Assembly (NCBI GenBank): GCA_900546315.1
Contig: URCP01000004.1
Coordinates: forward strand, 195-64,194
Direction of reading: 5' to 3'
Length of the DNA stretch: 64,000 bases
DNA from: an uncultured Eubacteriales bacterium
GTDB taxonomy: Bacteria; Bacillota; Clostridia; Oscillospirales; CAG-272
Shown: in pieces, positions 1 to 64,000 of the stretch
How the letters are laid out: each line of letters begins with the position of its first letter
Numbering within the stretch: position 1 is the stretch's first letter
The notes under the pieces: generated by a model
What the model saw: the letters and a program-made list of their open reading frames with translations, nothing else
The model's database searches: none
Told to the model about the DNA's origin: nothing
Translations under genes and position numbers: made by a program

Positions 1-1051
1 TGACGTCGGTTTCCGAGGCGCTCACGAATATCCGCATGAGCGGACCGGCGAAGACGCAGACGATAAGTGAGACGAAAGCGGAGAAAGCGGCGCTTATCGC
101 GGTCGCCTTCCGGAAGCCCTCACGCACCCTTTCGTTCTTTCCGGCTCCGTAGTTCTGCGCCGCGAAGGTCGAGAACGCGTTCCCGAAGTCCTGCACCGGC
201 AGATACGCGAACGAGTCGATCTTGACCGACGCCGCGAACGCCGCCATCACGACCGGCCCGAAGCTGTCGACGAGCCTCTGGACGAGAAGAATTCCGAAAT
301 TCATCGCGGACTGCTGGGCGGACGTCAGGATTGACAGGTCGCAGATTTCACCGAGAGTTTTCCGGTCAAGACGGATGTGTTTTCTCTCGGGGATAAGCTC
401 GGGGCGCTTCGCGAGCGTGAATATCAGCATACCGATTCCGGAGATGTACTGTGAAATGACTGTTGCCGCCGCCGCGCCGGCGATGCCGTAATCGAAAACG
501 AGCACGAACAGCAGGTCGAGCCCGATGTTTATGACCGCCGAGACACCGAGAAATATCAGCGGCGACACAGAGTCTCCCGCCGCGCGTATCAGGCAGGCGA
601 GAAAATTATAGAGAAAGGTCGCCGCGATTCCGGCGAAGATTATGACAAGGTATTCCCGCATATCGGAATACAGTTCGTCCGGCACCTTCAGAAAGCGCAG
701 TATCGGGTCGATGAATATATACACAGCGGTGTTGATTGCCGCTGTCACGGCAAAGATGAGTACGAACGACTGCCAGACCGAGTCTTTCAGCTTTTCCCGG
801 TCGTCCTTGCCGATGTAAATCGAGAACAGCGCGCCGGAGCCCATCGCGAGTCCGATGAAGACGGATGTCAGAAAGGTCATCAGCGTATACGCCGACCCGA
901 CCGCCGCGAGGGCGTCCCTTCCGAGCGCGCGTCCGACAATCAGCGTGTCGGCGATATTATACAGCTGCTGAAGCAGATTTCCGGCGGTCATCGGGAGAGA
1001 GAAGAGTATCAGACTCTTCGCGATTCCGCCCTTTGTCAGGTCGTGGTACAT
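1..1051 (-). CDS. MATE family efflux transporter (C-terminal part lies beyond the window edge)
   Basis: My own minus-strand translation from the ATG at 1051..1049 gives MYHDLTKGGIAKSLILFSLPMTAGNLLQQLYNIADTLIVGRALG..., a polytopic protein with a typical MATE N-terminus. The ORF is absent from the track because it runs off the window. Confidence 0.8.
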   Translation of the reverse strand, partial: MYHDLTKGGIAKSLILFSLPMTAGNLLQQLYNIADTLIVGRALGRDALAAVGSAYTLMTFLTSVFIGLAMGSGALFSIYIGKDDREKLKDSVWQSFVLIFAVTAAINTAVYIFIDPILRFLKVPDELYSDMREYLVIIFAGIAATFLYNFLACLIRAAGDSVSPLIFLGVSAVINIGLDLLFVLVFDYGIAGAAAATVISQYISGIGMLIFTLAKRPELIPERKHIRLDRKTLGEICDLSILTSAQQSAMNFGILLVQRLVDSFGPVVMAAFAASVKIDSFAYLPVQDFGNAFSTFAAQNYGAGKNERVREGFRKATAISAAFSAFVSLIVCVFAGPLMRIFVSASETDV

Positions 1052-1376
1052 ATTGACATCCTCACAGAAAAATGTTGGCGGAGCAGCCGCTCCGCCTGTA
1101 TATTGAAAAAGTACCTGCCAGATCTGCTGACAGGTACTACGTCCCGACGAACGCTATGGAGCTGCATCAAAGTGTCACAAATTACTAAAACAAACAATTT
1201 ACCAAAAAAAATAATTAAACAAGCGAATCCGGAGCGCCGTATTGTACCGCCTCGCGCCGGATTCAAAAAAATTTAGGGCAGCCACGCTGATATGCTGACA
1301 TTGTCATCTAATCAGGAACTAGAACGGTTATCCTGGCAATAGCCTCGGTCCCACGCCCGCATTATCTGATCGGATT
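1052..1376 (-). promoter_or_regulatory. Long structured 5' leader of the MATE gene with several terminator-like hairpins (candidate riboswitch or attenuator, class unassigned)
   Basis: Hairpins each followed by a T-run on the minus strand lie at plus coordinates 1077..1096, 1110..1138 and 1226..1263. A T7 run sits at 1265..1271. The leader lies downstream of a consensus promoter at 1383..1411. Confidence 0.4.
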
Positions 1377-1382
1377 GTAGAT

Positions 1383-1411
1383 AGTATACACCTATTTTTT
1401 CGCTATGTCAA
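1383..1411 (-). promoter_or_regulatory. Sigma-70-type promoter (TTGACA-17-TATACT) for the MATE leader
   Basis: The minus strand reads cTTGACAtagcgaaaaaataggtgTATACTat, with a 17-nt spacer. Confidence 0.6.
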
Positions 1412-1643
1412 GAGCTTTTTCGAAATTTTATGAGATTTCACAATTTTTTTAACTTAATTATAGTTCTGAATGACGTATTGCTGACAAACACGCGGTATAC
1501 AGTAATTTTTATGGATAAGCTGAACGTCAATGACGCCACACATATATTGGGAAGCCGCGGCAAAATTAATATATAAATCACAGTGATATATAGGCTGGCT
1601 ATTTATCCAAAACGGGAAATTTCAGGAAATCTTCGTAAAGTAC

Positions 1644-1672
1644 TTGATTTCGGTGCGTGGTTGTGATATAAT
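1644..1672 (+). promoter_or_regulatory. Promoter (TTGATT-17-TATAAT, extended TGn) for the lysine-riboswitch/ABC operon
   Basis: The sequence is TTGATTtcggtgcgtggttgtgaTATAAT. It shares TAAAGTACTTGA and CGTGGTTGTG with the promoter at 29156..29184. Confidence 0.55.
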
Positions 1673-1707
1673 TTTATAAAACAAAGGTTTATACCGGAAT
1701 AAAGTTA

Positions 1708-1797
1708 GGAATACACTGAATGATTCGGGCTTTCATAGAAAAAAGTCTTGGATTTATGGACTTTTTTCTATGAAAGTAACCTTAAATCAGTGTTTCC
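1708..1797 (-). repeat. Rep90 copy A: 90-bp nested-palindrome intergenic repeat, inverted relative to copies B and C
   Basis: The sequence runs GGAATACACTGA...TCAGTGTTTCC, with a central 18-bp perfect hairpin CTTTCATAGAAAAAAGTC/GACTTTTTTCTATGAAAG. It aligns with 4550..4639 and 11938..12027. Confidence 0.85.
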
Positions 1798-1800
1798 TTA

Positions 1801-1966
1801 GATATAGAGGCGCGACGCGCGAATAGTAGTTACCCGGAGACAACGGTGTCGATGATGGGGCGCGAAAGGCACGGTCGCCGAAATCCTTTGCCTGACCGTC
1901 AGGCGATTGGTTGGACGTACGGGAAATACCCGTGCGGCTGTCGCAGTTTTTGCGGAGTGCTATATC
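1801..1966 (+). ncRNA. Lysine riboswitch (L-box) aptamer
   Basis: P1 pairs GATATAG (1801) with CTATATC (1960..1966). Conserved L-box blocks are present: AGAGGCGC, GAATAGTAG, GGGGCGCG...GTCGCCGAA, and TTGG-hairpin-GGCTGTC. The element lies directly upstream of an amino-acid ABC operon. Confidence 0.85.
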
Positions 1967-2000
1967 CGATTTGGTTTGAGCTATTCAGGCGATATCAAGC

Positions 2001-2034
2001 GGTCGGGGCACTTCGTCCCGGCTCTTTTGTTTTT
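2001..2034 (+). terminator. Intrinsic terminator (expression platform of the lysine riboswitch)
   Basis: The GGTCGGGG/TCCCGGCT stem (with G-U pairs) is followed by CTTTTGTTTTT, about 30 nt before the ATG at 2067. Confidence 0.6.
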
Positions 2035-2066
2035 ACTAATAATATCTTTACGGAGGAATTTGTATC

Positions 2067-2942
2067 ATGAAAAAGTTATTATCTGTCGTTTCCGTTATGC
2101 TCGCGGCGGCGTCCGTGTGCGCCTGCGTCTCCTGCGGCGGAAGAACAAAGAAGGATCTCTCGTCCGCAACGTCCCTCGCTGACCTGAACGGCGCCGTGCT
2201 CGGCGCTCAGAACGGTACCTTCCACCTCGAGGCTCTTGATCAGGTCGAGGGCATCGAGAAAAAGAATTACCCGGATTTCACCGATCTTCTCAACGCGCTG
2301 AACTCCGGAGCTATCGACGGTTATGTTGCCGAGGAGCCGACCGCGTATGACGTCTGCTCTAAGGATTCGTCGCTCGCTTTCGTCCCGCTGAAGAACAATG
2401 ACACCGGCTTCACCGCGACCGATGAGGAGACCGGAATCGCCGTCGCGTTCAAGAAGGGCTCCGATATGGTGGCGACCGTTTCCGCGATAATTGACGAGAT
2501 CCCGACCGAGACGAGGCAGGAGCTCATGCGCCAGATCGTCGAGATCAGCGCGAATACCGACGTCGAGTACGCGTCCGCGCTCGCTCTTGAGATTCCGGAG
2601 ACCGACGGCTCGAACGGAACCTTCAAGGTCGCGATGGAGTGCGCTTACTCCCCGTTCAACTGGACTCAGACGACCGACGCCAACGGCGCCGTGCCGATCT
2701 CCGGCAAGGATAACCTCTACGCGAACGGCTACGATGTCGTCGTGGCGCGTTACATAGCGGCAAAGCTCGGCATGACTCTTGAGGTTTACTCCTACGAGTG
2801 GGATTCCCTGATCGCCGCCGTTCAGTCTGGCGCTGTCGACGCTATCGCCGCCGGCATGTCCCCGACAGCCGAGAGAGCGGAGCAGGTCGACTTTACCGAC
2901 TGCTACTACAATTCTAACCTCGTTATCATATACAAGAAGTGA
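2067..2942 (+). CDS. Amino-acid ABC transporter substrate-binding lipoprotein (type II PBP / SBP_bac_3-like) with circularly permuted segment order
   Basis: The signal/lipobox is MKKLLSVVSVMLAAASVCAC. The segment LNGAVLGAQNGT...GAIDGYVAEEP resembles the middle lobe and comes first. The segment FKVAMECAYSPFNW...AIAAGMSPTAERAEQVDFTDCYY resembles the canonical N-terminal lobe and comes last. Confidence 0.8.
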   Translation: MKKLLSVVSVMLAAASVCACVSCGGRTKKDLSSATSLADLNGAVLGAQNGTFHLEALDQVEGIEKKNYPDFTDLLNALNSGAIDGYVAEEPTAYDVCSKDSSLAFVPLKNNDTGFTATDEETGIAVAFKKGSDMVATVSAIIDEIPTETRQELMRQIVEISANTDVEYASALALEIPETDGSNGTFKVAMECAYSPFNWTQTTDANGAVPISGKDNLYANGYDVVVARYIAAKLGMTLEVYSYEWDSLIAAVQSGAVDAIAAGMSPTAERAEQVDFTDCYYNSNLVIIYKK

Positions 2943-3039
2943 TAAAACGGTAGAATAATAAGAATCGTCGCGGTCCGCGCCCGCGGGGCAGGAACCCTGT
3001 GTGACGCGGACCGTGTTTTGACTGAAAGGATTTTTTGGG

Positions 3040-3819
3040 ATGCAATTTTTAAGCGAGGTCATCGGTATTGTCACGAAATACTGGCAGTATCTTCTGTCGG
3101 GTATCGGCTACACGATGCTGATAGCGCTTGTAGGTACGGCGGCGGGCTTTCTGATCGGACTGCTCACCGGCGTGATACGCACAGCTCCGGCGTCGAAGAA
3201 GGCGGCGGTCAGGGTGCTCCACAAGATTGTGAACGCGATAATCGCAGTATATATCGAGATATTCCGCGGCACGCCTATGATGGTTCAGGCGATGGTCATT
3301 TACTGGGGCTACGCCTTCCTGAACGGCGGAAACACGCTTCCGCTGATACCGGCGGGACTTTTCATAGTCTCGATCAATACCGGCGCGTACATGGCGGAGA
3401 TCGTCCGCGGCGGAATAATATCCGTCGACAAGGGGCAGCTCGAGGGCGCGTACTCTCTCGGCATGACCCACTGGCAGTCGATGGTGAAGGTCGTCATCCC
3501 GCAGGTCCTGCGCAATATCCTGCCGTCGATAAGCAATGAGTTCGTCATCAATATCAAGGATACGTCGGTGCTGAACGTCATCGGCGTGACCGAGCTCTAT
3601 TACATGGCGGGCGTCATAAAGAGGATAAATCTTCAGACGTTCCAGACGTATACAGTCATCTGCGTTCTGTATTTCATCCTGACTTTCTCGGTGACAAGGA
3701 TACTCCGCGCGGTCGAGAAGAAGCTCGACGGCTCGGACAACTACACGATATGCGGTTCGGGCTCTGACTCGCAGGCGGAGATACACGTGAAGGCAGAGAC
3801 CGGAAAGGAGATCGATTGA
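3040..3819 (+). CDS. Amino-acid ABC transporter permease (His/Glu/Gln/Arg/opine family)
   Basis: The 259-aa polytopic protein carries the EAA-type loop [26 protein letters not shown] and sits in an operon with an SBP and an ATPase. Confidence 0.9.
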
Positions 3820-3820
3820 A

Positions 3821-4561
3821 ATGTCCGAGATACTGAGACTTGAGCATCTTGAGAAGAGCTTCGGCGACCACAAGGTGCTCCGCGATATAAACATGACCGT
3901 GAACAAGGGCGACGTGATAAGCGTCATCGGCCCGTCCGGCTCCGGAAAGAGCACGATGCTCAGATGCGTGAACCTCCTCGAGGAGCCGACCGGCGGTCGG
4001 ATAGTCTTTGAGGGACGGGACATCATGGAAAAGGAGATGAAGGTCTCCGAGTTCCGCACGAAGGTCGGTATGGTGTTCCAGTCGTTCAACCTGTTCAACA
4101 ACATGAACGCCCTCGCGAACTGTGTCTGTCCGCAGGTGACGGTTTTGAAGCGCCCGAGGGCTGAGGCGGAAAAAATCGCGAGGGAGTACCTGGCAAAGGT
4201 CGGAATGTCGGCTTTCGTGAACGCGAGACCCGCTCAGCTTTCGGGCGGCCAGAAGCAGAGGGTCGCGATAGCCAGATCGCTTTCGATGAACCCGGACGTT
4301 ATCCTGTTCGATGAGCCTACGAGCGCTCTTGACCCGGAGATGGTCGGCGAGGTGCTCGACGTCATGAAGTCGCTCGCGAAGACCGGACTCACGATGATCG
4401 TGGTCACGCATGAGATGAGCTTCGCCCGCGACGTGTCCGACCGCGTAATCTTCATGGACGGCGGTTATATTCTGGAGGACTCGACACCGGCGGAGATATT
4501 CGGAAACCCGAAGGAGCAGAGGACGAGAGAGTTCCTCTCGAGATATCTGGGAAAACAGTGA
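3821..4561 (+). CDS. Amino-acid ABC transporter ATP-binding protein (GlnQ-like)
   Basis: It has Walker [10 protein letters not shown], signature [13 protein letters not shown] and Walker [12 protein letters not shown]. The last 4 codons and the stop lie inside Rep90 copy B. Confidence 0.95.
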
Positions 4562-4639
4562 TTTAAGGTCATTTTCGCAGAAAAAAGCCCATAAATCCAA
4601 GGCTTTTTTCTGCGAAAATCCGAATTGTTCAGTGCTTCC
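4550..4639 (+). repeat. Rep90 copy B
   Basis: The sequence is GGAAAACAGTGATTTAAGGTCATTTTCGCAGAAAAAAGCC-CATAAATCCAA-GGCTTTTTTCTGCGAAAATCCGAATTGTTCAGTGCTTCC. It overlaps the ATPase stop codon at 4559..4561. Confidence 0.85.
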
Positions 4640-4814
4640 CCAGGCGGTTAAGGCAGGCAAAAAATGGCGTGTCCGAAAAACTCAACGTTCCGTTGAGCGA
4701 TAGCTTGCCGACAGGTCGCTTCACGAACGCGGCGGAATATGGTAGAATGTTTATACTCGATAAGGCATGACGCGGTGTCATGCGGATCGGGAAAAAATAA
4801 GTGAGGTAAACGAA

Positions 4815-5687
4815 ATGCTGCCATATGTATTCAGCGCCACGCCGGTCGGACAGACCATACGCAGACTCCGCAAGGAGCGTGGGCTTACACAGGAGGAGCT
4901 CGCGGAGCAGCTCGGTGTGACCGCGCAGGCAGTCTCCAAATGGGAAAACGAGACCGGAATGCCGGACATCTCGCAGATTGTTCCGCTGGCGGGTGTGTTC
5001 GGGGTGAGCACCGATGTGATATTCGGTCTCGATACGACGACCGCCGGCGAGGACGTGGCGAAGATACTCCGCGACGCCGAGGCGGATAAGGTCCGCGGAG
5101 GCGCGGCGTCATATATCAAGGCTTATGACCGGATAAGCGAGGGTCTCCGGAAGTATCCGTGCGATCAGCGGCTGCTTATGAACGGGTTCACGCTCGGGAT
5201 GAGTCTGTGTATGCCCGATTCGGGGTTTTACAGCGCGGAGAGGGCGGAGGAGATCGCGGCACAGCTCGGGAAGGCGTACATCGCGGTCGGAAGAAGCAGT
5301 GATGCCGTTAAGCTGTTCGAGCGGTATTTCGCGGCGATGAAAGTGATATTCGATGGCGAGAGACCGCGTCCTTATCATGATTTCGATTCGGGCGACTGTT
5401 ATCTGCTGCTCGCGAAGGCTTATCTTACACTCGGGGAGAAAGCGAAGGCGATGAAGTGCCTGCGGGATTCCGTAGAGTATTATGTCGGGATGTTTGACAG
5501 AGCCGGCGATGATCCAGTCGATCTGAGGTCCGGGTCGCCGTTCGTCAGCGGAAGTTCGATAAGCCTGCGGCTTGACCGCGAGGTCGCGCGGAGGCGTCTT
5601 GAACGGAAGATTGATTCGGATCTTATCGCGGAGCTTCATGATGAGCCGGGCTTTGACGAAATACGCGGTATGGTCGGAAAGCTCTGA
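4815..5687 (+). CDS. XRE-family HTH transcriptional regulator with helical-repeat (TPR-like) C-terminal domain
   Basis: The HTH reads IRRLRKERGLTQEELAEQLGVTAQAVSKWENETGMPDI. I prefer the start at 4815 (SD gtgagg upstream) over the track start at 4767. Confidence 0.8.
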   Translation: MLPYVFSATPVGQTIRRLRKERGLTQEELAEQLGVTAQAVSKWENETGMPDISQIVPLAGVFGVSTDVIFGLDTTTAGEDVAKILRDAEADKVRGGAASYIKAYDRISEGLRKYPCDQRLLMNGFTLGMSLCMPDSGFYSAERAEEIAAQLGKAYIAVGRSSDAVKLFERYFAAMKVIFDGERPRPYHDFDSGDCYLLLAKAYLTLGEKAKAMKCLRDSVEYYVGMFDRAGDDPVDLRSGSPFVSGSSISLRLDREVARRRLERKIDSDLIAELHDEPGFDEIRGMVGKL

Positions 5688-5729
5688 ACCGGATCCGACG
5701 GATTGTCAGAAAAATAACCGCATAAATAA

Positions 5730-5760
5730 ACCCCCGCTGATTTTTATGGTCAGCGGGGGT
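5730..5760. terminator. Bidirectional hairpin terminator between convergent genes
   Basis: The stem ACCCCCGCTGA/TCAGCGGGGGT has A/T-rich flanks on both sides. Confidence 0.7.
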
Positions 5761-5777
5761 ACTTCATTTAATTGCGG

Positions 5778-7259
5778 TCAGCCCGGGATATCCTCAAGCA
5801 CCGTGTCGTCGAACGCGACCGGATACTTTTCCTTGATTTGCGAGTTGAATTCCGTGAATTTCCCGGATATTATCGAGTCCGCGACGAGCGACTGCCACTG
5901 GTCGAGACCGTCGCCGACGAAGTACATCACGTGGTATCCGTAGGTTGTCTCGACAATCTCCGTGTCGCCCGGCTGGCGGCTCTCGTCGAAGCACCAGTCG
6001 TTGAAGGACGCGACCATTCTGCCCTCGGTGACGTTCTCATAGAGACCGCCGTTGTAGTAGGAACCGGCGTCCGCGGAGTACGCGAGAGCGAGGAGTGCGA
6101 AGCTCTCTTCGGTCATGTTTCCGGACTTCCACTGTTCAAGCAGCTTTTCCGCCTGCGCTTTCGCTTTCTCGGCGCTGCCCCACTCGTCGGATGTGAGGAG
6201 TATGTGTCTTACATTGACCGTGCGCGATTCGTCGCGTACAGGCTCGGACGCGAGCATATAGACGGTGTACTTCGACGAGCCCTCATGCTCGATGACTTTT
6301 GTCTCACCGACGGCAGCTCCGCCGAACGCCCACTCTGAGAACCCGTCGTCGCTCGACGAATAATAAGCGCCGGACGTGAGCCGGTTCTCGAGTGACGTTG
6401 AGATGTCATCCTCATTAGCTTCCGGAGACGCCTCCTTCAGAAGGAGCTTGAGTTCGGTGCGGAAGCGGTTGATTCCGGTCGCCTCGGCGAGCTTGTCGGC
6501 GGACGCCTTTGCGTCTTCCTTTGTGACGATGCCGTCGCCGTCAGTCTCGTTCGACCATGTGAAATCGTAGGAGTAGTAGCTGATAGCCTGATATTTCTCG
6601 GGAGAAGCCTTGTATCCGGCGTCGATCTCATCCTCGGTCGGCGTGAACTCCTCCTGCTTCATGAACTGGTACTTGTAGGCGAGCGCTTCGAGTTTTTTCG
6701 CGTCGAAGATATCGTTCCGCTTCACGCCTCTTCCGTAAAGACCGGTGTCGGTTCTGTCGGAGCGGGTCGATACCGCGTTTACCTCATCGTCGCTCAGCGT
6801 CACTCCGTCCGCATTTGCCGCCTCGTTGAGGGCGAGGATGCCCTCGACGTTCGATTTCGCTCCTGACATGAAATAGTCGAACCACGTCTGACCGTCGGAC
6901 ATCTTCTGCGACTTGAGGCTCAGCGACGTGTCGAGACCGTAATAGGAGACATAGCTGCCGTAGTATTCGATAAATGTATTATAGACGTCGTTGAAGTAAT
7001 AGCTCATGACGGCGCCGTCTACGTCGATATCCGCGGAGCTTGCCGCCGTGCGGTTTCTGAGGTATCCGCCGGAATTCATGCGTATCGAGTACGCGGCGGT
7101 CGCGATTATGACGGCGGCGACGAAGACACCGATCACCGACGACGTGACAATCGCAGTTATTTTTCTGATCTTGCCCTGCTTTTCCGCGTGAGCCTCGCGT
7201 TCGGCGCGGAGCATTTTCTTTTCGGCGTTTGCCGCGCGTGTTCTCTGTGATTTTGACAT
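5778..7259 (-). CDS. Membrane-anchored parvulin-type peptidyl-prolyl isomerase (PrsA/SurA-like)
   Basis: It has an N-terminal TM helix (ITAIVTSSVIGVFVAAVIIATAAY) and a C-terminal PpiC domain (VRHILL...GGLYENV...YGYHVMYF). Confidence 0.85.
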   Translation of the reverse strand: MSKSQRTRAANAEKKMLRAEREAHAEKQGKIRKITAIVTSSVIGVFVAAVIIATAAYSIRMNSGGYLRNRTAASSADIDVDGAVMSYYFNDVYNTFIEYYGSYVSYYGLDTSLSLKSQKMSDGQTWFDYFMSGAKSNVEGILALNEAANADGVTLSDDEVNAVSTRSDRTDTGLYGRGVKRNDIFDAKKLEALAYKYQFMKQEEFTPTEDEIDAGYKASPEKYQAISYYSYDFTWSNETDGDGIVTKEDAKASADKLAEATGINRFRTELKLLLKEASPEANEDDISTSLENRLTSGAYYSSSDDGFSEWAFGGAAVGETKVIEHEGSSKYTVYMLASEPVRDESRTVNVRHILLTSDEWGSAEKAKAQAEKLLEQWKSGNMTEESFALLALAYSADAGSYYNGGLYENVTEGRMVASFNDWCFDESRQPGDTEIVETTYGYHVMYFVGDGLDQWQSLVADSIISGKFTEFNSQIKEKYPVAFDDTVLEDIPG

Positions 7260-7438
7260 TGCGTTACTTCCTTTACTCTGAATTTGCGCTGGGATGTTTT
7301 CATATATTATAGCACGTATATGTGCCGGAAAACTGAAGATTGTGTGAACACTTCCTGATTATTCGCGCGGACCGGAATAAAAACGCGGCGTTCGGCAATA
7401 ATCCCGGACAGAGTACTGATTGTTCTGGAGGGCGGAGA

Positions 7439-8548
7439 ATGGAAAAGCGGCGTGCGTTCATTGTGAACACGGTATCGGTTCTGCTCGTGTGCGGGATCGT
7501 ATATCTTTTCTTCAAATACGCGATATTCGTCGTCATGCCGTTTCTTGTCGGATTCGCGGCGGCGGCGCTCGTCGAGCCGGTCGTGCGGTTCCTGTCGCAA
7601 AGGTTCGGGATGAAGCGCAGACCGTGCGGGATAATGCTGCTACTGATCTTCTACGCGACGATCGGGATGCTGTTCACTTTTCTGTCGGTGCGGCTCGCCG
7701 TCGTTGTCGGGCGGTGGTCGGATTCTCTGCCGACGCTTTATAAAAACTCGATAGAACCGTCGCTGAATATTCTTTTCGGGAAGGTAAGCGACCTGACAGA
7801 GCGCATTGACGGTATTTTCGGCGGTCCGGACGCCGAGTATATTTCCGCCGGGATATCGGGGCTGCTGTCGTCTCTCGAGGGGTCTATCGGCACGGCTGTG
7901 TCGGAGCTTTCGGTGAAGCTGCTGTCGAAGCTCTCCGCGTTCGCGGCGTCGGTGCCGGGCGTCCTTGTCGGGATGGTCTTCGCGGTGATATCGAGCTTTT
8001 TCTTCACTATCGACTACGAGAAGATAATCGGTTTTCTGAAGGAGAATCTGCCGGAGGGCGCGGTTCGGACGCTTTCCGGGATAAGATCGGGATTTGTCCA
8101 TACATCCGGGAGATATCTGCGTTCCTACGCGCTGATACTCCTCATAACCTTCGCGGAGCTCGCGCTCGGGCTGACGATTGTCGGCGCACAGAGACCGCTC
8201 GCGGCGGCTCTCGGCATCGCGCTGTTCGATATCCTGCCGGTCTTCGGGACGGGCGGGATAATGGTCCCGTGGGCTGTGATACGGGCGCTCGGCGGAGACT
8301 GGGGCTTTGCCGTCGGACTTATTGTCGTGTGGGTCGTCATATCGGTAGTTCGGAACATAATCGAGCCGAAGATCGTCGGAAGTCAGGTCGGACTGCATCC
8401 GCTCGTGACGCTGATTGCGATGTTTGTCGGAACGAAGCTGTTCGGGCTCACCGGTCTCTTTCTACTTCCGGTAAGTCTCGCGATAGTTATCCCGCTCCTG
8501 CGCGGCAGGACGTCCGGGGGCACGGAAGGCGCGGCGCAAAAAAAATGA
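7439..8548 (+). CDS. AI-2E family transporter / sporulation integral membrane protein YtvI-like
   Basis: The polytopic protein reads MEKRRAFIVNTVSVLLV... with the AI-2E-like C-terminal core IIEPKIVGSQVGLHPLVTLIAMFVG. SD ggaggg precedes the ATG at 7439. Confidence 0.75.
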   Translation: MEKRRAFIVNTVSVLLVCGIVYLFFKYAIFVVMPFLVGFAAAALVEPVVRFLSQRFGMKRRPCGIMLLLIFYATIGMLFTFLSVRLAVVVGRWSDSLPTLYKNSIEPSLNILFGKVSDLTERIDGIFGGPDAEYISAGISGLLSSLEGSIGTAVSELSVKLLSKLSAFAASVPGVLVGMVFAVISSFFFTIDYEKIIGFLKENLPEGAVRTLSGIRSGFVHTSGRYLRSYALILLITFAELALGLTIVGAQRPLAAALGIALFDILPVFGTGGIMVPWAVIRALGGDWGFAVGLIVVWVVISVVRNIIEPKIVGSQVGLHPLVTLIAMFVGTKLFGLTGLFLLPVSLAIVIPLLRGRTSGGTEGAAQKK

Positions 8549-8568
8549 GGAAATTCACGCTGTCTGTC

Positions 8569-8597
8569 TTGACGTTTCGGGGAAAATCTGGTATAAT
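8569..8597 (+). promoter_or_regulatory. Promoter TTGACG-17-TATAAT for the alpha-galactosidase gene
   Basis: The sequence is TTGACGtttcggggaaaatctggTATAAT. Confidence 0.55.
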
Positions 8598-8653
8598 AAC
8601 AGGTATACGGTCTGATAAACACAGATACCGAATCATGAAAGGAACTCTTAGTA

Positions 8654-10855
8654 ATGCCTGTAATTTTCGACAGCGAAAAGAAAATCTTCAAGCTCGACAC
8701 ACACTCGTCGAGCTACATATTCGAGGTGAGCCCGACAGGGTATCTTCTCCACCTCTACTACGGCGCGTACGTGCCGGACACCGACCTTGATTATCTCCGT
8801 ATGCGCCTTGGCAACGCGTCTTTCAGCGCGAACGTCATAGCTCCGGAGGAGCACGGTCTGTCGCTTGACACGGCGGCGGTCGAGTATCCGGTGAACGGCA
8901 CCGGCGATTTCCGCGTCTCTGCCCTGTCTGTACGCGGCGAGAACGGAAACAGCGCCACCGACATCCGCTATAAGTCGCACAGAATATACGTCGGCAAGCC
9001 GAAGCTCGCCGGTCTCCCCGCGACCTACACGAACGATGACTCCGAGGCTGAGACGCTTGAGATCACCTGCCTCGACTCCCTCACCGGAGCAGAGGTGACT
9101 CTCATCTACACCGCCTTCGCGAAGCTTGACGCGATCACGAGAAGCGTCAGGGTGAAGAACATATCGGACAAGAAGTTTAAGCTCGACCGCATCCATTCCG
9201 CGTGCGTCGATTTCACCGGCATGGATTTCGAGATGCTTCACCTTCAGGGCCGCTGGGCAAAGGAGCGCACGCTCGTCAAGCGCCATCTTGAGTTCGGTCT
9301 TCAGGGGATACACTCGAAGCGCGGTTCCTCGAGCCACAACAACAATCCCTTCGTCGCCCTCGCGCGGGACGGATACACCGAGGAGAGCGGCGAGGTCTAC
9401 GGTTTCTCGCTCGTCTACTCGGGCAACTTCGCCGCCGAGATCGAGGTCGACTGCATGGCGTCCACGCGCATTCTCATGGGTCTGAATCCTGAGGATTTCG
9501 GATGGACTCTCGAGGCGGGCGAGGAGTTCCAGTCGCCTGAGGTCGTCATGGTCTTCTCGGAGAACGGCGTCGGCGGCATGAGCCGCACCTTCCATAAGCT
9601 CTACAGGCACAATCTCTGCCGCGGCGAGTGGAAGACGAAGAAGCGCCCGATACTCGTAAATAACTGGGAGGGCACGTATTTCGATTTCGACGACGACAAG
9701 CTCGTCGCGATAGCGAAGGACGCCGCCGATCTCGGAATCGAGATGCTCGTAATGGACGACGGCTGGTTCGGCGTGAGAAACACCGACAACTGCTCGCTCG
9801 GCGACTGGTACGTCAACGAGAAGAAGCTCCGCGGCGGACTTCGGAGCCTTGTCGACAGAGTGAACGCTCTCGGTCTGAAATTCGGCATCTGGTTCGAGCC
9901 GGAGATGATTTCGCCGGACAGCGACCTTTACCGCGCTCATCCGGACTGGTGCCTGCACGTGAACGGCCGCGAGCGCTCCGAGGGACGCCGTCAGCTCGTT
10001 CTTGATATGTCGAGAAAAGATGTCCGGGACAATATATTCGACCAGATGTCGGCGATTCTTTCGAGCGCGAACATCGAGTATGTCAAGTGGGACTTCAACC
10101 GCAACCTGACCGAGGTCGGAAGCGAGCTTCTTCCGCCGGAGAGGCAGTGCGAGACGGCGCACAGATATATGCTCGGCGTTTATGAGCTGCTTGAGAGACT
10201 TCTGACCGCGTTCCCGCGTCTGCTTCTCGAGGGATGCTCCGGCGGAGGCGGACGCTTTGACGCCGGAATGCTCTACTACAGCCCGCAGATCTGGACGAGC
10301 GACGACACCGACGCCATGGAGCGCCTTGAGATCCAGTACGGCACGTCGATGGTCTATCCGCCCTCCTCGATGAGCGCTCACGTTTCCGCGGTGCCGAATC
10401 ACCAGACCGGACGCGTGACTTCCTTCAGAACCCGCGGCGATGTAGCTATGGCGGGAGCGTTCGGCTATGAGCTCGACCTCACGAAGCTGACAGACGAGGA
10501 GCGCGAGCTTGTGAGACAACAGGTCGCCGATTATCATAAGTACTACGATCTCATCCAGAATGGTGATTATTACCGCCTGATCAACCCGACCGAGGACAAG
10601 GCGAAGATAACCTGCGCCGCGGCGTGGGAGTCTGTATCGGAAGACAAGCGCGAGGTTCTCGTGACATATGTTGTCATCCGTACGCAGGCTCATGTGGCGC
10701 GCTATCTGAGGCTCCGCGGGCTTGATCCGGACAGGATCTATGTTTCGGACGACGGAAAGCGCTATTCCGGCGCGCTGCTGATGAACGCCGGGCTCAACCT
10801 GACCGGCGGCTGGAGAGACGGCGAGAGCCGCGTCATTCATTTCACGGCTGAGTGA
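8654..10855 (+). CDS. Alpha-galactosidase, glycoside hydrolase family 36
   Basis: The 733-aa protein has GH36 hallmarks KWDFNR and EGCSGGGGRFD, plus FVMDDGWF-like VMDDGWFG. Confidence 0.9.
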   Translation: MPVIFDSEKKIFKLDTHSSSYIFEVSPTGYLLHLYYGAYVPDTDLDYLRMRLGNASFSANVIAPEEHGLSLDTAAVEYPVNGTGDFRVSALSVRGENGNSATDIRYKSHRIYVGKPKLAGLPATYTNDDSEAETLEITCLDSLTGAEVTLIYTAFAKLDAITRSVRVKNISDKKFKLDRIHSACVDFTGMDFEMLHLQGRWAKERTLVKRHLEFGLQGIHSKRGSSSHNNNPFVALARDGYTEESGEVYGFSLVYSGNFAAEIEVDCMASTRILMGLNPEDFGWTLEAGEEFQSPEVVMVFSENGVGGMSRTFHKLYRHNLCRGEWKTKKRPILVNNWEGTYFDFDDDKLVAIAKDAADLGIEMLVMDDGWFGVRNTDNCSLGDWYVNEKKLRGGLRSLVDRVNALGLKFGIWFEPEMISPDSDLYRAHPDWCLHVNGRERSEGRRQLVLDMSRKDVRDNIFDQMSAILSSANIEYVKWDFNRNLTEVGSELLPPERQCETAHRYMLGVYELLERLLTAFPRLLLEGCSGGGGRFDAGMLYYSPQIWTSDDTDAMERLEIQYGTSMVYPPSSMSAHVSAVPNHQTGRVTSFRTRGDVAMAGAFGYELDLTKLTDEERELVRQQVADYHKYYDLIQNGDYYRLINPTEDKAKITCAAAWESVSEDKREVLVTYVVIRTQAHVARYLRLRGLDPDRIYVSDDGKRYSGALLMNAGLNLTGGWRDGESRVIHFTAE

Positions 10856-10929
10856 GACAGGTCACGGGGATGCCCCTTCTGAGGCGTCCCCGTTTCTGAT
10901 TTACCGCTGATATGTTCAGGAGGCAGGAT

Positions 10930-11793
10930 ATGACAAAGCAACCAGAGAAATATTCGATAGATGATTTCGGTACCGGGAGCATAGCTATAAGGCACAAGCT
11001 GATAGATCGTGACTACAGGCAGCACTGGCACGAGTGCTGTGAGCTTGAGATGATCCTGTCCGGGCGGGGCAGCCAGATTCTCAACGGCGTAGGCTATCCG
11101 CTTTCAAAGGGGGAGATTTATATGCTGACCCCAGCGGACTGTCACTCGATACACGTTGATGAACCGCTCGATATAATCGGAATCATGTTCGACGAGAGGA
11201 TGATAACTCCTTCGGTCTATGAGCAGATACTGACGCATGAGACTATGGGCGCGAATCTGACCGCGAATTTTGCCGGGCGCAGCTTCACTGCCGCGAAGGC
11301 TCTGCTGGACGCGCTCATCGCCGGGACACAGGATACCGCCGTGCCGGACGGAAATGAGTATATGTATATGTGCCATATAATCGACTGTCTTCTGATTCAG
11401 CTGCTGCGCTGCTTCCGGTCGGATGGGAGGAAGGCGGGGAAGTCGCCGGTCGGCACGGCGATACTGTACCTTCACAGCCATTATATGGAAGACCTGACGC
11501 TTGACGAGGTCGCGGGGATAACGCATCTGAGCCGGAATTATTTCTCCGAACTGTTCCGCGAGTCGACCGGAAAGACCTTCAAGAGTTATCTCATCGACCT
11601 CAGGATGCGCGCGGCGTGCAGGATGCTGGCAAACAGTGATATGTCGGTAACGGATATCTGCTTTGCCTGCGGTTTTGAGTCTTTCTCGAACTTCATGCGC
11701 ACCTTCAAGTCGCGTTTCGGGGTGAGTCCGCTGAAATTCCGCCAGGATAACCGCGGCAGACCGTGCGTTTCTGGGGAGAGGCAGCTGCAATGA
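10930..11793 (+). CDS. AraC family transcriptional regulator (cupin sensor plus HTH)
   Basis: The C-terminal AraC HTH reads LTLDEVAGITHLSRNYFSELFRESTGKTFKSYLIDLRMRAACRML. SD aggagg lies 6 nt before the ATG at 10930; the track start is 10912. Confidence 0.85.
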   Translation: MTKQPEKYSIDDFGTGSIAIRHKLIDRDYRQHWHECCELEMILSGRGSQILNGVGYPLSKGEIYMLTPADCHSIHVDEPLDIIGIMFDERMITPSVYEQILTHETMGANLTANFAGRSFTAAKALLDALIAGTQDTAVPDGNEYMYMCHIIDCLLIQLLRCFRSDGRKAGKSPVGTAILYLHSHYMEDLTLDEVAGITHLSRNYFSELFRESTGKTFKSYLIDLRMRAACRMLANSDMSVTDICFACGFESFSNFMRTFKSRFGVSPLKFRQDNRGRPCVSGERQLQ

Positions 11794-11937
11794 CAGGCCG
11801 ATCTTATCTATCCGAAAAAACGCAATAATATAGTTATAAAACGAGACATCATGACCTGATAAATAGTGTATAATATACACAGGGACACGCTGAATAAGTT
11901 ATATTTCCGCGGATACGGCGGTGTCCTCAGAAATAAA

Positions 11938-12027
11938 GGAAACACTGATTCAAGGTTGTCTTCACGGAAAAATACCCATGAATCGAAGCCCTTTTTCTGT
12001 GAAAAATCCGGGTTGCTCAGTGTATCC
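11938..12027 (+). repeat. Rep90 copy C
   Basis: The sequence GGAAACACTGATTCAAGG...CTCAGTGTATCC ends 24 nt before the downstream SBP start region. Confidence 0.85.
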
Positions 12028-12056
12028 TGAAGAACAATAAAGGAAGGGTCATGGTT

Positions 12057-13544
12057 ATGAGCAGGATTCAATCTGGTAGGGTAACGGCGATAATTCTTCT
12101 GGCGTCGTTTCTTATGTCATGCGGAGGAAAAGCGGGAGTAGAGAAGGAAACATCCGGCGCTGACAGCCGGGCTCAGGAAAGCACGGAGACTGCCGCCGTC
12201 GCTGAAGAGTATGTCTATCCCGACAAGAGCTACGGCGGCTATGAGTTCCGGATACTCAATTTCAACGAGTTCTGGAGCTGTTATGTGCGTGTGGACATCA
12301 CGGAGCAGACCGGCGAGGTGGTCGACGACGCGGTGTGGAAGAGAAACCGCGGGATTGAGGACAGGTTCGATATACATATCAGTGAGATCACGGAGGCGTT
12401 CAATGACGGAGGCAACGCCACGGGTGTCACGAAGCTGCTGAGCAGCGCGGTCATGGCGGGGGACGACGCGTATGACGCGGCGTTTCTTCCGATATCCTAC
12501 GCGCCCGGCGTCATTACAGAGGGAAGCCTTGTGGATCTCGGCAGTATCCCGGAGATCAACCTTGACAAGGATTGGTGGGATAACGTGCTCAATTCCGAAA
12601 TGTGGCTGAACGGAAAGCTCTACGCCGCCGCCACGCCTCTTCAGCTTACGTCGCTCGATCTTACATGGGTGCTGCTGTTCAACAAGGATATGCTGAACTC
12701 ATACGGTCTTGAGTATCCGTACGATACGGTGCGCGAAGGCAAGTGGACAATGGACGAGATGAACACGTATCTGACGAAGATCACGAATCTCAACGGCGAC
12801 GACTCGTTCAAGTACAACGAAAAAGGCAACGCCGTATACGGCATCGCGGGACACGACACAGGAAGCTATATGTTCCTGGTTGGCGGCGGTGAGTATTTCA
12901 TAAAGCATGACGATACTGGAAATCTGGTGTATGAGAGTCCGGATGACCGGTTTTACGAGGTTATAACCAAGGTCGCGGAGGTGTACTCGGCGAAGGATGG
13001 CAAGGTTCTGGTAAATTCGAATGACAAGTTCACCGACGCGGGCGGGTACTACAATCTGTTCTACTCGGGGAGAGCGGGCTTCCTTACGACCGAGCTCAAG
13101 GGCGCGAAGGTCATGCGGAGCCTTGAGACGGATTACGGCATACTTCCGTCTCCGAAATTCGACTTGAATCAGGAGAATTATATAACCTATGCCAGCGAGA
13201 ATATCGTGCGCTGCACGGTTCCGGTCACTGTGAGCGATCTGTCGCGTACCGGCGTGATCCTTGACGCGCTGTCCTATGAGAGCTATCGGGATGTCCTGCC
13301 GCTTTATTACGGGCAGACGATCTCTCAGAAGGGACTGAGGGACGAGGATTCGATTGAGATGCTGAGTATCATAAACGAGACGAGAGTCAGCGAGTCGGGT
13401 CTCATATTCGGCGTGACGTCCGGGCTCGTGAACGCGCTGAAATCCTCGATAAAGGACGGAAAGGACGATTACGCGTCGGTGGTCGCGAAGAACGAGGAGA
13501 GCGTCAGACAGAAGCTGACGAAGCTGCTCGAATCGATTGAATGA
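12057..13544 (+). CDS. Extracellular solute-binding lipoprotein (sugar-type ABC SBP, family 1-like), with no adjacent permease
   Basis: The lipobox is LLASFLMSCGG. It is a paralog of 15682..17166 (YGGYEFRILNF / YGGYTVRVLMR; DKDWWDN / DKPWWDQ). An alternative start lies at 12051. Confidence 0.75.
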   Translation: MSRIQSGRVTAIILLASFLMSCGGKAGVEKETSGADSRAQESTETAAVAEEYVYPDKSYGGYEFRILNFNEFWSCYVRVDITEQTGEVVDDAVWKRNRGIEDRFDIHISEITEAFNDGGNATGVTKLLSSAVMAGDDAYDAAFLPISYAPGVITEGSLVDLGSIPEINLDKDWWDNVLNSEMWLNGKLYAAATPLQLTSLDLTWVLLFNKDMLNSYGLEYPYDTVREGKWTMDEMNTYLTKITNLNGDDSFKYNEKGNAVYGIAGHDTGSYMFLVGGGEYFIKHDDTGNLVYESPDDRFYEVITKVAEVYSAKDGKVLVNSNDKFTDAGGYYNLFYSGRAGFLTTELKGAKVMRSLETDYGILPSPKFDLNQENYITYASENIVRCTVPVTVSDLSRTGVILDALSYESYRDVLPLYYGQTISQKGLRDEDSIEMLSIINETRVSESGLIFGVTSGLVNALKSSIKDGKDDYASVVAKNEESVRQKLTKLLESIE

Positions 13545-14444
13545 ATGAAGACAGGAAAAATGATAAGCACGAAGAAATACATAGGAATAGACATAGGTGG
13601 CACGAAATGCGCGGTTGTTCGCGGCGGCGGGCGGACTGTCGACGGGAAGATACGCTTTGAGACGACCGGGAAGGACGAGACCATAGCAAACATATTTGAC
13701 GCCGTGAGAAAACTGATAACGCCGGACTGCGCGGCGATAGGCGTCAGCTGCGGCGGGCCGCTCGATCCGGAGAAGGGAATCATAATGTCCCCGCCGAACC
13801 TCCCGGGATGGGACGACGTTCATATAACCGGGATGCTGACAGAGGAATTCGGCGTTCCCGCGTATCTGTGCAACGACGCGGACGCCTGCGCGCTCGCCGA
13901 ATGGAAATGCGGCGCGGGGATCGGGAGCCGGAATATGGCGTTCCTGACTTTCGGCACCGGACTTGGCGCCGGACTGATACTCGATGGCAGGCTTTACTCC
14001 GGCGCTTCCGGAATGGCGGGGGAGATAGGTCACGTGACCCTCTGTGAGGAGGGAGACGATCTTCATATCGGCTACAACAAGCGCGGCGCGGTCGAGGGCT
14101 ATTGCAGCGGCGGCGGAATAGCGCAGTACGGAAAAGGCACCGCGAAGGAACTCGGAATCCGCGCCGAGCAGGGAGACGAAGAGGCGATAAGGATATACGA
14201 AAAGGTCGGAGAGGATCTCGGAAAGACGCTCGCCATCCTGATCGACATACTGAATCCTGACACCATCGTCATCGGCAGTATATATGTGCGCTCGCGTGAG
14301 TTCATCGAGCCCGCGATGCGGCGGGTTATCGCGGAGAGGGCGCTTGAGCAGAGCGTGTCGGCGTGCAGGATACTTCCGGCGGCGCTCGGCGAGTCTATAG
14401 GCGATGTCGCGGCTCTCTGTGTCGCCGAGACGGGAGGAAAATAG
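13545..14444 (+). CDS. ROK family sugar kinase
   Basis: It has the motif IGIDIGGTKCAVV and the ROK signature region CNDADACALAEWKCGAG. Confidence 0.85.
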   Translation: MKTGKMISTKKYIGIDIGGTKCAVVRGGGRTVDGKIRFETTGKDETIANIFDAVRKLITPDCAAIGVSCGGPLDPEKGIIMSPPNLPGWDDVHITGMLTEEFGVPAYLCNDADACALAEWKCGAGIGSRNMAFLTFGTGLGAGLILDGRLYSGASGMAGEIGHVTLCEEGDDLHIGYNKRGAVEGYCSGGGIAQYGKGTAKELGIRAEQGDEEAIRIYEKVGEDLGKTLAILIDILNPDTIVIGSIYVRSREFIEPAMRRVIAERALEQSVSACRILPAALGESIGDVAALCVAETGGK

Positions 14445-14449
14445 AAGCT

Positions 14450-15040
14450 ATGGATATAGTCAGACTGACTCCGGAGCTTGTCCGGGATTATCTTGATTTC
14501 TTTGACAGAACACCGCATGACGACGGGACGCCGGAGGGCAGATGCTACTGTGTGTGCTGGAATACCGCCGGCGACGACGGATGTGACTTCTCAACCGCGG
14601 AGAGCCGCAGAAGCGCGGCGGAAAAGCTCGTGAGAGAGAAGAAGCTGAACGGATATCTCGCGTATGAGGATGGGAAGGTCATCGGTTGGTGCGCCGCCGG
14701 GAGAAAGTCGGAATACCTGACTTGTTATTCCGGATTGAGATATCTCGCGCCGCTGAGCCGTGAGGATGATGCGGCGGTCAGGTCGGTATTGTGTTTTGTG
14801 ATATCTCCGGAATACCGCAGAAAAGGCGTCGCGACGGAGCTCTGCCGGAAGGTGTGCTCCGACTCTGAGGGATATGATTATATCGAGGCGTACCCGATAA
14901 AGGAATTCATGAGCGAGCAGTACGACTTCGTCGGACCGTTCGGGATGTATGAGAAGCTTGGCTTTGAGATCACGGCCGACCTCGGGGATCGCGCGGTCGT
15001 GAGAAAGAAAATCAGAAAAACTACTGGAGCGGATATATGA
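14450..15040 (+). CDS. GNAT family N-acetyltransferase
   Basis: Motif A reads ISPEYRRKGVATELC. I prefer the start at 14450 (MDIVRL) over the track start at 14363, which overlaps the ROK gene. Confidence 0.75.
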   Translation: MDIVRLTPELVRDYLDFFDRTPHDDGTPEGRCYCVCWNTAGDDGCDFSTAESRRSAAEKLVREKKLNGYLAYEDGKVIGWCAAGRKSEYLTCYSGLRYLAPLSREDDAAVRSVLCFVISPEYRRKGVATELCRKVCSDSEGYDYIEAYPIKEFMSEQYDFVGPFGMYEKLGFEITADLGDRAVVRKKIRKTTGADI

Positions 15041-15624
15041 TATACGAAAATTACCCGGAACTTGAATGTGTCTCCGCGGATATCGACCATGCGATCGATA
15101 TGATAGCGGACAGCTACAGAAACGGTGGAAAGCTGATGACGGCGGGGAACGGCGGAAGCGCGTCCGACTCGGAGCACATCGTGGGGGAACTCATGAAGGG
15201 CTTCAAAAAGAGGCGTCCGGTGACGGATGAGCATATCCCGGCGGAGCTGGCGGCGAAGCTTCAGGGGGCTCTCCCGGCGGTCTCGCTGTCCGGCGGACTC
15301 GCTCTTCCGACGGCTTATCTCAACGACGTCGACGGCGAGTACATAGTCGCTCAGACTCTCTACGGTCTCGCGAAGCCCGGTGATACCGCGCTTCTTATCT
15401 CGACCTCCGGAAATGCGAAGAACCTCTGCCACGCCGCCGACCTCGCGAAGTGCATCGGGGTGAAGACGATAGCCCTCACCGGAAAGACCGGAGGAAAGCT
15501 CGCGGAGATCTGCGACCACGCGATAAAGGTACCGTCGACCGAGACCTATCGTGTGCAGGAATATCATCTGCCGGTATATCACGAGATCTGCGCGCGTATT
15601 GAGGATATATTCTTCGACAACTGA
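15037..15624 (+). CDS. SIS domain protein, GmhA/DiaA-like phosphoheptose isomerase family
   Basis: The motif GNGGSASDSEH is present and the start makes an ATGA overlap with the GNAT stop. Confidence 0.8.
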   Translation: MIYENYPELECVSADIDHAIDMIADSYRNGGKLMTAGNGGSASDSEHIVGELMKGFKKRRPVTDEHIPAELAAKLQGALPAVSLSGGLALPTAYLNDVDGEYIVAQTLYGLAKPGDTALLISTSGNAKNLCHAADLAKCIGVKTIALTGKTGGKLAEICDHAIKVPSTETYRVQEYHLPVYHEICARIEDIFFDN

Positions 15625-15681
15625 CAGAATCCGCGAAAAAAGGCTGCCCGTGTATCACAGGCAGCCTTTTTCAGAAGATGC

Positions 15682-17166
15682 TTATTTTCCGTATTTTTCG
15701 AGCTTTTTCCCTAGCTCGGCGTTGACGGATTTCTCGTTTTTCGCGTAGTAGGACGAGAAGCTGCGATCGGTGCTGTTGGCGAGGTTGTATCCGGCGCTTC
15801 CAAAAGTTCCTCCACAGTAGTAGTAACCTATGTCGAACACACGCCCATCCTTTATGATATCGAGCATCTGTACCGAAAGATCGTCACGTGTGTATTTCTT
15901 TTGCAGAGCCACCTCATAATACGCGGGGATGACGCTTCTGTAGCCTTCCGCGCAGAGAGCCTCGAGAATAACCGATATTCTTTCGGGATCCGGATTCGTT
16001 ATCGGAACAAGGAAAAGGTTGGTGCCGGAGTCGACGTTTGTATAATATTTTTCACAGGTCGTATCGTATTTCGGCCACGGAACTATTCCGAAATCGTCCT
16101 TCATGTCGCGCAGATAAGATATGTCGTTCAGATTTCCGTCCATCATGAGAGCGCGGCCTTCAGAGAACACCTTTTTACAGTCGTAAACGCTCTGCTTCGA
16201 GTCGCGGTTCAGCTCGAGATAGCAGTTCTTGTTCGCGAGAAGCGCGAAATAGTCTTCGTAGATCGAGACGTTTCTCTCGCTGTTTATTGTCAGCGCGAGA
16301 CCGCCGTCCTTATCCGCCGTGACTATTCTTCCGCCTCCGGTGGTCAGCGCCTGCATCGGACCGACCCAGATGTAGGTCGCGTAGCCGTAAAGATCCTTGT
16401 CCGGCTCGAATGATCCGTCTCCGTTGAGGTCGTCTGAGCAAAGGAGAACGAGACGCGAGAACTCATCGAACGTCCACTTGTTGTCGAGAACCTTCTGGTA
16501 AGGATATTCCTCGTTATATTTGTCAAACAGCTTCTTGTTGAACATCATGCAGTCGGTCTGTGCGAGCGCCTGATAGCTGATATCGCCGATCATTGTGAAC
16601 AGCTTCCCGTTGATGTCGAAGCTCTTTTTCGCGTCCTGATCCCACCACGGTTTGTCGAGATCGACATATGTCAGCTGCGTCTTCCAGTCAAGGCAGAGAC
16701 CCTGTTCGGCGTACACGAAGGCGGCGCGCGCGTGCGGAACGATGATGTCATACGCGTCGTCACCGGCGACGATTGAGCTGACGGCGTCGGTCTCATAGTT
16801 GTTGTTCGAACTCTTTATCAGCTCGAACTCGACGTTGAAGCGCTCGCACACAGCTCGATTCCGCCTGTATATCGCGTCGTTCAGTACGTCGCCGTCCTCG
16901 GCTTCGCTGAACATATCGCCTATCCAGTCCGGATAGGTGCTGTTGCGCATGAGCACCCGGACCGTATACCCGCCATAGTCGGCGTCAGGGAGGTCGTCGC
17001 TGATCACAGGCACTTCGCTGACGGGAGTGGTTTCTGATGTATCGATGGACTCGGAGTCGGAGCCCTGCGGCACATTGGTGTCGCCGCTGTTGGTTACGCT
17101 GCCGCAGGAGGACGCGGCAATGAGGGTCGCAAGCATGAGTGTAAGCAGTCTCGTAGGATGTTTCAT
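15682..17166 (-). CDS. Extracellular solute-binding lipoprotein, paralog of 12057..13544
   Basis: The lipobox is LIAASSCGS, and the protein is colinearly similar to the other SBP over its full length. Confidence 0.75.
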   Translation of the reverse strand: MKHPTRLLTLMLATLIAASSCGSVTNSGDTNVPQGSDSESIDTSETTPVSEVPVISDDLPDADYGGYTVRVLMRNSTYPDWIGDMFSEAEDGDVLNDAIYRRNRAVCERFNVEFELIKSSNNNYETDAVSSIVAGDDAYDIIVPHARAAFVYAEQGLCLDWKTQLTYVDLDKPWWDQDAKKSFDINGKLFTMIGDISYQALAQTDCMMFNKKLFDKYNEEYPYQKVLDNKWTFDEFSRLVLLCSDDLNGDGSFEPDKDLYGYATYIWVGPMQALTTGGGRIVTADKDGGLALTINSERNVSIYEDYFALLANKNCYLELNRDSKQSVYDCKKVFSEGRALMMDGNLNDISYLRDMKDDFGIVPWPKYDTTCEKYYTNVDSGTNLFLVPITNPDPERISVILEALCAEGYRSVIPAYYEVALQKKYTRDDLSVQMLDIIKDGRVFDIGYYYCGGTFGSAGYNLANSTDRSFSSYYAKNEKSVNAELGKKLEKYGK

Positions 17167-17229
17167 GGCAGTTCCCTTTCAGAAATAATATGATATATTG
17201 TCTCAATATGCGATAAGCATACTGACAAC

Positions 17230-17258
17230 ATTATACAGTATAAACATCCGCTTGTCAA
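17230..17258 (-). promoter_or_regulatory. Promoter TTGACA-17-TATAAT for the SBP gene 15682..17166
   Basis: The minus strand reads gTTGACAagcggatgtttatactgTATAATg. Confidence 0.55.
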
Positions 17259-17295
17259 CACCTGATTGACATTACAAACAATATTTGTGAATATA

Positions 17296-17322
17296 TCACA
17301 AAACAAGTCACGCGTTTTGTGA
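17296..17322. promoter_or_regulatory. Inverted repeat TCACAAAAC-N9-GTTTTGTGA (candidate operator or weak terminator)
   Basis: It has perfect 9-bp arms and also contains GTCAC-N7-GTGAC. It lies between the SleB-like stop and the SBP promoter. Confidence 0.3.
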
Positions 17323-17354
17323 CAACCGACCAAACATACACCGGGAGAGAGTTT

Positions 17355-18131
17355 TCACGAGTAGAAATCGTGCCCACCGACCGAAAGCAGGAACTGCCGG
17401 TTCGCCGGTATCCAGAAGTTTGTCGCGATGCGCGGGTTCAGGAAGTACAGCGCCTCGCGGGATATGTAGTACGCGTCGAGACATATCTTCGCGGCGGTGA
17501 CGCTGTCCGCGTTCGGCTCGTTCCAGATCCTGCCGTTCGCGGTCGGCGTGAACTGGACGGCGTATTTCCGGTCGAATATCACGTCGTAGATACTGTCCGG
17601 AAACTCGCCGCTGTGCACGCGGTTGAGGATCACGTTGCCGACGAGAATCTTTCCTTCCATCGGTTCGCCTTCCGCCTCGGCGTTGATTATCCGTGACAGC
17701 CAGTAGACCTCGTCCGCGATATAGAAGTCGTCTCCGGACGCGAGCGCCGTGCCGGTTGGTGTCAGGGCGACCGAGCGTGTCTCGTCTGTCCATTCGACGT
17801 CCGCGCCGTAAATCTTCGCGAGCGAGCGGACCGGGACGAAAGTTTCCCCGTCGAGTTCGAGACAGTCATTGCCGCCTATATATCGCCCGGAGCACGCTAT
17901 GTACGGTTCACCCACCTCCGCGTGAATTTCAAGATTCTCACCGGACGCCGCGCCGAGCGAGCGTTTTGTGTCCTCGATATCGACATATGTCGTCGAACCG
18001 ATGAGCCTCGCGTCGATGTCCGTCACGGTTCCGTTCACACTGATGTGTACTTTCTCGTAAGCCGAGAGCGCGGGGGTGGCGAGCGATGACGCTATGAGGG
18101 CGGTGATTATCGTTTTTGTGAGTTTTTTCAT
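17355..18131 (-). CDS. Cell wall hydrolase, SleB-like (stalk/copper-amine-oxidase-N-like domain plus Hydrolase_2 domain)
   Basis: It has the signal MKKLTKTIITALIASSLATPALSA and the C-terminal segment YWLSRIINAEAEGEPMEGKILVGNVILNRV...AVQFTP. The start at 18131 has an SD. Confidence 0.8.
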   Translation of the reverse strand: MKKLTKTIITALIASSLATPALSAYEKVHISVNGTVTDIDARLIGSTTYVDIEDTKRSLGAASGENLEIHAEVGEPYIACSGRYIGGNDCLELDGETFVPVRSLAKIYGADVEWTDETRSVALTPTGTALASGDDFYIADEVYWLSRIINAEAEGEPMEGKILVGNVILNRVHSGEFPDSIYDVIFDRKYAVQFTPTANGRIWNEPNADSVTAAKICLDAYYISREALYFLNPRIATNFWIPANRQFLLSVGGHDFYS

Positions 18132-18414
18132 TTGCTTGTCCTTTCTCTCATTTCGCAGTTTACATTGTCGGCGGACAATGAGAACCACAAAACACTGGAT
18201 TGAAAGATTTATCTTTCAATCTGTGACTTCAGGCGGGCGCTCCGGTTTTCAGCCGCTGCCGGGACGCATCGGATATGAACAAAAGGCATACGGTTTATTT
18301 GATATCCACCGGATATCACGTTTGTACCGTATGCCTATTTTACCATATTCCGTGCCGCGAATCAACCCACAATTTCTTCCATAGCGGATCGTCACTTACG
18401 CAGACACGCGCGGA

Positions 18415-19854
18415 TCAATACGCTTTAGCCCAGTAAACGAGCGACTTCGCGGGCTTTCCGCAGCAGACGCAGGTCTCGGAGATGCGCTCCTGCTCGAGCG
18501 GGATGCAGCGGGAACCGACGCCGGTCTCGGCCTTGACCTTGTCCTCGCACTCGGGATCTCCGCACCACATCGCGCGGACGAAGCCGTCTCCGCCTGCTGC
18601 GAGCTTTTCCTTGATCTCGTCGATCGTCTTGCAGTCGTATGTGCGGCGCTGACGGTTCGCGAGAGCCTTCGCGTACATTCCGTCGTGGACTTCCTGAAGC
18701 TTCTTGTCGACCGCGGTCTCGAGCTCGTCGAGCGATACGACAGTCTTCTCGCCGTTGTGGCGCGTTACCATGACGCACTGATTTGCCTCGATGTCGCGCG
18801 GACCGATCTCTATGCGGAGCGGAACGCCCTTCATCTCGTACTCCGCGAACTTCCATCCGGGCGAGTTGTCCGAGTCGTCGAGCTTGACTCTGACCTTCCC
18901 CTTAAGTCTGTCGGCGAGAGCCGCCGCAGTGTCGATGACGCCCGGCTTGTGAGCCGCGATCGGAACTATTACAACCTGTATCGGAGCGACCGCAGGCGGA
19001 AGAACGAGTCCGCTGTCGTCGCCGTGAGTCATTATGATTCCGCCGATCATTCTTGTCGTTGTTCCCCATGAAGTCTGGAACGGGTGAACGAGCTTGTTTT
19101 CTTTGTCGGCGTATGTGATGCCGAACGCCCTCGCGAAGCCGTCTCCGAAATAGTGCGAGGTGCCCGCCTGGAGCGCCTTGCCGTCATGCATGAGAGCTTC
19201 TATCGCGTATGTGTCCTCGGCTCCGGCGAACTTGTCGCTCGGTGTCTTCGCGCCCTTTATGACCGGGATGGCGAGATCCTTCTCGTGGAAGTCGGCGTAG
19301 ACGTTGAGCATACGAATGGTCTCCTCGCGCGCCTCCTCCGCGGTGGCGTGCATGGTGTGACCCTCCTGCCAGAGGAACTCACGCGTGCGGAGGAACGGAC
19401 GGGTGGTCTTTTCCCAGCGGACGACCGAGCACCACTGATTGTAGAGCTTCGGCAGGTCTCTCCAGGAGCGGATTATCTTCGCGTAGTGGTCGCAGAAAAG
19501 CGTCTCTGAGGTCGGTCTGACGCAGAGCCTTTCAGCGAGCTTCTCGCTTCCGCCGTATGTCACCCACGCGACCTCGGGCGCGAAGCCCTCGACGTGCTCC
19601 TTCTCCTTGTTGAGAAGTCCCTCCGGGATGAACATCGGCATATATACGTTTTCGTGCCCGAGCTCCTTGAATCTGGTGTCGAGAATCTTCTGGATATTCT
19701 CCCAGATAGCGTAGCCGTAGGGGCGTATGATCATGCAGCCCTTGACGCTCGAGTAGTCGACAAGGTCAGCCTTTTTACAGATATCAGTGTACCATTGAGC
19801 GAAGTCGACGTCCATCGACGTTATCTGCTCAACGAGCTTTTTATCGCCAGCCAT
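18415..19854 (-). CDS. proS: Proline--tRNA ligase (archaeal/eukaryote-like short form)
   Basis: The protein reads [52 protein letters not shown], with the C-terminal zinc motif CIPLEQ...CVCCGKPA. An alternative start lies at 19875. Confidence 0.9.
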
Positions 19855-19891
19855 AGTTATATTATATCCTTTCATTTATTAGATATAGATT

Positions 19892-19920
19892 ATTATACCT
19901 TATTTTGCGCGCTCTGTCAA
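19892..19920 (-). promoter_or_regulatory. Promoter TTGACA-17-TATAAT for proS
   Basis: The minus strand reads TTGACAgagcgcgcaaaataaggTATAAT. The leader is too short for a T-box. Confidence 0.6.
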
Positions 19921-20071
19921 TATCCGATTGAAATAATTTTCGAAAAATCCGGAAAAATTCCGCCGCGCGGCAAAATGTTTACGCATACTGCTTTACTTTT
20001 TGCCCGTAATGTGATAAAATAGATGTGTGTGGTCAAAAATGACCGAGTAAAAAAGTGAGCGGGGGGAGCAT

Positions 20072-20656
20072 ATGCAGAGCGGCCGGTCGCGAGGACAGAC
20101 AAATGAATATCGACAGCCGGAGACCGACAGGTACGGACGCCCCGACGTGTACGGACACCCGCTGCCGGGAAACGCCGCGCGGCAGTCCCCACAGGCGATA
20201 CGGCGCGACAGACCTCAGGGCGCGGTACCTCCGCGTGACGCCGGGTATCAGCGCGCTCCGCAGTCCGGACAGCGCCAGACGACGCGTGCCGGTCAGCAGC
20301 AGCCGGACAGGCGCTCTCTCGCTGTATCCTACAGCAGCGTGAGGCAGAACGGCTCCGGACAGAGGATGAACGTCGCCCCGATGAATATTCAGCGCGTACA
20401 GCCTGTCTCACGCGGACAGAACGCGTCGGGCGGCGCTTATCAGGGGAGACCCCGGATACAGACGCGCGGAACGTATCCGCCGCAGAAAAGACCCATCGGA
20501 GGGAACCGCAAAGTGAATCAGATGGTTAAAGGAAAAGCAAAAAAGAAGAACCGCACCACAATACGCGATTTCGTGCTCGGGCTCGCGATAGGCTTCGCGA
20601 TATTCGGTCCGGCGGCGTATTTTGTGTGCAAGACGATAATCGGCATATTCGCCTGA
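20072..20656 (+). CDS. Hypothetical tail-anchored membrane protein with R/Q/P/G-rich disordered N-terminal region
   Basis: SD gggggag precedes the ATG. A single C-terminal TM helix (FVLGLAIGFAIFGPAAYFVCKTIIGIF) follows a KKKNR cluster. I recognise no domain. Confidence 0.5.
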   Translation: MQSGRSRGQTNEYRQPETDRYGRPDVYGHPLPGNAARQSPQAIRRDRPQGAVPPRDAGYQRAPQSGQRQTTRAGQQQPDRRSLAVSYSSVRQNGSGQRMNVAPMNIQRVQPVSRGQNASGGAYQGRPRIQTRGTYPPQKRPIGGNRKVNQMVKGKAKKKNRTTIRDFVLGLAIGFAIFGPAAYFVCKTIIGIFA

Positions 20657-20661
20657 GACGA

Positions 20662-20800
20662 GCCTGAAAATAAATTTTCAGACCAGACAGTTTTGAGGCT
20701 TTCACGACATTGGGTCGTGAATTTTGAAAGACGGACAAGCCGTCTTTCAAAACCGCCTCAAAACTGTAAGTTTGTACGAAAGGCATGGACATACAAATGA
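20662..20800 (+). repeat. Rep109 copy 1 (109-nt structured core 20662..20770 plus a 30-nt 3' module shared with copy 2)
   Basis: The sequence runs gCCTGAAAATAAATTTTCAGAC...CAGTTTTGAGGC..TCACGAC..GTCGTGA..TTTGAAAGACGG..CCGTCTTTCAAA..GCCTCAAAACTG-TAAG. It starts 6 nt after the stop at 20656. Confidence 0.85.
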
Positions 20801-21507
20801 GACTTGACAAATTTTTGTCCGAGACCGGAACGTGTACGCGCTCCGAGGCGTCAAAGGCGGCGAAATCGGGTGGAATAACCGTGAACGGCGTGCCGGTGAA
20901 GCGCGCCGACGTCCACATCGACCCGGAAAAGGACGCGGTATCGCTGTCCGGAGTTCCGGTCAGATATAAGAGATTCACGTATATCATGCTCAACAAGCCG
21001 GACGGGTATATCTCGGCGACCGAGGATTCCCGCGGGGAGCACACGGTGCTTGAGCTTCTCGACGAGCGCACCCGCCGCCTCGGGCTTTTCCCGTGCGGAA
21101 GACTCGACAAGAATACGCTCGGGCTGCTTCTGCTGACGAACGACGGCGACCTCTGTCACGATCTGCTTTCGCCGAAGAAGCACGTGTCGAAGGTCTACCG
21201 TTTCCGCTCGGAGCGAGTGATAACCGACGAGGACAAGGCGCGTCTCGAGTCCGGAGTGACGCTTGACGGCGAGATGACGAAGCCCGCGAAGCTGACGCTT
21301 GACGAGGGGCGGTGCTCAGGGACGATAGAGATAACCGAGGGAAGGTTCCACCAGATAAAGCGTATGCTCGAGGCCGTTTGCAACAAGATAGAATATCTCG
21401 AGCGTGTTGAGTTCGCGGGAATGCCGCTCGACACATCGCTTGAGCGCGGAGAGTGGCGCGAGCTGACACCGGACGAGGAGAAGGCGCTTCTCCTGCTCAA
21501 AAAATAA
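20797..21507 (+). CDS. Pseudouridine synthase, RsuA/RluB family (S4 domain plus catalytic domain)
   Basis: The protein reads MRLDKFLSETGTCTRSEASKAAKSGGITVNG with the catalytic motif GRLDKNTLGLLLLTNDG. The track start at 20785 lies in repeat-derived sequence. Confidence 0.85.
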   Translation: MRLDKFLSETGTCTRSEASKAAKSGGITVNGVPVKRADVHIDPEKDAVSLSGVPVRYKRFTYIMLNKPDGYISATEDSRGEHTVLELLDERTRRLGLFPCGRLDKNTLGLLLLTNDGDLCHDLLSPKKHVSKVYRFRSERVITDEDKARLESGVTLDGEMTKPAKLTLDEGRCSGTIEITEGRFHQIKRMLEAVCNKIEYLERVEFAGMPLDTSLERGEWRELTPDEEKALLLLKK

Positions 21508-21524
21508 TTTTTAAGGAAATCGAT

Positions 21525-23690
21525 ATGGATATTATAAAGACGCTTGCCGAAGAGCTCTCGCTCGGACGCGAGCAGGTTGAGAAGACTGTCGCGCTGATAG
21601 ACGAGGGCGCGACGATACCTTTTATCGCGAGATACCGCAAGGAGGTCACGGGCTCGCTCGACGACGAGCAGTTAAGACGCCTCTCCGAGCGCCTTACATA
21701 TCTGCGCTCGCTTGAGGACAGGCGCGAGGAGGTCAGACGCCTCATCGCGGAGCAGGAGAAGCTGACGCCGGAGATATCGAAGGCGCTCGACACGGCGAAG
21801 ATACTCACCGAAATAGAGGATATCTACCGGTCGTTCAGACCGAAGCGCCGCACCAGAGCGTCCATTGCCCGTGAGAGAGGTCTCGAGCCGCTGGCGGAGG
21901 CGATTCTCGCGCAGAAGCCGAGGTACTCGCCGTCGCTTGATGAGATCGCCGCGGGGCTTGTTAACGCCGAAAAGGGCGTTGAGACAGCAGACGCGGCGTT
22001 CGACGGCGCGTGCGACATAATCGCCGAGATGATCTCGGACAACGCCGACTACAGAAAGCTGATAAGAAACCTGACCCTGACGAACGGCGAGATTGTCACA
22101 AAACAGGCTAAGGACGGCGATTCTGTCTATTCTCAGTATTATGATTTCAGAAGCAATCTCTCAAAGCTCCCGGGGCACCGTGTGCTCGCGATAAACCGCG
22201 GCGAAAAGGAGGAATACCTGAAGGTTACGCTCGAGGTGCCGGAGGATCTGATAATCAACCGCTTGACGCCGGAGATCGTGAAGGAACCGAAGAGCCCCTC
22301 CGCGGCGTACCTGAGACGCGCCGTGGAGGACAGCTACGAGCGTCTTATCGCGCCGAGCGTCGAGCGTGAGATACGCACCGGAGCCTTTGACGACGCCTGC
22401 GAGGGCGCTATCAAAGTCTTTGAGGACAACCTGAAGCATCTGCTGCTTCAGCCGCCGCTCAAAGGTAAGGTGGTTCTCGGCTACGACCCCGGCTATGCTC
22501 ACGGCTGCAAGCTCGCCGTCGTCGACAGCACAGGACGCGTGCTCGATACGGCGGTCATATACCCGATGAAGCCGCAGTCGAGGACGGAAGAGGCGTCGCG
22601 GATCATAAAGCACCTCGTCTTGAAATACGGCGTTAATGTCATTGCGATAGGAAACGGCACCGCGTCGAAGGAGAGCGAGATATTCATCGCCGGGCTGATC
22701 AGCGAGCTGTCAGCGGAAGGAAAGACTGTCAGGTACGCGGTCGTAAGCGAGGCTGGCGCGTCGGTCTATTCGGCGTCGAAGCTCGCGGCGGAGGAATTCC
22801 CGGATTTCGACGTTATGCAGAGAAGCGCCGTCTCGATCGCGAGACGAATTCAGGACCCTCTGGCGGAGCTCGTCAAGATCGACCCGAAGTCGATCGGCGT
22901 CGGTCAGTATCAGCATGATATGAAGCCCGCAAGGCTTGATGAAGCGCTCGGCGGAGTGGTCGAGGACTGTGTCAACAGCGTCGGCGTAGACGTCAACACG
23001 GCATCCGGAGCGCTGCTCTCGTACATCGCCGGCATCAACTCAGTCAGCGCTAAGAATATAGTGAAATACCGCGAGGAGAACGGCGCGTTCCGCTCGAGGT
23101 CTGAGATAAAGAAAGTTCCGAGGATCGGCGCGAAGGCGTTCGAGCAGTGCGCGGGATTCCTGCGCGTTTCCGGCTCCGACGAGATACTCGACAATACGGG
23201 AGTTCACCCGGAGAGCTACGCGGCGGCGAAGAAGCTGCTCTCATCGTTCGGCTACACAGCCGACGACGTGCGGCACGGCAGGCTCGCGGAGCTCAGAAAG
23301 AAGTGCGAGAAGGCGGGCATAAAGACCCTCTGCGCCGAGATAGGCGTCGGAGAGCCGACCCTGCGCGACATGATAGGCGAGCTTGAGAAGCCGGGAAGAG
23401 ACGTGCGCGACAGTCTGCCGCAGACGGTTCTCCGCGACGACATTCTCGAGATGAGCGACCTGAAGCCGGGGATGATTCTTACCGGAACCGTGCGCAATGT
23501 CATAGATTTCGGAGCGTTCGTCGACATCGGCGTTCATCAGGACGGACTCGTCCACATCTCCGAGATCGCCGACAGGTATATAAAGCATCCGAGCGAGGTT
23601 CTCGCGGTCGGCGACGTCGTTCAGGTGATGGTGAAGTCGGTCGACACGGCGAAGAAGCGCATCTCGCTGACGATGAAGATCAAAAAGTAA
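21525..23690 (+). CDS. tex: Tex-like transcription accessory protein (YqgF/HHH/S1 domains)
   Basis: The N-terminus is MDIIKTLAEELSLGREQVEKTVALIDEGATIPFIARYRKE and the C-terminal S1 domain reads GTVRNVIDFGAFVDIGVHQDGLVHISE. Confidence 0.9.
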   Translation: MDIIKTLAEELSLGREQVEKTVALIDEGATIPFIARYRKEVTGSLDDEQLRRLSERLTYLRSLEDRREEVRRLIAEQEKLTPEISKALDTAKILTEIEDIYRSFRPKRRTRASIARERGLEPLAEAILAQKPRYSPSLDEIAAGLVNAEKGVETADAAFDGACDIIAEMISDNADYRKLIRNLTLTNGEIVTKQAKDGDSVYSQYYDFRSNLSKLPGHRVLAINRGEKEEYLKVTLEVPEDLIINRLTPEIVKEPKSPSAAYLRRAVEDSYERLIAPSVEREIRTGAFDDACEGAIKVFEDNLKHLLLQPPLKGKVVLGYDPGYAHGCKLAVVDSTGRVLDTAVIYPMKPQSRTEEASRIIKHLVLKYGVNVIAIGNGTASKESEIFIAGLISELSAEGKTVRYAVVSEAGASVYSASKLAAEEFPDFDVMQRSAVSIARRIQDPLAELVKIDPKSIGVGQYQHDMKPARLDEALGGVVEDCVNSVGVDVNTASGALLSYIAGINSVSAKNIVKYREENGAFRSRSEIKKVPRIGAKAFEQCAGFLRVSGSDEILDNTGVHPESYAAAKKLLSSFGYTADDVRHGRLAELRKKCEKAGIKTLCAEIGVGEPTLRDMIGELEKPGRDVRDSLPQTVLRDDILEMSDLKPGMILTGTVRNVIDFGAFVDIGVHQDGLVHISEIADRYIKHPSEVLAVGDVVQVMVKSVDTAKKRISLTMKIKK

Positions 23691-23747
23691 AAGTGCGTCC
23701 GGGCGGCTCTCATGCCGTCCGGATTGTTACCGGAGGCATAACAGGTT

Positions 23748-24707
23748 TTGAAAAGACATGACGACAACAGCCGCCCGCGTGTGCCGAAGAAGCTGTCGGC
23801 GCTGATAACGTCGATAGTGTGCGTCGCGGCGGCGCTCTTCTACATAGTGACAGGCGGGAATCTCGGGGATTTCCTCGAGAAGAACGGCATTGACATAAAC
23901 GATCTCTGGAAGAACACCGCGACGGTCACTGACGGAGAGCTTGAGGTACACGTAATAGATATCGGGCAGGGCGACAGCATCCTTGTCAGGTGGAACGGCG
24001 GAAATATGCTGATCGACGCGGGACCGAACTCGGGCGAGGACGCGCTGAGGGCGCACCTTGACGCCTGCGGGGTGAAGAAGCTTGATTATCTCGTCTGCAC
24101 TCACCCGCACGAGGATCACATCGGCGGCGCCGACATGGTCGTGAAGAACTATGAGATCGGGAAGATTCTCATGCCGGTGACGAGCGTTTCCACGGCGACC
24201 GTGAACCGGCTGCTCGACGCAATCGAGGAAAAGGACGTATCCGTAGAGGCTCCGGCGCCGGGCGACGTCTACATTCTCGGCGACGTCTCATTCGAGATAC
24301 TCGCCCCCGACCCGTCTGTCGAGGACGACGCGAACAACTCGAGCATAGTCCTGCGCCTGCGCTTCGGCGATACATATTTCATGTTCACAGGCGACGCGGA
24401 GAAGGAGTCGGAGGCGAAGATACTTGAGAGCTTTCCCGAGAGCGACCTGAAGAGCGACTTTCTGAAGGTAGGTCACCACGGCTCAAGCACTTCGACGAGC
24501 GAGGCGTTCCTCGCCGCCGTCTCGCCCGAATACGCCGCGATATCCTGTGAGAAGGGAAACAGCTACGGACACCCGCACCGCGAGACGATAGCCGTACTGA
24601 AAAAGTACGGAATAACCGGGGACAGACTGCTTCGTACCGACATATCCGGAACGATAGTGGTGGTCTCCGACGGTCAGACGCTGTCAGTCGGCTCAAGCGG
24701 AAACTAA
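23748..24707 (+). CDS. MBL-fold metallo-hydrolase, ComEC C-terminal-domain-like, with N-terminal membrane anchor
   Basis: The motifs VHVIDIGQGDSILV, CTHPHEDHIGG and VGHHGS are present. The start is TTG with SD ggagg. Confidence 0.8.
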   Translation: MKRHDDNSRPRVPKKLSALITSIVCVAAALFYIVTGGNLGDFLEKNGIDINDLWKNTATVTDGELEVHVIDIGQGDSILVRWNGGNMLIDAGPNSGEDALRAHLDACGVKKLDYLVCTHPHEDHIGGADMVVKNYEIGKILMPVTSVSTATVNRLLDAIEEKDVSVEAPAPGDVYILGDVSFEILAPDPSVEDDANNSSIVLRLRFGDTYFMFTGDAEKESEAKILESFPESDLKSDFLKVGHHGSSTSTSEAFLAAVSPEYAAISCEKGNSYGHPHRETIAVLKKYGITGDRLLRTDISGTIVVVSDGQTLSVGSSGN

Positions 24708-24710
24708 AAA

Positions 24711-24849
24711 GTCTGAAAATAAATTTTCAGACCAAACAGTTTTGAGGCTTTCACGACATTGGGTCGTGAATTTTGAAAGCCGGACAAGCCGTCTTTCAAA
24801 ACCGCCGCAAAACTGTAAGTCAGTACGAAAGATATGGTCATAAAAATGA
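24711..24849 (+). repeat. Rep109 copy 2
   Basis: It is nearly identical to copy 1 across the 109-nt core (24711..24819) and the 3' module. It starts 4 nt after the stop at 24707. Confidence 0.85.
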
Positions 24850-24890
24850 ATCACCGTAACGGAATCGTGTGTTCCGTTACGGTGATTCTG

Positions 24891-27419
24891 TCATCTCTGA
24901 TTATTGTTGTAAGGGTTGTTGTTCTGCGGAGGATTGTTCCTCGGCGGGTATGGAGGACGGTTCGGATTTTGCGAATAGGGCGGCGGGTTCATGCGGTTGT
25001 TCTGCATTGCCTGACGCCTGAGCTGTTCGCGTCTCTTTCTCTCCATTGCCTCGCGGCGTCTTCTGCGTATCCGCTGTGCCCTGAACCAGAGCGCCGCATA
25101 TCCGCCGACCGCGAGGAGCACGAGAATGAGCAGTATTATCAGTATCACACCGATGACAGACGTCCCGCCCTTCGCGCGGATCACCACCTCGGAGAGCCAC
25201 AGCCCGTACTCACCTGCGGGGGACGCGCTGTCCGGTGTCTTTATCCAGAGCTTCATGAGGTCGATGTCGTTTCCGGTGAGGGACATGAAGTCCTTTATGC
25301 GGAAGCTGACAGTTTGCCACTCGTTCGGCTTCAGCGATACCGCGCCCTCGAAGACGGTCTGCTTTTCGGTGTCGCTGCCGTTCTTCTGGAGGCGGAGCAT
25401 CGTGTCGATCATCGAGACACCCTCGGGCGCCGTCACCTTGAGTCTGAGGGATATGAAATGCGCGTTCTTCAGCGCGTCCTTGTCGGTTATCAGGTTGCTG
25501 ATGCCCATATACTCGAGCGGCGTTCCGGTCACTCTCGCGTAGAGCATCGTCTTTCCGCCGTTGTCGTCCGACTGGCTGAGCTCGACGTAATCGGCGCTGT
25601 CCGACGGATAGAAGCCGTCGAGGCTGCCCTTTGTCAGGTCATAGAGCGTCTTTTCGCTGTAGCCCTTCGCGTAGTCGTTTTCCTCGGCGCGTATCGCCTC
25701 GATTATCGTCCGTTTGCTGAACGTCGAGTATTGTATGCCGTCCGGCATGAAAAGGCTGAACGCGCCGCTTCCGACGAGATTCTTCACGAACGCGGTTGCC
25801 TCTTCGCTCTTGTCGGTGTCTATCTGTGAGAAGACATTGTAGATAGGCTTCTTCGCGGAAGCCTCGAGCGTCGAGTCCTCGCGGCTCGTCCAGAGACCGT
25901 ACCACGCGTTCTCACCGGAGTGGTCAACGTGGCGATGCCAGATGAACGCGTCGATATCCTTGTCCTGAGCCGCCGTGTAGTATGCGAGAGCGTACGCCGC
26001 CGCCTGAAGCGACATGGAGTTCTGATCATTCGGATCTCCCGAGACGCCGAACTCGCTTATGATGACGCTTCTGACCTCGGAGCCGTACATCATCTCAGGC
26101 TGGTTCATGTATCTCGTGAGCACGGCTATGTTCTTCATTGTGATGAACGGCGTTGAGAGATTGTCCTCAGCGTAGCTGTCGAGCCAGAACTCTGTCGACG
26201 TGACGTCGGACGGGTACGGGTTGACCGCGAGTCCCCATGGGATATCGCCGGAATTCTTTATCGTGGTGTTGAAGAAATCGAGGAAGTCCTTCGCGGCGTA
26301 GTCATAGAGCGGGTCAGCCGCCGCGCCGGGCTCGGACGCCATCGACGTGAAGTTGTTTCCGAGCGAGATATAAACGCGCCCGTTCGCGAAGTGCGACTTC
26401 ATCGCCGTGTACGCCGCGCGGAACGCCGTGCAGTAGGAGTAGATATAATTCGACATCTCGATCGGACCGGCGCTGTTCCATGTGCGGTTCGAGTTGACCT
26501 CGAATCCGACGATGAAGTTCGGCGCGAAACCGTAGGCGTGGTCCTCGCGCGTGTATCTCGACGCGAGATAGTCCATGAACGCGACGAAATTCTTCATCGC
26601 GGTTTCGTTCTTCGTGTTGAGCGCGCAGAGGCTCGCCTCGGTCGACACGCCGTCGAAATAGAAGCTCTTCAGCGTCGCGTTCATCCCGTCGGTCGGCGGG
26701 GTGAGGACGATGTTGAAATAGACGTTTATCCCGGCGTCGGAATAGACCTTCACGCGGTGGTCGAGCAGCGCGATCTTGTCCTTGTCGAGGTAGTATGTCT
26801 GCCCGCCGAATACGAAGGAGAGCGCGCCGGAGGAGTTCTCGCCGAGGATATACTCGTTCAGCGGGATATTGATCGTCGCGTGCTGTACGCCGAGCTGCTG
26901 CGCGTCTGAGAACATCTGGATCTGGAGACCCTTCTTGCTGCTGGTCGCCGGATAGTCGCCGGTGTTCTCGGCGAGGATTGTCAGGTTCTCGATGTATTTC
27001 GCGCTCGTGATCACCCCGTAGCTGCCGTCACCGCGGCGTTCGGCTATCAGGAACTTTGAGTAGAGCCGGTTCGTGTTGCCGTTTATGTACGGTATCTTGA
27101 CCGAAGCGGTTTCAGCCGCCTTGAAGTCGGCGACCGGCTCGAGCGCGTCGAGCGCGGAGGCGGACTGGTACGGCGCGAGCTCGAAGACATAGAGTGTCGC
27201 CGACTTGTTCTCATTGAAATAATCCGTCGTGAGCGACACGTCGATCTGTATGTCCGATTTGCTCTTGTTGAGTTTTATCGACGTGATTTCGTTTTTCGCC
27301 GCGGACTCATCCGCTGCCGAGACAGAGACAGCGAGGAGGGTCATCAGCGCGATCATCACCGCGATAAGAGGTATGAGAGGCGGCGCGAGCCGCATTCTAT
27401 GATTCTTTATCTTTTTCAT
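24891..27419 (-). CDS. Large secreted protein with C-terminal TM anchor and basic/proline-rich cytoplasmic tail; central region possibly a TIM-barrel glycosidase-like (DUF5722-like) domain
   Basis: It has the signal peptide LIAVMIALMTLLAVSVSAADE and SD ggagaag. The TM helix VIGVILIILLILVLLAVGGYAALWF is followed by RAQRIRRRRRE...PPPY..PPYPP. The domain assignment is from memory only. Confidence 0.55.
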   Translation of the reverse strand: MKKIKNHRMRLAPPLIPLIAVMIALMTLLAVSVSAADESAAKNEITSIKLNKSKSDIQIDVSLTTDYFNENKSATLYVFELAPYQSASALDALEPVADFKAAETASVKIPYINGNTNRLYSKFLIAERRGDGSYGVITSAKYIENLTILAENTGDYPATSSKKGLQIQMFSDAQQLGVQHATINIPLNEYILGENSSGALSFVFGGQTYYLDKDKIALLDHRVKVYSDAGINVYFNIVLTPPTDGMNATLKSFYFDGVSTEASLCALNTKNETAMKNFVAFMDYLASRYTREDHAYGFAPNFIVGFEVNSNRTWNSAGPIEMSNYIYSYCTAFRAAYTAMKSHFANGRVYISLGNNFTSMASEPGAAADPLYDYAAKDFLDFFNTTIKNSGDIPWGLAVNPYPSDVTSTEFWLDSYAEDNLSTPFITMKNIAVLTRYMNQPEMMYGSEVRSVIISEFGVSGDPNDQNSMSLQAAAYALAYYTAAQDKDIDAFIWHRHVDHSGENAWYGLWTSREDSTLEASAKKPIYNVFSQIDTDKSEEATAFVKNLVGSGAFSLFMPDGIQYSTFSKRTIIEAIRAEENDYAKGYSEKTLYDLTKGSLDGFYPSDSADYVELSQSDDNGGKTMLYARVTGTPLEYMGISNLITDKDALKNAHFISLRLKVTAPEGVSMIDTMLRLQKNGSDTEKQTVFEGAVSLKPNEWQTVSFRIKDFMSLTGNDIDLMKLWIKTPDSASPAGEYGLWLSEVVIRAKGGTSVIGVILIILLILVLLAVGGYAALWFRAQRIRRRRREAMERKRREQLRRQAMQNNRMNPPPYSQNPNRPPYPPRNNPPQNNNPYNNNQR

Positions 27420-27595
27420 ATTGCTTCTCCGGAAAAATAGATCTGATATGAAATGAATCTCATATATATAATATCATAACACATCCGGAGAAAAAAATCA
27501 ATCACCTAATTGAAAATATCTGTCGAAATATATTGTTTTCCTTCGAGGACGGCTTTGCGCGTCTTACCAAAATTTTAGAAAAATTATATTTATTC

Positions 27596-27624
27596 TTGAC
27601 AAAACGCTTTTCATGGTGTATAAT
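27596..27624 (+). promoter_or_regulatory. Promoter TTGACA-17-TATAAT (extended TG)
   Basis: The sequence is TTGACAaaacgcttttcatggtgTATAAT. Confidence 0.6.
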
Positions 27625-27704
27625 ATAATAAGCGGTTGGATGAACGGCCATATTCAGTTTGTCTGCCTGCGGAAAAAGAAATTAATTAGGAGAGAAATTA
27701 AATC

Positions 27705-28358
27705 ATGAAGAGATTTCTTGCATTCGTACTTTGCGCTGCAATGCTCGTCTGCGCAGCAGTCAGCGTAAGCGCAACTGTTTCCTTCGAGGAGAGCGAGCCG
27801 ACCGATCTCGGTACTCTCGTCGTCAAAAAGGGCGCTGCTCAGGAAGATCTTGCTGAGTTCAACGGCAGCGTCGTCAACCTCGCTCCGGGCGGCGGAAGCT
27901 TCTGCCCGAAGGCTGACTGCTGGGTTCGTTATGAGTTCAACGCTGAGAAGGCCGGCACCTATACCTTCGTTATTGAGTACGTCGCTCGTACTGGCACTGA
28001 TCGTGGTGTTGACTACGCTATCGACTCCACTGACGCGGCTAACCGTGTGCTCCTTGACCTCGACCAGTCCGCTGATCACCGTTGGGCAGTCGTGACCGAA
28101 GAGCTCACCGCTGGTACTCACAGCTTCTACCTCTTCTGCCCGACCGGTTTCGATGACAGCTCCCTCAAGAGCTGCGACGTCTATGGCTGGGCTGCATACT
28201 TCACCAAGGAAGCAGCAGCAGAGACCACCGCTGACACCGACACCAATGTTGCCGAGAACGCTCCGAGCACCGCAGATACCGCTGTGATCGCAGTTGTCGC
28301 TCTCGCAGTCAGCGCTACCGCGGCTATCGTCGTTTCGAAGAAGCGCCGCGAGTTCTGA
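27705..28358 (+). CDS. Secreted beta-sandwich (CBM-like) protein with tripartite C-terminal anchor
   Basis: It has a signal peptide (MKRFLAFVLCAAMLVCAAVSVSA) and a C-terminal TM helix AVIAVVALAVSATAAIVV followed by SKKRREF. Codon usage is like that of the ribosomal protein genes. Confidence 0.6.
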   Translation: MKRFLAFVLCAAMLVCAAVSVSATVSFEESEPTDLGTLVVKKGAAQEDLAEFNGSVVNLAPGGGSFCPKADCWVRYEFNAEKAGTYTFVIEYVARTGTDRGVDYAIDSTDAANRVLLDLDQSADHRWAVVTEELTAGTHSFYLFCPTGFDDSSLKSCDVYGWAAYFTKEAAAETTADTDTNVAENAPSTADTAVIAVVALAVSATAAIVVSKKRREF

Positions 28359-28407
28359 GTTTCGGAAATAACTGACCGTTAAGGTCGTTTGTTCGATACA
28401 TAAATAA

Positions 28408-28444
28408 CGCGCGTCCGATATGGCGGACGCGCGTTTTCCTTTTT
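28408..28444 (+). terminator. Intrinsic terminator
   Basis: The 10-bp stem CGCGCGTCCG/CGGACGCGCG is followed by TTTTCCTTTTT. Confidence 0.8.
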
Positions 28445-28456
28445 ATCAGGATAAAC

Positions 28457-28487
28457 GAAAAACCCCTCCGGAGAAAATCCGGAGAGG
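28457..28487 (-). terminator. Intrinsic terminator of rplS
   Basis: The minus strand reads CCTCTCCGGA-TTTTC-TCCGGAGGGG followed by TTTTTCG. Confidence 0.7.
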
Positions 28488-28522
28488 AATCCGTATCGGG
28501 TTCTGATGACGCAGTCAAAGAA

Positions 28523-28864
28523 TTAAAGCTGTTCCTTGACCTTGGAGCTCTTACCGACTCTGTCGCGCAGATAGTAGAGCTTAGCGCGTCTGACTTTACC
28601 GTTTCTGACGATCTCTACCTTCTCAACGTTCGGAGAATGTACCGGGAAGGTCTTCTCGACGCCGACGCCGTAGGAAACGCGTCTGACGGTGAAGGTCTCG
28701 GAGATGCCGCCGCCGTTCTTGGCGATGACAGTGCCCTCGAAGAGCTGAACTCTCTCGCGGGTACCCTCTTTGATCTTGTTGGAAACGCGGACGGTATCAC
28801 CGACGTTGATTACCGGTACGTTTTCCTTAAGCTGCTCGTTGTTCAAAGCCTTGATTAAATCCAT
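28523..28864 (-). CDS. rplS: 50S ribosomal protein L19
   Basis: The 113-aa protein reads [27 protein letters not shown]...[14 protein letters not shown]. Confidence 0.97.
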
Positions 28865-28984
28865 TTTGGCTTCCTCCTTGAATTATTTTATTCAATCGTG
28901 GAAAGCATTCGTGCCGAGCCTGTGACAGAGGACTGCTTTCGTCACGCGCCTGTTCCTCCGCGTTTCGCGGCAGATACGCATAAC
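28865..28984 (-). ncRNA. Structured rplS 5' leader (possible L19 ribosomal-protein leader)
   Basis: The roughly 120-nt UTR lies between a consensus promoter and the SD and contains the hairpins CTGCCGCGAAACGCGGAG and GTGACGAAAGCAGTCCTCTGTCAC. The call rests on position and family knowledge only. Confidence 0.3.
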
Positions 28985-28990
28985 AAGTAT

Positions 28991-29019
28991 ATTATACCAC
29001 ATCCCGCGCGAAATTGCAA
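28991..29019 (-). promoter_or_regulatory. Promoter TTGCAA-17-TATAAT for rplS
   Basis: The minus strand reads TTGCAAtttcgcgcgggatgtggTATAAT. Confidence 0.6.
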
Positions 29020-29155
29020 TAGCTTTTTCAAAAAAAATCCCGCCGGTTAGAGAAAAATCCGATTTTTTCCCCGCGCGCCGGCGGAATCGAAAAAACGACG
29101 AAAAACATGTGTGGAAAACGCGTAAATATTATAATAAATTAATTCGCTAAAGTAC

Positions 29156-29184
29156 TTGACATTTTCCCGTGGTTGTGCTATAAT
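29156..29184 (+). promoter_or_regulatory. Promoter TTGACA-17-TATAAT for the SBP gene 29302..30144
   Basis: The sequence is TAAAGTACTTGACAttttcccgtggttgtgcTATAAT. Confidence 0.6.
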
Positions 29185-29301
29185 CATATGCGTAAACAGG
29201 ATCGCCGCGGTACGGGAAGTTTTCCGGGGACAGGCGCGGCGGAATGTCATCATCAAGAGTGCCCGGTTGTCATCGGGCGGTTAATGAAAGGAATTGTCAC
29301 A

Positions 29302-30144
29302 ATGAAAAGAATTCTCGCTCTCGTTCTGGCGGCTCTGACCGCCGTGGTGCTGCTCGCGTCCTGCGGCGGCTCCGCAAAGTATATTGTTCTCGAGGACAAC
29401 TTCGGCGCTGAGGAGTACGCTATAGGCTTCCGCAAGGATGACTACGCGCTCGCCGCGAAGGTCCAGGAGATACTCGACGAAATGTCGTCCGACGGAACCG
29501 CCGGAAAGATCTCGGAGACATGGTTCGGAAACAAGGACGCTTTCCTCACCGGTAAGGAATTCCCCCGCGCGATGCAGACTGTCGACGGCGACAACTCTCT
29601 CCAGTATGTCCTTGACAAGGGTACCCTTGTTCTCGGACTTGACGAGAGCTTCCCGCCGATGGGCTACCGCGATTCCAAGACCGGTGAGGTCGTCGGCTTC
29701 GATATTGACCTTGCGAAGGAAGTCGCGACCCGCCTCGGCGTCGAGCTCGTCATTCAGCCGATCAACTGGGACGCGAAGGAGCTCGAGCTGAACGGCAAGA
29801 ACATCGACCTTATCTGGAATGGCATGTCGATAACCGATGAGCGCACCGAGAATATGTTCCTCTCGAAGCCCTATATCGCGAACGCGCAGATAATCATCGT
29901 TCCGGAAGGCTCCGCCATCAAGACGAGAGCTGACCTCGCGGGCAAGAAGGTCGCGCTTCAGAGAGGTTCCTCCGCTCTCGAGGCTGTGCAGGCTGACGAG
30001 GAGACCTACAACGCAATCCTGAACGGCGGCGAGATCGTCGAGTTTGACGACAACATCACCGCGTACCTCGATCTCAAGTCCGGAAGAGTAGACGCTTTTG
30101 TTGTCGATAAGGTCGTCGGCGAGTGGATCATCAAGAATAACTGA
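29302..30144 (+). CDS. Orphan amino-acid-type substrate-binding lipoprotein (type II PBP), circularly permuted at a different point from 2067..2942
   Basis: The lipobox is LLASCGG. The N-terminal block YIVLEDNFGAEEYAIGFRKDDYALAAKVQEILDEMSSDGTAGKISETWFG matches the canonical C-terminal tail. It is followed by the canonical N-lobe (LVLGLDESFPPMGY..GFDIDLAKEVA..NGMSITDER) and middle lobe. Confidence 0.8.
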   Translation: MKRILALVLAALTAVVLLASCGGSAKYIVLEDNFGAEEYAIGFRKDDYALAAKVQEILDEMSSDGTAGKISETWFGNKDAFLTGKEFPRAMQTVDGDNSLQYVLDKGTLVLGLDESFPPMGYRDSKTGEVVGFDIDLAKEVATRLGVELVIQPINWDAKELELNGKNIDLIWNGMSITDERTENMFLSKPYIANAQIIIVPEGSAIKTRADLAGKKVALQRGSSALEAVQADEETYNAILNGGEIVEFDDNITAYLDLKSGRVDAFVVDKVVGEWIIKNN

Positions 30145-30156
30145 TTATATCTGATT

Positions 30157-30194
30157 AAAAAGGAGCTGCCGCGCGTGAGCGCGGCAGCTTTTTG
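30157..30194. terminator. Bidirectional intrinsic terminator between convergent genes
   Basis: The sequence is AAAAGG-AGCTGCCGCGC-GTGA-GCGCGGCAGCT-TTTTGC. Confidence 0.8.
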
Positions 30195-30198
30195 CATA

Positions 30199-30669
30199 TT
30201 ACGGGTTCTCGCGCAGATACGCGAGGATGTCTCCGGCGTTCGTGTTGGGCTTGACCTTTTCCATGATCTTTTCGATCTTGCCGTCCGGTGAGATCACGAA
30301 GGTGGTGCGGACGACGCCCATGCTGGTCTTTCCGTACAGCTTCTTTTCCTTCCAGACTCCGTATGCCTGTATCGCGGTGAGATCCGGGTCGGAGAGAAGT
30401 ATGAACGGGAGGTTATTTTTTTCGGCGAAGCGGGCGTGTGATGTCACGGAATCCCGGCTTATACCGATGACCGGAACGCCAAGCTTTTCAAACTCGCCGT
30501 ACTCCGCCGCGAACGCGCAAGCCTGTCTCGTGCAGCCCGGCGTGCCGTCCTTCGGGTAGAAATAGAGAACGACGCGTTTTCCGGAAAAAACAGACAAGCT
30601 GACGGCATACCCGTCCTTGTCAAAGAGGGTGAAATTCGGCGCCGCCGCGCCGACCGTTAATTCTGACAT
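30199..30669 (-). CDS. bcp: Thioredoxin-dependent thiol peroxidase (Bcp-type peroxiredoxin)
   Basis: The active-site region YFYPKDGTPGCTRQACAF is present in this 156-aa protein. Confidence 0.9.
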   Translation of the reverse strand: MSELTVGAAAPNFTLFDKDGYAVSLSVFSGKRVVLYFYPKDGTPGCTRQACAFAAEYGEFEKLGVPVIGISRDSVTSHARFAEKNNLPFILLSDPDLTAIQAYGVWKEKKLYGKTSMGVVRTTFVISPDGKIEKIMEKVKPNTNAGDILAYLRENP

Positions 30670-30704
30670 AAGATTATCCCCTTTCGGTTTAATGAACCGC
30701 CGAT

Positions 30705-30733
30705 ATTATAGCACACGTCATCCGTCTTATCAA
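30705..30733 (-). promoter_or_regulatory. Promoter TTGATA-17-TATAAT for bcp
   Basis: The minus strand reads cTTGATAagacggatgacgtgtgcTATAAT. Confidence 0.55.
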
Positions 30734-30755
30734 GCATATACTGTGTCTCCGGTGT

Positions 30756-30788
30756 AAAAAGAAAAGGTCGCCGCGAAAGGCGGCGACC
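30756..30788 (-). terminator. Intrinsic terminator of the rplU-prp-rpmA operon
   Basis: The minus strand reads GGTCGCCGC-CTTTC-GCGGCGACC followed by TTTTCTTTT. Confidence 0.8.
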
Positions 30789-30803
30789 CGATGAGATCAA
30801 AGG

Positions 30804-31082
30804 TCAAGCGGTATGAACGCTGACGGCCTTCTTGCCGCCCGCGATGTGCTCGAACTTAACAACACCGTCACCGAGAGCGAAGCGGGTGTCGGCGGTGCCG
30901 ATACCGACGTTCTTGCCGGGATGAACCGCGGTGCCTCTCTGTCTGATGATGATGTTGCCGGCCTTGACCGACTGACCGTCGGACTTCTTCACGCCGAGAC
31001 GCTTAGCTTCGCTGTCACGTCCGTTCTTAGTGGAGCCGACGCCCTTTTTATGGGCGAAAAACTGTAAGCTCAGCTTTAACAT
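30804..31082 (-). CDS. rpmA: 50S ribosomal protein L27 with cleavable N-terminal extension
   Basis: The protein starts MLKLSLQFF|[23 protein letters not shown]. The Firmicute-type propeptide precedes AHKKG. Confidence 0.97.
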
Positions 31083-31167
31083 TTATCTTTCCTCCGTTAG
31101 TTTTTTGCTGCGAGCGGCAAAATCCGCTCTGTCAGATGTCTCCGATGAAACACCGAACACGGTGTCC

Positions 31168-31524
31168 TCAGACGAGTTCCTCGACCACTTCAACATCAAG
31201 ATAGTCGTAGTAATCCTCGAGCATATCATTGAGCTGGTAATAATAAGCTTCGATAAGTCCCGAGATGGCGTAGCGCTTGCGCTCGTCTTCCTCGAAATCC
31301 TTCAGCGCGCCGTGAGCGACAAGAGATATGTCTGTCGTCGCTTCGTCTATCGTGTATTTCACGTCCGACGCGTACGATACCTCGATCGTGTTGATGATGA
31401 GCATTGTCATCGCCGAGAGCGCCGCGCAGAGCACGTCCTTTCCGGCCTCGTCCCAGCCGGTGTGGCCGGTCTCCTTGAAGCCGTAGAAGGTGTTATCCCA
31501 CTTATAGAATGTGATCTTGGTCAT
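31168..31524 (-). CDS. prp: Ribosomal-processing cysteine protease Prp
   Basis: The protein reads MTKITFYKW...GFKETGHTGWDEAGKDVLCAALSAMT, with the catalytic His/Cys pair, and lies between rplU and rpmA. Confidence 0.9.
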   Translation of the reverse strand: MTKITFYKWDNTFYGFKETGHTGWDEAGKDVLCAALSAMTMLIINTIEVSYASDVKYTIDEATTDISLVAHGALKDFEEDERKRYAISGLIEAYYYQLNDMLEDYYDYLDVEVVEELV

Positions 31525-31529
31525 TTTTC

Positions 31530-31841
31530 TCAGCCGACAATCTTTTCGATCTGAACCTTGGTATAGGGCTGACGATGACCGATTCTCGTCTTCTCGTTCT
31601 TCTTCGACTTGTACTTCAGGATGTAGAGCTTCTTGCCCTTGCCGTTCTTGACGACATTGGCCTCTACCTTCGCGCCCTCGACATAGGGAGCGCCCGCGGT
31701 GAAGCCTGCGTCGTTCGAGACTGCGAGAACCTTGTCAAAGGTAACCTTCGCTCCGGCCTCGACCTCAAGCTTCTCGATAAATAAAGTATCGCCTTCGTTG
31801 ACCTTGTACTGCTTTCCACCCGTTTCGATAATTGCGAACAT
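31530..31841 (-). CDS. rplU: 50S ribosomal protein L21
   Basis: The protein reads [25 protein letters not shown] with SD gaggtg. The track start at 31904 is an upstream extension. Confidence 0.95.
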
Positions 31842-31956
31842 GAAAAGCACCTCACTTTCCGAATAGTACTTCGCGTACCATAAACTCGCTGAACACGGCA
31901 TCACACCTTAATGGAAGACCAAAAGGGCGCAATTTACCAAGCCGTTATTCAAGCGG
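31842..31956 (-). ncRNA. Structured rplU 5' leader (possible L21 ribosomal-protein leader)
   Basis: The roughly 115-nt UTR lies downstream of a consensus promoter and contains the hairpin AGCCGCTTGAATAACGGCT. The call rests on position and family knowledge only. Confidence 0.3.
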
Positions 31957-31962
31957 CTCTTT

Positions 31963-31991
31963 ATTATACCACATTCAGAGCCGTTTGTCAA
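31963..31991 (-). promoter_or_regulatory. Promoter TTGACA-17-TATAAT for the rplU operon
   Basis: The minus strand reads TTGACAaacggctctgaatgtggTATAAT. Confidence 0.6.
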
Positions 31992-32044
31992 GAGCTTTCA
32001 TGTAAAAATCTCAGCTCTGTCCGGCATTTTTTCGCAAACAATGA

Positions 32045-32081
32045 ACAAAAAACCGTGAGCCTGAATACTTCGGCTCACGGT
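32045..32081 (-). terminator. Intrinsic terminator of the SLH protein gene
   Basis: The minus strand reads ACCGTGAGCC-GAAGTATTCA-GGCTCACGGT followed by TTTTTT. Confidence 0.8.
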
Positions 32082-32124
32082 CAGCTGTCACATCTTTAAC
32101 TGTCAGGATTTGTTGGCTGTTTTA

Positions 32125-34902
32125 TCACTTCACGACAACGACAGTCTGCATCTCAGCGCCGTCGACCGAGAACACAATGTGGTAGGTTCCCGCGGTCATC
32201 TCCTTCAGGCAGTCGACAGTCACGACGAGACCGCCTTCAGTCTTGTAGGAGAAGGTAAAATCAGTCTCCGGAAGGATGGTCTCCTTGCCGGTCTCGGTGT
32301 CCACAGAGGCGATACCGATGAACTTTACCGAACCGATGCCGGTGAAGTCGTCATTTGCGGTGATGGTGAATCTTCCCGCCGAATACCCGGAGCGGAAGGT
32401 CGGGTCCGCGGTCCTGATGACAGACACGACGGCGCCGTTCTTCACGATCACCTCGACGTGCTTCATGTAGGTGTCGGAGACCTTCAGCGAGGTGATATTC
32501 TCGCCGTCAATACCGATCACAGTCACATCGGAGCCGAGAGCGAAGGTCTCGCCGCCGACCGAGATCGTCGTTCCGGTGTAGCCGGTGACGATACCACTGC
32601 GGACGTCAGCCTTTTCGGAGGAGACGAGCCCGTCGACAGTCGTTAAGTAGTTCGCGCCGACAGTGAGGTCATTCTCAAGGCTGCGCATCGAATCGGTCTT
32701 TCCGGTGGTGAGGTCGAGGACGGTGTAGACCGTGTAGATCTTGCCGTCGACAAGCTCTCTGCCGGTGTTCGCGAGTATCTTGACACTCGACGCGGAGGAG
32801 TCAACGCTTCCGAGCGAACCGTCGGATATGTAGAGGTATCTGAGGGTCTCGACGCTTCCGGGATCGTTTCTGAACACCGCGGTCACGGACGCGCCGTCTT
32901 CAATGCCGATGGTCGACGCGTATCTGCCGTTCGCTATCTGGTACTTTCCGTTCTTCTTCACGATGATGACAGAGTCGGAGTCGGTGACGAAGCTGATCGT
33001 CGACTCGTTCATGCCGGTCGAGCTGACAGCGGAGGAATTGCCCTTCGAGAGGGTGTAGAACGAGCCGCCGCGGTTGATCGACGCTCCGTTCGAAGAAGAG
33101 ATGATGTACGCGATCTCGTCGTTCGAGGAATCGGACTGGACGAACTGGTCACGTCCGGAGTTCACGACTCCGCCGCTGACAGTCCACGGGATGAGGGTGT
33201 AGGTTCCGTCGCCGTCGATCGTGTAGCGGTAGACCTTGCCGGACTCGACGCTCTGATTCGTGACGAAGATGCTTGTCGACGAGCCGCCGATGTTCGCTTC
33301 GATCACATATCCGAACTTGCCGTTCGCGAAGACCGGAGAAGAGGTGCTCTCGGCGATGAGATACTTCGACGGCGCGAAGACAGAGGTGGAAGAAGACTCA
33401 ACCGCGAGGATCGCGCCGTTGTAAGCGACGACACGCGCTCTCTCACCGACGGTGAGGAGATTTCTTATCGAAGCCGCAGAAATGCCGAGCTTGTCGTTTC
33501 CGAGGGTGTATCTGACGCCGCCGATCGTCGCGGAGGTGTCGGAGAGACGGGTGACGACGCCCGACTCGCTGATCCCGAGTACAGTCTTTATCTCGAGTGT
33601 CTTGTTCTCTTCGTTGAAGTAATAGAGCACGTTGTCTCCGGAGACGGCGTTATCCGGGTTGACTATCGTGAGGTCGGATTCCTTCGCGTTGTCGGCGAGG
33701 TTGACCTTTCCGCCGGATATCTTCAGCTTGCCGAAGGAGTACGGCTTGATGATGAGTCTGTCGGCGGTCTCGCTGTTTTTGTCGTCGAATATGAGGGTCG
33801 CGTCAAAGGCTCCGAGGAGCTTTCCTAGGTCCTCACAGGTTTTGACAGCTTCGAGCTTTCCGTTCGCGCCGTAAGCGTAGACGAGTATCTCGTTCGCGTT
33901 GGTCGCGAGGGCGTCGGAGAGCTTTTCGACAACGCGGTACTTCGTGCCGTCGATCGTCACGTAGGTGTTGTTCTTCGCGACGGTGATTTCTTCAGGTGTC
34001 GTCGTCTTGCCGATTTCGGTGCATCCGAGGACGTTTACGAGCTTCGTCTTTTCGTCGCGCTTGTAGACGACGCGGAGCTTCTTTCCGAGATTTTCATCCG
34101 GTGTGCCCTTGAGTCCGAGCTCGAAGAACTTCACGGTGAGAACTCCGTCTTCACCGGAGATCGAGACATAGCCGTCTTTGGTCACGGTCTCGAGTCCGCC
34201 GATCGCCGAGGTGTTGGTCGCGGAGAGGACGCTCTCGTCCATCTCATAACCGAACACGCGCTCGATTATCGTGGTGGACTCGAAATAAGTAACGCCGTTC
34301 GACGAGGTCTTCGGGATGATATACTCAGCGGTGAGCGCGTTGTAGAGTATCCCGGCGACCTCGGCGCGGGTGAGCTCCTTCGTGTAGGAGATGTTCTCAA
34401 GCCCGTTGTCAAGGCCGAGCTTTGTCGCCGCGTCGATGAAGGTCCACGGATAGCCCTTGTTCATCGTGTCGTTCGAGTGACCGAGCGCCCTGACGATCAT
34501 CGTCATCGCGTCCTGCATGGTGATGCCGCCGGTCGGCTCGAAGGTGTTTTCGGATGTGCCGATGATGTACCCGGACGCGTTCGCCCACGAGATCGCGCCG
34601 CTGTAGGTGTCGTCATAGAGGTCGGTAAATGATGTGGTGTTGAGGCTCCCGGCTGTGTCCTTGCCGATCATGAGCCTGAAGAGCAGGAGCGCCATCTGCT
34701 CGCGGGTGACGTTGTCGTCCGGAGAGAACTCGTTCTCGCCGGTACCTTTGATGACTCCGATATCAGAGAGCAGTCCTATCTGCTCAGAGAAGGCGTTTTC
34801 CGTCCCGACGTCGCCGTAGCTGACAGCCTGGATGCCTGCCGCCATGTTTCCGGCGACGAGAAGAGCCGCGAGGGAAACAGACAGTGACTTTTTGAGTTGC
34901 AT
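32125..34902 (-). CDS. Large cell-surface protein with three N-terminal S-layer homology (SLH) repeats
   Basis: It has the signal peptide MQLKKSLSVSLAALLVAGNMAAGIQA, and the SLH repeats include FSPDDNVTREQMALLLFRLM, ITMQDAMTMIVRAL and LTRAEVAGILYNAL. The start at 34902 has SD gggagga, and the rest of the protein is beta-rich. Confidence 0.85.
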   Translation of the reverse strand: MQLKKSLSVSLAALLVAGNMAAGIQAVSYGDVGTENAFSEQIGLLSDIGVIKGTGENEFSPDDNVTREQMALLLFRLMIGKDTAGSLNTTSFTDLYDDTYSGAISWANASGYIIGTSENTFEPTGGITMQDAMTMIVRALGHSNDTMNKGYPWTFIDAATKLGLDNGLENISYTKELTRAEVAGILYNALTAEYIIPKTSSNGVTYFESTTIIERVFGYEMDESVLSATNTSAIGGLETVTKDGYVSISGEDGVLTVKFFELGLKGTPDENLGKKLRVVYKRDEKTKLVNVLGCTEIGKTTTPEEITVAKNNTYVTIDGTKYRVVEKLSDALATNANEILVYAYGANGKLEAVKTCEDLGKLLGAFDATLIFDDKNSETADRLIIKPYSFGKLKISGGKVNLADNAKESDLTIVNPDNAVSGDNVLYYFNEENKTLEIKTVLGISESGVVTRLSDTSATIGGVRYTLGNDKLGISAASIRNLLTVGERARVVAYNGAILAVESSSTSVFAPSKYLIAESTSSPVFANGKFGYVIEANIGGSSTSIFVTNQSVESGKVYRYTIDGDGTYTLIPWTVSGGVVNSGRDQFVQSDSSNDEIAYIISSSNGASINRGGSFYTLSKGNSSAVSSTGMNESTISFVTDSDSVIIVKKNGKYQIANGRYASTIGIEDGASVTAVFRNDPGSVETLRYLYISDGSLGSVDSSASSVKILANTGRELVDGKIYTVYTVLDLTTGKTDSMRSLENDLTVGANYLTTVDGLVSSEKADVRSGIVTGYTGTTISVGGETFALGSDVTVIGIDGENITSLKVSDTYMKHVEVIVKNGAVVSVIRTADPTFRSGYSAGRFTITANDDFTGIGSVKFIGIASVDTETGKETILPETDFTFSYKTEGGLVVTVDCLKEMTAGTYHIVFSVDGAEMQTVVVVK

Positions 34903-35167
34903 ATATTCTTTTTCCTCCCAAGGATTGTTTCGCGTCGGGACGGTGATGTCCCTGCCGCGTGATAATATGATATCATATTCGCGGAGAAAACGCAATAGTT
35001 TTGGGACATATGTCATCAAACTGTAAGCTACGTTCACTGCCAATTTATATTATTTGCATAATAATCCAATCCTGAATGAATAATATGGTACATCAGACGT
35101 AATATGTAAAAAAACACATTCTCTCCGGAAATGATAGCTGATATCCTGAACTCCGCGCCGGAGAACG

Positions 35168-35199
35168 CAAAAAAAGACCGCCGCTCAGAGCGACGGTCT
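35168..35199 (-). terminator. Intrinsic terminator
   Basis: The minus strand reads AGACCGTCGC-TCTGA-GCGGCGGTCT followed by TTTTTTTG. Confidence 0.75.
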
Positions 35200-35220
35200 C
35201 CGGTTTTGGGGCGGAACTGT

Positions 35221-35715
35221 TTATTTCGCGAGAAGCTCCGCTTCGACGGCGGAGAACACGGCTTCCTTCTCTGTGTCGGAGAGAATGCCGTAGACGACGT
35301 ATCTGCCGATGACCTTGACAGACGCGTTCTCGACCTTGGAGTGCTCTTCCTCGGGCATACATCCGGGCATCCATGTGTCGACGCGGGTTTTCAGGTAGGT
35401 CTCGACCTGACCTTTGAGAGCCTCGACGGTGTCGTCGGAGGACGCCTTGAATATTCCGTACTCGTCCATAGTCGAGCCGGACGCCGTGACCTTGACGATG
35501 CCTTCCTCGAAGCCGGAGGCGGCGATGCCGAGGCTGTTCTCGACGTACTCGGTTGTCATGCCGGTCATTCCGGAGGAAGCGGCGATAACCTTGTCGGCGG
35601 CTTCCGCGAGGGTCGCGACCGGAACGTCCGTCTTGTAGGAAGCGGCTTTGCCGCCGCAGGAGACGACCGCGAGCGCAATGACCGCGATCAGGATGAGAGA
35701 GAGAATTCTTTTCAT
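35221..35715 (-). CDS. Small lipoprotein (DUF4358-like)
   Basis: The lipobox is LILIAVIALAVVSCGG in this 164-aa protein. The family name is from memory. Confidence 0.6.
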   Translation of the reverse strand: MKRILSLILIAVIALAVVSCGGKAASYKTDVPVATLAEAADKVIAASSGMTGMTTEYVENSLGIAASGFEEGIVKVTASGSTMDEYGIFKASSDDTVEALKGQVETYLKTRVDTWMPGCMPEEEHSKVENASVKVIGRYVVYGILSDTEKEAVFSAVEAELLAK

Positions 35716-35774
35716 TTTTTATACCGTCCTTATATTTTTTATATCCGCGCTGTCATCGCGGTATCGTTCTGTTT

Positions 35775-36824
35775 TCAGTTTGTGCTCTCGGACGCGGCGT
35801 CGGCTTCACCGGGCCACGCGTGAGTGCGGATGTTGTTGAGCTCAATCGTGAAGGAATTCGTCTGGAGGTGCATTCCGTCTCCGTTATGGTAGTCCTCCGG
35901 GAGCCAGCCGTCGGCGTCGCGCAGGGCTGAGTTCGTGTCGAGGTATTTCACCCCGCACTCGGCGGCGATCTCGCATATCCACTTGTTCGCGGCGTCAATG
36001 AGCTCGTTGTTTATCGACTCAAGCCGAGCGTAGGTCTTCGCGACCGGGAATATCGACTGACAGATTATCTTCGTGTCCGGACTTGCTGTCTGGACCGACT
36101 CGATTATCTTCTTGTATTCCGACTTGAAGTAGTCCTCCTTCATGAAGGCCACGCCATTGACACCGAGGGTTATGACGAGATATTCCGGCTTCTTCTTCGC
36201 GACGGCGTCGGCGATGGTCAGCTCCTCATCGGTTTCCGGGTAGACGATCGTGGCGAATGACGCCTGCGACAGGGTGAGGGTTCCGGTCTTCGGCGTCCAG
36301 ACCTGCGTCGTGTCCTTTCCGCCCGCGAGCATCTTGTAGGCGCGCAGACCGTAGGTTGTCGAGTCGCCGAGGAACACCAGCTTGTCGATATATGCCTGTC
36401 CGGCGTCGGCTGTCTCGGCGAGCACCGTGTCCGGGTACAGCGAGAGGTAGTCGAGCGTCGTCTGCGGCGTGTTTGTCGACGGAGCTTCAACTGTGTCGCC
36501 GGAGACTGGTGTCGAAGCCGTGTCCGGAGACGTGGTGTCTGGTGACGATGTCGCGGGGGCATCAGTCACCGGAGCGGTTGTTTCGCCCGCTGTGGTGTCG
36601 GACGCTGTGGTGTCGGACGTTGTTGTGTCGGAGGGGTCCGTGTCCTGCGTGTCGGATATCGTGTCCTTTTGCGCCGTTGACGTCTGGTCGTCTGTTGACG
36701 GTACGTCGTCTTTCCTGTATGAGACCGAGATCAGCACGATAAGCACGACGAGGATCACGAATATCGCGAAAGCTGTCGCTTTGTACATGACCCCGCTTGA
36801 TTCAAATTCATTGTCGTTTTTCAT
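35775..36824 (-). CDS. SGNH/GDSL family hydrolase with N-terminal TM anchor and Thr/Asp/Ser-rich linker
   Basis: Block I is LVFLGDSTTYG and block V is DGMHL. The linker reads DTSDTTTSDTTASDTTAGETTAP. Confidence 0.8.
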   Translation of the reverse strand: MKNDNEFESSGVMYKATAFAIFVILVVLIVLISVSYRKDDVPSTDDQTSTAQKDTISDTQDTDPSDTTTSDTTASDTTAGETTAPVTDAPATSSPDTTSPDTASTPVSGDTVEAPSTNTPQTTLDYLSLYPDTVLAETADAGQAYIDKLVFLGDSTTYGLRAYKMLAGGKDTTQVWTPKTGTLTLSQASFATIVYPETDEELTIADAVAKKKPEYLVITLGVNGVAFMKEDYFKSEYKKIIESVQTASPDTKIICQSIFPVAKTYARLESINNELIDAANKWICEIAAECGVKYLDTNSALRDADGWLPEDYHNGDGMHLQTNSFTIELNNIRTHAWPGEADAASESTN

Positions 36825-36863
36825 TTGTGGAATAATCCTTTTTGAAATCTGATTTTGTATGGT

Positions 36864-37337
36864 TCAGTGTTTTCCGTTTCTGCTCGAGAAGAACTCACCG
36901 AACTGCGACTCGTACTCGAGGTCATCCGAGCGACGGTTCGCGGCGATACCGCGGACGATCAGGACTATCACGGCGATGACCGCGTATAGCACGGCGAATA
37001 TTCCGAGCCGGACAAATATCGCGCCGAAGTCGGCATACGCCTTCGGTATGACGATGAACACGAGCGAGAAAGCTATGAGCGAGCCGGTGAAGTGTATCAG
37101 CACCTTGAGCGCCCCGGACAGTTTGAGCCTGAACACGAGATTCAGCGCCGACATCATGAGACACGCCGCGAATATCATTCCCGCGGCGCCGAGACTCAGA
37201 AATCTGCCGACGATTCCGCCCTTTTCCGGCGAGGTCTGCCCGAACGCCGCGGCGACCGCGAGCAGGACGAATTCCGAAGCGGTGAAATAGACGCAGGCGT
37301 CTGAGAGTATTTTTTTGATTTCCTTCATGAATTTCAT
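36864..37337 (-). CDS. Hypothetical polytopic membrane protein
   Basis: The protein starts MKFMKEIKKILSDACVYF and has about 4 predicted TM segments. SD gaaggaag lies before the ATG at 37337; the track start is 37427. Confidence 0.55.
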   Translation of the reverse strand: MKFMKEIKKILSDACVYFTASEFVLLAVAAAFGQTSPEKGGIVGRFLSLGAAGMIFAACLMMSALNLVFRLKLSGALKVLIHFTGSLIAFSLVFIVIPKAYADFGAIFVRLGIFAVLYAVIAVIVLIVRGIAANRRSDDLEYESQFGEFFSSRNGKH

Positions 37338-37533
37338 TTCGAATCTTCCTTCGTCACGACAGAGTGCCACGACCGGTACGCCGGAGGTGTCCTTATACAT
37401 CATACCACTTTCCGGCAGATTTTTCAACAGCGTCGCGAGATAATTTATAAAAGAGTCACTTATTTATAACAAATCGTATTTTTTCTGACAGGCTCCGCCG
37501 GGAAACGCTTCCACGCGCTGATACGCTGAAGCG

Positions 37534-38559
37534 TCAGTCCGGCGCGTCGAGGTCGATGATTACGCTGTCGGCGACAGTCTCTCCGGATTCCTTGTCATAA
37601 TGCGTCGCGGAACGGAAGCGCGACAGGAACTTCGTGTATTCGTAGAGGTCAATCCAGATCTGGTTCCATCCGTCCTTCTGCGATTCGTCGAAGATCAGCT
37701 CGAGCCCGAAGTGCAGGTGCGGCGTGTCGATATTGTTCGTGTCCTCCTTTGCGGAGTAGCCGGTCATGCCGAGGTAGCCGATGACCTCGCCCGCCGTCAC
37801 GTTCATTCCTTCCTCTATCCCGGCGAACGGGTGCCCGCGGCGCAGGTGTGCGTAGTAGTAATAGCGTTTCCCGTCGTGGCTGCGTATACCTATCCGCCAG
37901 CCGCCGTACTGGTTCCAGCCGCACGCCTCGACGCGTCCGGACTCGACGGCGACGATCGGCGTGCCGATGTCCCCGAGCATATCGTGCCCGAGATGCGGCC
38001 GTCTGTAGCCGTAAGAGCGCGACGCGCCGAAATCGTCGTAGTCGCCGTAGTGATATCCGGCGGCGATCGGTGAGAAGACCCTGACGCCGTATCTTTTTTC
38101 GTAGTTGCCGTCGGAGCCTTTCACGGCGTAGTTTCCCATGACGCCGCCGAGCGCGGCGCCGTAGGCTCCGCTGTAATAGACGAACAGCTTCGGGTTCTTT
38201 GTTATGTCTTCAGGAGCTTCACCGGCGGCGAGGCGTTCGGATATTTTCCGGATTGTGTCGGTCTTTATTCTCTTTACTTCTCCTCCGTTGTCCGCCGCCG
38301 CTATCGCGAGGATTGTGACGAGCTCCGCGTGAGTGCCCGAGCCTTTTTTCGCGGCTTCGTATGTCTCGAGGTCGCATTTGACCGCGGCGCGGATGAGATC
38401 GGATGTGAGGTCGAAGTCCACCCATTTTATGTATCCGTCCGCCATCGCGGGTTCGGCGCCGCTGCGGAGGAACGACGGCAGGAGCAGGAGGAAGGCGAGC
38501 GTTATATACATGGCGCGGAGTATCACTTTCCGGCGGGCGGAGGGTCGTCCGGTTTTCAA
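37534..38559 (-). CDS. M23 family metallopeptidase
   Basis: The motifs HLGHDMLGDIGTPIVAVESG and GMTGYS...PHLHFGL are present, with an N-terminal signal/anchor. Confidence 0.85.
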   Translation of the reverse strand: MKTGRPSARRKVILRAMYITLAFLLLLPSFLRSGAEPAMADGYIKWVDFDLTSDLIRAAVKCDLETYEAAKKGSGTHAELVTILAIAAADNGGEVKRIKTDTIRKISERLAAGEAPEDITKNPKLFVYYSGAYGAALGGVMGNYAVKGSDGNYEKRYGVRVFSPIAAGYHYGDYDDFGASRSYGYRRPHLGHDMLGDIGTPIVAVESGRVEACGWNQYGGWRIGIRSHDGKRYYYYAHLRRGHPFAGIEEGMNVTAGEVIGYLGMTGYSAKEDTNNIDTPHLHFGLELIFDESQKDGWNQIWIDLYEYTKFLSRFRSATHYDKESGETVADSVIIDLDAPD

Positions 38560-38650
38560 TATCGTGCGCTCCTTTCGGACTATATATCATTCATGTATGT
38601 GTATACAAAATATATTATGCGAAAAATCATGATTTATTTACCCTTGACGG

Positions 38651-38679
38651 TTGACTTTTCTGAATAAAGAATGTATAAT
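38651..38679 (+). promoter_or_regulatory. Promoter TTGACT-17-TATAAT for the nusB operon
   Basis: The sequence is TTGACTtttctgaataaagaatgTATAAT. Confidence 0.55.
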
Positions 38680-38788
38680 ATACATGTATGCTGATTTATT
38701 ATGCATTCGTGTGATGTATATATGCTCATTCAAAATATAGATTTCGCCGCGGAAAGCGCCGCGGCACGAAAGGAACAGAACGATTCAT

Positions 38789-39241
38789 ATGGAAGACTCA
38801 AGAAAAACAGTTGACTCGAGAAAGGCGGCGCGTGAATTCACCGTCGGTCTCCTTTTCGCAAAATCATTCGCGCCGGAGGAGGACGCCGACACGTTCTTTG
38901 CCAGAGAGCTCGACAATTCGGAGGCAGCGCTCGGTTTGTTTAGCGACTATGTGCGCGGGGCGTTCTTCGGCGTCTGTGACAACCTCGCGGATATCGACGA
39001 AAAGATTTCCACGGCGGCTGCCGGCTGGTCGCTCTCGAGAATATCGCGCGCGTCTCTCGCGATAATGCGCCTCGCGGTCTACGAGATGACGTCGGTCGAC
39101 GACGTCCCGAAGAGGGTCGCGCTCAACGAGGCGATCGAGCTCGCGAAGAAGTTCGACGACGATAAGGCCCCCTCTTTCGTGAACGGTGTGCTCAACAGCA
39201 TCGCCCATTCGCTCCCGGACAGAGAGTGCGACAGGAAATGA
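38789..39241 (+). CDS. nusB: Transcription antitermination factor NusB
   Basis: The 150-aa protein carries LAIMRLAVYEM...LNEAIELAKKFDDDKAPSFVNGVLNSI. Confidence 0.9.
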   Translation: MEDSRKTVDSRKAAREFTVGLLFAKSFAPEEDADTFFARELDNSEAALGLFSDYVRGAFFGVCDNLADIDEKISTAAAGWSLSRISRASLAIMRLAVYEMTSVDDVPKRVALNEAIELAKKFDDDKAPSFVNGVLNSIAHSLPDRECDRK

Positions 39242-40254
39242 GTCGGTATTATATCGGTATCGACACGTCGAATTACACGACCTCCTGCGCTCTGTTCGAC
39301 GCGGAGAGAGGGGAGTTTCTCTCGAACGTGAAGCGCCTACTCCACGTAGAGCACGGCGGCAGAGGGCTCAGACAGAGCGACGCTGTGTTCGCTCACGTGA
39401 AGAATCTTCCGGACGTGACGGCGGAGGCTCTTGCCGGGCTTGAACCGGAGTTTCTGCGCGCCGTGGGCGTGTCGGTTTCCCCGCGCGACGCGGACGGGTC
39501 GTATATGCCGTGCTTTCTCGCCGGTGAGGCGGCGGCGTCGACGCTCGCGAGCGGAGTGAAGAAGCCGCTCATGAAATTTTCGCATCAGGCGGGGCATATA
39601 ATGGCGGCGCTGTGGTCGAGCGGGTCGCCGGATCTTCTTTCGCGCGAGTTCATCGCTTTTCACGTTTCCGGAGGAACTACCGAGATGCTGCTTGTCGAGC
39701 CGGAGATCGGCGGACGCGGCGACGGTTCGTTCGGCGTCAGGCTCGGGATAACTAGGCTCGGCGGGACGCTCGACCTCAACGCGGGTCAGGCGATAGACCG
39801 TGCGGGAGTCATGATGGGGCTCGATTTCCCGTGCGGAGCGGAGCTTGAGCGCATGGCGCTCGAGGGAATCCGTGAGGGTGTGAGGTTTGAGCGGACCGGG
39901 GTCTCGGTGAAGGGCTGCGGGTGTAATCTCTCCGGGCTCGAGAACAAGGTCGCCGCGATGCTGAAAAATGGTTCCGACCCGCGCGCCGCGGCGATGTACA
40001 CGCTTGATTTCGTCGGAAGGACGCTTATAAAGCTGACCGACAACGCTCTCGAAGAGATGACGACAAAAGGACACAAAAAGGTTCCGGTGCTGTACGCGGG
40101 AGGCGTCATGAGCTGTTCCATCATAAAGGATATGATAAAGCGGCGCGGATATGATTCGCGTTTCGCGGAACCGAAATTTTCGAGCGACAACGCCGCGGGG
40201 ACAGCGCTTTTAGCGGCGACAGGCACGGAGGGAACCGGATTTTGGCAGAGATGA
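39238..40254 (+). CDS. Kae1/TsaD (glycoprotease, ASKHA-fold) family paralog
   Basis: The protein reads MSRYYIGIDTSNYTTSCALFD, with SHQAGH resembling the TsaD HxxxH metal site and FHVSGGTTE. The start makes an ATGA overlap with the nusB stop. Confidence 0.65.
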   Translation: MSRYYIGIDTSNYTTSCALFDAERGEFLSNVKRLLHVEHGGRGLRQSDAVFAHVKNLPDVTAEALAGLEPEFLRAVGVSVSPRDADGSYMPCFLAGEAAASTLASGVKKPLMKFSHQAGHIMAALWSSGSPDLLSREFIAFHVSGGTTEMLLVEPEIGGRGDGSFGVRLGITRLGGTLDLNAGQAIDRAGVMMGLDFPCGAELERMALEGIREGVRFERTGVSVKGCGCNLSGLENKVAAMLKNGSDPRAAAMYTLDFVGRTLIKLTDNALEEMTTKGHKKVPVLYAGGVMSCSIIKDMIKRRGYDSRFAEPKFSSDNAAGTALLAATGTEGTGFWQR

Positions 40255-41618
40255 ACAGCTCCGGCAGGGGTCTCGACCCGGGGATAGAAAAGCTCCTCTC
40301 GGGCGGGCGCGGGCATGAAAAGCCATCCGCGGGCGGCAATGCATCGGCGGAGCGTGACAAGCGCGCCGTCCTGTCGGTCGGACAGGTTAACGCGTATGTT
40401 AAACGTATCATAGATTCCGACCGCATTCTCGCGAATATCTTTGTCCGCGGTGAGATATCAAATTTTACAGATCATTACAGAACCGGACATCTGTATTTCA
40501 CACTGAAGGACGAGGACGGCGCGATCTCGGCTGTCATGTTCCGGAACGCTGCGGAAAAGCTCCGGTTCATTCCGGAGGACGGCATGAAGGTCATTCTTCA
40601 CGGTCGTGTCTCCGCTTTCGTGAAGACCGGACAGTATCAGATATATGTCGACGACATAGAGCCGGACGGCGTCGGAAGCCTTTATTTCGCGTTCGAGCAG
40701 CTCAAGAGAAAGCTCGCCGCCGAGGGACTTTTCGACGAGGCGAGAAAGCGCCCGCTCCCGAGGTATCCGTCGAGAGTCGGTGTAATAACGTCGCCGACCG
40801 GCGCCGCCATAAGGGATATCATAAATATTTCCGGCAGAAGGTATCCGCTCGCGGAGCTGATACTTTACCCGGCGCTCGTTCAGGGCGATGAGGCTGCGGC
40901 GTCGCTTATTTCGGGGATGAGGTATTTTAACACTCCGGACGAAAATGGCGGGGATCGTGTCGATCTGATAATAATAGGACGAGGCGGCGGAGCGATCGAG
41001 GACTTATGGGCGTTTAACGACGAAGTTTTGGCGAGGAATATCGCGGCGAGCCGGATACCGGTCATATCGGCGGTCGGTCACGAGACGGATTTCACAATCT
41101 GTGACTTCGCGGCGGATCTCCGCGCTCCTACACCGTCCGCGGCGGCGGAGCTCGCTTTCCCGGACAGAAACGACCTCAGGCGGCGTTTCATGAATGTTAT
41201 AACACATATGTCCCTCGCGATGGACTCAAGGATAAACTCGGAGCGGAAAAGGCTCGACGCGTTCGCGAGGAGCCGCTCGCTCACGGATCCGCGGTATATC
41301 ATCGACGACAGGCGGATGCTTCTCGCGGCGCTTTCGGACGGGCTTAACTTGCGGATGAATTCGATAGTCAGGGACGACAGGGCTAAACTCGGAGCGCTTA
41401 CGGCGACAATGCGGGCGCTTGACCCGATGGCTGTCATATCGAGGGGATATTCCGCCGTCTTCAGAGACGACGGGAAGATCGTCAAGTCGGTCGGGGACGT
41501 GACCGCCGGGAAACATCTGACCCTGCGTGTCACGGACGGTGAGATAGACGCGGACGTCACAGGCATCAGAGTGATAGATAAGAAAACGTGTAATGGAGAA
41601 GAAAACGGCAATGAGTGA
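40242..41618 (+). CDS. xseA: Exodeoxyribonuclease VII large subunit
   Basis: The OB-fold N-terminus reads LSVGQVNAYVKRIIDSDRILANIFVRGEISNF, and RGGGAIEDLWAFNDE is present. The start is TTG with SD ggaggg. Confidence 0.9.
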   Translation: MAEMNSSGRGLDPGIEKLLSGGRGHEKPSAGGNASAERDKRAVLSVGQVNAYVKRIIDSDRILANIFVRGEISNFTDHYRTGHLYFTLKDEDGAISAVMFRNAAEKLRFIPEDGMKVILHGRVSAFVKTGQYQIYVDDIEPDGVGSLYFAFEQLKRKLAAEGLFDEARKRPLPRYPSRVGVITSPTGAAIRDIINISGRRYPLAELILYPALVQGDEAAASLISGMRYFNTPDENGGDRVDLIIIGRGGGAIEDLWAFNDEVLARNIAASRIPVISAVGHETDFTICDFAADLRAPTPSAAAELAFPDRNDLRRRFMNVITHMSLAMDSRINSERKRLDAFARSRSLTDPRYIIDDRRMLLAALSDGLNLRMNSIVRDDRAKLGALTATMRALDPMAVISRGYSAVFRDDGKIVKSVGDVTAGKHLTLRVTDGEIDADVTGIRVIDKKTCNGEENGNE

Positions 41619-41841
41619 GACCAGAAAGAAGGAGCCGGGCTTCGAGAAGTCGATAGCGAGGCTTGAGGAGATAGTCCGCGCGCTCGACGACGGGAGCGCG
41701 CCGCTCGATGAATCGCTGAAGCTGTTCGAGGAGGGCGTTGGGCTTGTGAGAGCCTGCACCGCGAAGCTCGACAGCGCCGAACAGAAGGTGAAGATCCTGA
41801 CCGGCGGGACTGAGAAGAATTTCATCCCGGCTGATCAGTGA
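41611..41841 (+). CDS. xseB: Exodeoxyribonuclease VII small subunit
   Basis: The protein carries FEKSIARLEEIVRALDDGSAPLDESLKLFEEGVGL. An alternative start lies at 41593. Confidence 0.9.
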   Translation: MSETRKKEPGFEKSIARLEEIVRALDDGSAPLDESLKLFEEGVGLVRACTAKLDSAEQKVKILTGGTEKNFIPADQ

Positions 41842-41865
41842 GATTCCATAACGGAAGGAACGGAA

Positions 41866-42774
41866 ATGACGATGGATATTGAAGCGATGCTCGCCTCACG
41901 CGCGGCTCTTGTGGAGAAGGAGCTCGAAGCTCTCTCGGCGGAGAGCGACCCGGACTACGGCATCGTCTGCGACGCGATGCGTTACAGCCTTTTGTCGGGC
42001 GGAAAGAGACTGCGTCCCTTTCTCGCCATAGAGTTCGCGTCGCTCGCGTCGAGAGCGTCGGGTACCGACCCCGCGAGGGCGGATAAGTGCGCGCTGAGAT
42101 TCGGCGCGGCGCTCGAGATGATACACACGTATTCTTTGATACACGACGATCTGCCGTGTATGGACAATGACGACCTGCGGCGCGGCAAGCCAACCTGCCA
42201 CGTGAAGTACGGCGAGGCGAACGCTCTTCTCGCCGGGGACGCGCTGCTGACGAAGGCGTTCGGCGTCGCGGCGGGGAATCCGTTTGCGGAGCCGGAGACA
42301 ATTATGCGGGCGGTCTCGCTGATGTCGCGCTGCGCCGGAATCGACGGAATGATCGGCGGACAGGTGATGGACCTTGAGAGCGAGAACAAGGAGATCGGGC
42401 TTGCGTCACTCGAAAAATTGCAATCGCTCAAAACCGGCGAGCTGATACGGTGCGCCGCGCTCCTCGGCTGTCTTTCCGGAAACGCGCCGGAGACGCTTAA
42501 CAGAGCGGCGGAGAGATACGCGGACGGTATAGGGCGGGCTTTTCAGGTGATCGACGACATACTCGACGTCACCGGAGACGAGAAGACGTTCGGAAAGCCG
42601 ACAGGCAGCGACGCCGAGAGCGGAAAAAACACCTTCGCGACGTTGATGACAATCGATGAGGCGAGAGAATACGCGGCGTCCGTCACGTCGGACGCTGTGA
42701 GCGCGATAAAGGGCTTCGACGGCTCGGAGCAGCTCTCATCGCTCGCCGGATGGCTTCTTGAAAGGAAGAAATAG
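41866..42774 (+). CDS. ispA: Polyprenyl (farnesyl/geranylgeranyl) diphosphate synthase
   Basis: The two Asp-rich motifs are LIHDDLPCMDNDDLRRG and QVIDDILD. Confidence 0.9.
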   Translation: MTMDIEAMLASRAALVEKELEALSAESDPDYGIVCDAMRYSLLSGGKRLRPFLAIEFASLASRASGTDPARADKCALRFGAALEMIHTYSLIHDDLPCMDNDDLRRGKPTCHVKYGEANALLAGDALLTKAFGVAAGNPFAEPETIMRAVSLMSRCAGIDGMIGGQVMDLESENKEIGLASLEKLQSLKTGELIRCAALLGCLSGNAPETLNRAAERYADGIGRAFQVIDDILDVTGDEKTFGKPTGSDAESGKNTFATLMTIDEAREYAASVTSDAVSAIKGFDGSEQLSSLAGWLLERKK

Positions 42775-42784
42775 CAGTCAGAAA

Positions 42785-43240
42785 ATGAAAAACGAGTTTT
42801 TAGGATTTTTTTCGAATTATGTGCTGATCTGCGCGTTCATCGCGTGGTTCGGGGCGCAGTTCATAAAGTGCGGGGCTTATATAATCAAGAACCATTCGTT
42901 CAGCTTCTCGGTGCTTATGTCTTCGGGCGGAATGCCGAGCTCGCACTCGTCGACCGTTTGCTCGATGGTCGTCGCGACAGGGAAGCTGAACGGCACGCAT
43001 TCTGTGACCTTCGCGCTCGCGTTCGTCATGGCGTTCATTGTCATGTATGACGCGGCGGGAGTCAGACGCGCCGCGGGGGAGCAGGCAAAGGTGCTCAACA
43101 AGATTGTTCACGACATCTCAACCGGCGAGTCAAGGTATCTCGACAAGAACCTGAAGGAGCTCATCGGGCACACGCCGCTTCAGGTCCTCGCGGGCGCGGT
43201 TCTCGGGATACTGATCGGCGCGCTGATCCCGGTGTTTTAA
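42785..43240 (+). CDS. Divergent PAP2 family membrane protein (YuiD-like)
   Basis: The motifs GGMPSSHSSTV and MYDAAGVRRAAGEQA are present. Confidence 0.8.
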   Translation: MKNEFLGFFSNYVLICAFIAWFGAQFIKCGAYIIKNHSFSFSVLMSSGGMPSSHSSTVCSMVVATGKLNGTHSVTFALAFVMAFIVMYDAAGVRRAAGEQAKVLNKIVHDISTGESRYLDKNLKELIGHTPLQVLAGAVLGILIGALIPVF

Positions 43241-43243
43241 GAG

Positions 43244-44077
43244 ATGCGGGCGGACATATTTATCGCCGAAAACGGCTATGCTAAGAGCCGTGAGGAGGCG
43301 AAGCGGCTGATCGCGTCCGGCGGCGTTGTCGTAAACGGGAAAACGCTGACGAAGCCGTCCTCACAGATAGACGGGGAGACGCCGCCGGAGATCCTGATAA
43401 CCGCTGAACGGTCAAAATACGTGAGCCGCGGCGGACTTAAGCTCGAGAAGGCGATAGACGTCCTCGGGCTCGATCCGGCGGGGGCTGACGCCGTCGATAT
43501 AGGCGCGTCGACGGGCGGCTTCACCGACTGTCTCCTGAAGCACGGAGCGCGCCGTGTCCGCGCGGTGGACGTCGGGCGCTCACAGCTCGACGGGACGCTG
43601 AAAAACGACCCGCGTGTCATCTCGTATGAGGGAATGAACGCGAGATATATCGGACCGGAGGATATCGGCGGCAAATGCACGCTCGCCGTCTGCGACGTGT
43701 CGTTCATTTCGCTCGCGTTGATATTTCCGGCGGTGAGACGGATACTCGAGCCGGACGGCGTCTTCGCGGCGCTCATAAAGCCGCAGTTCGAGGCGGGAAG
43801 AGCGAATATCGGTAAAAACGGTATCGTGCGCTCGAGAGCCGTACACGCGGAGGTCATCTCGCGTGTGCTGTCCGACGCCGCGGTGAGCGGGCTTCACTGC
43901 CGCGCGCTCACTGTCTCGCCGATTGAGGGCGGGGACGGCAACCGCGAGTATGTGGCTGTTTTCGACGGCGGCGTCACCTGCGGGACGATATCCGACAGCC
44001 TTATAAGGCGCGTCACAGAAGGCACGCTCGACAGTGTCTTCGCCTCCGGCAGAGGGCAGTATAACGATCTGACATAA
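43244..44077 (+). CDS. tlyA: TlyA family rRNA 2'-O-methyltransferase
   Basis: It has an S4-like N-terminus, YVSRGGLKLEKAI, and the SAM motif DIGASTGGFTDCLL. Confidence 0.9.
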   Translation: MRADIFIAENGYAKSREEAKRLIASGGVVVNGKTLTKPSSQIDGETPPEILITAERSKYVSRGGLKLEKAIDVLGLDPAGADAVDIGASTGGFTDCLLKHGARRVRAVDVGRSQLDGTLKNDPRVISYEGMNARYIGPEDIGGKCTLAVCDVSFISLALIFPAVRRILEPDGVFAALIKPQFEAGRANIGKNGIVRSRAVHAEVISRVLSDAAVSGLHCRALTVSPIEGGDGNREYVAVFDGGVTCGTISDSLIRRVTEGTLDSVFASGRGQYNDLT

Positions 44078-44100
44078 CACTGAAAGGTCGGTATTTCGGA

Positions 44101-44982
44101 ATGAAGAATATCGGTATCTATTCTAACGCGGATAAGGACAAGGATTTCGCCGGGACCGCGGCGGTGATAGGCGCTCTCGGCGCGATAAGGCTGACGCGTG
44201 ACGGCGTCGGGGTGTTCATGGATATTTCGCAGGAGTGCGCGGTGAGGGATACTCTCGGTGAGGACGCCGTCAGAGACGTCGTTTTTCTCCCGGAGTGTGA
44301 GATGACGAGGACGATTGACGTAATGATAGTCCTCGGCGGAGACGGAACGCTTCTCAAGGCGGCGAGACGCTGTTCGCCGGCGGGGATACCCCTGCTCGGG
44401 ATAAACCTCGGGCGGGTCGGGTATATGGCGGAGCTCGAGATAAACGAGCTTCATATGCTCGGGAGGCTGATTGACGGCAATTATAATGTCGAGAGTCGGA
44501 TGATGCTCGACGCGGCGATACCCGGAAAGTCCGGAATGTTCGCGCTGAACGACGCCGTGCTCGGCGCGGAGTCGGTGTTCAGGATGGTCGATATAGAGCT
44601 CTGCTGCGACGGGAAGATTGTCAACCACTACAGGTGCGACGGGCTCATCGTCTCGACTCCTACCGGATCTACCGCGTATTCGCTGTCCGCGGGAGGACCT
44701 GTCATCGACCCGTGCATGGACGCCATCGCGGTGACGCCGGTCTGCGCCCACTCGCTGTCGGCGGCGCCTATCGTCTTTTCGGCGTCATCGGTGCTTGAGG
44801 TGCGGAACCTCTCGAAGAGGTCTCCGGAGATGTACCTGTCGCTCGACGGCTCCGAGATGTTCCGTGTAGGCTACGGGGAGAGCGTCAGGATAACGAAGTC
44901 GCCGCTGTCCTGCGGTTTCGTGAGATTGAAGGATGGAGGCTTCTACGAGGTGCTGCGCCGTAAGATGGCGGAGAGCATATAG
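44101..44982 (+). CDS. nadK: NAD kinase
   Basis: The motifs GGDGTLL and VSTPTGSTAYSLSAGGP are present. Confidence 0.92.
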   Translation: MKNIGIYSNADKDKDFAGTAAVIGALGAIRLTRDGVGVFMDISQECAVRDTLGEDAVRDVVFLPECEMTRTIDVMIVLGGDGTLLKAARRCSPAGIPLLGINLGRVGYMAELEINELHMLGRLIDGNYNVESRMMLDAAIPGKSGMFALNDAVLGAESVFRMVDIELCCDGKIVNHYRCDGLIVSTPTGSTAYSLSAGGPVIDPCMDAIAVTPVCAHSLSAAPIVFSASSVLEVRNLSKRSPEMYLSLDGSEMFRVGYGESVRITKSPLSCGFVRLKDGGFYEVLRRKMAESI

Positions 44983-45090
44983 TCTGAAAACAAGTTTTCA
45001 GACCAAACAGTTTTGAGGCTTTCACGACGTAGGGGCGTGAATTTTGAAAGCCGGACAAGCCGTCTTTCAAAACCGCCTCAAAACCGTAAG
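44982..45090 (+). repeat. Rep109 copy 3 (core only)
   Basis: The first base is the last base of the nadK stop codon. The core is conserved, with a few substitutions in helices 1 and 3. Confidence 0.85.
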
Positions 45091-45285
45091 ATAGCTATGA
45101 AAAACGGTCCCGCTCGGGACTACTTACATACGAAAGAGAGATTTGAAATGGCAGAAAACGAAGAAGTTCTCGAAACGGCGGAGTCCGATGGGGATGCGGC
45201 GCGCGGAGGCACGCCGGAGGCACCGTCTCCGGAATCGCGCTCCGGAAGACGCCGTCCGACGGAGAACGAGCGCGGAGGGATACTT

Positions 45286-45738
45286 ATGAAATACAACCGT
45301 CAGAGCGAGATAATCGCTCTCATAAACGAGAACGAGATAGAGAAGCAGGATGAGCTCTCGGAGCGCCTGAGAGAAAAGGGCTACATGGTGACCCAGGCGA
45401 CGATCTCCCGCGATATACGCGAGCTCGGGCTGATCAAGGTCACGGGCTCGACAGGAAAATACAAGTACGCGCTCCCGCGCCGCGAGCAGGTGCCGATCAA
45501 CTCGAAGTTCCGCAATCTGCTGATCGAGACGGTGACCGGACTTGACAGCGCGAACAACATAGCGGTCGTGAAGACCTGCTCCGGAATGGCGCCCGGAGCC
45601 GCGGCGGCGATAGACTCGATGAGCCACAACGACATCGTCGGCAGCGTCGCGGGCGACGATACGATAATAATTGTGATGCGCACGAACGAGGCGGCGTCGA
45701 CGCTTATCGCGGAGCTGCGCTCGATAATCGATAAATAA
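45286..45738 (+). CDS. argR: Arginine repressor
   Basis: The protein reads MKYNRQSEIIALINENEIEKQDELSERLREKGYMVTQATISRDIRELGL with SD ggaggga. The in-frame upstream ATGs at 45148 and 45013 are less likely starts. Confidence 0.88.
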   Translation: MKYNRQSEIIALINENEIEKQDELSERLREKGYMVTQATISRDIRELGLIKVTGSTGKYKYALPRREQVPINSKFRNLLIETVTGLDSANNIAVVKTCSGMAPGAAAAIDSMSHNDIVGSVAGDDTIIIVMRTNEAASTLIAELRSIIDK

Positions 45739-45777
45739 CCGCGGGATTCTCCGCGGAGGTGAAAGGCGGCGGTACGG

Positions 45778-47472
45778 ATGCTGATTTCGCTCCACATTGA
45801 AAATATAGCGGTGATCAAGACCGCGGACATAGACTTCACCGCCGGTTTCACGGTGCTGACAGGCGAGACCGGAGCCGGAAAGTCGATAATAATAGATTCG
45901 ATAGCCCTGATACTCGGCGCGAAGCAGTCTAAGGAGCTGATACGCAGCGGTGAGGAGACCGCGATGGTCTCCGCGCTGTTCGGAGACATGAATATACGGG
46001 CGCTGAACGAGCTTTCGGCGTTAGGTCTCGCTCCGGACGAGGACGGGATGATTCTGCTCTCGAGGACGATCAGCACTTCGGGAAAATCGACGGCGAGAAT
46101 GAACGGTCGCGCGATACCGATGTCGCTTCTGAAAGACGTGGCGAAGCATCTTATCGCGATACACGGTCAGCATGACAACATGACGCTTCTCGACCCGGAG
46201 AAGCATATAAATTACCTTGACAGCTTCGCGTCGCTCGGCACGCTTCCGGAAGAGTATTCGGAGTGCTACAACAGGTACCGCGAGCTCGAGAGAAAGATCG
46301 CGGAGATGACGTCGGACGAGCGCGAGAAGGCGCGCCGTCTTGAGTTCCTGAAATTTCAGATAGACGAGATAGCCGCGGCGAAGCTGAAGCCCGGAGAAGA
46401 GGAAGCGCTCGAGAAAAAGCGCGCGAAGCTCCAGAACAGCGAGAACATAAACCGTCTCTCACATCAGGTCTACGCGTCGCTCTATCAGAACGAGAAGGGA
46501 ACCTCGGCTCTCGACCGTTTGAGAAGGTCGGTGAAGGCGCTCGATACTCTATCCGCCGTGATACCGGAGGCGGGGGAACTGTCAGGGCGCCTCGAGCAGG
46601 CGGGTTATGAGATCGAGGATATCGCGCTGACGGCTGAGGCTTTCGCGGACGACTCGGACGGCGACCCGACCGCCGGGCTCGACAGAATAGAGTCGCGGCT
46701 CGACGAGATATCGAAGCTCGAGCGCAAGTACGGCGACACGATACCGGATATCCTCGCGTTCCTCGAGAAGTCGAAAAAGGAGCTCGAGTCGATCGAGCTG
46801 TCGGAGGAGCGCCTTAACGAATGCGTCGCCGAGAAGAAGAAGCTGCTTCCGGTGCTCGAGAAGAAGGCGGCGGAGATGACCCGTCTGCGCACCGACGCCG
46901 CGGCGGGGCTTGAGGAGAGGATAATCTCCGAGCTCGCGTACCTTGACATGAAGGGCGTCACGTTCTCGGTCGAGATACTTCCCGTTCAGGGCGGCTTCAC
47001 TCCGCGCGGCGCGGACCGGGTGGAGTTTCTTATCTCGACGAACAAGGGCGAGCCGCTGAAGCCGCTCGCGAAGATCGCATCGGGCGGCGAGCTGTCGCGT
47101 ATAATGCTCGCAATAAAGAGCGTCCTCGCCGAGAAGGATTTCCCGGACACGATGATCTTCGACGAGGTCGACACGGGAGTCTCCGGAAAAACCTCGCAGA
47201 AGATAGGAATAAAGCTGCGCGCGCTCGCGATGAGCATACCGGACGACAGAATGGCTCAGGTCATCTGTATCACGCACTCGGCGCAGATAGCGGCGCTCGC
47301 CGACAATCACTACCTGATCTCGAAGAAGGAGACGGACGGAAGGGTCCGCACGAGCGTGACACCGCTTGACAAAGAGGGGCGGGTAGACGAGATCGCGAGG
47401 ATCATGGGCGGCATAAACATAACCGACCGCCTGCGCGAGACCGCGCGGGAAATGATAGACGAGAAGATATGA
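45778..47472 (+). CDS. recN: DNA repair protein RecN
   Basis: It has the N-terminal Walker A LTGETGAGKSIIIDS and the C-terminal SGGELSRIMLA...FDEVDTGVSG. Confidence 0.95.
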   Translation: MLISLHIENIAVIKTADIDFTAGFTVLTGETGAGKSIIIDSIALILGAKQSKELIRSGEETAMVSALFGDMNIRALNELSALGLAPDEDGMILLSRTISTSGKSTARMNGRAIPMSLLKDVAKHLIAIHGQHDNMTLLDPEKHINYLDSFASLGTLPEEYSECYNRYRELERKIAEMTSDEREKARRLEFLKFQIDEIAAAKLKPGEEEALEKKRAKLQNSENINRLSHQVYASLYQNEKGTSALDRLRRSVKALDTLSAVIPEAGELSGRLEQAGYEIEDIALTAEAFADDSDGDPTAGLDRIESRLDEISKLERKYGDTIPDILAFLEKSKKELESIELSEERLNECVAEKKKLLPVLEKKAAEMTRLRTDAAAGLEERIISELAYLDMKGVTFSVEILPVQGGFTPRGADRVEFLISTNKGEPLKPLAKIASGGELSRIMLAIKSVLAEKDFPDTMIFDEVDTGVSGKTSQKIGIKLRALAMSIPDDRMAQVICITHSAQIAALADNHYLISKKETDGRVRTSVTPLDKEGRVDEIARIMGGINITDRLRETAREMIDEKI

Positions 47473-48182
47473 TCATGGAAAACAAGAAATATACGACCCT
47501 GCTCTTCGACGCGGACATGACCCTGTTCGATTTCACGCGGGCGGAAAAGGACGCGTTCGGAATAGTGATGCGCAGGCACGGCATAGAATTTGACGCGGCG
47601 GATTTTGAAAGATATAAAAATTACAACGAAAGTCTCTGGGCGAGCTACGGGCGCGGGGAGATAACGAAGGAGTTTCTTCAGAGGGAGCGTTTCGCGGCGT
47701 TTCTCCCGACCGTCGGGGGAGGAGAGGAGCTTGACGGCGGCGAGGTGAACCGGGAATACCTCGAGTCGCTCGCCGACTGCTCGGTGCTGCTTGACGGCGC
47801 GGAGGACGCCTGCCGGATACTTTCCGGGGTGTATGACCTGTATATCGTGACGAACGGCGTCGAGAGGACGCAGAAGAAGCGGCTCGCGAATTCCGCTGTA
47901 AAGCCGTATATAAAGGACATCTTCGTCTCCGAGGAGGTCGGCGTTCCGAAGCCGATGAAGGAATATTTCGATTATGTCTTCGCTCATATCGGCGAAGAGA
48001 GACGGGAGAGCTCGGTTATCATCGGCGATTCGCTGACCTCGGACATCGAGGGCGGTCGGCGCGCCGGGATAGACACGATACTTTTCTGCCCGTCCGGAAA
48101 GCCGTCGGGCGAGACTCCGGTGCCGGACCATATCGTCCGCGACCACGCGGAGCTTGTGCGGCTTCTCATGCCAACAGAGTGA
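47469..48182 (+). CDS. HAD-IA family hydrolase (YjjG-like nucleotidase family)
   Basis: Motif I is LLFDADMTLFDF and motifs III/IV read GDSLTSDIEGG. The start makes an ATGA overlap with the recN stop. Confidence 0.8.
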   Translation: MIMENKKYTTLLFDADMTLFDFTRAEKDAFGIVMRRHGIEFDAADFERYKNYNESLWASYGRGEITKEFLQRERFAAFLPTVGGGEELDGGEVNREYLESLADCSVLLDGAEDACRILSGVYDLYIVTNGVERTQKKRLANSAVKPYIKDIFVSEEVGVPKPMKEYFDYVFAHIGEERRESSVIIGDSLTSDIEGGRRAGIDTILFCPSGKPSGETPVPDHIVRDHAELVRLLMPTE

Positions 48183-48200
48183 TCATGCGGGAGATTGTCT

Positions 48201-49136
48201 ATGATTGATCAGAACAACCTTTTGACATTATTATCGCGCCTTGGCGTGAGGTATGAGGAGAGCTGTCCGCTTTCGCGCCTCACGAGCTTCCGGATAGGCG
48301 GACCGGCGCGTATTGCCGTTTTCCCGGAGAGCCCGGAACGGGCGGTCGGGGCTATGGACGCGCTGAAAGAGAGCGGAGTTCCGTTCACGGTGATAGGGAA
48401 CGGAACGAATCTGCTGGCTCCGGACGGCGGGTATGACGGCGCTGTTGTAGTGATGACCGGGATTGCCGGTTTTTCCGCGTCTGACCCTGACAATGCCGGC
48501 GGAAGAACATTGACTGTCGGCGCAGGAATGCCGGTGACCTTGCTCGCGTCGAGGGCGGCGAAGCTGTCACTGACCGGACTTGAGTTCGCTTACGGAATTC
48601 CCGGAACGGTCGGCGGCGGAATCTATATGAATGCCGGGGCTTACGGCGGGCAGGTGTCGGACGTCGTCGTGTCGAGCCGGTGGTATGACCCGGAAACCGG
48701 CGAGACCGGAACGCTCGACGCGCCGGGACACGATTTCGCGTACCGCCACAGCTCATACATGGAGAACGGCAGGGTCATTATATCGGCTGAAATAAGACTC
48801 GCCGCCGGTGACGCCGACACGATCGGAGCCGCGATGAAGGACTATATGTCGAGAAGGTGTGAAAAGCAGCCGCTCGACCTGCCGAGCGCCGGGAGCGTGT
48901 TCAAGCGGGGAAACGGATTCATAACTGCGAAGCTGATCGAGGAATGCGGTCTCAAGGGTCGCAGGGTCGGCGGTGCGGAGGTCTCTCTGAAGCATGCCGG
49001 TTTCATAGTGAACCGCGGCGGGGCGACCGCGCGCGATGTTCTGACGCTCGCCGATATCGTCCGGGATGAGGTCTTTGAAAAGACCGGAAAGACGATAGAG
49101 CGCGAGATAAGGACGCTGCCGGACGGAAAATACTGA
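48201..49136 (+). CDS. murB: UDP-N-acetylenolpyruvoylglucosamine reductase
   Basis: The motifs FRIGGPA, GNGTNLL and GSVFKRG are present. An alternative TTG start lies at 48195. Confidence 0.92.
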   Translation: MIDQNNLLTLLSRLGVRYEESCPLSRLTSFRIGGPARIAVFPESPERAVGAMDALKESGVPFTVIGNGTNLLAPDGGYDGAVVVMTGIAGFSASDPDNAGGRTLTVGAGMPVTLLASRAAKLSLTGLEFAYGIPGTVGGGIYMNAGAYGGQVSDVVVSSRWYDPETGETGTLDAPGHDFAYRHSSYMENGRVIISAEIRLAAGDADTIGAAMKDYMSRRCEKQPLDLPSAGSVFKRGNGFITAKLIEECGLKGRRVGGAEVSLKHAGFIVNRGGATARDVLTLADIVRDEVFEKTGKTIEREIRTLPDGKY

Positions 49137-49205
49137 AAAATAACCCGGTGCGCCGTATGACCTGTTGCGGTGTGCCGATGACAATAAGAAAAGAGGAGTG
49201 AAAAG

Positions 49206-50093
49206 GTGGAATTTCTGATAATAACCGGTATGTCCGGCGCGGGCAAGTCTCAGGCGGCGAACACGCTTGAGGATCTCGGATGGTACTGTATAGACAATAT
49301 GCCCGCTCTGCTGATACCGAAGTTCGCGGAGATCTGCTCCGGAGGGACCGGCTTCGGCGCCGATCCGGCGCCGGGGTGGAGACAGGGCGGAAAGGTCGCC
49401 TTCGTCGTCGATATACGCGGCGAGGATGAGTTCGACACGCTGTTCACAAGGCTTGACGAGCTGAAGCTACAGAACTTCAACTGCCGCACGATCTTCATGG
49501 ACTGCGCGGACGAGGTGATAATCAGCCGTTATAAGTATACACGGCGCGCTCATCCGCTTGTCTCCGCCAAGAATATAAGCATTACGGAGGCGCTGAGGCT
49601 CGAGAGGGAGATGCTCGCGCCGGTAAGGCTCCGCGCGGACTATATCATCGACACTACCCGTCTGACTCCGGCACAGCTGAAGGAGAAGATCTCGGGAATA
49701 GTCCAGACAGGCACGGTGCATGAGATGTTTGTCACCTGTATGTCGTTCGGCTTCAAGTACGGCGCGGCGAGCGAGGCGGATCTCGTCTTTGACGTGAGAT
49801 GCTTCCCGAACCCGTACTATTACGAGGAGCTGAAGGAGCACACGGGGCTTGAGGCGCCTGTCAGGGACTTTGTCTTCTCACATGAGGAGACGAATACGTT
49901 CATGGACAAGCTCACTGATATGTTCGATTTCATGCTGCCGCTTTACTCGAAGGAGGGCAAGGCGCAGCTGATAATCGCCATAGGCTGCACGGGCGGAAAA
50001 CACCGCTCGGTCGCGATAGCCGAGGCGCTCGCGTCGCATATCAGAAAGAGCGGGTACAGAACCGTCACGATACACAGGGATATAAACAAGTAA
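49206..50093 (+). CDS. rapZ: RNase adapter / nucleotide-binding protein RapZ (YvcJ)
   Basis: It has Walker A ITGMSGAGKS and the C-terminal motif IGCTGGKHRSV. The start is GTG. Confidence 0.92.
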   Translation: MEFLIITGMSGAGKSQAANTLEDLGWYCIDNMPALLIPKFAEICSGGTGFGADPAPGWRQGGKVAFVVDIRGEDEFDTLFTRLDELKLQNFNCRTIFMDCADEVIISRYKYTRRAHPLVSAKNISITEALRLEREMLAPVRLRADYIIDTTRLTPAQLKEKISGIVQTGTVHEMFVTCMSFGFKYGAASEADLVFDVRCFPNPYYYEELKEHTGLEAPVRDFVFSHEETNTFMDKLTDMFDFMLPLYSKEGKAQLIIAIGCTGGKHRSVAIAEALASHIRKSGYRTVTIHRDINK

Positions 50094-50134
50094 ACCGGGG
50101 ATTCCGGAAAACATATTACGAGAGGACGATAGAA

Positions 50135-51055
50135 GTGTCGTTCGCACACGAAACAAAGACCGCGCTGGTGGATACGGCGCTACAGATAAAGCATCAGTGC
50201 TGCCGCAGGGCGTTCCTTTACGGAGCGCTCTACGGGGCTGGGACATTTTCAAGACAGAGGATAAAGCTCGTGACCACCTGCGAGCCTTTCGCGGAGCTGC
50301 TTGTCAGATGGCTCGACGAGCAGGATCATATAACAGCGAATCTTTATATAACAGAGCGCAAGACCGGCGCCGAGGGCGAGCGCTCGGGGTGCAAGATAAC
50401 CATTCCGCAGAAGCGGGAGGCGGAGAAGCTTTTTGGTTCATTCGGATACGCGCCGGACATCGCCGAGACTGAGATAATGTCCGGGATGTTTCATTGTCAG
50501 GGCTGTGAGCCGTCGTTTGTCAGGGGGGCGTTCCTGTCCGCGGGGACTATAACCGATCCGGAGAAGGGGTATCACCTGGAGATGAGCTTCGCTATGGTGG
50601 CGGCGGCTGAGAGTCTGTCGGGTCTGTTGACTGACGCGGGGCTCGAGCCGAAGATGATGTCGAGGCGCGGCGAGAGCGTGCTTTACTATAAGGACAGCGA
50701 GAGCATCGAGAATTTTCTCGCTTACATAGGGGCGAATACCGCGGCTTTCACTATCATGAACAAGAAGATCGAGCGGGAGCTCAGGAGCGGTGCTAACAGG
50801 ATAGCTAACGGTGAGATGGCGAATATCGGTAAGACGGTCGCCGCCGCCGCTGATCAGATAAACGCGATAAATAACCTGATAAGGTCGGGAGAGATTGAGC
50901 GGATACCGGAGGAGCTGAAGCAGACGGCGTATCTGCGGCTTGAGAACGAGGACGCGACGCTGGCGGCTTTGGCTGAGATGCATACGCCGCCGATAACGAA
51001 GTCAGGGGTGAATCATCGGCTTAAGAAGCTCGTGGAGCTCGGGGCGGGGGCATGA
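50135..51055 (+). CDS. whiA: DNA-binding protein WhiA
   Basis: It has a LAGLIDADG-like core and the C-terminal HTH TLAALAEMHTPPITKSGVNHRLKKL. The start is GTG. Confidence 0.9.
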   Translation: MSFAHETKTALVDTALQIKHQCCRRAFLYGALYGAGTFSRQRIKLVTTCEPFAELLVRWLDEQDHITANLYITERKTGAEGERSGCKITIPQKREAEKLFGSFGYAPDIAETEIMSGMFHCQGCEPSFVRGAFLSAGTITDPEKGYHLEMSFAMVAAAESLSGLLTDAGLEPKMMSRRGESVLYYKDSESIENFLAYIGANTAAFTIMNKKIERELRSGANRIANGEMANIGKTVAAAADQINAINNLIRSGEIERIPEELKQTAYLRLENEDATLAALAEMHTPPITKSGVNHRLKKLVELGAGA

Positions 51056-51522
51056 GGGTGCTTGTTGACGCGGACGGGTGTCCGGTTACTAGGATTGCCT
51101 TGCGGGTCGCGGCTGAGTATGGGGTTTCGTGCGTGGTGTTCTGTGATATGGCGCATGAGTTCCGGGAGCTTGGTTCTTCGGTCGAGGTGGTTACGGTGTC
51201 GACCGGGGCGGACAGCGCGGATTTTGCGCTTGTGAACCGGGCGGAGCGCGGGGATATTGTTGTGACGCAGGATTTCGGGCTGGCGGCGATGTGTATGGCG
51301 CGCGGCGCTGTGCCGGTTGACCAGAACGGACGGATTTACAGTGACGACAATATCGGCCTGCTGCTCGAGCAGCGGAATATGGCGAAGCGACTGAGACGCG
51401 GAGGCGCGCGCCTTAAGGGTCCGAAGCCGCGCCGTGATTCTCAGGATGCCGCGTTCGAGCGTACATTACGCTCGTTGTTATATTACACAGTAATGAGAAT
51501 TAATTATTTGTTTGAAGTTTGA
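51052..51522 (+). CDS. YaiI/YqxD family protein (DUF188)
   Basis: The protein reads MRVLVDADGCPV...IVVTQDFGLAA and its start overlaps the whiA stop. Confidence 0.8.
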   Translation: MRVLVDADGCPVTRIALRVAAEYGVSCVVFCDMAHEFRELGSSVEVVTVSTGADSADFALVNRAERGDIVVTQDFGLAAMCMARGAVPVDQNGRIYSDDNIGLLLEQRNMAKRLRRGGARLKGPKPRRDSQDAAFERTLRSLLYYTVMRINYLFEV

Positions 51523-51535
51523 GAAAAGGAGGGGG

Positions 51536-51579
51536 GCGGGGGCGGGAAAACCCATTACAAAGGGTTTTCCCTCCCCCGC
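51536..51579 (+). other. Very stable G/C-rich hairpin (17 bp plus 1 mismatch) with a G-tract-rich 5' arm, 33 nt upstream of dnaE
   Basis: The sequence is GCGGGGGCGGGAAAACCC-ATTACAAA-GGGTTTTCCCTCCCCCGC. No U-tract follows it. Confidence 0.7.
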
Positions 51580-51612
51580 AAACTAACACATCCCGCTTCC
51601 TCGGAGGTAAGT

Positions 51613-54600
51613 ATGCCTGATTTTGTCCATTTGCATCTTCATAGTGAGTATAGTTTGCTTGACGGCGCGTGTCGGGTCGAGGAGATACCGAGGCGGGCTA
51701 AGGAGTGCGGGCATTCTGCTTGTGCTATAACTGATCATGGGGTTATGTATGGCGCGGTGGCGTTTTATAATGCCTGTAAGAAGGAGGGGATAAAGCCGAT
51801 TATCGGGTGCGAGGTTTATCTTGCCAGGAGGACTCGGTTTGATAAGTCGCATGGGGAGGATTCTGCGAGTTATCATCTTGTGCTGCTTTGTAAGGATGAT
51901 GTCGGGTACCGGAATTTGATTTATATGGTGACTCGCGGGTTTACTGAGGGGTTTTATTCTAAGCCTCGGATTGATATGGAGTTGCTTGAGGGGCATCATG
52001 AGGGGCTGGTCGCTTTGTCGGCTTGTCTTGCGGGGGCTGTGCCGAGGATGCTTGCTAATGGGGACTATGAGGGGGCGCGGGCGCACGCGGAGAAGATGCG
52101 GTCGCTTTTCGGCGAGGATTATTACCTTGAGGTGCAGGATCACGGGATTGAGGAGCAGAAGAGGGTGAATCGGGGGATTGTGCGGTTGTCACATGAGTTG
52201 TCGATTCCTATGGTCGCGACTAATGACGCGCATTATCTGAGACGGCAGGACGCGGACAGTCAGGCGGTGCTTCTCTGCATACAGACGAATAACGTGATAA
52301 CGGATGGTCGGCCGATCGGGTTTGAGACGGATGAGTTTTATTATAAGACTACCGACGAGATGCACAGGCTGTTCGGGTATCTTGATGATGATCCGCTCGG
52401 GAGTCCGCTTGATAATACTGTTAAGATCGCGGAGAAGTGCGATTTTGACTTTGATTTTTCTAAGTTGTATCTTCCGGCGTTCAAGCCGGAGGACGGGACG
52501 CCTCCGGATGAGTACCTTGAGAGGCTCGCATGGGCGGGCTTTGACCGGAGATTTAAGGACGGACGGTTTGATTTTGAGCTTCATCCGGAGACTGAGTACC
52601 GCGAGAGGGTGAAGTATGAGCTTTCGGTCATCGGGAAGATGGGGTATTCGGAGTATTTCCTGATCGTGCAGGATTTCGTCAACTGGGCGAAGTCCAGGGA
52701 TATCCCGGTCGGACCTGGAAGAGGTTCCGGAGCGGGAAGTCTTGTCGCGTTTCTTATCGGGATAACGGATATTGATCCTCTGCGGTTTGATCTGCTGTTT
52801 GAGCGGTTTCTTAATCCTGAGCGGGTCAGTATGCCGGACTTCGATATTGATTTCTGCTATGACCGACGGGATGAGGTCATCGGGTACGTCAAGGAGAGGT
52901 ACGGCGACGACCATGTGTCGCAGATCATAACTTTCGGTACTATGGCGGCGAGGGCGGTTGTGAGGGATGTCGGGCGGGCGCTCGGTATGTCCTATTCGGA
53001 GACAGACGCGGTCGCGAAGTGCATTCCGCGTGAGCTTGACGTGACGCTTGACAGCGCGCTCGACTATTCTAAGGAGTTGCGGGAGATGTACGCGTCGGAC
53101 GAGAAGGTGAAGCGGCTGATCGACACGTCGAGAGCGCTCGAGGGTATGCCGCGACATTCGTCGACGCACGCGGCGGGCGTCGTCATCACTGACAGACCGG
53201 TCAGCGAGTATGTCCCGCTGTCGATGAACGGCGATGTCGTCGTGACGCAGTTTGATATGGATACGGTCGCGAAGCTCGGTCTTCTGAAGTTTGATTTTCT
53301 CGCGCTGAGGTACCTGACGATAATTCACGATACCGAGAAGCAGATACGCGAGAGCGAGCCGGATTTTTCGGTCGATAAGCTGCCGCTTGACGACAGGAAG
53401 GTCTATGAGCTGATTTCCTCCGGAAATACCGGCGGTGTGTTCCAGCTTGAATCGGGCGGAATGCGGCAGATGCTGACCGGGCTGAAGCCGGACAGAATAG
53501 ACGATATAATCGCGGCGATATCTCTTTATCGCCCGGGTCCGATGGATTCGATACCGAAATATATCGAGAACCGTAAAGACCCGTCGAAGATCAGATACCT
53601 GACGCCGCTTCTCGCGCCGATACTTGACGTGACATACGGCTGTATTGTATATCAGGAGCAGGTCATGCAGATCTGCCGCACGGTCGCGGGTTATTCGCTC
53701 GGACGCGCTGATCTTGTCAGACGCATGATGGCGAAGAAGAAGGTCTCCGAGATGGAGAAGGAGCGCGCGGTATTCCTCGAGGGCGCGGAAAAGAACGGCG
53801 TCGACAGAGAGGCGGCGGATAAGCTTTTTGATGAGATGTCATCCTTCGCGAGCTACGCGTTCAACAAGAGCCACGCGGCGGCTTACGCTGTGCTCGCTTA
53901 CCGCACGGCGTATCTGAAGGCGCATTATCCGTGTGAATACCTCGCCGCGCTCATGACGTCGGTGCTCGGAAACGCGGCGAAGACTTCGGAGTATATCTCG
54001 GAGTGCCAGCGCTACGGCATACGCATCCTGCCGCCGGACATAAACGAGAGCGGACCGGATTTCCGCGCGTACCATAATGACGGCGATAAGTATATCCGTT
54101 TCGGTCTGCTCGCGCTGAAGAATCTCGGCGAGGGCTTCGTGAAGCGCGTGATCGACGAGCGGAGGGACAGACCGTTCACATCCTTTGAGGATTTCGTAGA
54201 GCGCCTTTGGGGCAGCGACATGAACAAGCGGCAGCTCGAGGCGCTGATCAAGAGCGGAGCGTTCGACAGGCTCGGCGTCTACCGCAGCAGGCTTCTGCTC
54301 GCTTATGAGAAGATAGCGGATCATTATCAGGAGAGAAACCGCTCGAACGTCGCGGGACAGCTTGATCTGTTCTCGCTCGGAGGGGCGGACGAGAAGCCGA
54401 AGGGGTATGAGTATCCTGACGTCCCGGAGCTCAGCTTCCGCGAGAAGCTGAGACTTGAGAAGGAGTGCTCCGGAATGTATTTCTCCGGGCATCTGCTCGA
54501 GGATTTCAGTCGGCACATAGCGAAGATCGCGCCGGTGAAGATCGGTGAGCTTGTCGCGTCCGGCGAGGAATCCGACACTGAGACGCGGTTCAGCGACCGT

Positions 54601-55266
54601 CAGGTCGTCGTGATCTGCGGGATCGTGAATAAACGTCAGCTCAAGATGACGAAGACGAACGCGCAGATGGCGTTTCTGAGCGTCGAGGACGATTCCGGAG
54701 AGATGGAGGTCGTCGTCTTCCCGAAGACACTCGAGAGGTTCTCGCACCTGCTGACCGAGGAGGCGCCGCTGTGCATTGTCGGACAGCTGTCTCTCAGGGA
54801 CGACGAGGACCCGAAGCTGCTCGCGAACTCGATGGTTCCGCTGGTCGACAACGCGCACTTCTCGGAAGAAACCACGGATTCGCGTCAGAATGCCGCACCC
54901 ACAGCGTCCGCGAAGACGGCGCCGGAGGTCAGGACGAGTCAGCCGGAACCTCTGCGCACAGCCGCTCCGGCGCAGCAGAACGCACAGCGTCAGAGCGCGC
55001 CTGTGTCCGGATGGCAGCCGTATCAGCCGCTCTATCCGTCGCGCGTTTATCTGCGCGTTGAGAGCGCCGACGAAAGCTGCCGGGAATTCCGCAAGGCCGT
55101 GAATCTCGCCGGAATATTCTGCGACGGTACGACAGAGGTCATCTTCTATGACAAGTCGAAGTCGGCCTATGTGAAGATGAACGGCGTGCGTCTCGCCGCG
55201 TCGCCGTTCGTTGTCAATGAACTGAGGGAGCTTCTCGGTGAGGAGAATGTGGTCGTCAGGCAGTGA
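51613..55266 (+). CDS. dnaE: DNA polymerase III subunit alpha (DnaE type)
   Basis: It has a PHP domain (FVHLHLHSEYSLLDGA) and the polymerase core (GRGSGAGSLVAF, DFDIDF) in a 1217-aa protein. Confidence 0.97.
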   Translation: MPDFVHLHLHSEYSLLDGACRVEEIPRRAKECGHSACAITDHGVMYGAVAFYNACKKEGIKPIIGCEVYLARRTRFDKSHGEDSASYHLVLLCKDDVGYRNLIYMVTRGFTEGFYSKPRIDMELLEGHHEGLVALSACLAGAVPRMLANGDYEGARAHAEKMRSLFGEDYYLEVQDHGIEEQKRVNRGIVRLSHELSIPMVATNDAHYLRRQDADSQAVLLCIQTNNVITDGRPIGFETDEFYYKTTDEMHRLFGYLDDDPLGSPLDNTVKIAEKCDFDFDFSKLYLPAFKPEDGTPPDEYLERLAWAGFDRRFKDGRFDFELHPETEYRERVKYELSVIGKMGYSEYFLIVQDFVNWAKSRDIPVGPGRGSGAGSLVAFLIGITDIDPLRFDLLFERFLNPERVSMPDFDIDFCYDRRDEVIGYVKERYGDDHVSQIITFGTMAARAVVRDVGRALGMSYSETDAVAKCIPRELDVTLDSALDYSKELREMYASDEKVKRLIDTSRALEGMPRHSSTHAAGVVITDRPVSEYVPLSMNGDVVVTQFDMDTVAKLGLLKFDFLALRYLTIIHDTEKQIRESEPDFSVDKLPLDDRKVYELISSGNTGGVFQLESGGMRQMLTGLKPDRIDDIIAAISLYRPGPMDSIPKYIENRKDPSKIRYLTPLLAPILDVTYGCIVYQEQVMQICRTVAGYSLGRADLVRRMMAKKKVSEMEKERAVFLEGAEKNGVDREAADKLFDEMSSFASYAFNKSHAAAYAVLAYRTAYLKAHYPCEYLAALMTSVLGNAAKTSEYISECQRYGIRILPPDINESGPDFRAYHNDGDKYIRFGLLALKNLGEGFVKRVIDERRDRPFTSFEDFVERLWGSDMNKRQLEALIKSGAFDRLGVYRSRLLLAYEKIADHYQERNRSNVAGQLDLFSLGGADEKPKGYEYPDVPELSFREKLRLEKECSGMYFSGHLLEDFSRHIAKIAPVKIGELVASGEESDTETRFSDRQVVVICGIVNKRQLKMTKTNAQMAFLSVEDDSGEMEVVVFPKTLERFSHLLTEEAPLCIVGQLSLRDDEDPKLLANSMVPLVDNAHFSEETTDSRQNAAPTASAKTAPEVRTSQPEPLRTAAPAQQNAQRQSAPVSGWQPYQPLYPSRVYLRVESADESCREFRKAVNLAGIFCDGTTEVIFYDKSKSAYVKMNGVRLAASPFVVNELRELLGEENVVVRQ

Positions 55267-55296
55267 TACTGCCAAGACAGAAAGGTCGTTATAAAA

Positions 55297-56007
55297 ATGG
55301 GTCTCGGAAAGTCCGGAAAGAAAACAAAAGATAAGACAAAGCCCGCGAGGGGCTACCGCGCGATCGTGCCGTTCGCGAAGATGGCGTCGCCCGTGTTCAT
55401 GGCGCTGTATTTCGTCTGCATTGCCGCCGTGGCGCTGTCAGGCATTGTCGCGCTTATCATATTTCTTGTCAACACGCCTGTTGAAAAGATGCTTCTTCCG
55501 CCGCTGATGACGCTTCACGGTGAGGACTACTATTCGATCTTCATCGGAAACGGCATACGTATCGACGCGGCTTACGACACGGTCTCACTCATGGACGTGA
55601 AGACGGTCATCTGGGCGGAGCTTATCATGTGCGCGGCGGCGTCAGCGATGCTGGCTCCCGTCTGCCTCAATATGTCGAGGCTGATGAAGAACGTCGCCTC
55701 CGAGTCTCCTTACAACATGAACAACGCGAGGTACACGATGTATATCGGTCTGTCGGTGATGATCGGATACACGGTCGTCCTGACGGCGCGCAGGTTCTAC
55801 AATTATCTGCTCGTGAGGACGTTTGTCGCGGAGCCGGAGTCGATCCACCTGTCGATGGGGCTTGACCTCGGCGGAGTGGTCGTCGGGCTGCTGATAATCC
55901 TGCTCGGGTGCGTCATCGGGCATGTCTCTGAGCTTCACATAGCGGAGGCGATGAAGCCCGGACAGAACACGGATATCCAGCCGGTTGACGACGAAGACGA
56001 ACGATAA
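55297..56007 (+). CDS. Hypothetical polytopic membrane protein
   Basis: The 236-aa protein has about 5 hydrophobic segments. I recognise no domain. Confidence 0.55.
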   Translation: MGLGKSGKKTKDKTKPARGYRAIVPFAKMASPVFMALYFVCIAAVALSGIVALIIFLVNTPVEKMLLPPLMTLHGEDYYSIFIGNGIRIDAAYDTVSLMDVKTVIWAELIMCAAASAMLAPVCLNMSRLMKNVASESPYNMNNARYTMYIGLSVMIGYTVVLTARRFYNYLLVRTFVAEPESIHLSMGLDLGGVVVGLLIILLGCVIGHVSELHIAEAMKPGQNTDIQPVDDEDER

Positions 56008-56194
56008 ACGACAAGATTTGATTAACGCCGTGTTTCCAGGGTGTTATCCGCCGGAGCGAAATGTAAATTTTCAGGAAAACTGCGGAGCAATATCAAGTCG
56101 TTCATCCTGAATTCATAAAGATGAGCTAAAATATAGTAATAAAACACGTTCGATTTCGTCTTACAGATAAAAACAAAGGAAGGTAATACCGGAA

Positions 56195-58909
56195 TTGAAT
56201 AACTATTCAAAACGGCCCGCCCCGAACGGACCGAAAAACAAGATCGACTGGTCAAAGGAAGTCGCCGGGTCCGGAAGGCTCGCGGGGAAGGTTATCGGGA
56301 AATTCTTCTCGTATCTTCTGAACATACTTCTGACGATAATGCTCGTTTGCTTCATAGCCGGGATAATCGTCGTCACGGTCTTTGCCGTATATGTCAAGAA
56401 CTATATCGACCCGGAGGTTGATCTGTCACTTTTCAGCGTGTCGAACTCTTCGCAGACGACGCGTGTGTACTACATGGATTACACCGACCGTGAGAACCGC
56501 GTAGGCGAGATGGTCGAGCTCGAGGACGAGCGCATCTTCGGCTCTGAGAACAGTATCTGGGTCAAGTACCCGGATATCCCGAAGAACCTCGTCAACGCTT
56601 TCGTCTGTATCGAGGACAAGCGTTTCTGGAGCCATCACGGCGTCGACTGGCTGCGCACCGGCTTTTCCGCGTTCAACTATATCATACCGATAAAGAAGGC
56701 GCAGGGCGGATCGACTATCACGCAGCAGACGATAAAGAACATCTATCACGAGGACGACTACACGCCGCAGAGAAAGATACAGGAGATCCTCCGCGCGCTG
56801 AACCTCGAGAAGCGGCTCGACAAGACGCAGATACTCGAGCAGTACCTGAACAACATCTACCTGTCCCAGAACTGCTACGGCGTTCAGGCGGCGGCGTATA
56901 CTTATTTCAACAAGGACGTCAGCGACCTCACGCTCATCGAGTGCGCGGCGATAGCGTCGATCACCAACGCTCCGACAAAGTACGACCCTGTCCTCAACCC
57001 GGAGAAGCAGGCTGAGCGCCGCAACAGCATCCTTGACCTCATGCTCGAGCAGGGCTATATCACGAAAGAAGAGTATGACGGCGCTTACGGCAAGGAGCTG
57101 AAGCTCGATTATCACGGTCGTGCGCAGCAGCAGACCGCGTCGACGAAGTCGTGGTATACCGATCAGGTCATAGTCGAGGTAGTCGCCGCGCTCCAGGATA
57201 AGCTCGGTTACACGGCGGCGAACGCCTGGAACTACCTCTATACGGGCGGTCTGTCGATAATTACTCTTCAGGACCCGGAGGTTCAGTCTGTTCTAGAGGA
57301 GGTTTATCTCGACGAGAATTCATTCCCGAAGACGAACAGCGACAAGCAGCCGCAGTCGTCCGCCGTCGTCGTTGACCCGGCGACCGGAGACGTTCTCGGA
57401 ATTGTCGGCGCGCGCGGTGAGAAGACGGGCGACCTGCTCCAGAACCACGCGACAAAGTCCACACGTTCCCCCGGTTCGTCTATAAAGCCGCTGTCGGTTT
57501 ACGCCCCGGCGCTTGAATACGGGCTCATCACCTACGGAAGTGTCTTCGACGACACGCCGGTCTGGTTCAATTACGCCGAGGACGACACCGCGAAGACGAA
57601 TCCGATCGCCTACCCGCGCAACCTGCCGGAGAGGTACAGGGGACTCACGACGGTAAACGTCGCCGTTGAGCACTCGATAAACACCATCGCGGTGCGCATA
57701 ATGAAGGAGCTGACGCCGGAGCGCTCGTTTGACTTTGTCAAGAACAAGCTCGGTATGCACAGCTTCATCGAGTCGGAGGAGATCGCCGGAGGAAAGACGC
57801 TGACCGACAAGGATATCGCGCCGCTCGCGCTCGGAGCTATGTCGAAGGGTCTGACGAACCTCGAGATAACGGCGGCGTACCAGATATTCCCGAACGGCGG
57901 CGTATACAACAAGCCGCGCACATGGCTTCAGGTGCTCGACGCGGACGGCAAGGTCGTCCTTGACAACACCGCGGACAGCCACGTCGTAATAAGTGAGCAG
58001 AACGCGTCGATCATGACGAAGATGCTCAAGAAGGTCGTCGATACCGGTACCGCTAAGAGCTGTACCCTCAAGAACTCGGTCAATGTCGCCGGAAAGACCG
58101 GTACGACATCGAGCGATGTCGACCGTTACTTTATCGGTTATACTCCGTACTACGTGTGCGGAATCTGGTTCGGCTACGAGACGCCGAAGTCTATCGGCAC
58201 GAACATCGCGTGGAATCCGACCGTGCACGCGTGGGACCTCATAATGACGAAGCTTCACGAGAAGTATATCAACGGCGCGACGAACGGCGGAACGCCGCTG
58301 AAGACCTTCACAACGGCGGACGGAGTCATCACCGCGAAGTACTGCAAGGATTCCGGAAAGCTCGCGACGGCGGCGTGCCAGGCCGACCCGCGTGGCAACA
58401 GGATTGAGGAAGGTTACTTCACGGCGGCGACGGCACCGACCGAGTATTGCGACGTCCATGTCCTTGTCAATTACGATAAGGTCACGAAGGCGGTCGCCTG
58501 CGACAAGTGCCCGGAGGCGAACATCATCCAGGTCGGACTTCTCAAGGTCGACCGCGAGTTCCCGGCTAACATCAAGGTCGAGGACGCGCAGTACACCTGG
58601 CGCGAGGTTCCCGATGGAACTCCGATGCCTGACAGGGACGACGTGCCGTTCTATATCGGTCTCTACCCGAGCGGAAAGTACCCGGGCTACAGCGCGACCG
58701 ACGGAAAGCCGGTCTACAACCGCTACTGCCACGAGCACGCTAGCCTGCCCGACCCTGAGCCGGAACCAGAGCCGGAGCCTCCGGTCAATGACACGACCGA
58801 TACCGGTGAGCCGGACACGGACGCGCCTGTGACCGACGTGACCGAGCCTGACACCTCCGGCGAGGATACGTCGACAGACACTGAGCCCGCGGCAGACGAC
58901 GCGGCGTGA
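56195..58909 (+). CDS. Class A penicillin-binding protein (glycosyltransferase GT51 plus transpeptidase) with acidic PE-repeat tail
   Basis: The GT51 motifs FVCIEDKRFWSHHGVD and GGSTITQQ are present, with transpeptidase motifs SPGSSIKP and KTGTT. The tail reads PDPEPEPEPEPP. The start is TTG. Confidence 0.92.
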   Translation: MNNYSKRPAPNGPKNKIDWSKEVAGSGRLAGKVIGKFFSYLLNILLTIMLVCFIAGIIVVTVFAVYVKNYIDPEVDLSLFSVSNSSQTTRVYYMDYTDRENRVGEMVELEDERIFGSENSIWVKYPDIPKNLVNAFVCIEDKRFWSHHGVDWLRTGFSAFNYIIPIKKAQGGSTITQQTIKNIYHEDDYTPQRKIQEILRALNLEKRLDKTQILEQYLNNIYLSQNCYGVQAAAYTYFNKDVSDLTLIECAAIASITNAPTKYDPVLNPEKQAERRNSILDLMLEQGYITKEEYDGAYGKELKLDYHGRAQQQTASTKSWYTDQVIVEVVAALQDKLGYTAANAWNYLYTGGLSIITLQDPEVQSVLEEVYLDENSFPKTNSDKQPQSSAVVVDPATGDVLGIVGARGEKTGDLLQNHATKSTRSPGSSIKPLSVYAPALEYGLITYGSVFDDTPVWFNYAEDDTAKTNPIAYPRNLPERYRGLTTVNVAVEHSINTIAVRIMKELTPERSFDFVKNKLGMHSFIESEEIAGGKTLTDKDIAPLALGAMSKGLTNLEITAAYQIFPNGGVYNKPRTWLQVLDADGKVVLDNTADSHVVISEQNASIMTKMLKKVVDTGTAKSCTLKNSVNVAGKTGTTSSDVDRYFIGYTPYYVCGIWFGYETPKSIGTNIAWNPTVHAWDLIMTKLHEKYINGATNGGTPLKTFTTADGVITAKYCKDSGKLATAACQADPRGNRIEEGYFTAATAPTEYCDVHVLVNYDKVTKAVACDKCPEANIIQVGLLKVDREFPANIKVEDAQYTWREVPDGTPMPDRDDVPFYIGLYPSGKYPGYSATDGKPVYNRYCHEHASLPDPEPEPEPEPPVNDTTDTGEPDTDAPVTDVTEPDTSGEDTSTDTEPAADDAA

Positions 58910-58930
58910 AGACGTCAGAATAAAATCTTT

Positions 58931-58963
58931 GATCACCTCATACATTTTTTGTGTGAGGTGATC
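58931..58963 (+). promoter_or_regulatory. Hairpin whose 3' arm contains the tspO Shine-Dalgarno sequence
   Basis: The sequence is GATCACCTCA-N13-TGAGGTGATC, with the ATG at 58968. Confidence 0.45.
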
Positions 58964-58967
58964 TTTC

Positions 58968-59510
58968 ATGTCATTATTCGGGAGGGGACGCGGATGCAGA
59001 TTCGGGAACATCCGCGGGAGGATACGGGCGGAGCTTTGCCGGATAGATATCCGGTGCGTCATCGCGGGGGCGGTGATCGTTCTGCTGTCCGGATTTCTGA
59101 GCGCGCTCGCGGGCGGGAGCGCCGACGCTTACGGCGAGCTGGAGCTTCCGGCGGGAGCGCCGCCCGGGTTCGTTTTCGTGATTGTGTGGACGGTGCTTTA
59201 CATACTTATCGGCGGATCGGCGGGGGCGGTGGCGTGCTGTCCCGACAGGTCGTGCGAGCAGGATAAGTATAAGGGGCTGCTGTTCTTCATTATCATGATG
59301 GTGTTCAATTTCATATGGTATCCGCTGTTCTTCGGGGCTGAGGCTTATTTTTCGGCGTTCATGGCGATTATCATGATGATTGTGATGAGCTTTTTCGCTA
59401 TGTGTCACTTTTTCAGGATATATGTAGTCTGCGGGGCGGCTATGGTGGTGTATCTCGCGTGGCTTTTTTACGCGGCGTACCTGAATCTTGCCGTTTTGTT
59501 CCTGAACTGA
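58968..59510 (+). CDS. tspO: TspO/MBR family tryptophan-rich sensory protein
   Basis: The 5-TM protein carries FVIVWTVLYILIG, NFIWYPLFFG and AWLFYAAYLNLAV. Confidence 0.85.
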   Translation: MSLFGRGRGCRFGNIRGRIRAELCRIDIRCVIAGAVIVLLSGFLSALAGGSADAYGELELPAGAPPGFVFVIVWTVLYILIGGSAGAVACCPDRSCEQDKYKGLLFFIIMMVFNFIWYPLFFGAEAYFSAFMAIIMMIVMSFFAMCHFFRIYVVCGAAMVVYLAWLFYAAYLNLAVLFLN

Positions 59511-59627
59511 CCGCGGCGAAAAGATTAACGGTAGGTATAATACACAAAACTGTCAGACCATTTTGTGAAAACAGACAATAGCGGGTAAAATTGTTTTGGG
59601 TAAAGCAAAAAAAATAACGAAAAAAGC

Positions 59628-59656
59628 TTGACAAATGAAAGAAGTCATAGTATAAT
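59628..59656 (+). promoter_or_regulatory. Promoter TTGACA-17-TATAAT
   Basis: The sequence is TTGACAaatgaaagaagtcatagTATAAT. Confidence 0.6.
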
Positions 59657-59718
59657 AGATGTATAAGTGACCGATCGGGGGATCGGCGCTTTATATCAAA
59701 TCAGGAGGAATAGCTCTA

Positions 59719-60144
59719 ATGAAGTTAACCCGTATCTTATCTATGGTTCTGGCAGGTATCGTACTTGCGTTTGCTCTCGTTTCCTGCGGCAGCGAGCCCA
59801 TGAAGGAAGTAACTGTCACTCTCAAGATCGCTGGTCCTGAAGGTGAAGACGCCGTGCTTGACACTCAGGTTACGGTAAAGGCTGCCGAGCCGACTGTTCT
59901 TGACGCCTTCATCAAAGCTTGCGACGAGAATGAGATCCCGTACGTTCTGTCCGACGACAATGCTTCTGTCAAGGATATCCAGGATTTCACGAACCATACG
60001 GACGAAAACGGAATCGCTCACTACTGGATGTACTACATCAACGATGTGGAGCCCACCAGCGGCAAGGCAAACGCCAACACGATCAACGACGGCGACGTGA
60101 TTCTTTACAGCTACGTTTCGTTTGATCCCAGCGAGTCCAAATAA
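59719..60144 (+). CDS. DUF4430-like lipoprotein
   Basis: The lipobox is LAFALVSCGS, and HYWMYYINDVEPTSGKANANTINDGDVILYSY is present. Codon usage suggests high expression. Confidence 0.65.
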   Translation: MKLTRILSMVLAGIVLAFALVSCGSEPMKEVTVTLKIAGPEGEDAVLDTQVTVKAAEPTVLDAFIKACDENEIPYVLSDDNASVKDIQDFTNHTDENGIAHYWMYYINDVEPTSGKANANTINDGDVILYSYVSFDPSESK

Positions 60145-60157
60145 AAGCTGAAAACAG

Positions 60158-60189
60158 GAGGATGACCCGGACAGGCGTCATCCTCTTTT
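60158..60189 (+). terminator. Intrinsic terminator
   Basis: The sequence is GAGGATGAC-N10-GTCATCCTC followed by TTTT. Confidence 0.75.
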
Positions 60190-60234
60190 CATACATGCGG
60201 CGCGGGAGTCATGATGCCCGCACGGAGGTGGAAA

Positions 60235-61302
60235 ATGCTTGACAATACGCTTTATAAGCTGAAAAACAATAAGGAACTGACGATAGGCTTCTTCGGCGGT
60301 TCGATAACCGAGGGCGCTGGGGCGTCTGACGCCTCGAGGACGTCTTGGCGAGGCTCGGTCATGAGGTGGTTCAGGGAGAGATATCCGGATCATGAGATAC
60401 GCGAGATACAGGCAGCTATCGGCGGGACCGGAAGCTCGCTCGGGATATTCCGCTGTGAGCGCGATCTTCTGTCGAAGAAGCCGGATCTTGTCTTCATGGA
60501 GTATTCGGTGAACGACGGTCTCGGGGACTATGACACCATAATGACTGATTCCGAGACGATCGTCAGGAAGATATACGCGTCGGATCCGCATACTGATATC
60601 GTGTATGTTCACACGACGACAAAATATCTGTCCGACCACATAGCGTCGGGCGGAGAGTACACGGCGCGGAGCGCGCATTCGGCAGTGATGCACCGCTATG
60701 GGATACCGCAGACAGACGTCGGTGAGATTCTGCGCTCCAAGGTAACCTCGTCCGGCGGAGACTGGAAGACGCTGACCACCGATACCGTTCACCCGAACGA
60801 CGATGGTTATGCCGTCTATACCGGGGCGATAACGAAGTTTCTCGCTGATATGCTCGACAAGGCAGAGCCTGTCCTTTCGGAGAAGGTTCTGCCCGAACAG
60901 CTGTCGCGCCCTCTCAGGCTTGACGCGCAGCTTGTGGACGCGTCCGAGGGTGAGCTTTCCGGGTTCGGAGTGGTCCGGGAGACAATGTGCGGACGGTACG
61001 ACGGGTATATCGAGGGAGAACCGGGAGCGTCACTCACGTATGAGTTTGACGGCCGCCGCGTCGGTCTGTACCTGATGCTCGCGAAGGATTCCGGCGATCT
61101 TCTCTGGAGCGTCGACGGCGGTGAAGAGAAGAGCCTCAGGACGTGGGACAGCTACTGCAAGAGCTTCAATCGCGCCGGAGGAATGCTGCTCGGCGGAGAG
61201 CTCACGGAAGGTCACCACACGCTGCGTCTGCGCGTCGCGGACACTAAGGCTGATGAGTCGGACGGGAAAGTCGTCAGGATAGGCGCTTTCATGGTCTATT
61301 GA
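60235..61302 (+). CDS. SGNH/GDSL family hydrolase with C-terminal beta-sandwich-like domain
   Basis: Block I is IGFFGGSITEG and block V is DTVHPND. SD ggaggtgg lies before the ATG at 60235. Confidence 0.8.
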   Translation: MLDNTLYKLKNNKELTIGFFGGSITEGAGASDASRTSWRGSVMRWFRERYPDHEIREIQAAIGGTGSSLGIFRCERDLLSKKPDLVFMEYSVNDGLGDYDTIMTDSETIVRKIYASDPHTDIVYVHTTTKYLSDHIASGGEYTARSAHSAVMHRYGIPQTDVGEILRSKVTSSGGDWKTLTTDTVHPNDDGYAVYTGAITKFLADMLDKAEPVLSEKVLPEQLSRPLRLDAQLVDASEGELSGFGVVRETMCGRYDGYIEGEPGASLTYEFDGRRVGLYLMLAKDSGDLLWSVDGGEEKSLRTWDSYCKSFNRAGGMLLGGELTEGHHTLRLRVADTKADESDGKVVRIGAFMVY

Positions 61303-61310
61303 ATAAGAAA

Positions 61311-61342
61311 ACGCTCACGGAGACCATTCCGTGAGTGTTTTT
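61311..61342 (+). terminator. Intrinsic terminator
   Basis: The sequence is ACGCTCACGG-N8-CCGTGAGTGT followed by TTTT. Confidence 0.75.
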
Positions 61343-61460
61343 GTGTGGTGCGCTCAATATGTGTTACAACAATTGCTTCGGATCGCTGTCCGGTAAACGG
61401 ACTACGATCTTTTTTCAACCTGCGGTTTAATAACATATCATGGAATCAACATACATACTA

Positions 61461-61489
61461 TTGCAAGTTGAGCTATGCCGTGTTATAAT
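61461..61489 (+). promoter_or_regulatory. Promoter TTGCAA-17-TATAAT for the XRE regulator
   Basis: The sequence is TTGCAAgttgagctatgccgtgtTATAAT. Confidence 0.55.
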
Positions 61490-61496
61490 ATTATTA

Positions 61497-61508
61497 CGAA
61501 CCGGTTCG
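61497..61508. promoter_or_regulatory. Perfect 12-bp palindrome CGAACCGGTTCG just downstream of the -10 (candidate autoregulatory operator)
   Basis: The palindrome is read directly from the sequence and lies at about +1 to +15 of the XRE gene promoter. Confidence 0.35.
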
Positions 61509-61537
61509 AAATAACGGCTTAGTGCCGGAAGGATGGT

Positions 61538-62248
61538 ATGAATATGCTTGACCTTGAAATCTTCGGGGCGAAGCTCCGGGAACACAGAAAAAAGCTCGGA
61601 CTGACGCAGGAGGCGGTCGCGGATCGCGTCGGCGTCTCGGCGCAGGCGGTCTCGAAGTGGGAGTCCGGCGAGTGCCTGCCCGACTGTTTCAATCTGAAGT
61701 CGCTCGGTGAGATCTATGGCGTCTCGCTCGATATTCTGCTTGACACCGATAAGAGCGGGGATATAGACGCCGTGGCGGCAAAGATAGAGCAGACCGCGGA
61801 CGAATTCATCTGGGCGAAGAACAGCCGGGACATGAACGCGCACCGTGATCTCGGCGGCGACCTTCTGAAAATGTGGAAGGGGATATACTTTACCGAGGTC
61901 GGCGACCATGAGAAGCAGCGCGCGGACTTCGCGGCGGGAAATCTCAGGGTGTGCAGCGACTTCGGGCTGAAGGTCTGGGATGACGATGGGGTCGTGTGCG
62001 TCGTGCGGGATGAGCTCAGAGAAAAGCTCGGAGAGGTCGGCGGGAAAGAGCTTGGTGTTCTGAGACAGCTCTGCACTGAGAACGGATTCAGGCTTATATC
62101 CTCGCTCGGAACCGCACAGGTGACGACAAAGGAGGAACTGAATTCTCTCGGAATACCGCCGGATGAGCTTAACGGAATGCTGACCTGCTTCATGGAAAGC
62201 AACCTGATAGAGTATAAACAGTTCTGGAAGAACGGCGGGGCTACATGA
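61538..62248 (+). CDS. XRE-family HTH transcriptional regulator
   Basis: The HTH reads LREHRKKLGLTQEAVADRVGVSAQAVSKWESGECLPD in this 236-aa protein. Confidence 0.8.
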   Translation: MNMLDLEIFGAKLREHRKKLGLTQEAVADRVGVSAQAVSKWESGECLPDCFNLKSLGEIYGVSLDILLDTDKSGDIDAVAAKIEQTADEFIWAKNSRDMNAHRDLGGDLLKMWKGIYFTEVGDHEKQRADFAAGNLRVCSDFGLKVWDDDGVVCVVRDELREKLGEVGGKELGVLRQLCTENGFRLISSLGTAQVTTKEELNSLGIPPDELNGMLTCFMESNLIEYKQFWKNGGAT

Positions 62249-62346
62249 TCTGCGGCCACGCCGGTATCGCGGCGTATATGGTTCTCGCGGCTGCTTTCCT
62301 GCTCGCGAAGAAGAAGTACACGCTGAGCGAATTTATGCCGGTATAA
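62245..62346 (+). CDS. Candidate 33-aa small hydrophobic peptide, translationally coupled to the XRE gene
   Basis: The ATG at 62245 overlaps the upstream TGA (ATGA). The peptide is MICGHAGIAAYMVLAAAFLLAKKKYTLSEFMPV and is followed by a terminator-like hairpin. It is not in the track because it is under 60 aa. Confidence 0.3.
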   Translation: MICGHAGIAAYMVLAAAFLLAKKKYTLSEFMPV

Positions 62347-62354
62347 ATCGAAGC

Positions 62355-62396
62355 AGGAAGCTGATCAACTGATGGTCAGCTTCCTACCAGGTTTTT
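62355..62396 (+). terminator. Terminator-like hairpin
   Basis: The sequence is AGGAAGCTGA-N11-TCAGCTTCCT, with TTTTT 6 nt downstream. Confidence 0.5.
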
Positions 62397-62437
62397 ATCT
62401 TGCCCTCAGCCCGGCGAGCGCGGCGTGAAGCGGACAC

Positions 62438-62736
62438 TCAGGCGGTGTTCCTCATGAAAAAACGGCTCGGAATTTCGAGATATCTCTCCGGAATGTTTAT
62501 CGGACGAATAGTTTTTCCCGCGTCTGTCCACTTCGCGCCCTCGTGACAGAGGTTTCTCGGAGCACCCCGGCTCTGGCCCCGTGGTCGAGCGCTTTCTGTC
62601 CGTTTTTGCAGAGCCCGCGCGCGAGTATGTGGTTATAAAATTCCCTCGGGCAGACGCCGCGGAGCCTCGCGTGGTCCGCCGAGATCCTGCCCCGGTCGAA
62701 CGGCTTTCCGTCGTCTATGTTCTTGTCGGTTATCAT
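62438..62736 (-). pseudogene. Decayed class I SAM-dependent methyltransferase (frameshifted, truncated remnant)
   Basis: The N-terminus MITDKNIDDGKPFDRGRISADHARLRGVCPREFYNHILARGLCKNGQKALD resembles a common methyltransferase N-terminus. SAM motif I is degenerate (DHGARAG). The expected continuation RNLCHEGAKWT appears only in a shifted frame, and the body of the gene is absent. Confidence 0.6.
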
Positions 62737-63599
62737 TTATTTGTTCCATTCTGAGGCTCTGCCGCAGGAGCCGTGGCATCCGCGCCGGGGTCTTTCTTTA
62801 TCATAAGTCCCTCGACGACCGCCGTGCCTTTCTTGCCGGAGAACTTCGTGTAGAAATATCCGAGCACCGAGAAGGTCAGCGCGCCGATGAAGTTGACGAA
62901 CATATCCTTTATAGTGTCGATAAGTCCGATGTCGAGATAGCCGTTTATTCCGAGCGGCTGTCCGTTGACGGTCGTGTCGGTGATATCCTTTATCTGCACG
63001 GCAACGTTCAGTCCGTCGGGGTTGAGGAGTGTTGACGAGATGGTCGTGACGATCGTGTCGCGCTGCATATCGGTCAGAAATATCCTGTCCATTCCGAACT
63101 CAAAGAACTCCCACAGCACGCCGATCGTCATTGAGAAGCAGAACGAGAACATCGCGACAAAGAACGGCGAAAGGTTCAGTCCGAAGACCTTCTTACTATT
63201 AAGAATGACGATAAGTGACAGTCCGACCGCCGCCGCGAGAAATCCGGTCGTCACATGCAGCATCGTGTCCCAGAGTGCGAACTTCGTGTAATAGCTGTTG
63301 ATCTCGCCCATGATCTCCGCCGCGAAGATAAAGACCAGCACAATATTCTCAAGCAGTGCCGGAACGTCGACCCTGAACACCTTCTCGACGAACACGGGGA
63401 CGAGAAACAGAACAAGCGTGAACGCGCAAAGGAAGACGTTCTCATAGTTCCCTATGAAGAACTGACGGATCCCGACGAGTATGACCAGCGCGCGGAGGAT
63501 CATATAGATTGTGAACGTGACTTTGTTCTTTTTGTATTCCGCGCTGAGCTGAACGAAAAAACCTGGCTTTTTTGCTGCTTTTGCCTTCTTTTCTTTCAT
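62733..63599 (-). CDS. Hypothetical polytopic membrane protein
   Basis: The 288-aa protein has a basic N-terminus (MKEKKAKAAKKPG) and about 6 TM segments. I cannot name the family with confidence. Confidence 0.6.
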   Translation of the reverse strand: MKEKKAKAAKKPGFFVQLSAEYKKNKVTFTIYMILRALVILVGIRQFFIGNYENVFLCAFTLVLFLVPVFVEKVFRVDVPALLENIVLVFIFAAEIMGEINSYYTKFALWDTMLHVTTGFLAAAVGLSLIVILNSKKVFGLNLSPFFVAMFSFCFSMTIGVLWEFFEFGMDRIFLTDMQRDTIVTTISSTLLNPDGLNVAVQIKDITDTTVNGQPLGINGYLDIGLIDTIKDMFVNFIGALTFSVLGYFYTKFSGKKGTAVVEGLMIKKDPGADATAPAAEPQNGTNK

Positions 63600-63686
63600 T
63601 GACGTTATCCTTTCGGTATTTTTATTGCAGATACTCCGCCGCGGTAATATCGCCGCGGCGGTCGTACTTATATCAGGTTATGACAA

Positions 63687-64000
63687 TCAGCCGGCAGCGT
63701 TTGAGCCGTCTGCCGCGGTTGTCTCCACGGTTTCCGGAACCTTCTCTTTTCCGAGATAATCCGGGAGCTTCATGCCCGCCATATCGAACATCTCGTTCAT
63801 CGGAGGAATGGACTTCATCATTCCGGACAGGAAGTTCGCGGTCGCGGTCTTTCCGTCCGCGCCGGTGTTTCCGCCGTCCCAGACAGTTACCTTGTCGATC
63901 TTGAGGTTCTTTATAGCTTCGACCTGGATCTTTGTCAGCTCCTCGAGCTTGTCGGCGATCATGAGCCTTATCGCGTCGTTCGAGTCGCCGCCCGCGGACT
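63687..64000 (-). CDS. Flotillin/SPFH family protein, C-terminal part (N-terminus beyond the window)
   Basis: The open frame continues to the window edge. The C-terminal sequence AIRLMIADKLEELTKIQVEAIKNLKIDKVTVWDGG is typical of bacterial flotillins. Confidence 0.65.
   Translation of the reverse strand, partial: SAGGDSNDAIRLMIADKLEELTKIQVEAIKNLKIDKVTVWDGGNTGADGKTATANFLSGMMKSIPPMNEMFDMAGMKLPDYLGKEKVPETVETTAADGSNAAG

Follow-up and report, generated by a model that had tools for sequence, protein, structure and literature searches.

What keeps a short fold-back repeat in place, in many copies, between the genes of a gut bacterium: the ability to move, the folding of its transcript, or mere persistence after mobility was lost? 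The question is raised by a repeat of about 90 bp, here called Rep90, that occurs three times in a stretch of 64,000 nt (the window) from an uncultured Eubacteriales bacterium, i.e., positions 195-64194 of contig C4 of a 3.0-Mb draft genome (175 contigs, 55% G+C; genome G000). A sequence-only reading of the window had called the repeat MITE/REP-like.

Copies of Rep90, family size and host range

Searches with a covariance model (cmsearch) placed copy A at 1709-1797 on the minus strand (89 nt, 102.6 bits), copy B at 4551-4639 on the plus strand (89 nt, 99.8 bits) and copy C at 11938-12027, again on the plus strand (90 nt, 76.1 bits, E=4.9e-16), with E-values for the three ranging from 1e-22 to 5e-16 and a mean column identity of 83%. 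These are the places named by the sequence-only reading, which had described three copies of exactly 90 bp; the places held and the length did not, as the element measures 89 nt, the coordinates given for copies A and B had taken in one flanking base each, and copy C reaches 90 through one additional base. The 89-bp consensus is GGAAACACTGATTTAAGGTTGTTTTCGCAGAAAAAAGCCCATAAATCCAAGnCTTTTTTCTGCGAAAACCCGATTTATTCAGTGTATCC. Its terminal inverted repeats, likewise described beforehand as imperfect, are 11 bp long (GGAAAC[A/G]CTGA ... TCAG[T/C][G/T]TATCC), and in 57 copies 86% of the cells of their outer helix are paired. The expected lack of coding capacity is borne out, two of three frames running into a stop (TGA or TAA) no more than 15 nt in.

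The three copies belong to a large family. A census with nhmmer (seeded with the three copies, one iteration) recovered ca. 70 near-full copies on 45 or more contigs of G000, so that the genome-wide copies the earlier reading had looked to are indeed there; identity to the consensus spans 74-98%, several copies reaching 96-98%. Solo ends also occur in the genome, together with shorter forms (23-55 bp) that have lost the interior, so that one end almost directly meets the other. Under the covariance model, five species of one genus yielded 102, 64, 97, 50 and 40 matches (counts that take in some opposite-strand matches of the palindrome), two further species of the genus had 1-2 matches each, and zero matches were obtained in the remaining 18 species of the genus and in 16 further families searched within the order; the species of the genus that lack the family number at least 26 in all. 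An alignment made by the model that mixed both strands of the palindrome was left out of the counts. When 185,579 species genomes were scanned for the exact pattern, the family turned up only in uncultured Eubacteriales/Clostridia MAGs, the carriers coming from the rumen and from the guts of Hadza and Nepali people; a match in a MAG labelled Methylophaga was rejected as a 38-nt half-match on a contig of 44% G+C.

Plasmid and phage collections contained no match to Rep90, Rfam gave none at gathering scores over the whole window and none at E<=1 for 11850-12110, and a literature search with strings of the element returned unrelated primers only. Thus the possibility, left standing by the sequence-only reading, that the repeat belonged to an already described family found no support in Rfam, the phage and plasmid collections or the literature strings.

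The window holds other palindromic sequences. A weak covariance-model match at 18284-18336 turned out to be an unrelated intergenic palindrome of 53 nt (GGCATACGG...CCGTATGCC). A second interspersed repeat of ca. 140 nt, also unrelated to Rep90, is present at 20661-20800, 24710-24849 and 44981-45120 (76-100% identity), each copy with a 31-nt palindrome, TTTTGAAAGnCGGACAAGCCGTCTTTCAAAA.

The hairpin and its compensatory changes

Each window copy folds into an outer 11-bp helix (arms GGAAACACTGA and TCAGTGTATCC, with a mismatch at position 4), an asymmetric internal loop and a long inner hairpin. Predicted RNA stabilities lie between -25 and -38 kcal/mol, with z-scores of -9.5 for copy A, -5.8 for copy B and -2.9 for copy C, and folding as DNA agrees with the RNA picture (copy C, z = -2.7). 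The hairpin is best preserved in copy A; copy C is the most diverged and decayed of the three, its hairpin weakened and containing a G.T pair.

The stems CATAG/CTATG, CGCAG/CTGCG and CACGG/CTGTG are as the sequence-only reading gave them, and its claim of compensatory change is upheld by the wider family. Covariation was scored on 57 copies against a hand-written structure (RNAalifold on a MAFFT alignment produced a poor consensus owing to gap placement). Paired cells made up 88.6%; 18 of 30 pairs were changed on both sides, compared with 9.1 in shuffles, and doubly changed cells numbered 71 against 20 in shuffles and 7-19 in slid controls, the observed values being unmatched in 500 of 500 shuffles. 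At least 8 perfectly complementary arm haplotypes exist among 118 copies: CGCAGAA/TTCTGCG (23 copies), CACGCGA/TCGCGTG (17), CGCGGAA/TTCCGCG (4), GGCAATA/TATTGCC (4), and also CACAGAA/TTCTGTG, CGCGGGA/TCCCGCG, CATAGAA/TTCTATG and CCCAGAA/TTCTGGG. Much of this covariation lies between subfamilies and so shows that the subfamily founders had intact hairpins. A change in place is seen at copy A, where strain L098 has CATAG/CTGTG (with a T.G pair) and the window CATAG/CTATG. Position 7 of the terminal repeat covaries with the base opposite (A.T in 48, G.C in 51) and positions 4 and 6 do not, position 4 being usually mismatched, which indicates that the ends are not kept complementary as such. The proposal that structure rather than sequence is maintained therefore stands for the covarying stems and fails for the termini, the internal loop and the hairpin loop, all of which are conserved in sequence. 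As the amplified lineages always have perfectly complementary arms, with an arm sequence that differs by subfamily, we infer that the long inner hairpin would be needed for the propagation or the tolerance of the element, where it may act as DNA folded during transposition or as RNA in the many transcripts containing it.

Such a pattern could also be expected if Rep90 were mainly a cis-acting RNA module selected by the host, a hairpin placed after genes to terminate transcription, to stabilise 3' ends or to be processed by RNase, for which transposition was the delivery route. Covarying stems combined with conserved loop and internal-loop sequences make a signature like that of structured RNAs, the change at copy A passes via T.G (G.U), which RNA tolerates and DNA does not, and the predicted hairpins are very stable. 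The shape is nonetheless not that of a canonical terminator, in that the stem is A/T-rich with an 11-nt loop and is followed by CCCGAUUUAUUC, with no U-run directly after the stem; a simple scan flagged none of the three copies as an intrinsic terminator, and the lack of an Rfam match likewise speaks against this reading. Promoter-like hexamers inside Rep90 were not found by a simple scan either.

A long and nearly perfect fold-back, held together by compensatory changes and present in many intergenic copies, is also what would be expected of a REP/REPIN, an inverted palindrome pair moved as single-stranded DNA by a RAYT (a Y1 enzyme, IS200-like) for which the hairpin is the substrate; Bertels and Rainey reportedly described, in 2011, compensatory changes that preserve the hairpin in REPINs. 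The flanks of the copies and the enzymes of the carriers bear on this reading.

Target duplications and placement next to genes

Exact 4-bp direct repeats flank 45 of 110 copies from five species, compared with a mean of 8.0 and a maximum of 16 in 500 shuffles, and with up to one mismatch between the two 4-mers the number rises to 74 of 110 (control, 37.5). Among the same 110 copies there is no excess at lengths of 2, 3, 5 or 6, the 2-bp repeats standing at 3 of 110 with 2.7 expected; in G000 alone the 4-mers on either side are equal in 18 of 57 copies (3.8 expected). Consistent target-site duplications, which the sequence-only reading could not see, thus exist and are 4 bp long. The commonest are CTAA (13), TTAA (11) and ATAA (5), followed by ATAG, CTAT, CTAG, CCAG and CAAG, and over all 110 copies T occupies flank position -3 in 69, A position -2 in 94 and A or G position -1 in 103. 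Since the arrangement CTAA...CTAA is direct and not inverted, these bases are duplicated target and lie outside the terminal repeat.

At copy A the duplication is intact. Read in the orientation of the element (minus strand), its flanks are ...tatatctaa GGAAAC...GTATTC ctaacttt, with CTAA on the left at 1798-1801 (TTAG on the plus strand) and CTAA on the right at 1705-1708; the TTA noted earlier on both sides of this copy is explained by CTAA reading as TTAG on the plus strand. Copy C has TAAA and TGAA, matching at 3 of 4 positions, and at copy B no duplication is left. The target, [C/T/A]TA[A/g], faces one fixed way with respect to the element: flanks of the type VTAA outnumber TTAB by 25 to 2, CTAA occurs 13 times and TTAG 0 times in element orientation, A is accepted at the first target base, and the orientation bias persists far from stop codons (12 vs 1).

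These flanks do not suit a REPIN. The duplications are true 4-bp ones with a variable first base, whereas HUH/Y1 transposition makes none, and the terminal inverted repeats start with GG. Furthermore, PF01797 (Y1_Tnp) had no match in G000, G011, G012 or G020, although control genomes gave matches, and the two matches in G002 both have internal stop codons. The duplications and the lack of a Y1/RAYT gene in four of the five carriers together rule out a REPIN or IS200/IS605-type mechanism, and a REP/REPIN origin is, in our judgement, extremely improbable. It is thus the MITE half of the earlier label that remains, the REP half being dropped. We consider it highly probable that Rep90 is a non-autonomous DDE transposon (MITE) with the hallmarks of the IS5 group, i.e., GG termini and a 4-bp, YTAR-like duplication.

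Gene calls based on codon usage (2,495 genes, 88% coding) put all copies in intergenic DNA, although some overlap a gene end by a few bases. Copies crowd behind stop codons: of 71 gene 3' ends facing a copy, 26 are no more than 16 nt away from it. Several of the adjoining stops are the TAA of the duplication itself and others come from the element, either its TGA at positions 9-11 or its TAA at positions 13-15. Within 30 nt of a stop, 28 copies share the orientation of the gene and 5 oppose it (p=7e-5), and spacers between divergent genes are under-represented (7 copies, when their share of intergenic DNA predicts ca. 15). Both the same-strand bias after stops and the depletion of divergent, i.e., promoter-bearing, spacers could be read in favor of a host-selected RNA module. 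The oriented target explains the bias as well, and it is the simplest reading of the pile-up, given that copies remote from stops show the oriented NTAA preference too. In a genome of 55% G+C, the sense-strand TAA of stop codons would be the commonest tolerated target, and insertion there would set both the position directly after the stop and an orientation equal to that of the gene; the duplication would restore the stop, and the termini would bring TGA and TAA stops of their own. Moreover, 13 of 40 copies between co-directional genes are in the opposite orientation, which speaks against such a module.

The window copies illustrate these placements. Copy A sits between a sigma-70-type promoter-like site (TTGATT-17-TATAAT, 1644-1672) and a lysine riboswitch aptamer at 1797-1970 on the plus strand (Rfam RF00168, 94 bits, E=1.5e-23), whose terminator at 2001-2023 precedes an amino-acid ABC transporter operon; as the aptamer adjoins it, copy A lies within the transcribed leader. 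Ten sister species yielded no orthologue of the operon. An ABC-transporter ATPase gene (3821-4561, plus strand, Pfam ABC_tran) owes its final three codons and its TGA stop to the left terminus of copy B, so that the protein ends in ...SRYLGKQ* and its stop codon at 4559-4561 falls inside the terminal repeat. Copy C is followed, 23 nt further on, by a start codon at 12051, and upstream of it is a promoter region conserved across species. With copies A and C both downstream of promoters, transcription passes through the element at some loci at least. Of the three window copies, these two stand in 5' leaders, where an efficient terminator would silence the gene, and we regard it as unlikely that Rep90 is chiefly an RNA module of the host.

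Other features were seen near these copies. Just upstream of copy C, at 11883-11932, is an inverted repeat of 44-50 nt (GGACACGCTGAATAAG ... CGGCGGTGTCC) with a left arm similar to the right end of Rep90 in the sister-species subfamily (GGATAAGCTGAATAAT) when that end is reverse-complemented; judged from its sequence, it may be an old, internally deleted Rep90 copy. At 11810-11875, TCCGAAAAAACGCAAT is followed ca. 40 nt on by GTATAATAT, a pair of motifs that five species share downstream of an AraC-type gene and that is probably a conserved promoter or operator, the gene downstream of it varying among the five species. Within an HTH/TPR-type gene (4767-5687), two conspecific contigs (L098 and L099, 98-99% identical) have ca. 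250 additional bases at 5247-5257, with an 11-nt overlap at the junction and the gene called at 366-369 aa as against 290-306 aa; the difference looks like the gain or loss of repeat units in a TPR protein.

Mobility, candidate transposase and related elements

Filled and empty sites, the comparison by which the sequence-only reading had hoped to establish mobility, differ between species and also between conspecific strains of sister species. In G012 a copy follows the stop of a peptidyl-prolyl isomerase gene and the orthologous spacer of G000 (C44:17731-17801) is empty; likewise, a tandem dimer after parA in G012 corresponds to an empty spacer of 41 nt in G000 (C6:33611-33653). Orthologous coding DNA of the carrier species is 70-78% identical, and Rep90 copies are far more alike across species than the genes around them, with a different dominant subfamily in each species. 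Such similarity, together with the homogeneity of the species-specific subfamilies, implies that amplification followed the species splits.

Two sites vary among strains of sister species. Downstream of an AraC-type gene, strains L069 and L216 are filled (...TTTTCTAG, the element, CTAG, GGTTACACTG...) and L217 is without the element, being 98.7-99.6% identical on both sides with 14 nt in place of 111 nt. After parA, strain L213 has a tandem dimer, L215 one copy and L214 none; in L214 (1720-1760) the sequence runs ...CATTATAA, a 17-bp tandem repeat of the left flank and then ATATTATCCCG. The 17-bp duplication is exact (GCTCTGACGCATTATAA twice, ending in the target ATAA) and could be the repair footprint of an excision. 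At the polymorphic sites the left (upstream) break falls exactly at the terminus, and neither is a clean 93-bp indel, so that these alleles may be products of excision or deletion and not sites that were never occupied. Tandem dimers in three species share one 4-mer and a period of 93 nt, which fits repeated use of the same target.

Within the species of the window itself, the three window copies and six others were found filled in conspecific contigs from other samples at 9 of 9 sites (97.7-100% identity; copy C in three contigs at 97.7-98.7%), and these nine sites give no sign of recent movement. No empty orthologous sites were found for the three window copies, the spacers being unalignable at 70-78% coding identity and synteny being broken downstream of copy C in the other species. 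Fixation at all nine sites, identities to the consensus that go down to 74% with many decayed copies, frequent internal deletions and the lack of a matching transposase would all suit an inert relic, i.e., a once-mobile family in which covariation stems from intrastrand hairpin-templated repair or gene conversion with no selection involved. Against this stand the several copies at 96-98% identity to the consensus, the homogeneous subfamilies that point to amplification after the species split, and the presence or absence of copies between strains of sister species, and we find a relic of this kind very unlikely.

If Rep90 is a MITE, its transposase would be one of the IS5 group, since GG termini and 4-bp YTAR duplications are typical of that group and since one such IS is multi-copy in the same genomes. 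A complete element of this kind (1.14 kb, with a 331-aa transposase; PF01609, 97.7 bits) is present in G011. In G000, tblastn and end-motif searches found fragments of the same IS at seven or more contig ends, its end sequence (GGCAACACCGCACAA...) lying at C12:47288-47437, C42:1-150, C8:1-77, C58:18291-18384, C22:35044-35159, C118:7916-8003 and C148:1-79, which indicates that the IS breaks the assembly. Close relatives occur in G000, G002, G011 and G020 and in 0 of 26 species without Rep90; G012, which is rich in the MITE, has no copy. The co-occurrence of IS and MITE may reflect the shared ancestry of one subclade.

The ends of this IS were first read as ATTTAAGG... with an AGAA duplication, a reading that was discarded when 70 metagenome copies gave GGCAACACC... 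and YTAR duplications. The ends in those 70 copies are GGCAACACCGC, and the direct repeats around them are TTAA (15), TTAG (6), CTAG (2) and CTAA (2). Between GGAAACACTGA of Rep90 and GGCAACACCGC of the IS, 8 of 11 terminal bases match. Descent of Rep90 from this resident IS was considered and rejected, as the IS ends align with the halves of the MITE no better than shuffles do (p 0.1-0.9); the words ATTTAAGG and ATAAATCCA, common to both, are not significant. An IS with GGAAAC[A/G]CTGA ends was found neither in G000, nor in four sister genomes, nor in 80 metagenome loci of the IS5-group relative; as the draft MAGs break at IS copies and collapse them, this absence weighs little. Similarly, 3.5 kb inward of the solo left ends in G000 there was no right end of an autonomous partner, a scan across G000 for two inverted ends that have matching flanks and 0.5-3.5 kb between them returned only noise and pairs of separate MITE copies, and none of the PF01609 matches in seven genomes had Rep90 ends.

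Rep90 is an undescribed MITE family of IS5-group character in a clade of uncultured Clostridia, and as such an element of a well-known kind. IS5 of Escherichia coli, the left inverted repeat of which begins GGAAGGTGCG, and the IS5 group share with Rep90 the 4-bp duplication with a central TA, the GG termini and the preference for non-coding DNA. IS5 duplicates 5'-YTAR-3' on insertion (PMC5009759). This target is symmetric, as is that of the co-resident IS5-group IS, whereas Rep90, which encodes nothing, uses an asymmetric NTAA target that is read in one orientation and allows A at the first position.

Other MITEs with ends of the IS5-family type are BrickBuilt, MITEPgRS/MITE464 and MITE700 of Porphyromonas gingivalis and ATR of Neisseria (PMC4596501). 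Like BrickBuilt, MITE464, MITE700 and ATR, Rep90 is short, non-coding, multi-copy, mostly intergenic and devoid of any internal transposase remnant, and has terminal inverted repeats that resemble those of resident IS5-family IS. The resemblance is closer in P. gingivalis and Neisseria, where the repeats are identical to those of named resident IS or one base off, while Rep90 and its nearest IS agree at 8 of 11 bases. BrickBuilt also contains an internal minisatellite and makes irregular duplications, in contrast to the compact 89-bp fold-back and regular 4-bp duplication of Rep90. As high-copy intergenic fold-back MITEs that are co-transcribed with genes, the Correia elements (CREE) of Neisseria and the RUP elements of Streptococcus pneumoniae (ca. 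100-150 bp) are comparable too; their transcripts form long hairpins and, as in Rep90, internally deleted size variants occur. Correia and RUP elements duplicate TA (2 bp), and RUP is linked to an IS630-type IS; Rep90 differs from both in its 4-bp duplication and in having no promoter-like hexamers in the simple scan. With REP/REPIN sequences it shares intergenic palindromes, hairpins kept by compensatory changes and tens to hundreds of copies, but REPINs make no target duplication and need a Y1 enzyme, whereas Rep90 has duplications and Y1 genes are lacking in four of its five carriers.

The features that set this family apart are the oriented NTAA target, the pile-up at stop codons and the well-documented covariation of the hairpin. 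A more speculative idea, which we rate as rather doubtful, is that the hairpin is no by-product but does the work of the element. In one version, a DDE transposase would need the cruciform or single-strand form of the 89-bp element to join the two ends, and such a requirement for a folded form would explain both why only perfectly paired lineages were amplified and why the target is used in one orientation. In another, the host would have co-opted a hairpin that seeks out stop codons and would use it as a general module at the 3' ends of its messages.

Rep90 leaves the known workings of such elements unchanged. For the annotation of this gut and rumen clade of Clostridia, the family accounts for dozens of hairpins per genome that might otherwise be mistaken for terminators or regulatory RNAs, explains several assembly breaks and explains altered gene ends, e.g., that of the ABC-transporter ATPase gene at 3821-4561. 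With more than 300 matches in species-specific subfamilies, it also provides a clean natural data set on why fold-back MITEs keep their hairpins and on how an oriented NTAA target steers insertions to stop codons.

Follow-up and report, generated by a model that had tools for sequence, protein, structure and literature searches.

A probable non-autonomous interspersed repeat of about 137 nt with a putative portable ribosome-binding site in an uncultured gut bacterium of the Eubacteriales

The stretch of 64,000 nt analysed here (hereafter the window; contig URCP01000004.1 of assembly GCA_900546315.1, positions 195 to 64,194, from an uncultured Eubacteriales bacterium) carries three near-identical copies of a 109-nt sequence, Rep109, at 20662-20770, 24711-24819 and 44982-45090, all on the + strand, as the first-pass annotation had reported. 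An invariant sub-motif of 21 nt and another of 29 nt are each found three times and no more in the window, always on the + strand, vs 0 occurrences expected from 100 shuffles. Each copy begins close to a stop codon, and this part of the earlier description also stands: copy 1 starts 5 nt past the TGA (20654-20656) of a hypothetical gene and precedes the gene for an rsuA-like pseudouridine synthase, copy 2 starts 3 nt past the TAA (24705-24707) of the gene for an MBL-fold protein and faces a convergent DUF5722 gene, and copy 3 overlaps the TAG (44980-44982) of nadK and lies upstream of argR. Scanning the whole window against Rfam 15, we found only a lysine riboswitch (RF00168, 94 bits) above its gathering threshold, at 1797-1970 (+), upstream of the gene for an amino-acid ABC-transporter binding protein (2067-2942). 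In a permissive scan, the best Rfam match to copy 1 reached 18 bits against a threshold of 40 bits, which agrees with the proposal of a structured multi-copy element outside the known RNA families. Loose direct repeats of 37 nt, beginning with TATTATACCACAT, are also present in the window (19891-19927, 27472-27508, 28990-29026, 31962-31998, 34966-35002 and 37398-37434). On the minus strand they read ATGTGGTATAATA and resemble an extended -10 box, so that they probably represent minus-strand promoters and not a repeat element.

RNAfold predicts the same architecture for all three copies, a 5′ hairpin (H1) followed by a closing helix around two hairpins, with energies of -43 to -53 kcal/mol and z-scores of -5.7 to -9.8; 0 shuffles folded as well. 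The helices proposed in the first-pass annotation were reproduced in this way. The additional pair ascribed to the CAAG loop of copy 3 is absent from the predicted fold, as it would leave an impossible loop of 2 nt. Being made of palindromes, the element folds with similar stability on the reverse strand (z-scores of -6.6 to -9.6), and the fold is therefore uninformative as to which strand matters. The 3′ arm of the second inner hairpin, GCCGTCTTTCAAA (20735-20748; present in all copies), begins with the seven bases GCCGTCT, which match the core of the Neisseria DNA-uptake sequence GCCGTCTGAA; this likeness is most likely a coincidence.

Both an alignment and a repeat finder (family D1, 140 nt) place the end of similarity about 30 nt beyond the 109-nt end, at 20800 and 24849, and the A of AGTCTG, one base before the reported start, is probably the first base of the unit. 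In full, the unit measures about 137 nt. H1 is followed by a palindromic core with a three-way junction and then by a tail (GTACGAAAGGYATGGTCATAAAA) that is mostly single-stranded and abuts an ATG; written out, the order is A-GTCTGAAAA-TAAA-TTTTCAGAC for H1, then a short linker, the core, the tail TAAGTTTGTACGAAAGGYATGGTCATAAAA and the ATG. The originally delimited 109 nt omit the 3′ tail with its GAAAGG motif and ATG. The features of the three window copies are compiled in Table 1.

Table 1. Coordinates of the repeat copies, their parts and an adjacent terminator in the window
Feature	Position	Strand	Basis or remark
Copy 1, full element (AGCCTG...GGACATACAA)	20661..20796	+	nhmmer 20662-20804, 163 bits
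H1 hairpin of copy 1, GCCTGAAAA/TTTTCAGAC	20662..20683	+	fold
Three-way-junction palindromic core of copy 1	20687..20767	+	fold
3′ tail of copy 1	20768..20799	+	Shine-Dalgarno motif GAAAGG at 20778-20783
Copy 2, full element	24710..24848	+	3 nt past the stop of the MBL-fold gene
Terminator hairpin of the convergent DUF5722 gene	24848..24888	-	outside the repeat
Copy 3	44981..45101	+	HMM positions 1-120; first two bases within the nadK stop TAG

Copy 1 occupies the entire gap between the hypothetical gene and the rsuA-like gene. Its core consists of the closing helix CAGTTTTGAGGC/GCCTCAAAACTG around the hairpins TTCACGAC/GTCGTGAA and TTTTGAAAGACGG/CCGTCTTTCAAAA, and its tail contains two ATGs, the first at 20785-20787 and the second at 20797-20799, which is the start codon of the rsuA-like gene. 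Internal mismatches are present in copies 2 and 3. No co-oriented gene lies behind copy 2, the Shine-Dalgarno motif in its tail is degenerate (GAAAGA at 24827-24832), and the A-run of this tail (TCATAAAAAT) is the reverse complement of the U-tract of the DUF5722 terminator. Copy 3 has an intact H1 and core and a truncated or diverged tail; behind it, argR (ATG at 45148) retains its own Shine-Dalgarno sequence, GAAAGAGAG, at ~45133-45141. A terminator-like hairpin on the minus strand follows copy 3 as well (45107-45120, -), at a place where there is no minus-strand gene.

A metagenome scan yielded 34 human-gut loci, 20 of which came from a single assembly, ORIC01, and an nhmmer profile detected 60 copies in the window and all collected loci together. 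From a collection of species-representative genomes, two short contigs were recovered, belonging to two different Hadza gut MAGs labelled uncultured Eubacteriales; locus L002 (second species, CAKSOR01) originates from a different GTDB representative MAG, which places the element in a second species-level MAG, too. Neither an exact-pattern scan of viral contigs nor blastn searches against phage and plasmid collections returned a match. Contig L082 is 95.6-98% identical to positions 1-12687 of the window, and in its part just upstream of the window it matches the ORIC01 contig L016 at 98% identity; based on these identities, the ORIC01 organism is the window's own species. Within this species we count about 27 distinct sites: 23 belong to ORIC01, three to the window, and one lies 4.2 kb before the first base of the window. 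In every conspecific contig fetched, the three window copies were present, and their fixation in all strains sampled suggests that current activity is low. In the nearest other species (RsuA 78%, NadK 63-64% identical), the element is absent from the junctions of the hypothetical gene with rsuA and of nadK with argR, and no copy was found in ~25 kb of their sequence. These empty sites were considered as markers of the element's junctions and proved too diverged to define them.

Several copies differ from the full unit by whole modules. Three short forms (L001, L031 and L034) lack the second inner hairpin and have a perfect 21-bp hairpin as their core, and from the copy shared by L016 and L082 the same hairpin is cleanly excised. 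In two mini forms, H1 is fused straight to the tail and the three-way-junction core is absent. One old copy in front of a gene has a decayed core and no H1, with the tail intact. This set of variants identifies H1 and the tail as modules that persist in the mini forms, and the tail is the sole module retained in all gene-proximal variants.

The constant sense orientation that had been noted for the three copies extends to the whole collection: ~27 of 27 sites in the one species are sense with respect to the flanking genes. A Pfam check identified real genes in 10 of 10 upstream and 10 of 10 downstream ORFs. The upstream genes encode PurA, FtsH, RlmL, TilS, CinA and others, the downstream genes RecG, PncB, PurH, RNase III, glycosidases, regulators and a tyrosine recombinase, with no common function among the latter. 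The first-pass annotation had seen the defining link in the upstream stop codon; across the sites, however, the association is with the downstream start codon. A long ORF starts exactly at the tail-end ATG at 17 of ~25 assessable sites, including copy 1 (ATG at 20797), and many copies follow a promoter and a host Shine-Dalgarno sequence instead of a stop. At most sites a Shine-Dalgarno-like motif (e.g., GAAAGGAG, GGAGG or GAGGTG) is found 3-7 nt before the first base of the element, often with a TATAAT box ~25 nt further upstream. For the 18 nt upstream of the element, the median energy of the anti-Shine-Dalgarno duplex is -6.4 kcal/mol vs -3.35 kcal/mol in control windows (p = 4.6e-6). This orphan host Shine-Dalgarno sequence argues that the element typically separates the start codon of a gene from the ribosome-binding site that originally served it. 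All other sites are located after a stop codon, followed either by a convergent gene (copy 2 and others; ~5-6 sites) or by a next gene with its own Shine-Dalgarno sequence. Copy 3 in front of argR is a case of the latter, and a relative with a compact nadK-argR junction of 23 nt has the same AGAGAGG-type motif before argR.

These data bear on the earlier suggestion that the element acts as RNA in the 3′ UTR of the upstream gene, be it as stabiliser, processing site, terminator, insulator or small RNA. Such a role would fit the three window copies and ~15 other sites that start 0-13 nt after a co-oriented stop codon, the ~5-6 convergent-gene sites, at which the 5′ end lies 1-3 nt from the stop of the co-oriented gene, and the great stability of the folds. 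However, ~10 sites follow a promoter and a 5′ leader and not a stop codon, and no terminator-like or U-tract site was detected on the sense strand of any of the three copies, the terminator-like matches being located on the minus strand or outside the repeat. Where the element lies at the 3′ end of a gene, a separate canonical terminator follows it. The mini forms without the three-way junction, the conservation of a tail that forms a start-codon-proximal putative ribosome-binding site and the pattern of pair changes described below, with no covariation and as many G-U as A-C states, also count against this function. The 3′-UTR role of the original proposal thus receives partial support at most, and we consider it improbable.

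The evidence from the tail points in a different direction. GAAAGG is the usual Shine-Dalgarno motif of this genome, located 8-13 nt before the ATG at element-free genes, with a mode of 10; in the tail it stands 13 nt before the ATG of the gene, which is within the natural range, at its long end. Partition-function folds leave the tail motif unpaired with a mean probability of 0.64, vs 0.24 for the element body. Among copies that abut a gene, ~24 of 25 have kept the GG of the motif (manual count), but it is mutated in five of nine copies without a gene at the tail (GAAAGA in copy 2 and L016, GAAAGC in L018b, GAAAAA in L032, and copy 3). Such conservation near genes and decay elsewhere would be predicted for a motif under selection only at the places of its use. 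From these sequence patterns we infer that the tail may drive initiation at the downstream gene. The long spacing weakens this reading, as does an additional ATG that follows GAAAGG at a distance of 1 nt and in most cases shares the frame of the real start. A consensus scan of the three copies detected no sigma-70-like promoter on the sense strand. Altogether, we consider it probable that Rep109 makes up three-quarters, at the 5′ end, of an interspersed repeat that is non-autonomous, has a length of about 137 nt and would carry a portable ribosome-binding site.

The presence of two ATGs also has consequences for annotation. Gene callers use the first ATG of the tail, which adds four N-terminal residues (MDIQ or MVIK) to the database proteins of copy-bearing loci, for instance 240 vs 236 aa for the rsuA-like protein behind copy 1 and 396 vs 392 aa for another protein (P0001 and P0135). 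This extension is a systematic annotation artefact, and two of the affected proteins are cluster representatives with more than 200 member sequences each.

To judge whether the fold itself is under selection, we used 33 distinct ungapped copies with a mean identity of 96%. The covariation check called for in the first-pass annotation yielded a single double change among 43 predicted pairs of these 96% identical copies. It is a U-A to C-G replacement at pair 2-21 of H1, found at the copy 1 locus of other strains and hence in one locus lineage; the window strain has a C.A mismatch at this pair vs C-G in those strains. The variant pair states comprise 8 G-U, 8 A-C and 15 other mismatches, and neither the compensation nor the excess of G-U expected under selection on a sense RNA fold was found in this set. 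The claim that differences between copies fall mostly in loops or extend pairing is borne out only in that stems have an about twofold lower density of variants than loops, and most stem variants among the 33 copies break pairs. At 96% identity, both the covariation and the strand-asymmetry test are uninformative, and the helices, which may or may not serve as functional RNA structure, are a property of a young or homogenised palindromic repeat.

Within the copy 1 locus, most strains read GCCTG...CAGGC and share two other derived bases. The window strain reads GCCTG...CAGAC, has consensus-like bases at three positions, and its short flanks read identical to those of other strains (L037, L038, L044 and L046-L048). 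Gene conversion from another copy, or a collapse of reads, could account for these sequence differences.

Could the copies instead be a shared cis-regulatory leader, similar to Neisseria REP2/CREN, that places at least 17 unrelated genes under one post-transcriptional regulator, such as RNase III, an RNA-binding protein or a small RNA? Common regulation would then be the reason why copies are maintained and kept similar, and it would agree with the presence of the same leader directly upstream of many genes, with the retention of H1 and tail in the mini forms and with the lower variant density in stems. The perfect 21-bp hairpin of the short forms has the size of an RNase III substrate, one copy precedes an RNase III gene, and L001/L031 as well as copy 1 show differences within the element between identical short flanks, compatible with gene conversion. 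However, the downstream genes (RecG, PncB, PurH, glycosidases, a recombinase and regulators) are functionally incoherent, some copies have no following gene, upstream of one gene a decayed core is tolerated, one site is occupied in some strains and empty in others, and covariation is lacking in the 33 copies. We regard common regulation of this kind as rather unlikely.

In L024 (5537-6397), the RNase III (rnc) gene has a copy of the repeat as its leader, a single case. The long helices of the repeat resemble RNase III substrates, and the rnc gene of Escherichia coli regulates itself via a leader hairpin.

The first-pass annotation had favoured an RNA-level role over DNA mobility. This contrast is mistaken: one site is filled or empty among conspecific strains, and relatives are without the element at orthologous junctions. 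At the polymorphic site, L082 and L016 carry the element right after the stop codon of a glycoside hydrolase gene, and L083 is empty. With slashes at the junctions, the filled allele reads TAA/AGTCTG...GAAAGACATGGG/CATAAAAAGG, with CATGGG at the junction, and the empty allele TAA/CATGAAAAAGG. According to this pair, the unit begins with the A of AGTCTG, and its right junction lies before CAT if an indel of 1 nt is allowed. No target-site duplication, that is no repeat of at least 2 nt, is present at this single filled/empty site. On the right side, either the unit ends with ...ATGGN and inserts beside a CATRAAAA-like sequence, or the junction formed within microhomology. CATAAAA occurs in most tails at a fixed distance of 4 nt from the ATG, which argues that it belongs to the repeat. 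As a sufficient target, CATAAAA was rejected, with 44 of 62 such heptamers in 335 kb unoccupied.

In its small size, lack of coding capacity, multiple copies and presence/absence polymorphism, the element shares the traits of MITEs. Its ends (5′ AGTCTGAAAA, 3′ GGTCATAAAA) are not complementary, and the inverted arms of 12 bp lie inside the unit; an ordinary MITE is excluded by this lack of inverted repeats at the termini and of a duplication at the single site, and the classical DDE-derived type was rejected on the same grounds. In agreement with the earlier statement that no transposase is present, none was seen nearby, and no transposase family was represented among the called genes of the fetched loci (~0.5 Mb).

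A different mode of transposition, in which an IS200/IS605-type HUH transposase moves the element as single-stranded DNA in the manner of PATEs, would derive the orientation from the mechanism and not from selection. Points in its favour are that terminal inverted repeats are absent, that the polymorphic site shows no target duplication, that hairpins lie at or near the ends, that insertion is polar and that both strands fold equally. Nevertheless, the left flanks (AGAA, GCAA, ACAA, GAAA, TAAA, AATA, ACCA, ATAG and ATAC) contain no conserved target of 4-5 nt, with only the A at -1 conserved, H1 is formed by the very first bases and is not subterminal, and no transposase is represented among the called genes of the fetched loci. 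A replication-strand bias is missing as well: GC skew in the orientation of the element is positive for 14 and negative for 11 of 25 locus copies, although skew over 5-14 kb is noisy. The window represents the leading strand. The split of 14 vs 11 indicates that orientation follows genes and not replication, and we judge movement by such a transposase to be very improbable.

Returning to the portable ribosome-binding site, a plausible account is as follows. The element lies in transcribed spacers, right after a stop codon or a host Shine-Dalgarno sequence and usually 4 nt before the start codon or including it. Insertion would displace the original Shine-Dalgarno sequence by ~135 nt, and GAAAGG in the tail would keep the downstream gene translatable. 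Antisense insertions at such sites would abolish translation and be lost, so that only sense copies would survive. The strict sense orientation may thus be the outcome of a survival filter. Such a filter accounts for the orientation at gene starts, but not fully for the polarity at the ~5-6 convergent-gene sites; there it leaves orientation free, and the polarity suggests an insertion step that is intrinsically polar. In addition, the co-transcribed hairpins may well affect the processing or stability of the mRNA, by analogy to the action of RNase III at Correia elements, the transcribed hairpins of which can be RNase III targets (PMC3049150).

A bolder version of this scenario would be a self-propagating translation-initiation cassette, with an insertion machinery aimed between the Shine-Dalgarno sequence (or stop codon) and the start codon, in the direction of transcription and without duplication, which at the same time would create a post-transcriptional regulon of dozens of genes, for instance under RNase III. 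We consider it quite unlikely; if true, it would represent a mode of targeting that is undescribed for any known transposase or recombinase.

Locus L035 (148-3538, -) contains three consecutive tyrosine-recombinase genes (416, 328 and 349 aa) resembling a recombinase-in-trio arrangement, with a copy of the repeat between the second and the third and a BRO/KilAC antirepressor gene nearby. This context indicates that the repeat also lands within other mobile DNA.

Furthermore, some low-coverage assemblies (L045, 1-3215; L010, L014, L025, L027 and L030 compared with ORIC01) have identical upstream flanks and different downstream genes across the repeat. L045, for example, joins a phage-capsid locus, as found in L021, to the rsuA gene of the window, both of which are loci of one genome. 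At the one site tested, all contigs of 150-350 kb have the same arrangement. The idea that copies serve as recombination sites that shuffle promoters or genes was rejected, since L045 and the long contigs indicate mostly chimeric low-coverage contigs. The mixed flanks are most likely repeat-induced assembly chimeras; real inversions between copies may occur.

Several implications follow for this common uncultured gut species. A selfish repeat can occupy the gap between the Shine-Dalgarno sequence and the start codon, the most sensitive bases of a gene, and this occupation would be tolerated because the repeat brings its own putative ribosome-binding site. In doing so, it rewires the 5′ leaders of many housekeeping genes, and its copies break and mis-join metagenome assemblies. 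The family also provides a natural system in which to study the effect of strong upstream RNA structure and of a displaced Shine-Dalgarno sequence on translation initiation in Clostridia.

The repeat with its putative portable ribosome-binding site is a new family within a known kind of small bacterial repeat. Its unusual features are a precise location directly before the start codon, a sense orientation at 100% of the sites and the insertion without target duplication. The closest known elements are Neisseria REP2 and the MIRUs, which are functional analogues and not homologues. REP2 has 120-150 bp, ~25 copies per genome and no terminal inverted repeats, and like the element described here it combines internal inverted repeats, forming stem-loops in its 5′ part, with a ribosome-binding site as well as an ATG fused to diverse ORFs; inverted-repeat sequences on Borrelia plasmids have been grouped with it as similar. 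Unlike REP2, which carries a promoter and belongs to a co-regulated gene set, the present element has no promoter-like site on the sense strand, many of its copies are situated in operons or behind a host promoter and Shine-Dalgarno sequence, and its genes are functionally incoherent. The phylum harbouring REP2 is unrelated to that of our host, and the likeness is an analogy between descriptions, not homology.

MIRUs, too, are intercistronic, co-transcribed and oriented as the flanking genes, and they are said to insert at start codons while preserving translation. However, they keep translation going by an internal small ORF coupled through a 4-nt overlap, whereas the present element would use a Shine-Dalgarno motif. 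A coupled ORF of the MIRU type was considered for our repeat and rejected: one frame is open, but it lacks a start codon at the 5′ junction, and the distances to the upstream stop fall in all three phases. In addition, MIRUs measure 40-100 bp, are often arranged in tandem and have short direct repeats at filled sites, in contrast to a single unit of ~137 nt without duplication. BOX, RUP, SPRITE and Correia elements resemble the present element in being small, modular, hairpin-forming and co-transcribed, with modules that can be present or absent, as is the case for boxB. They differ by their terminal inverted repeats and the lack of a strict orientation, and BOX, RUP and Correia elements also by target duplications. 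Whereas these elements are enriched between convergent genes and SPRITE is terminator-like, the repeat described here is ~100% sense, lacks a U-tract and has most of its copies at gene starts.
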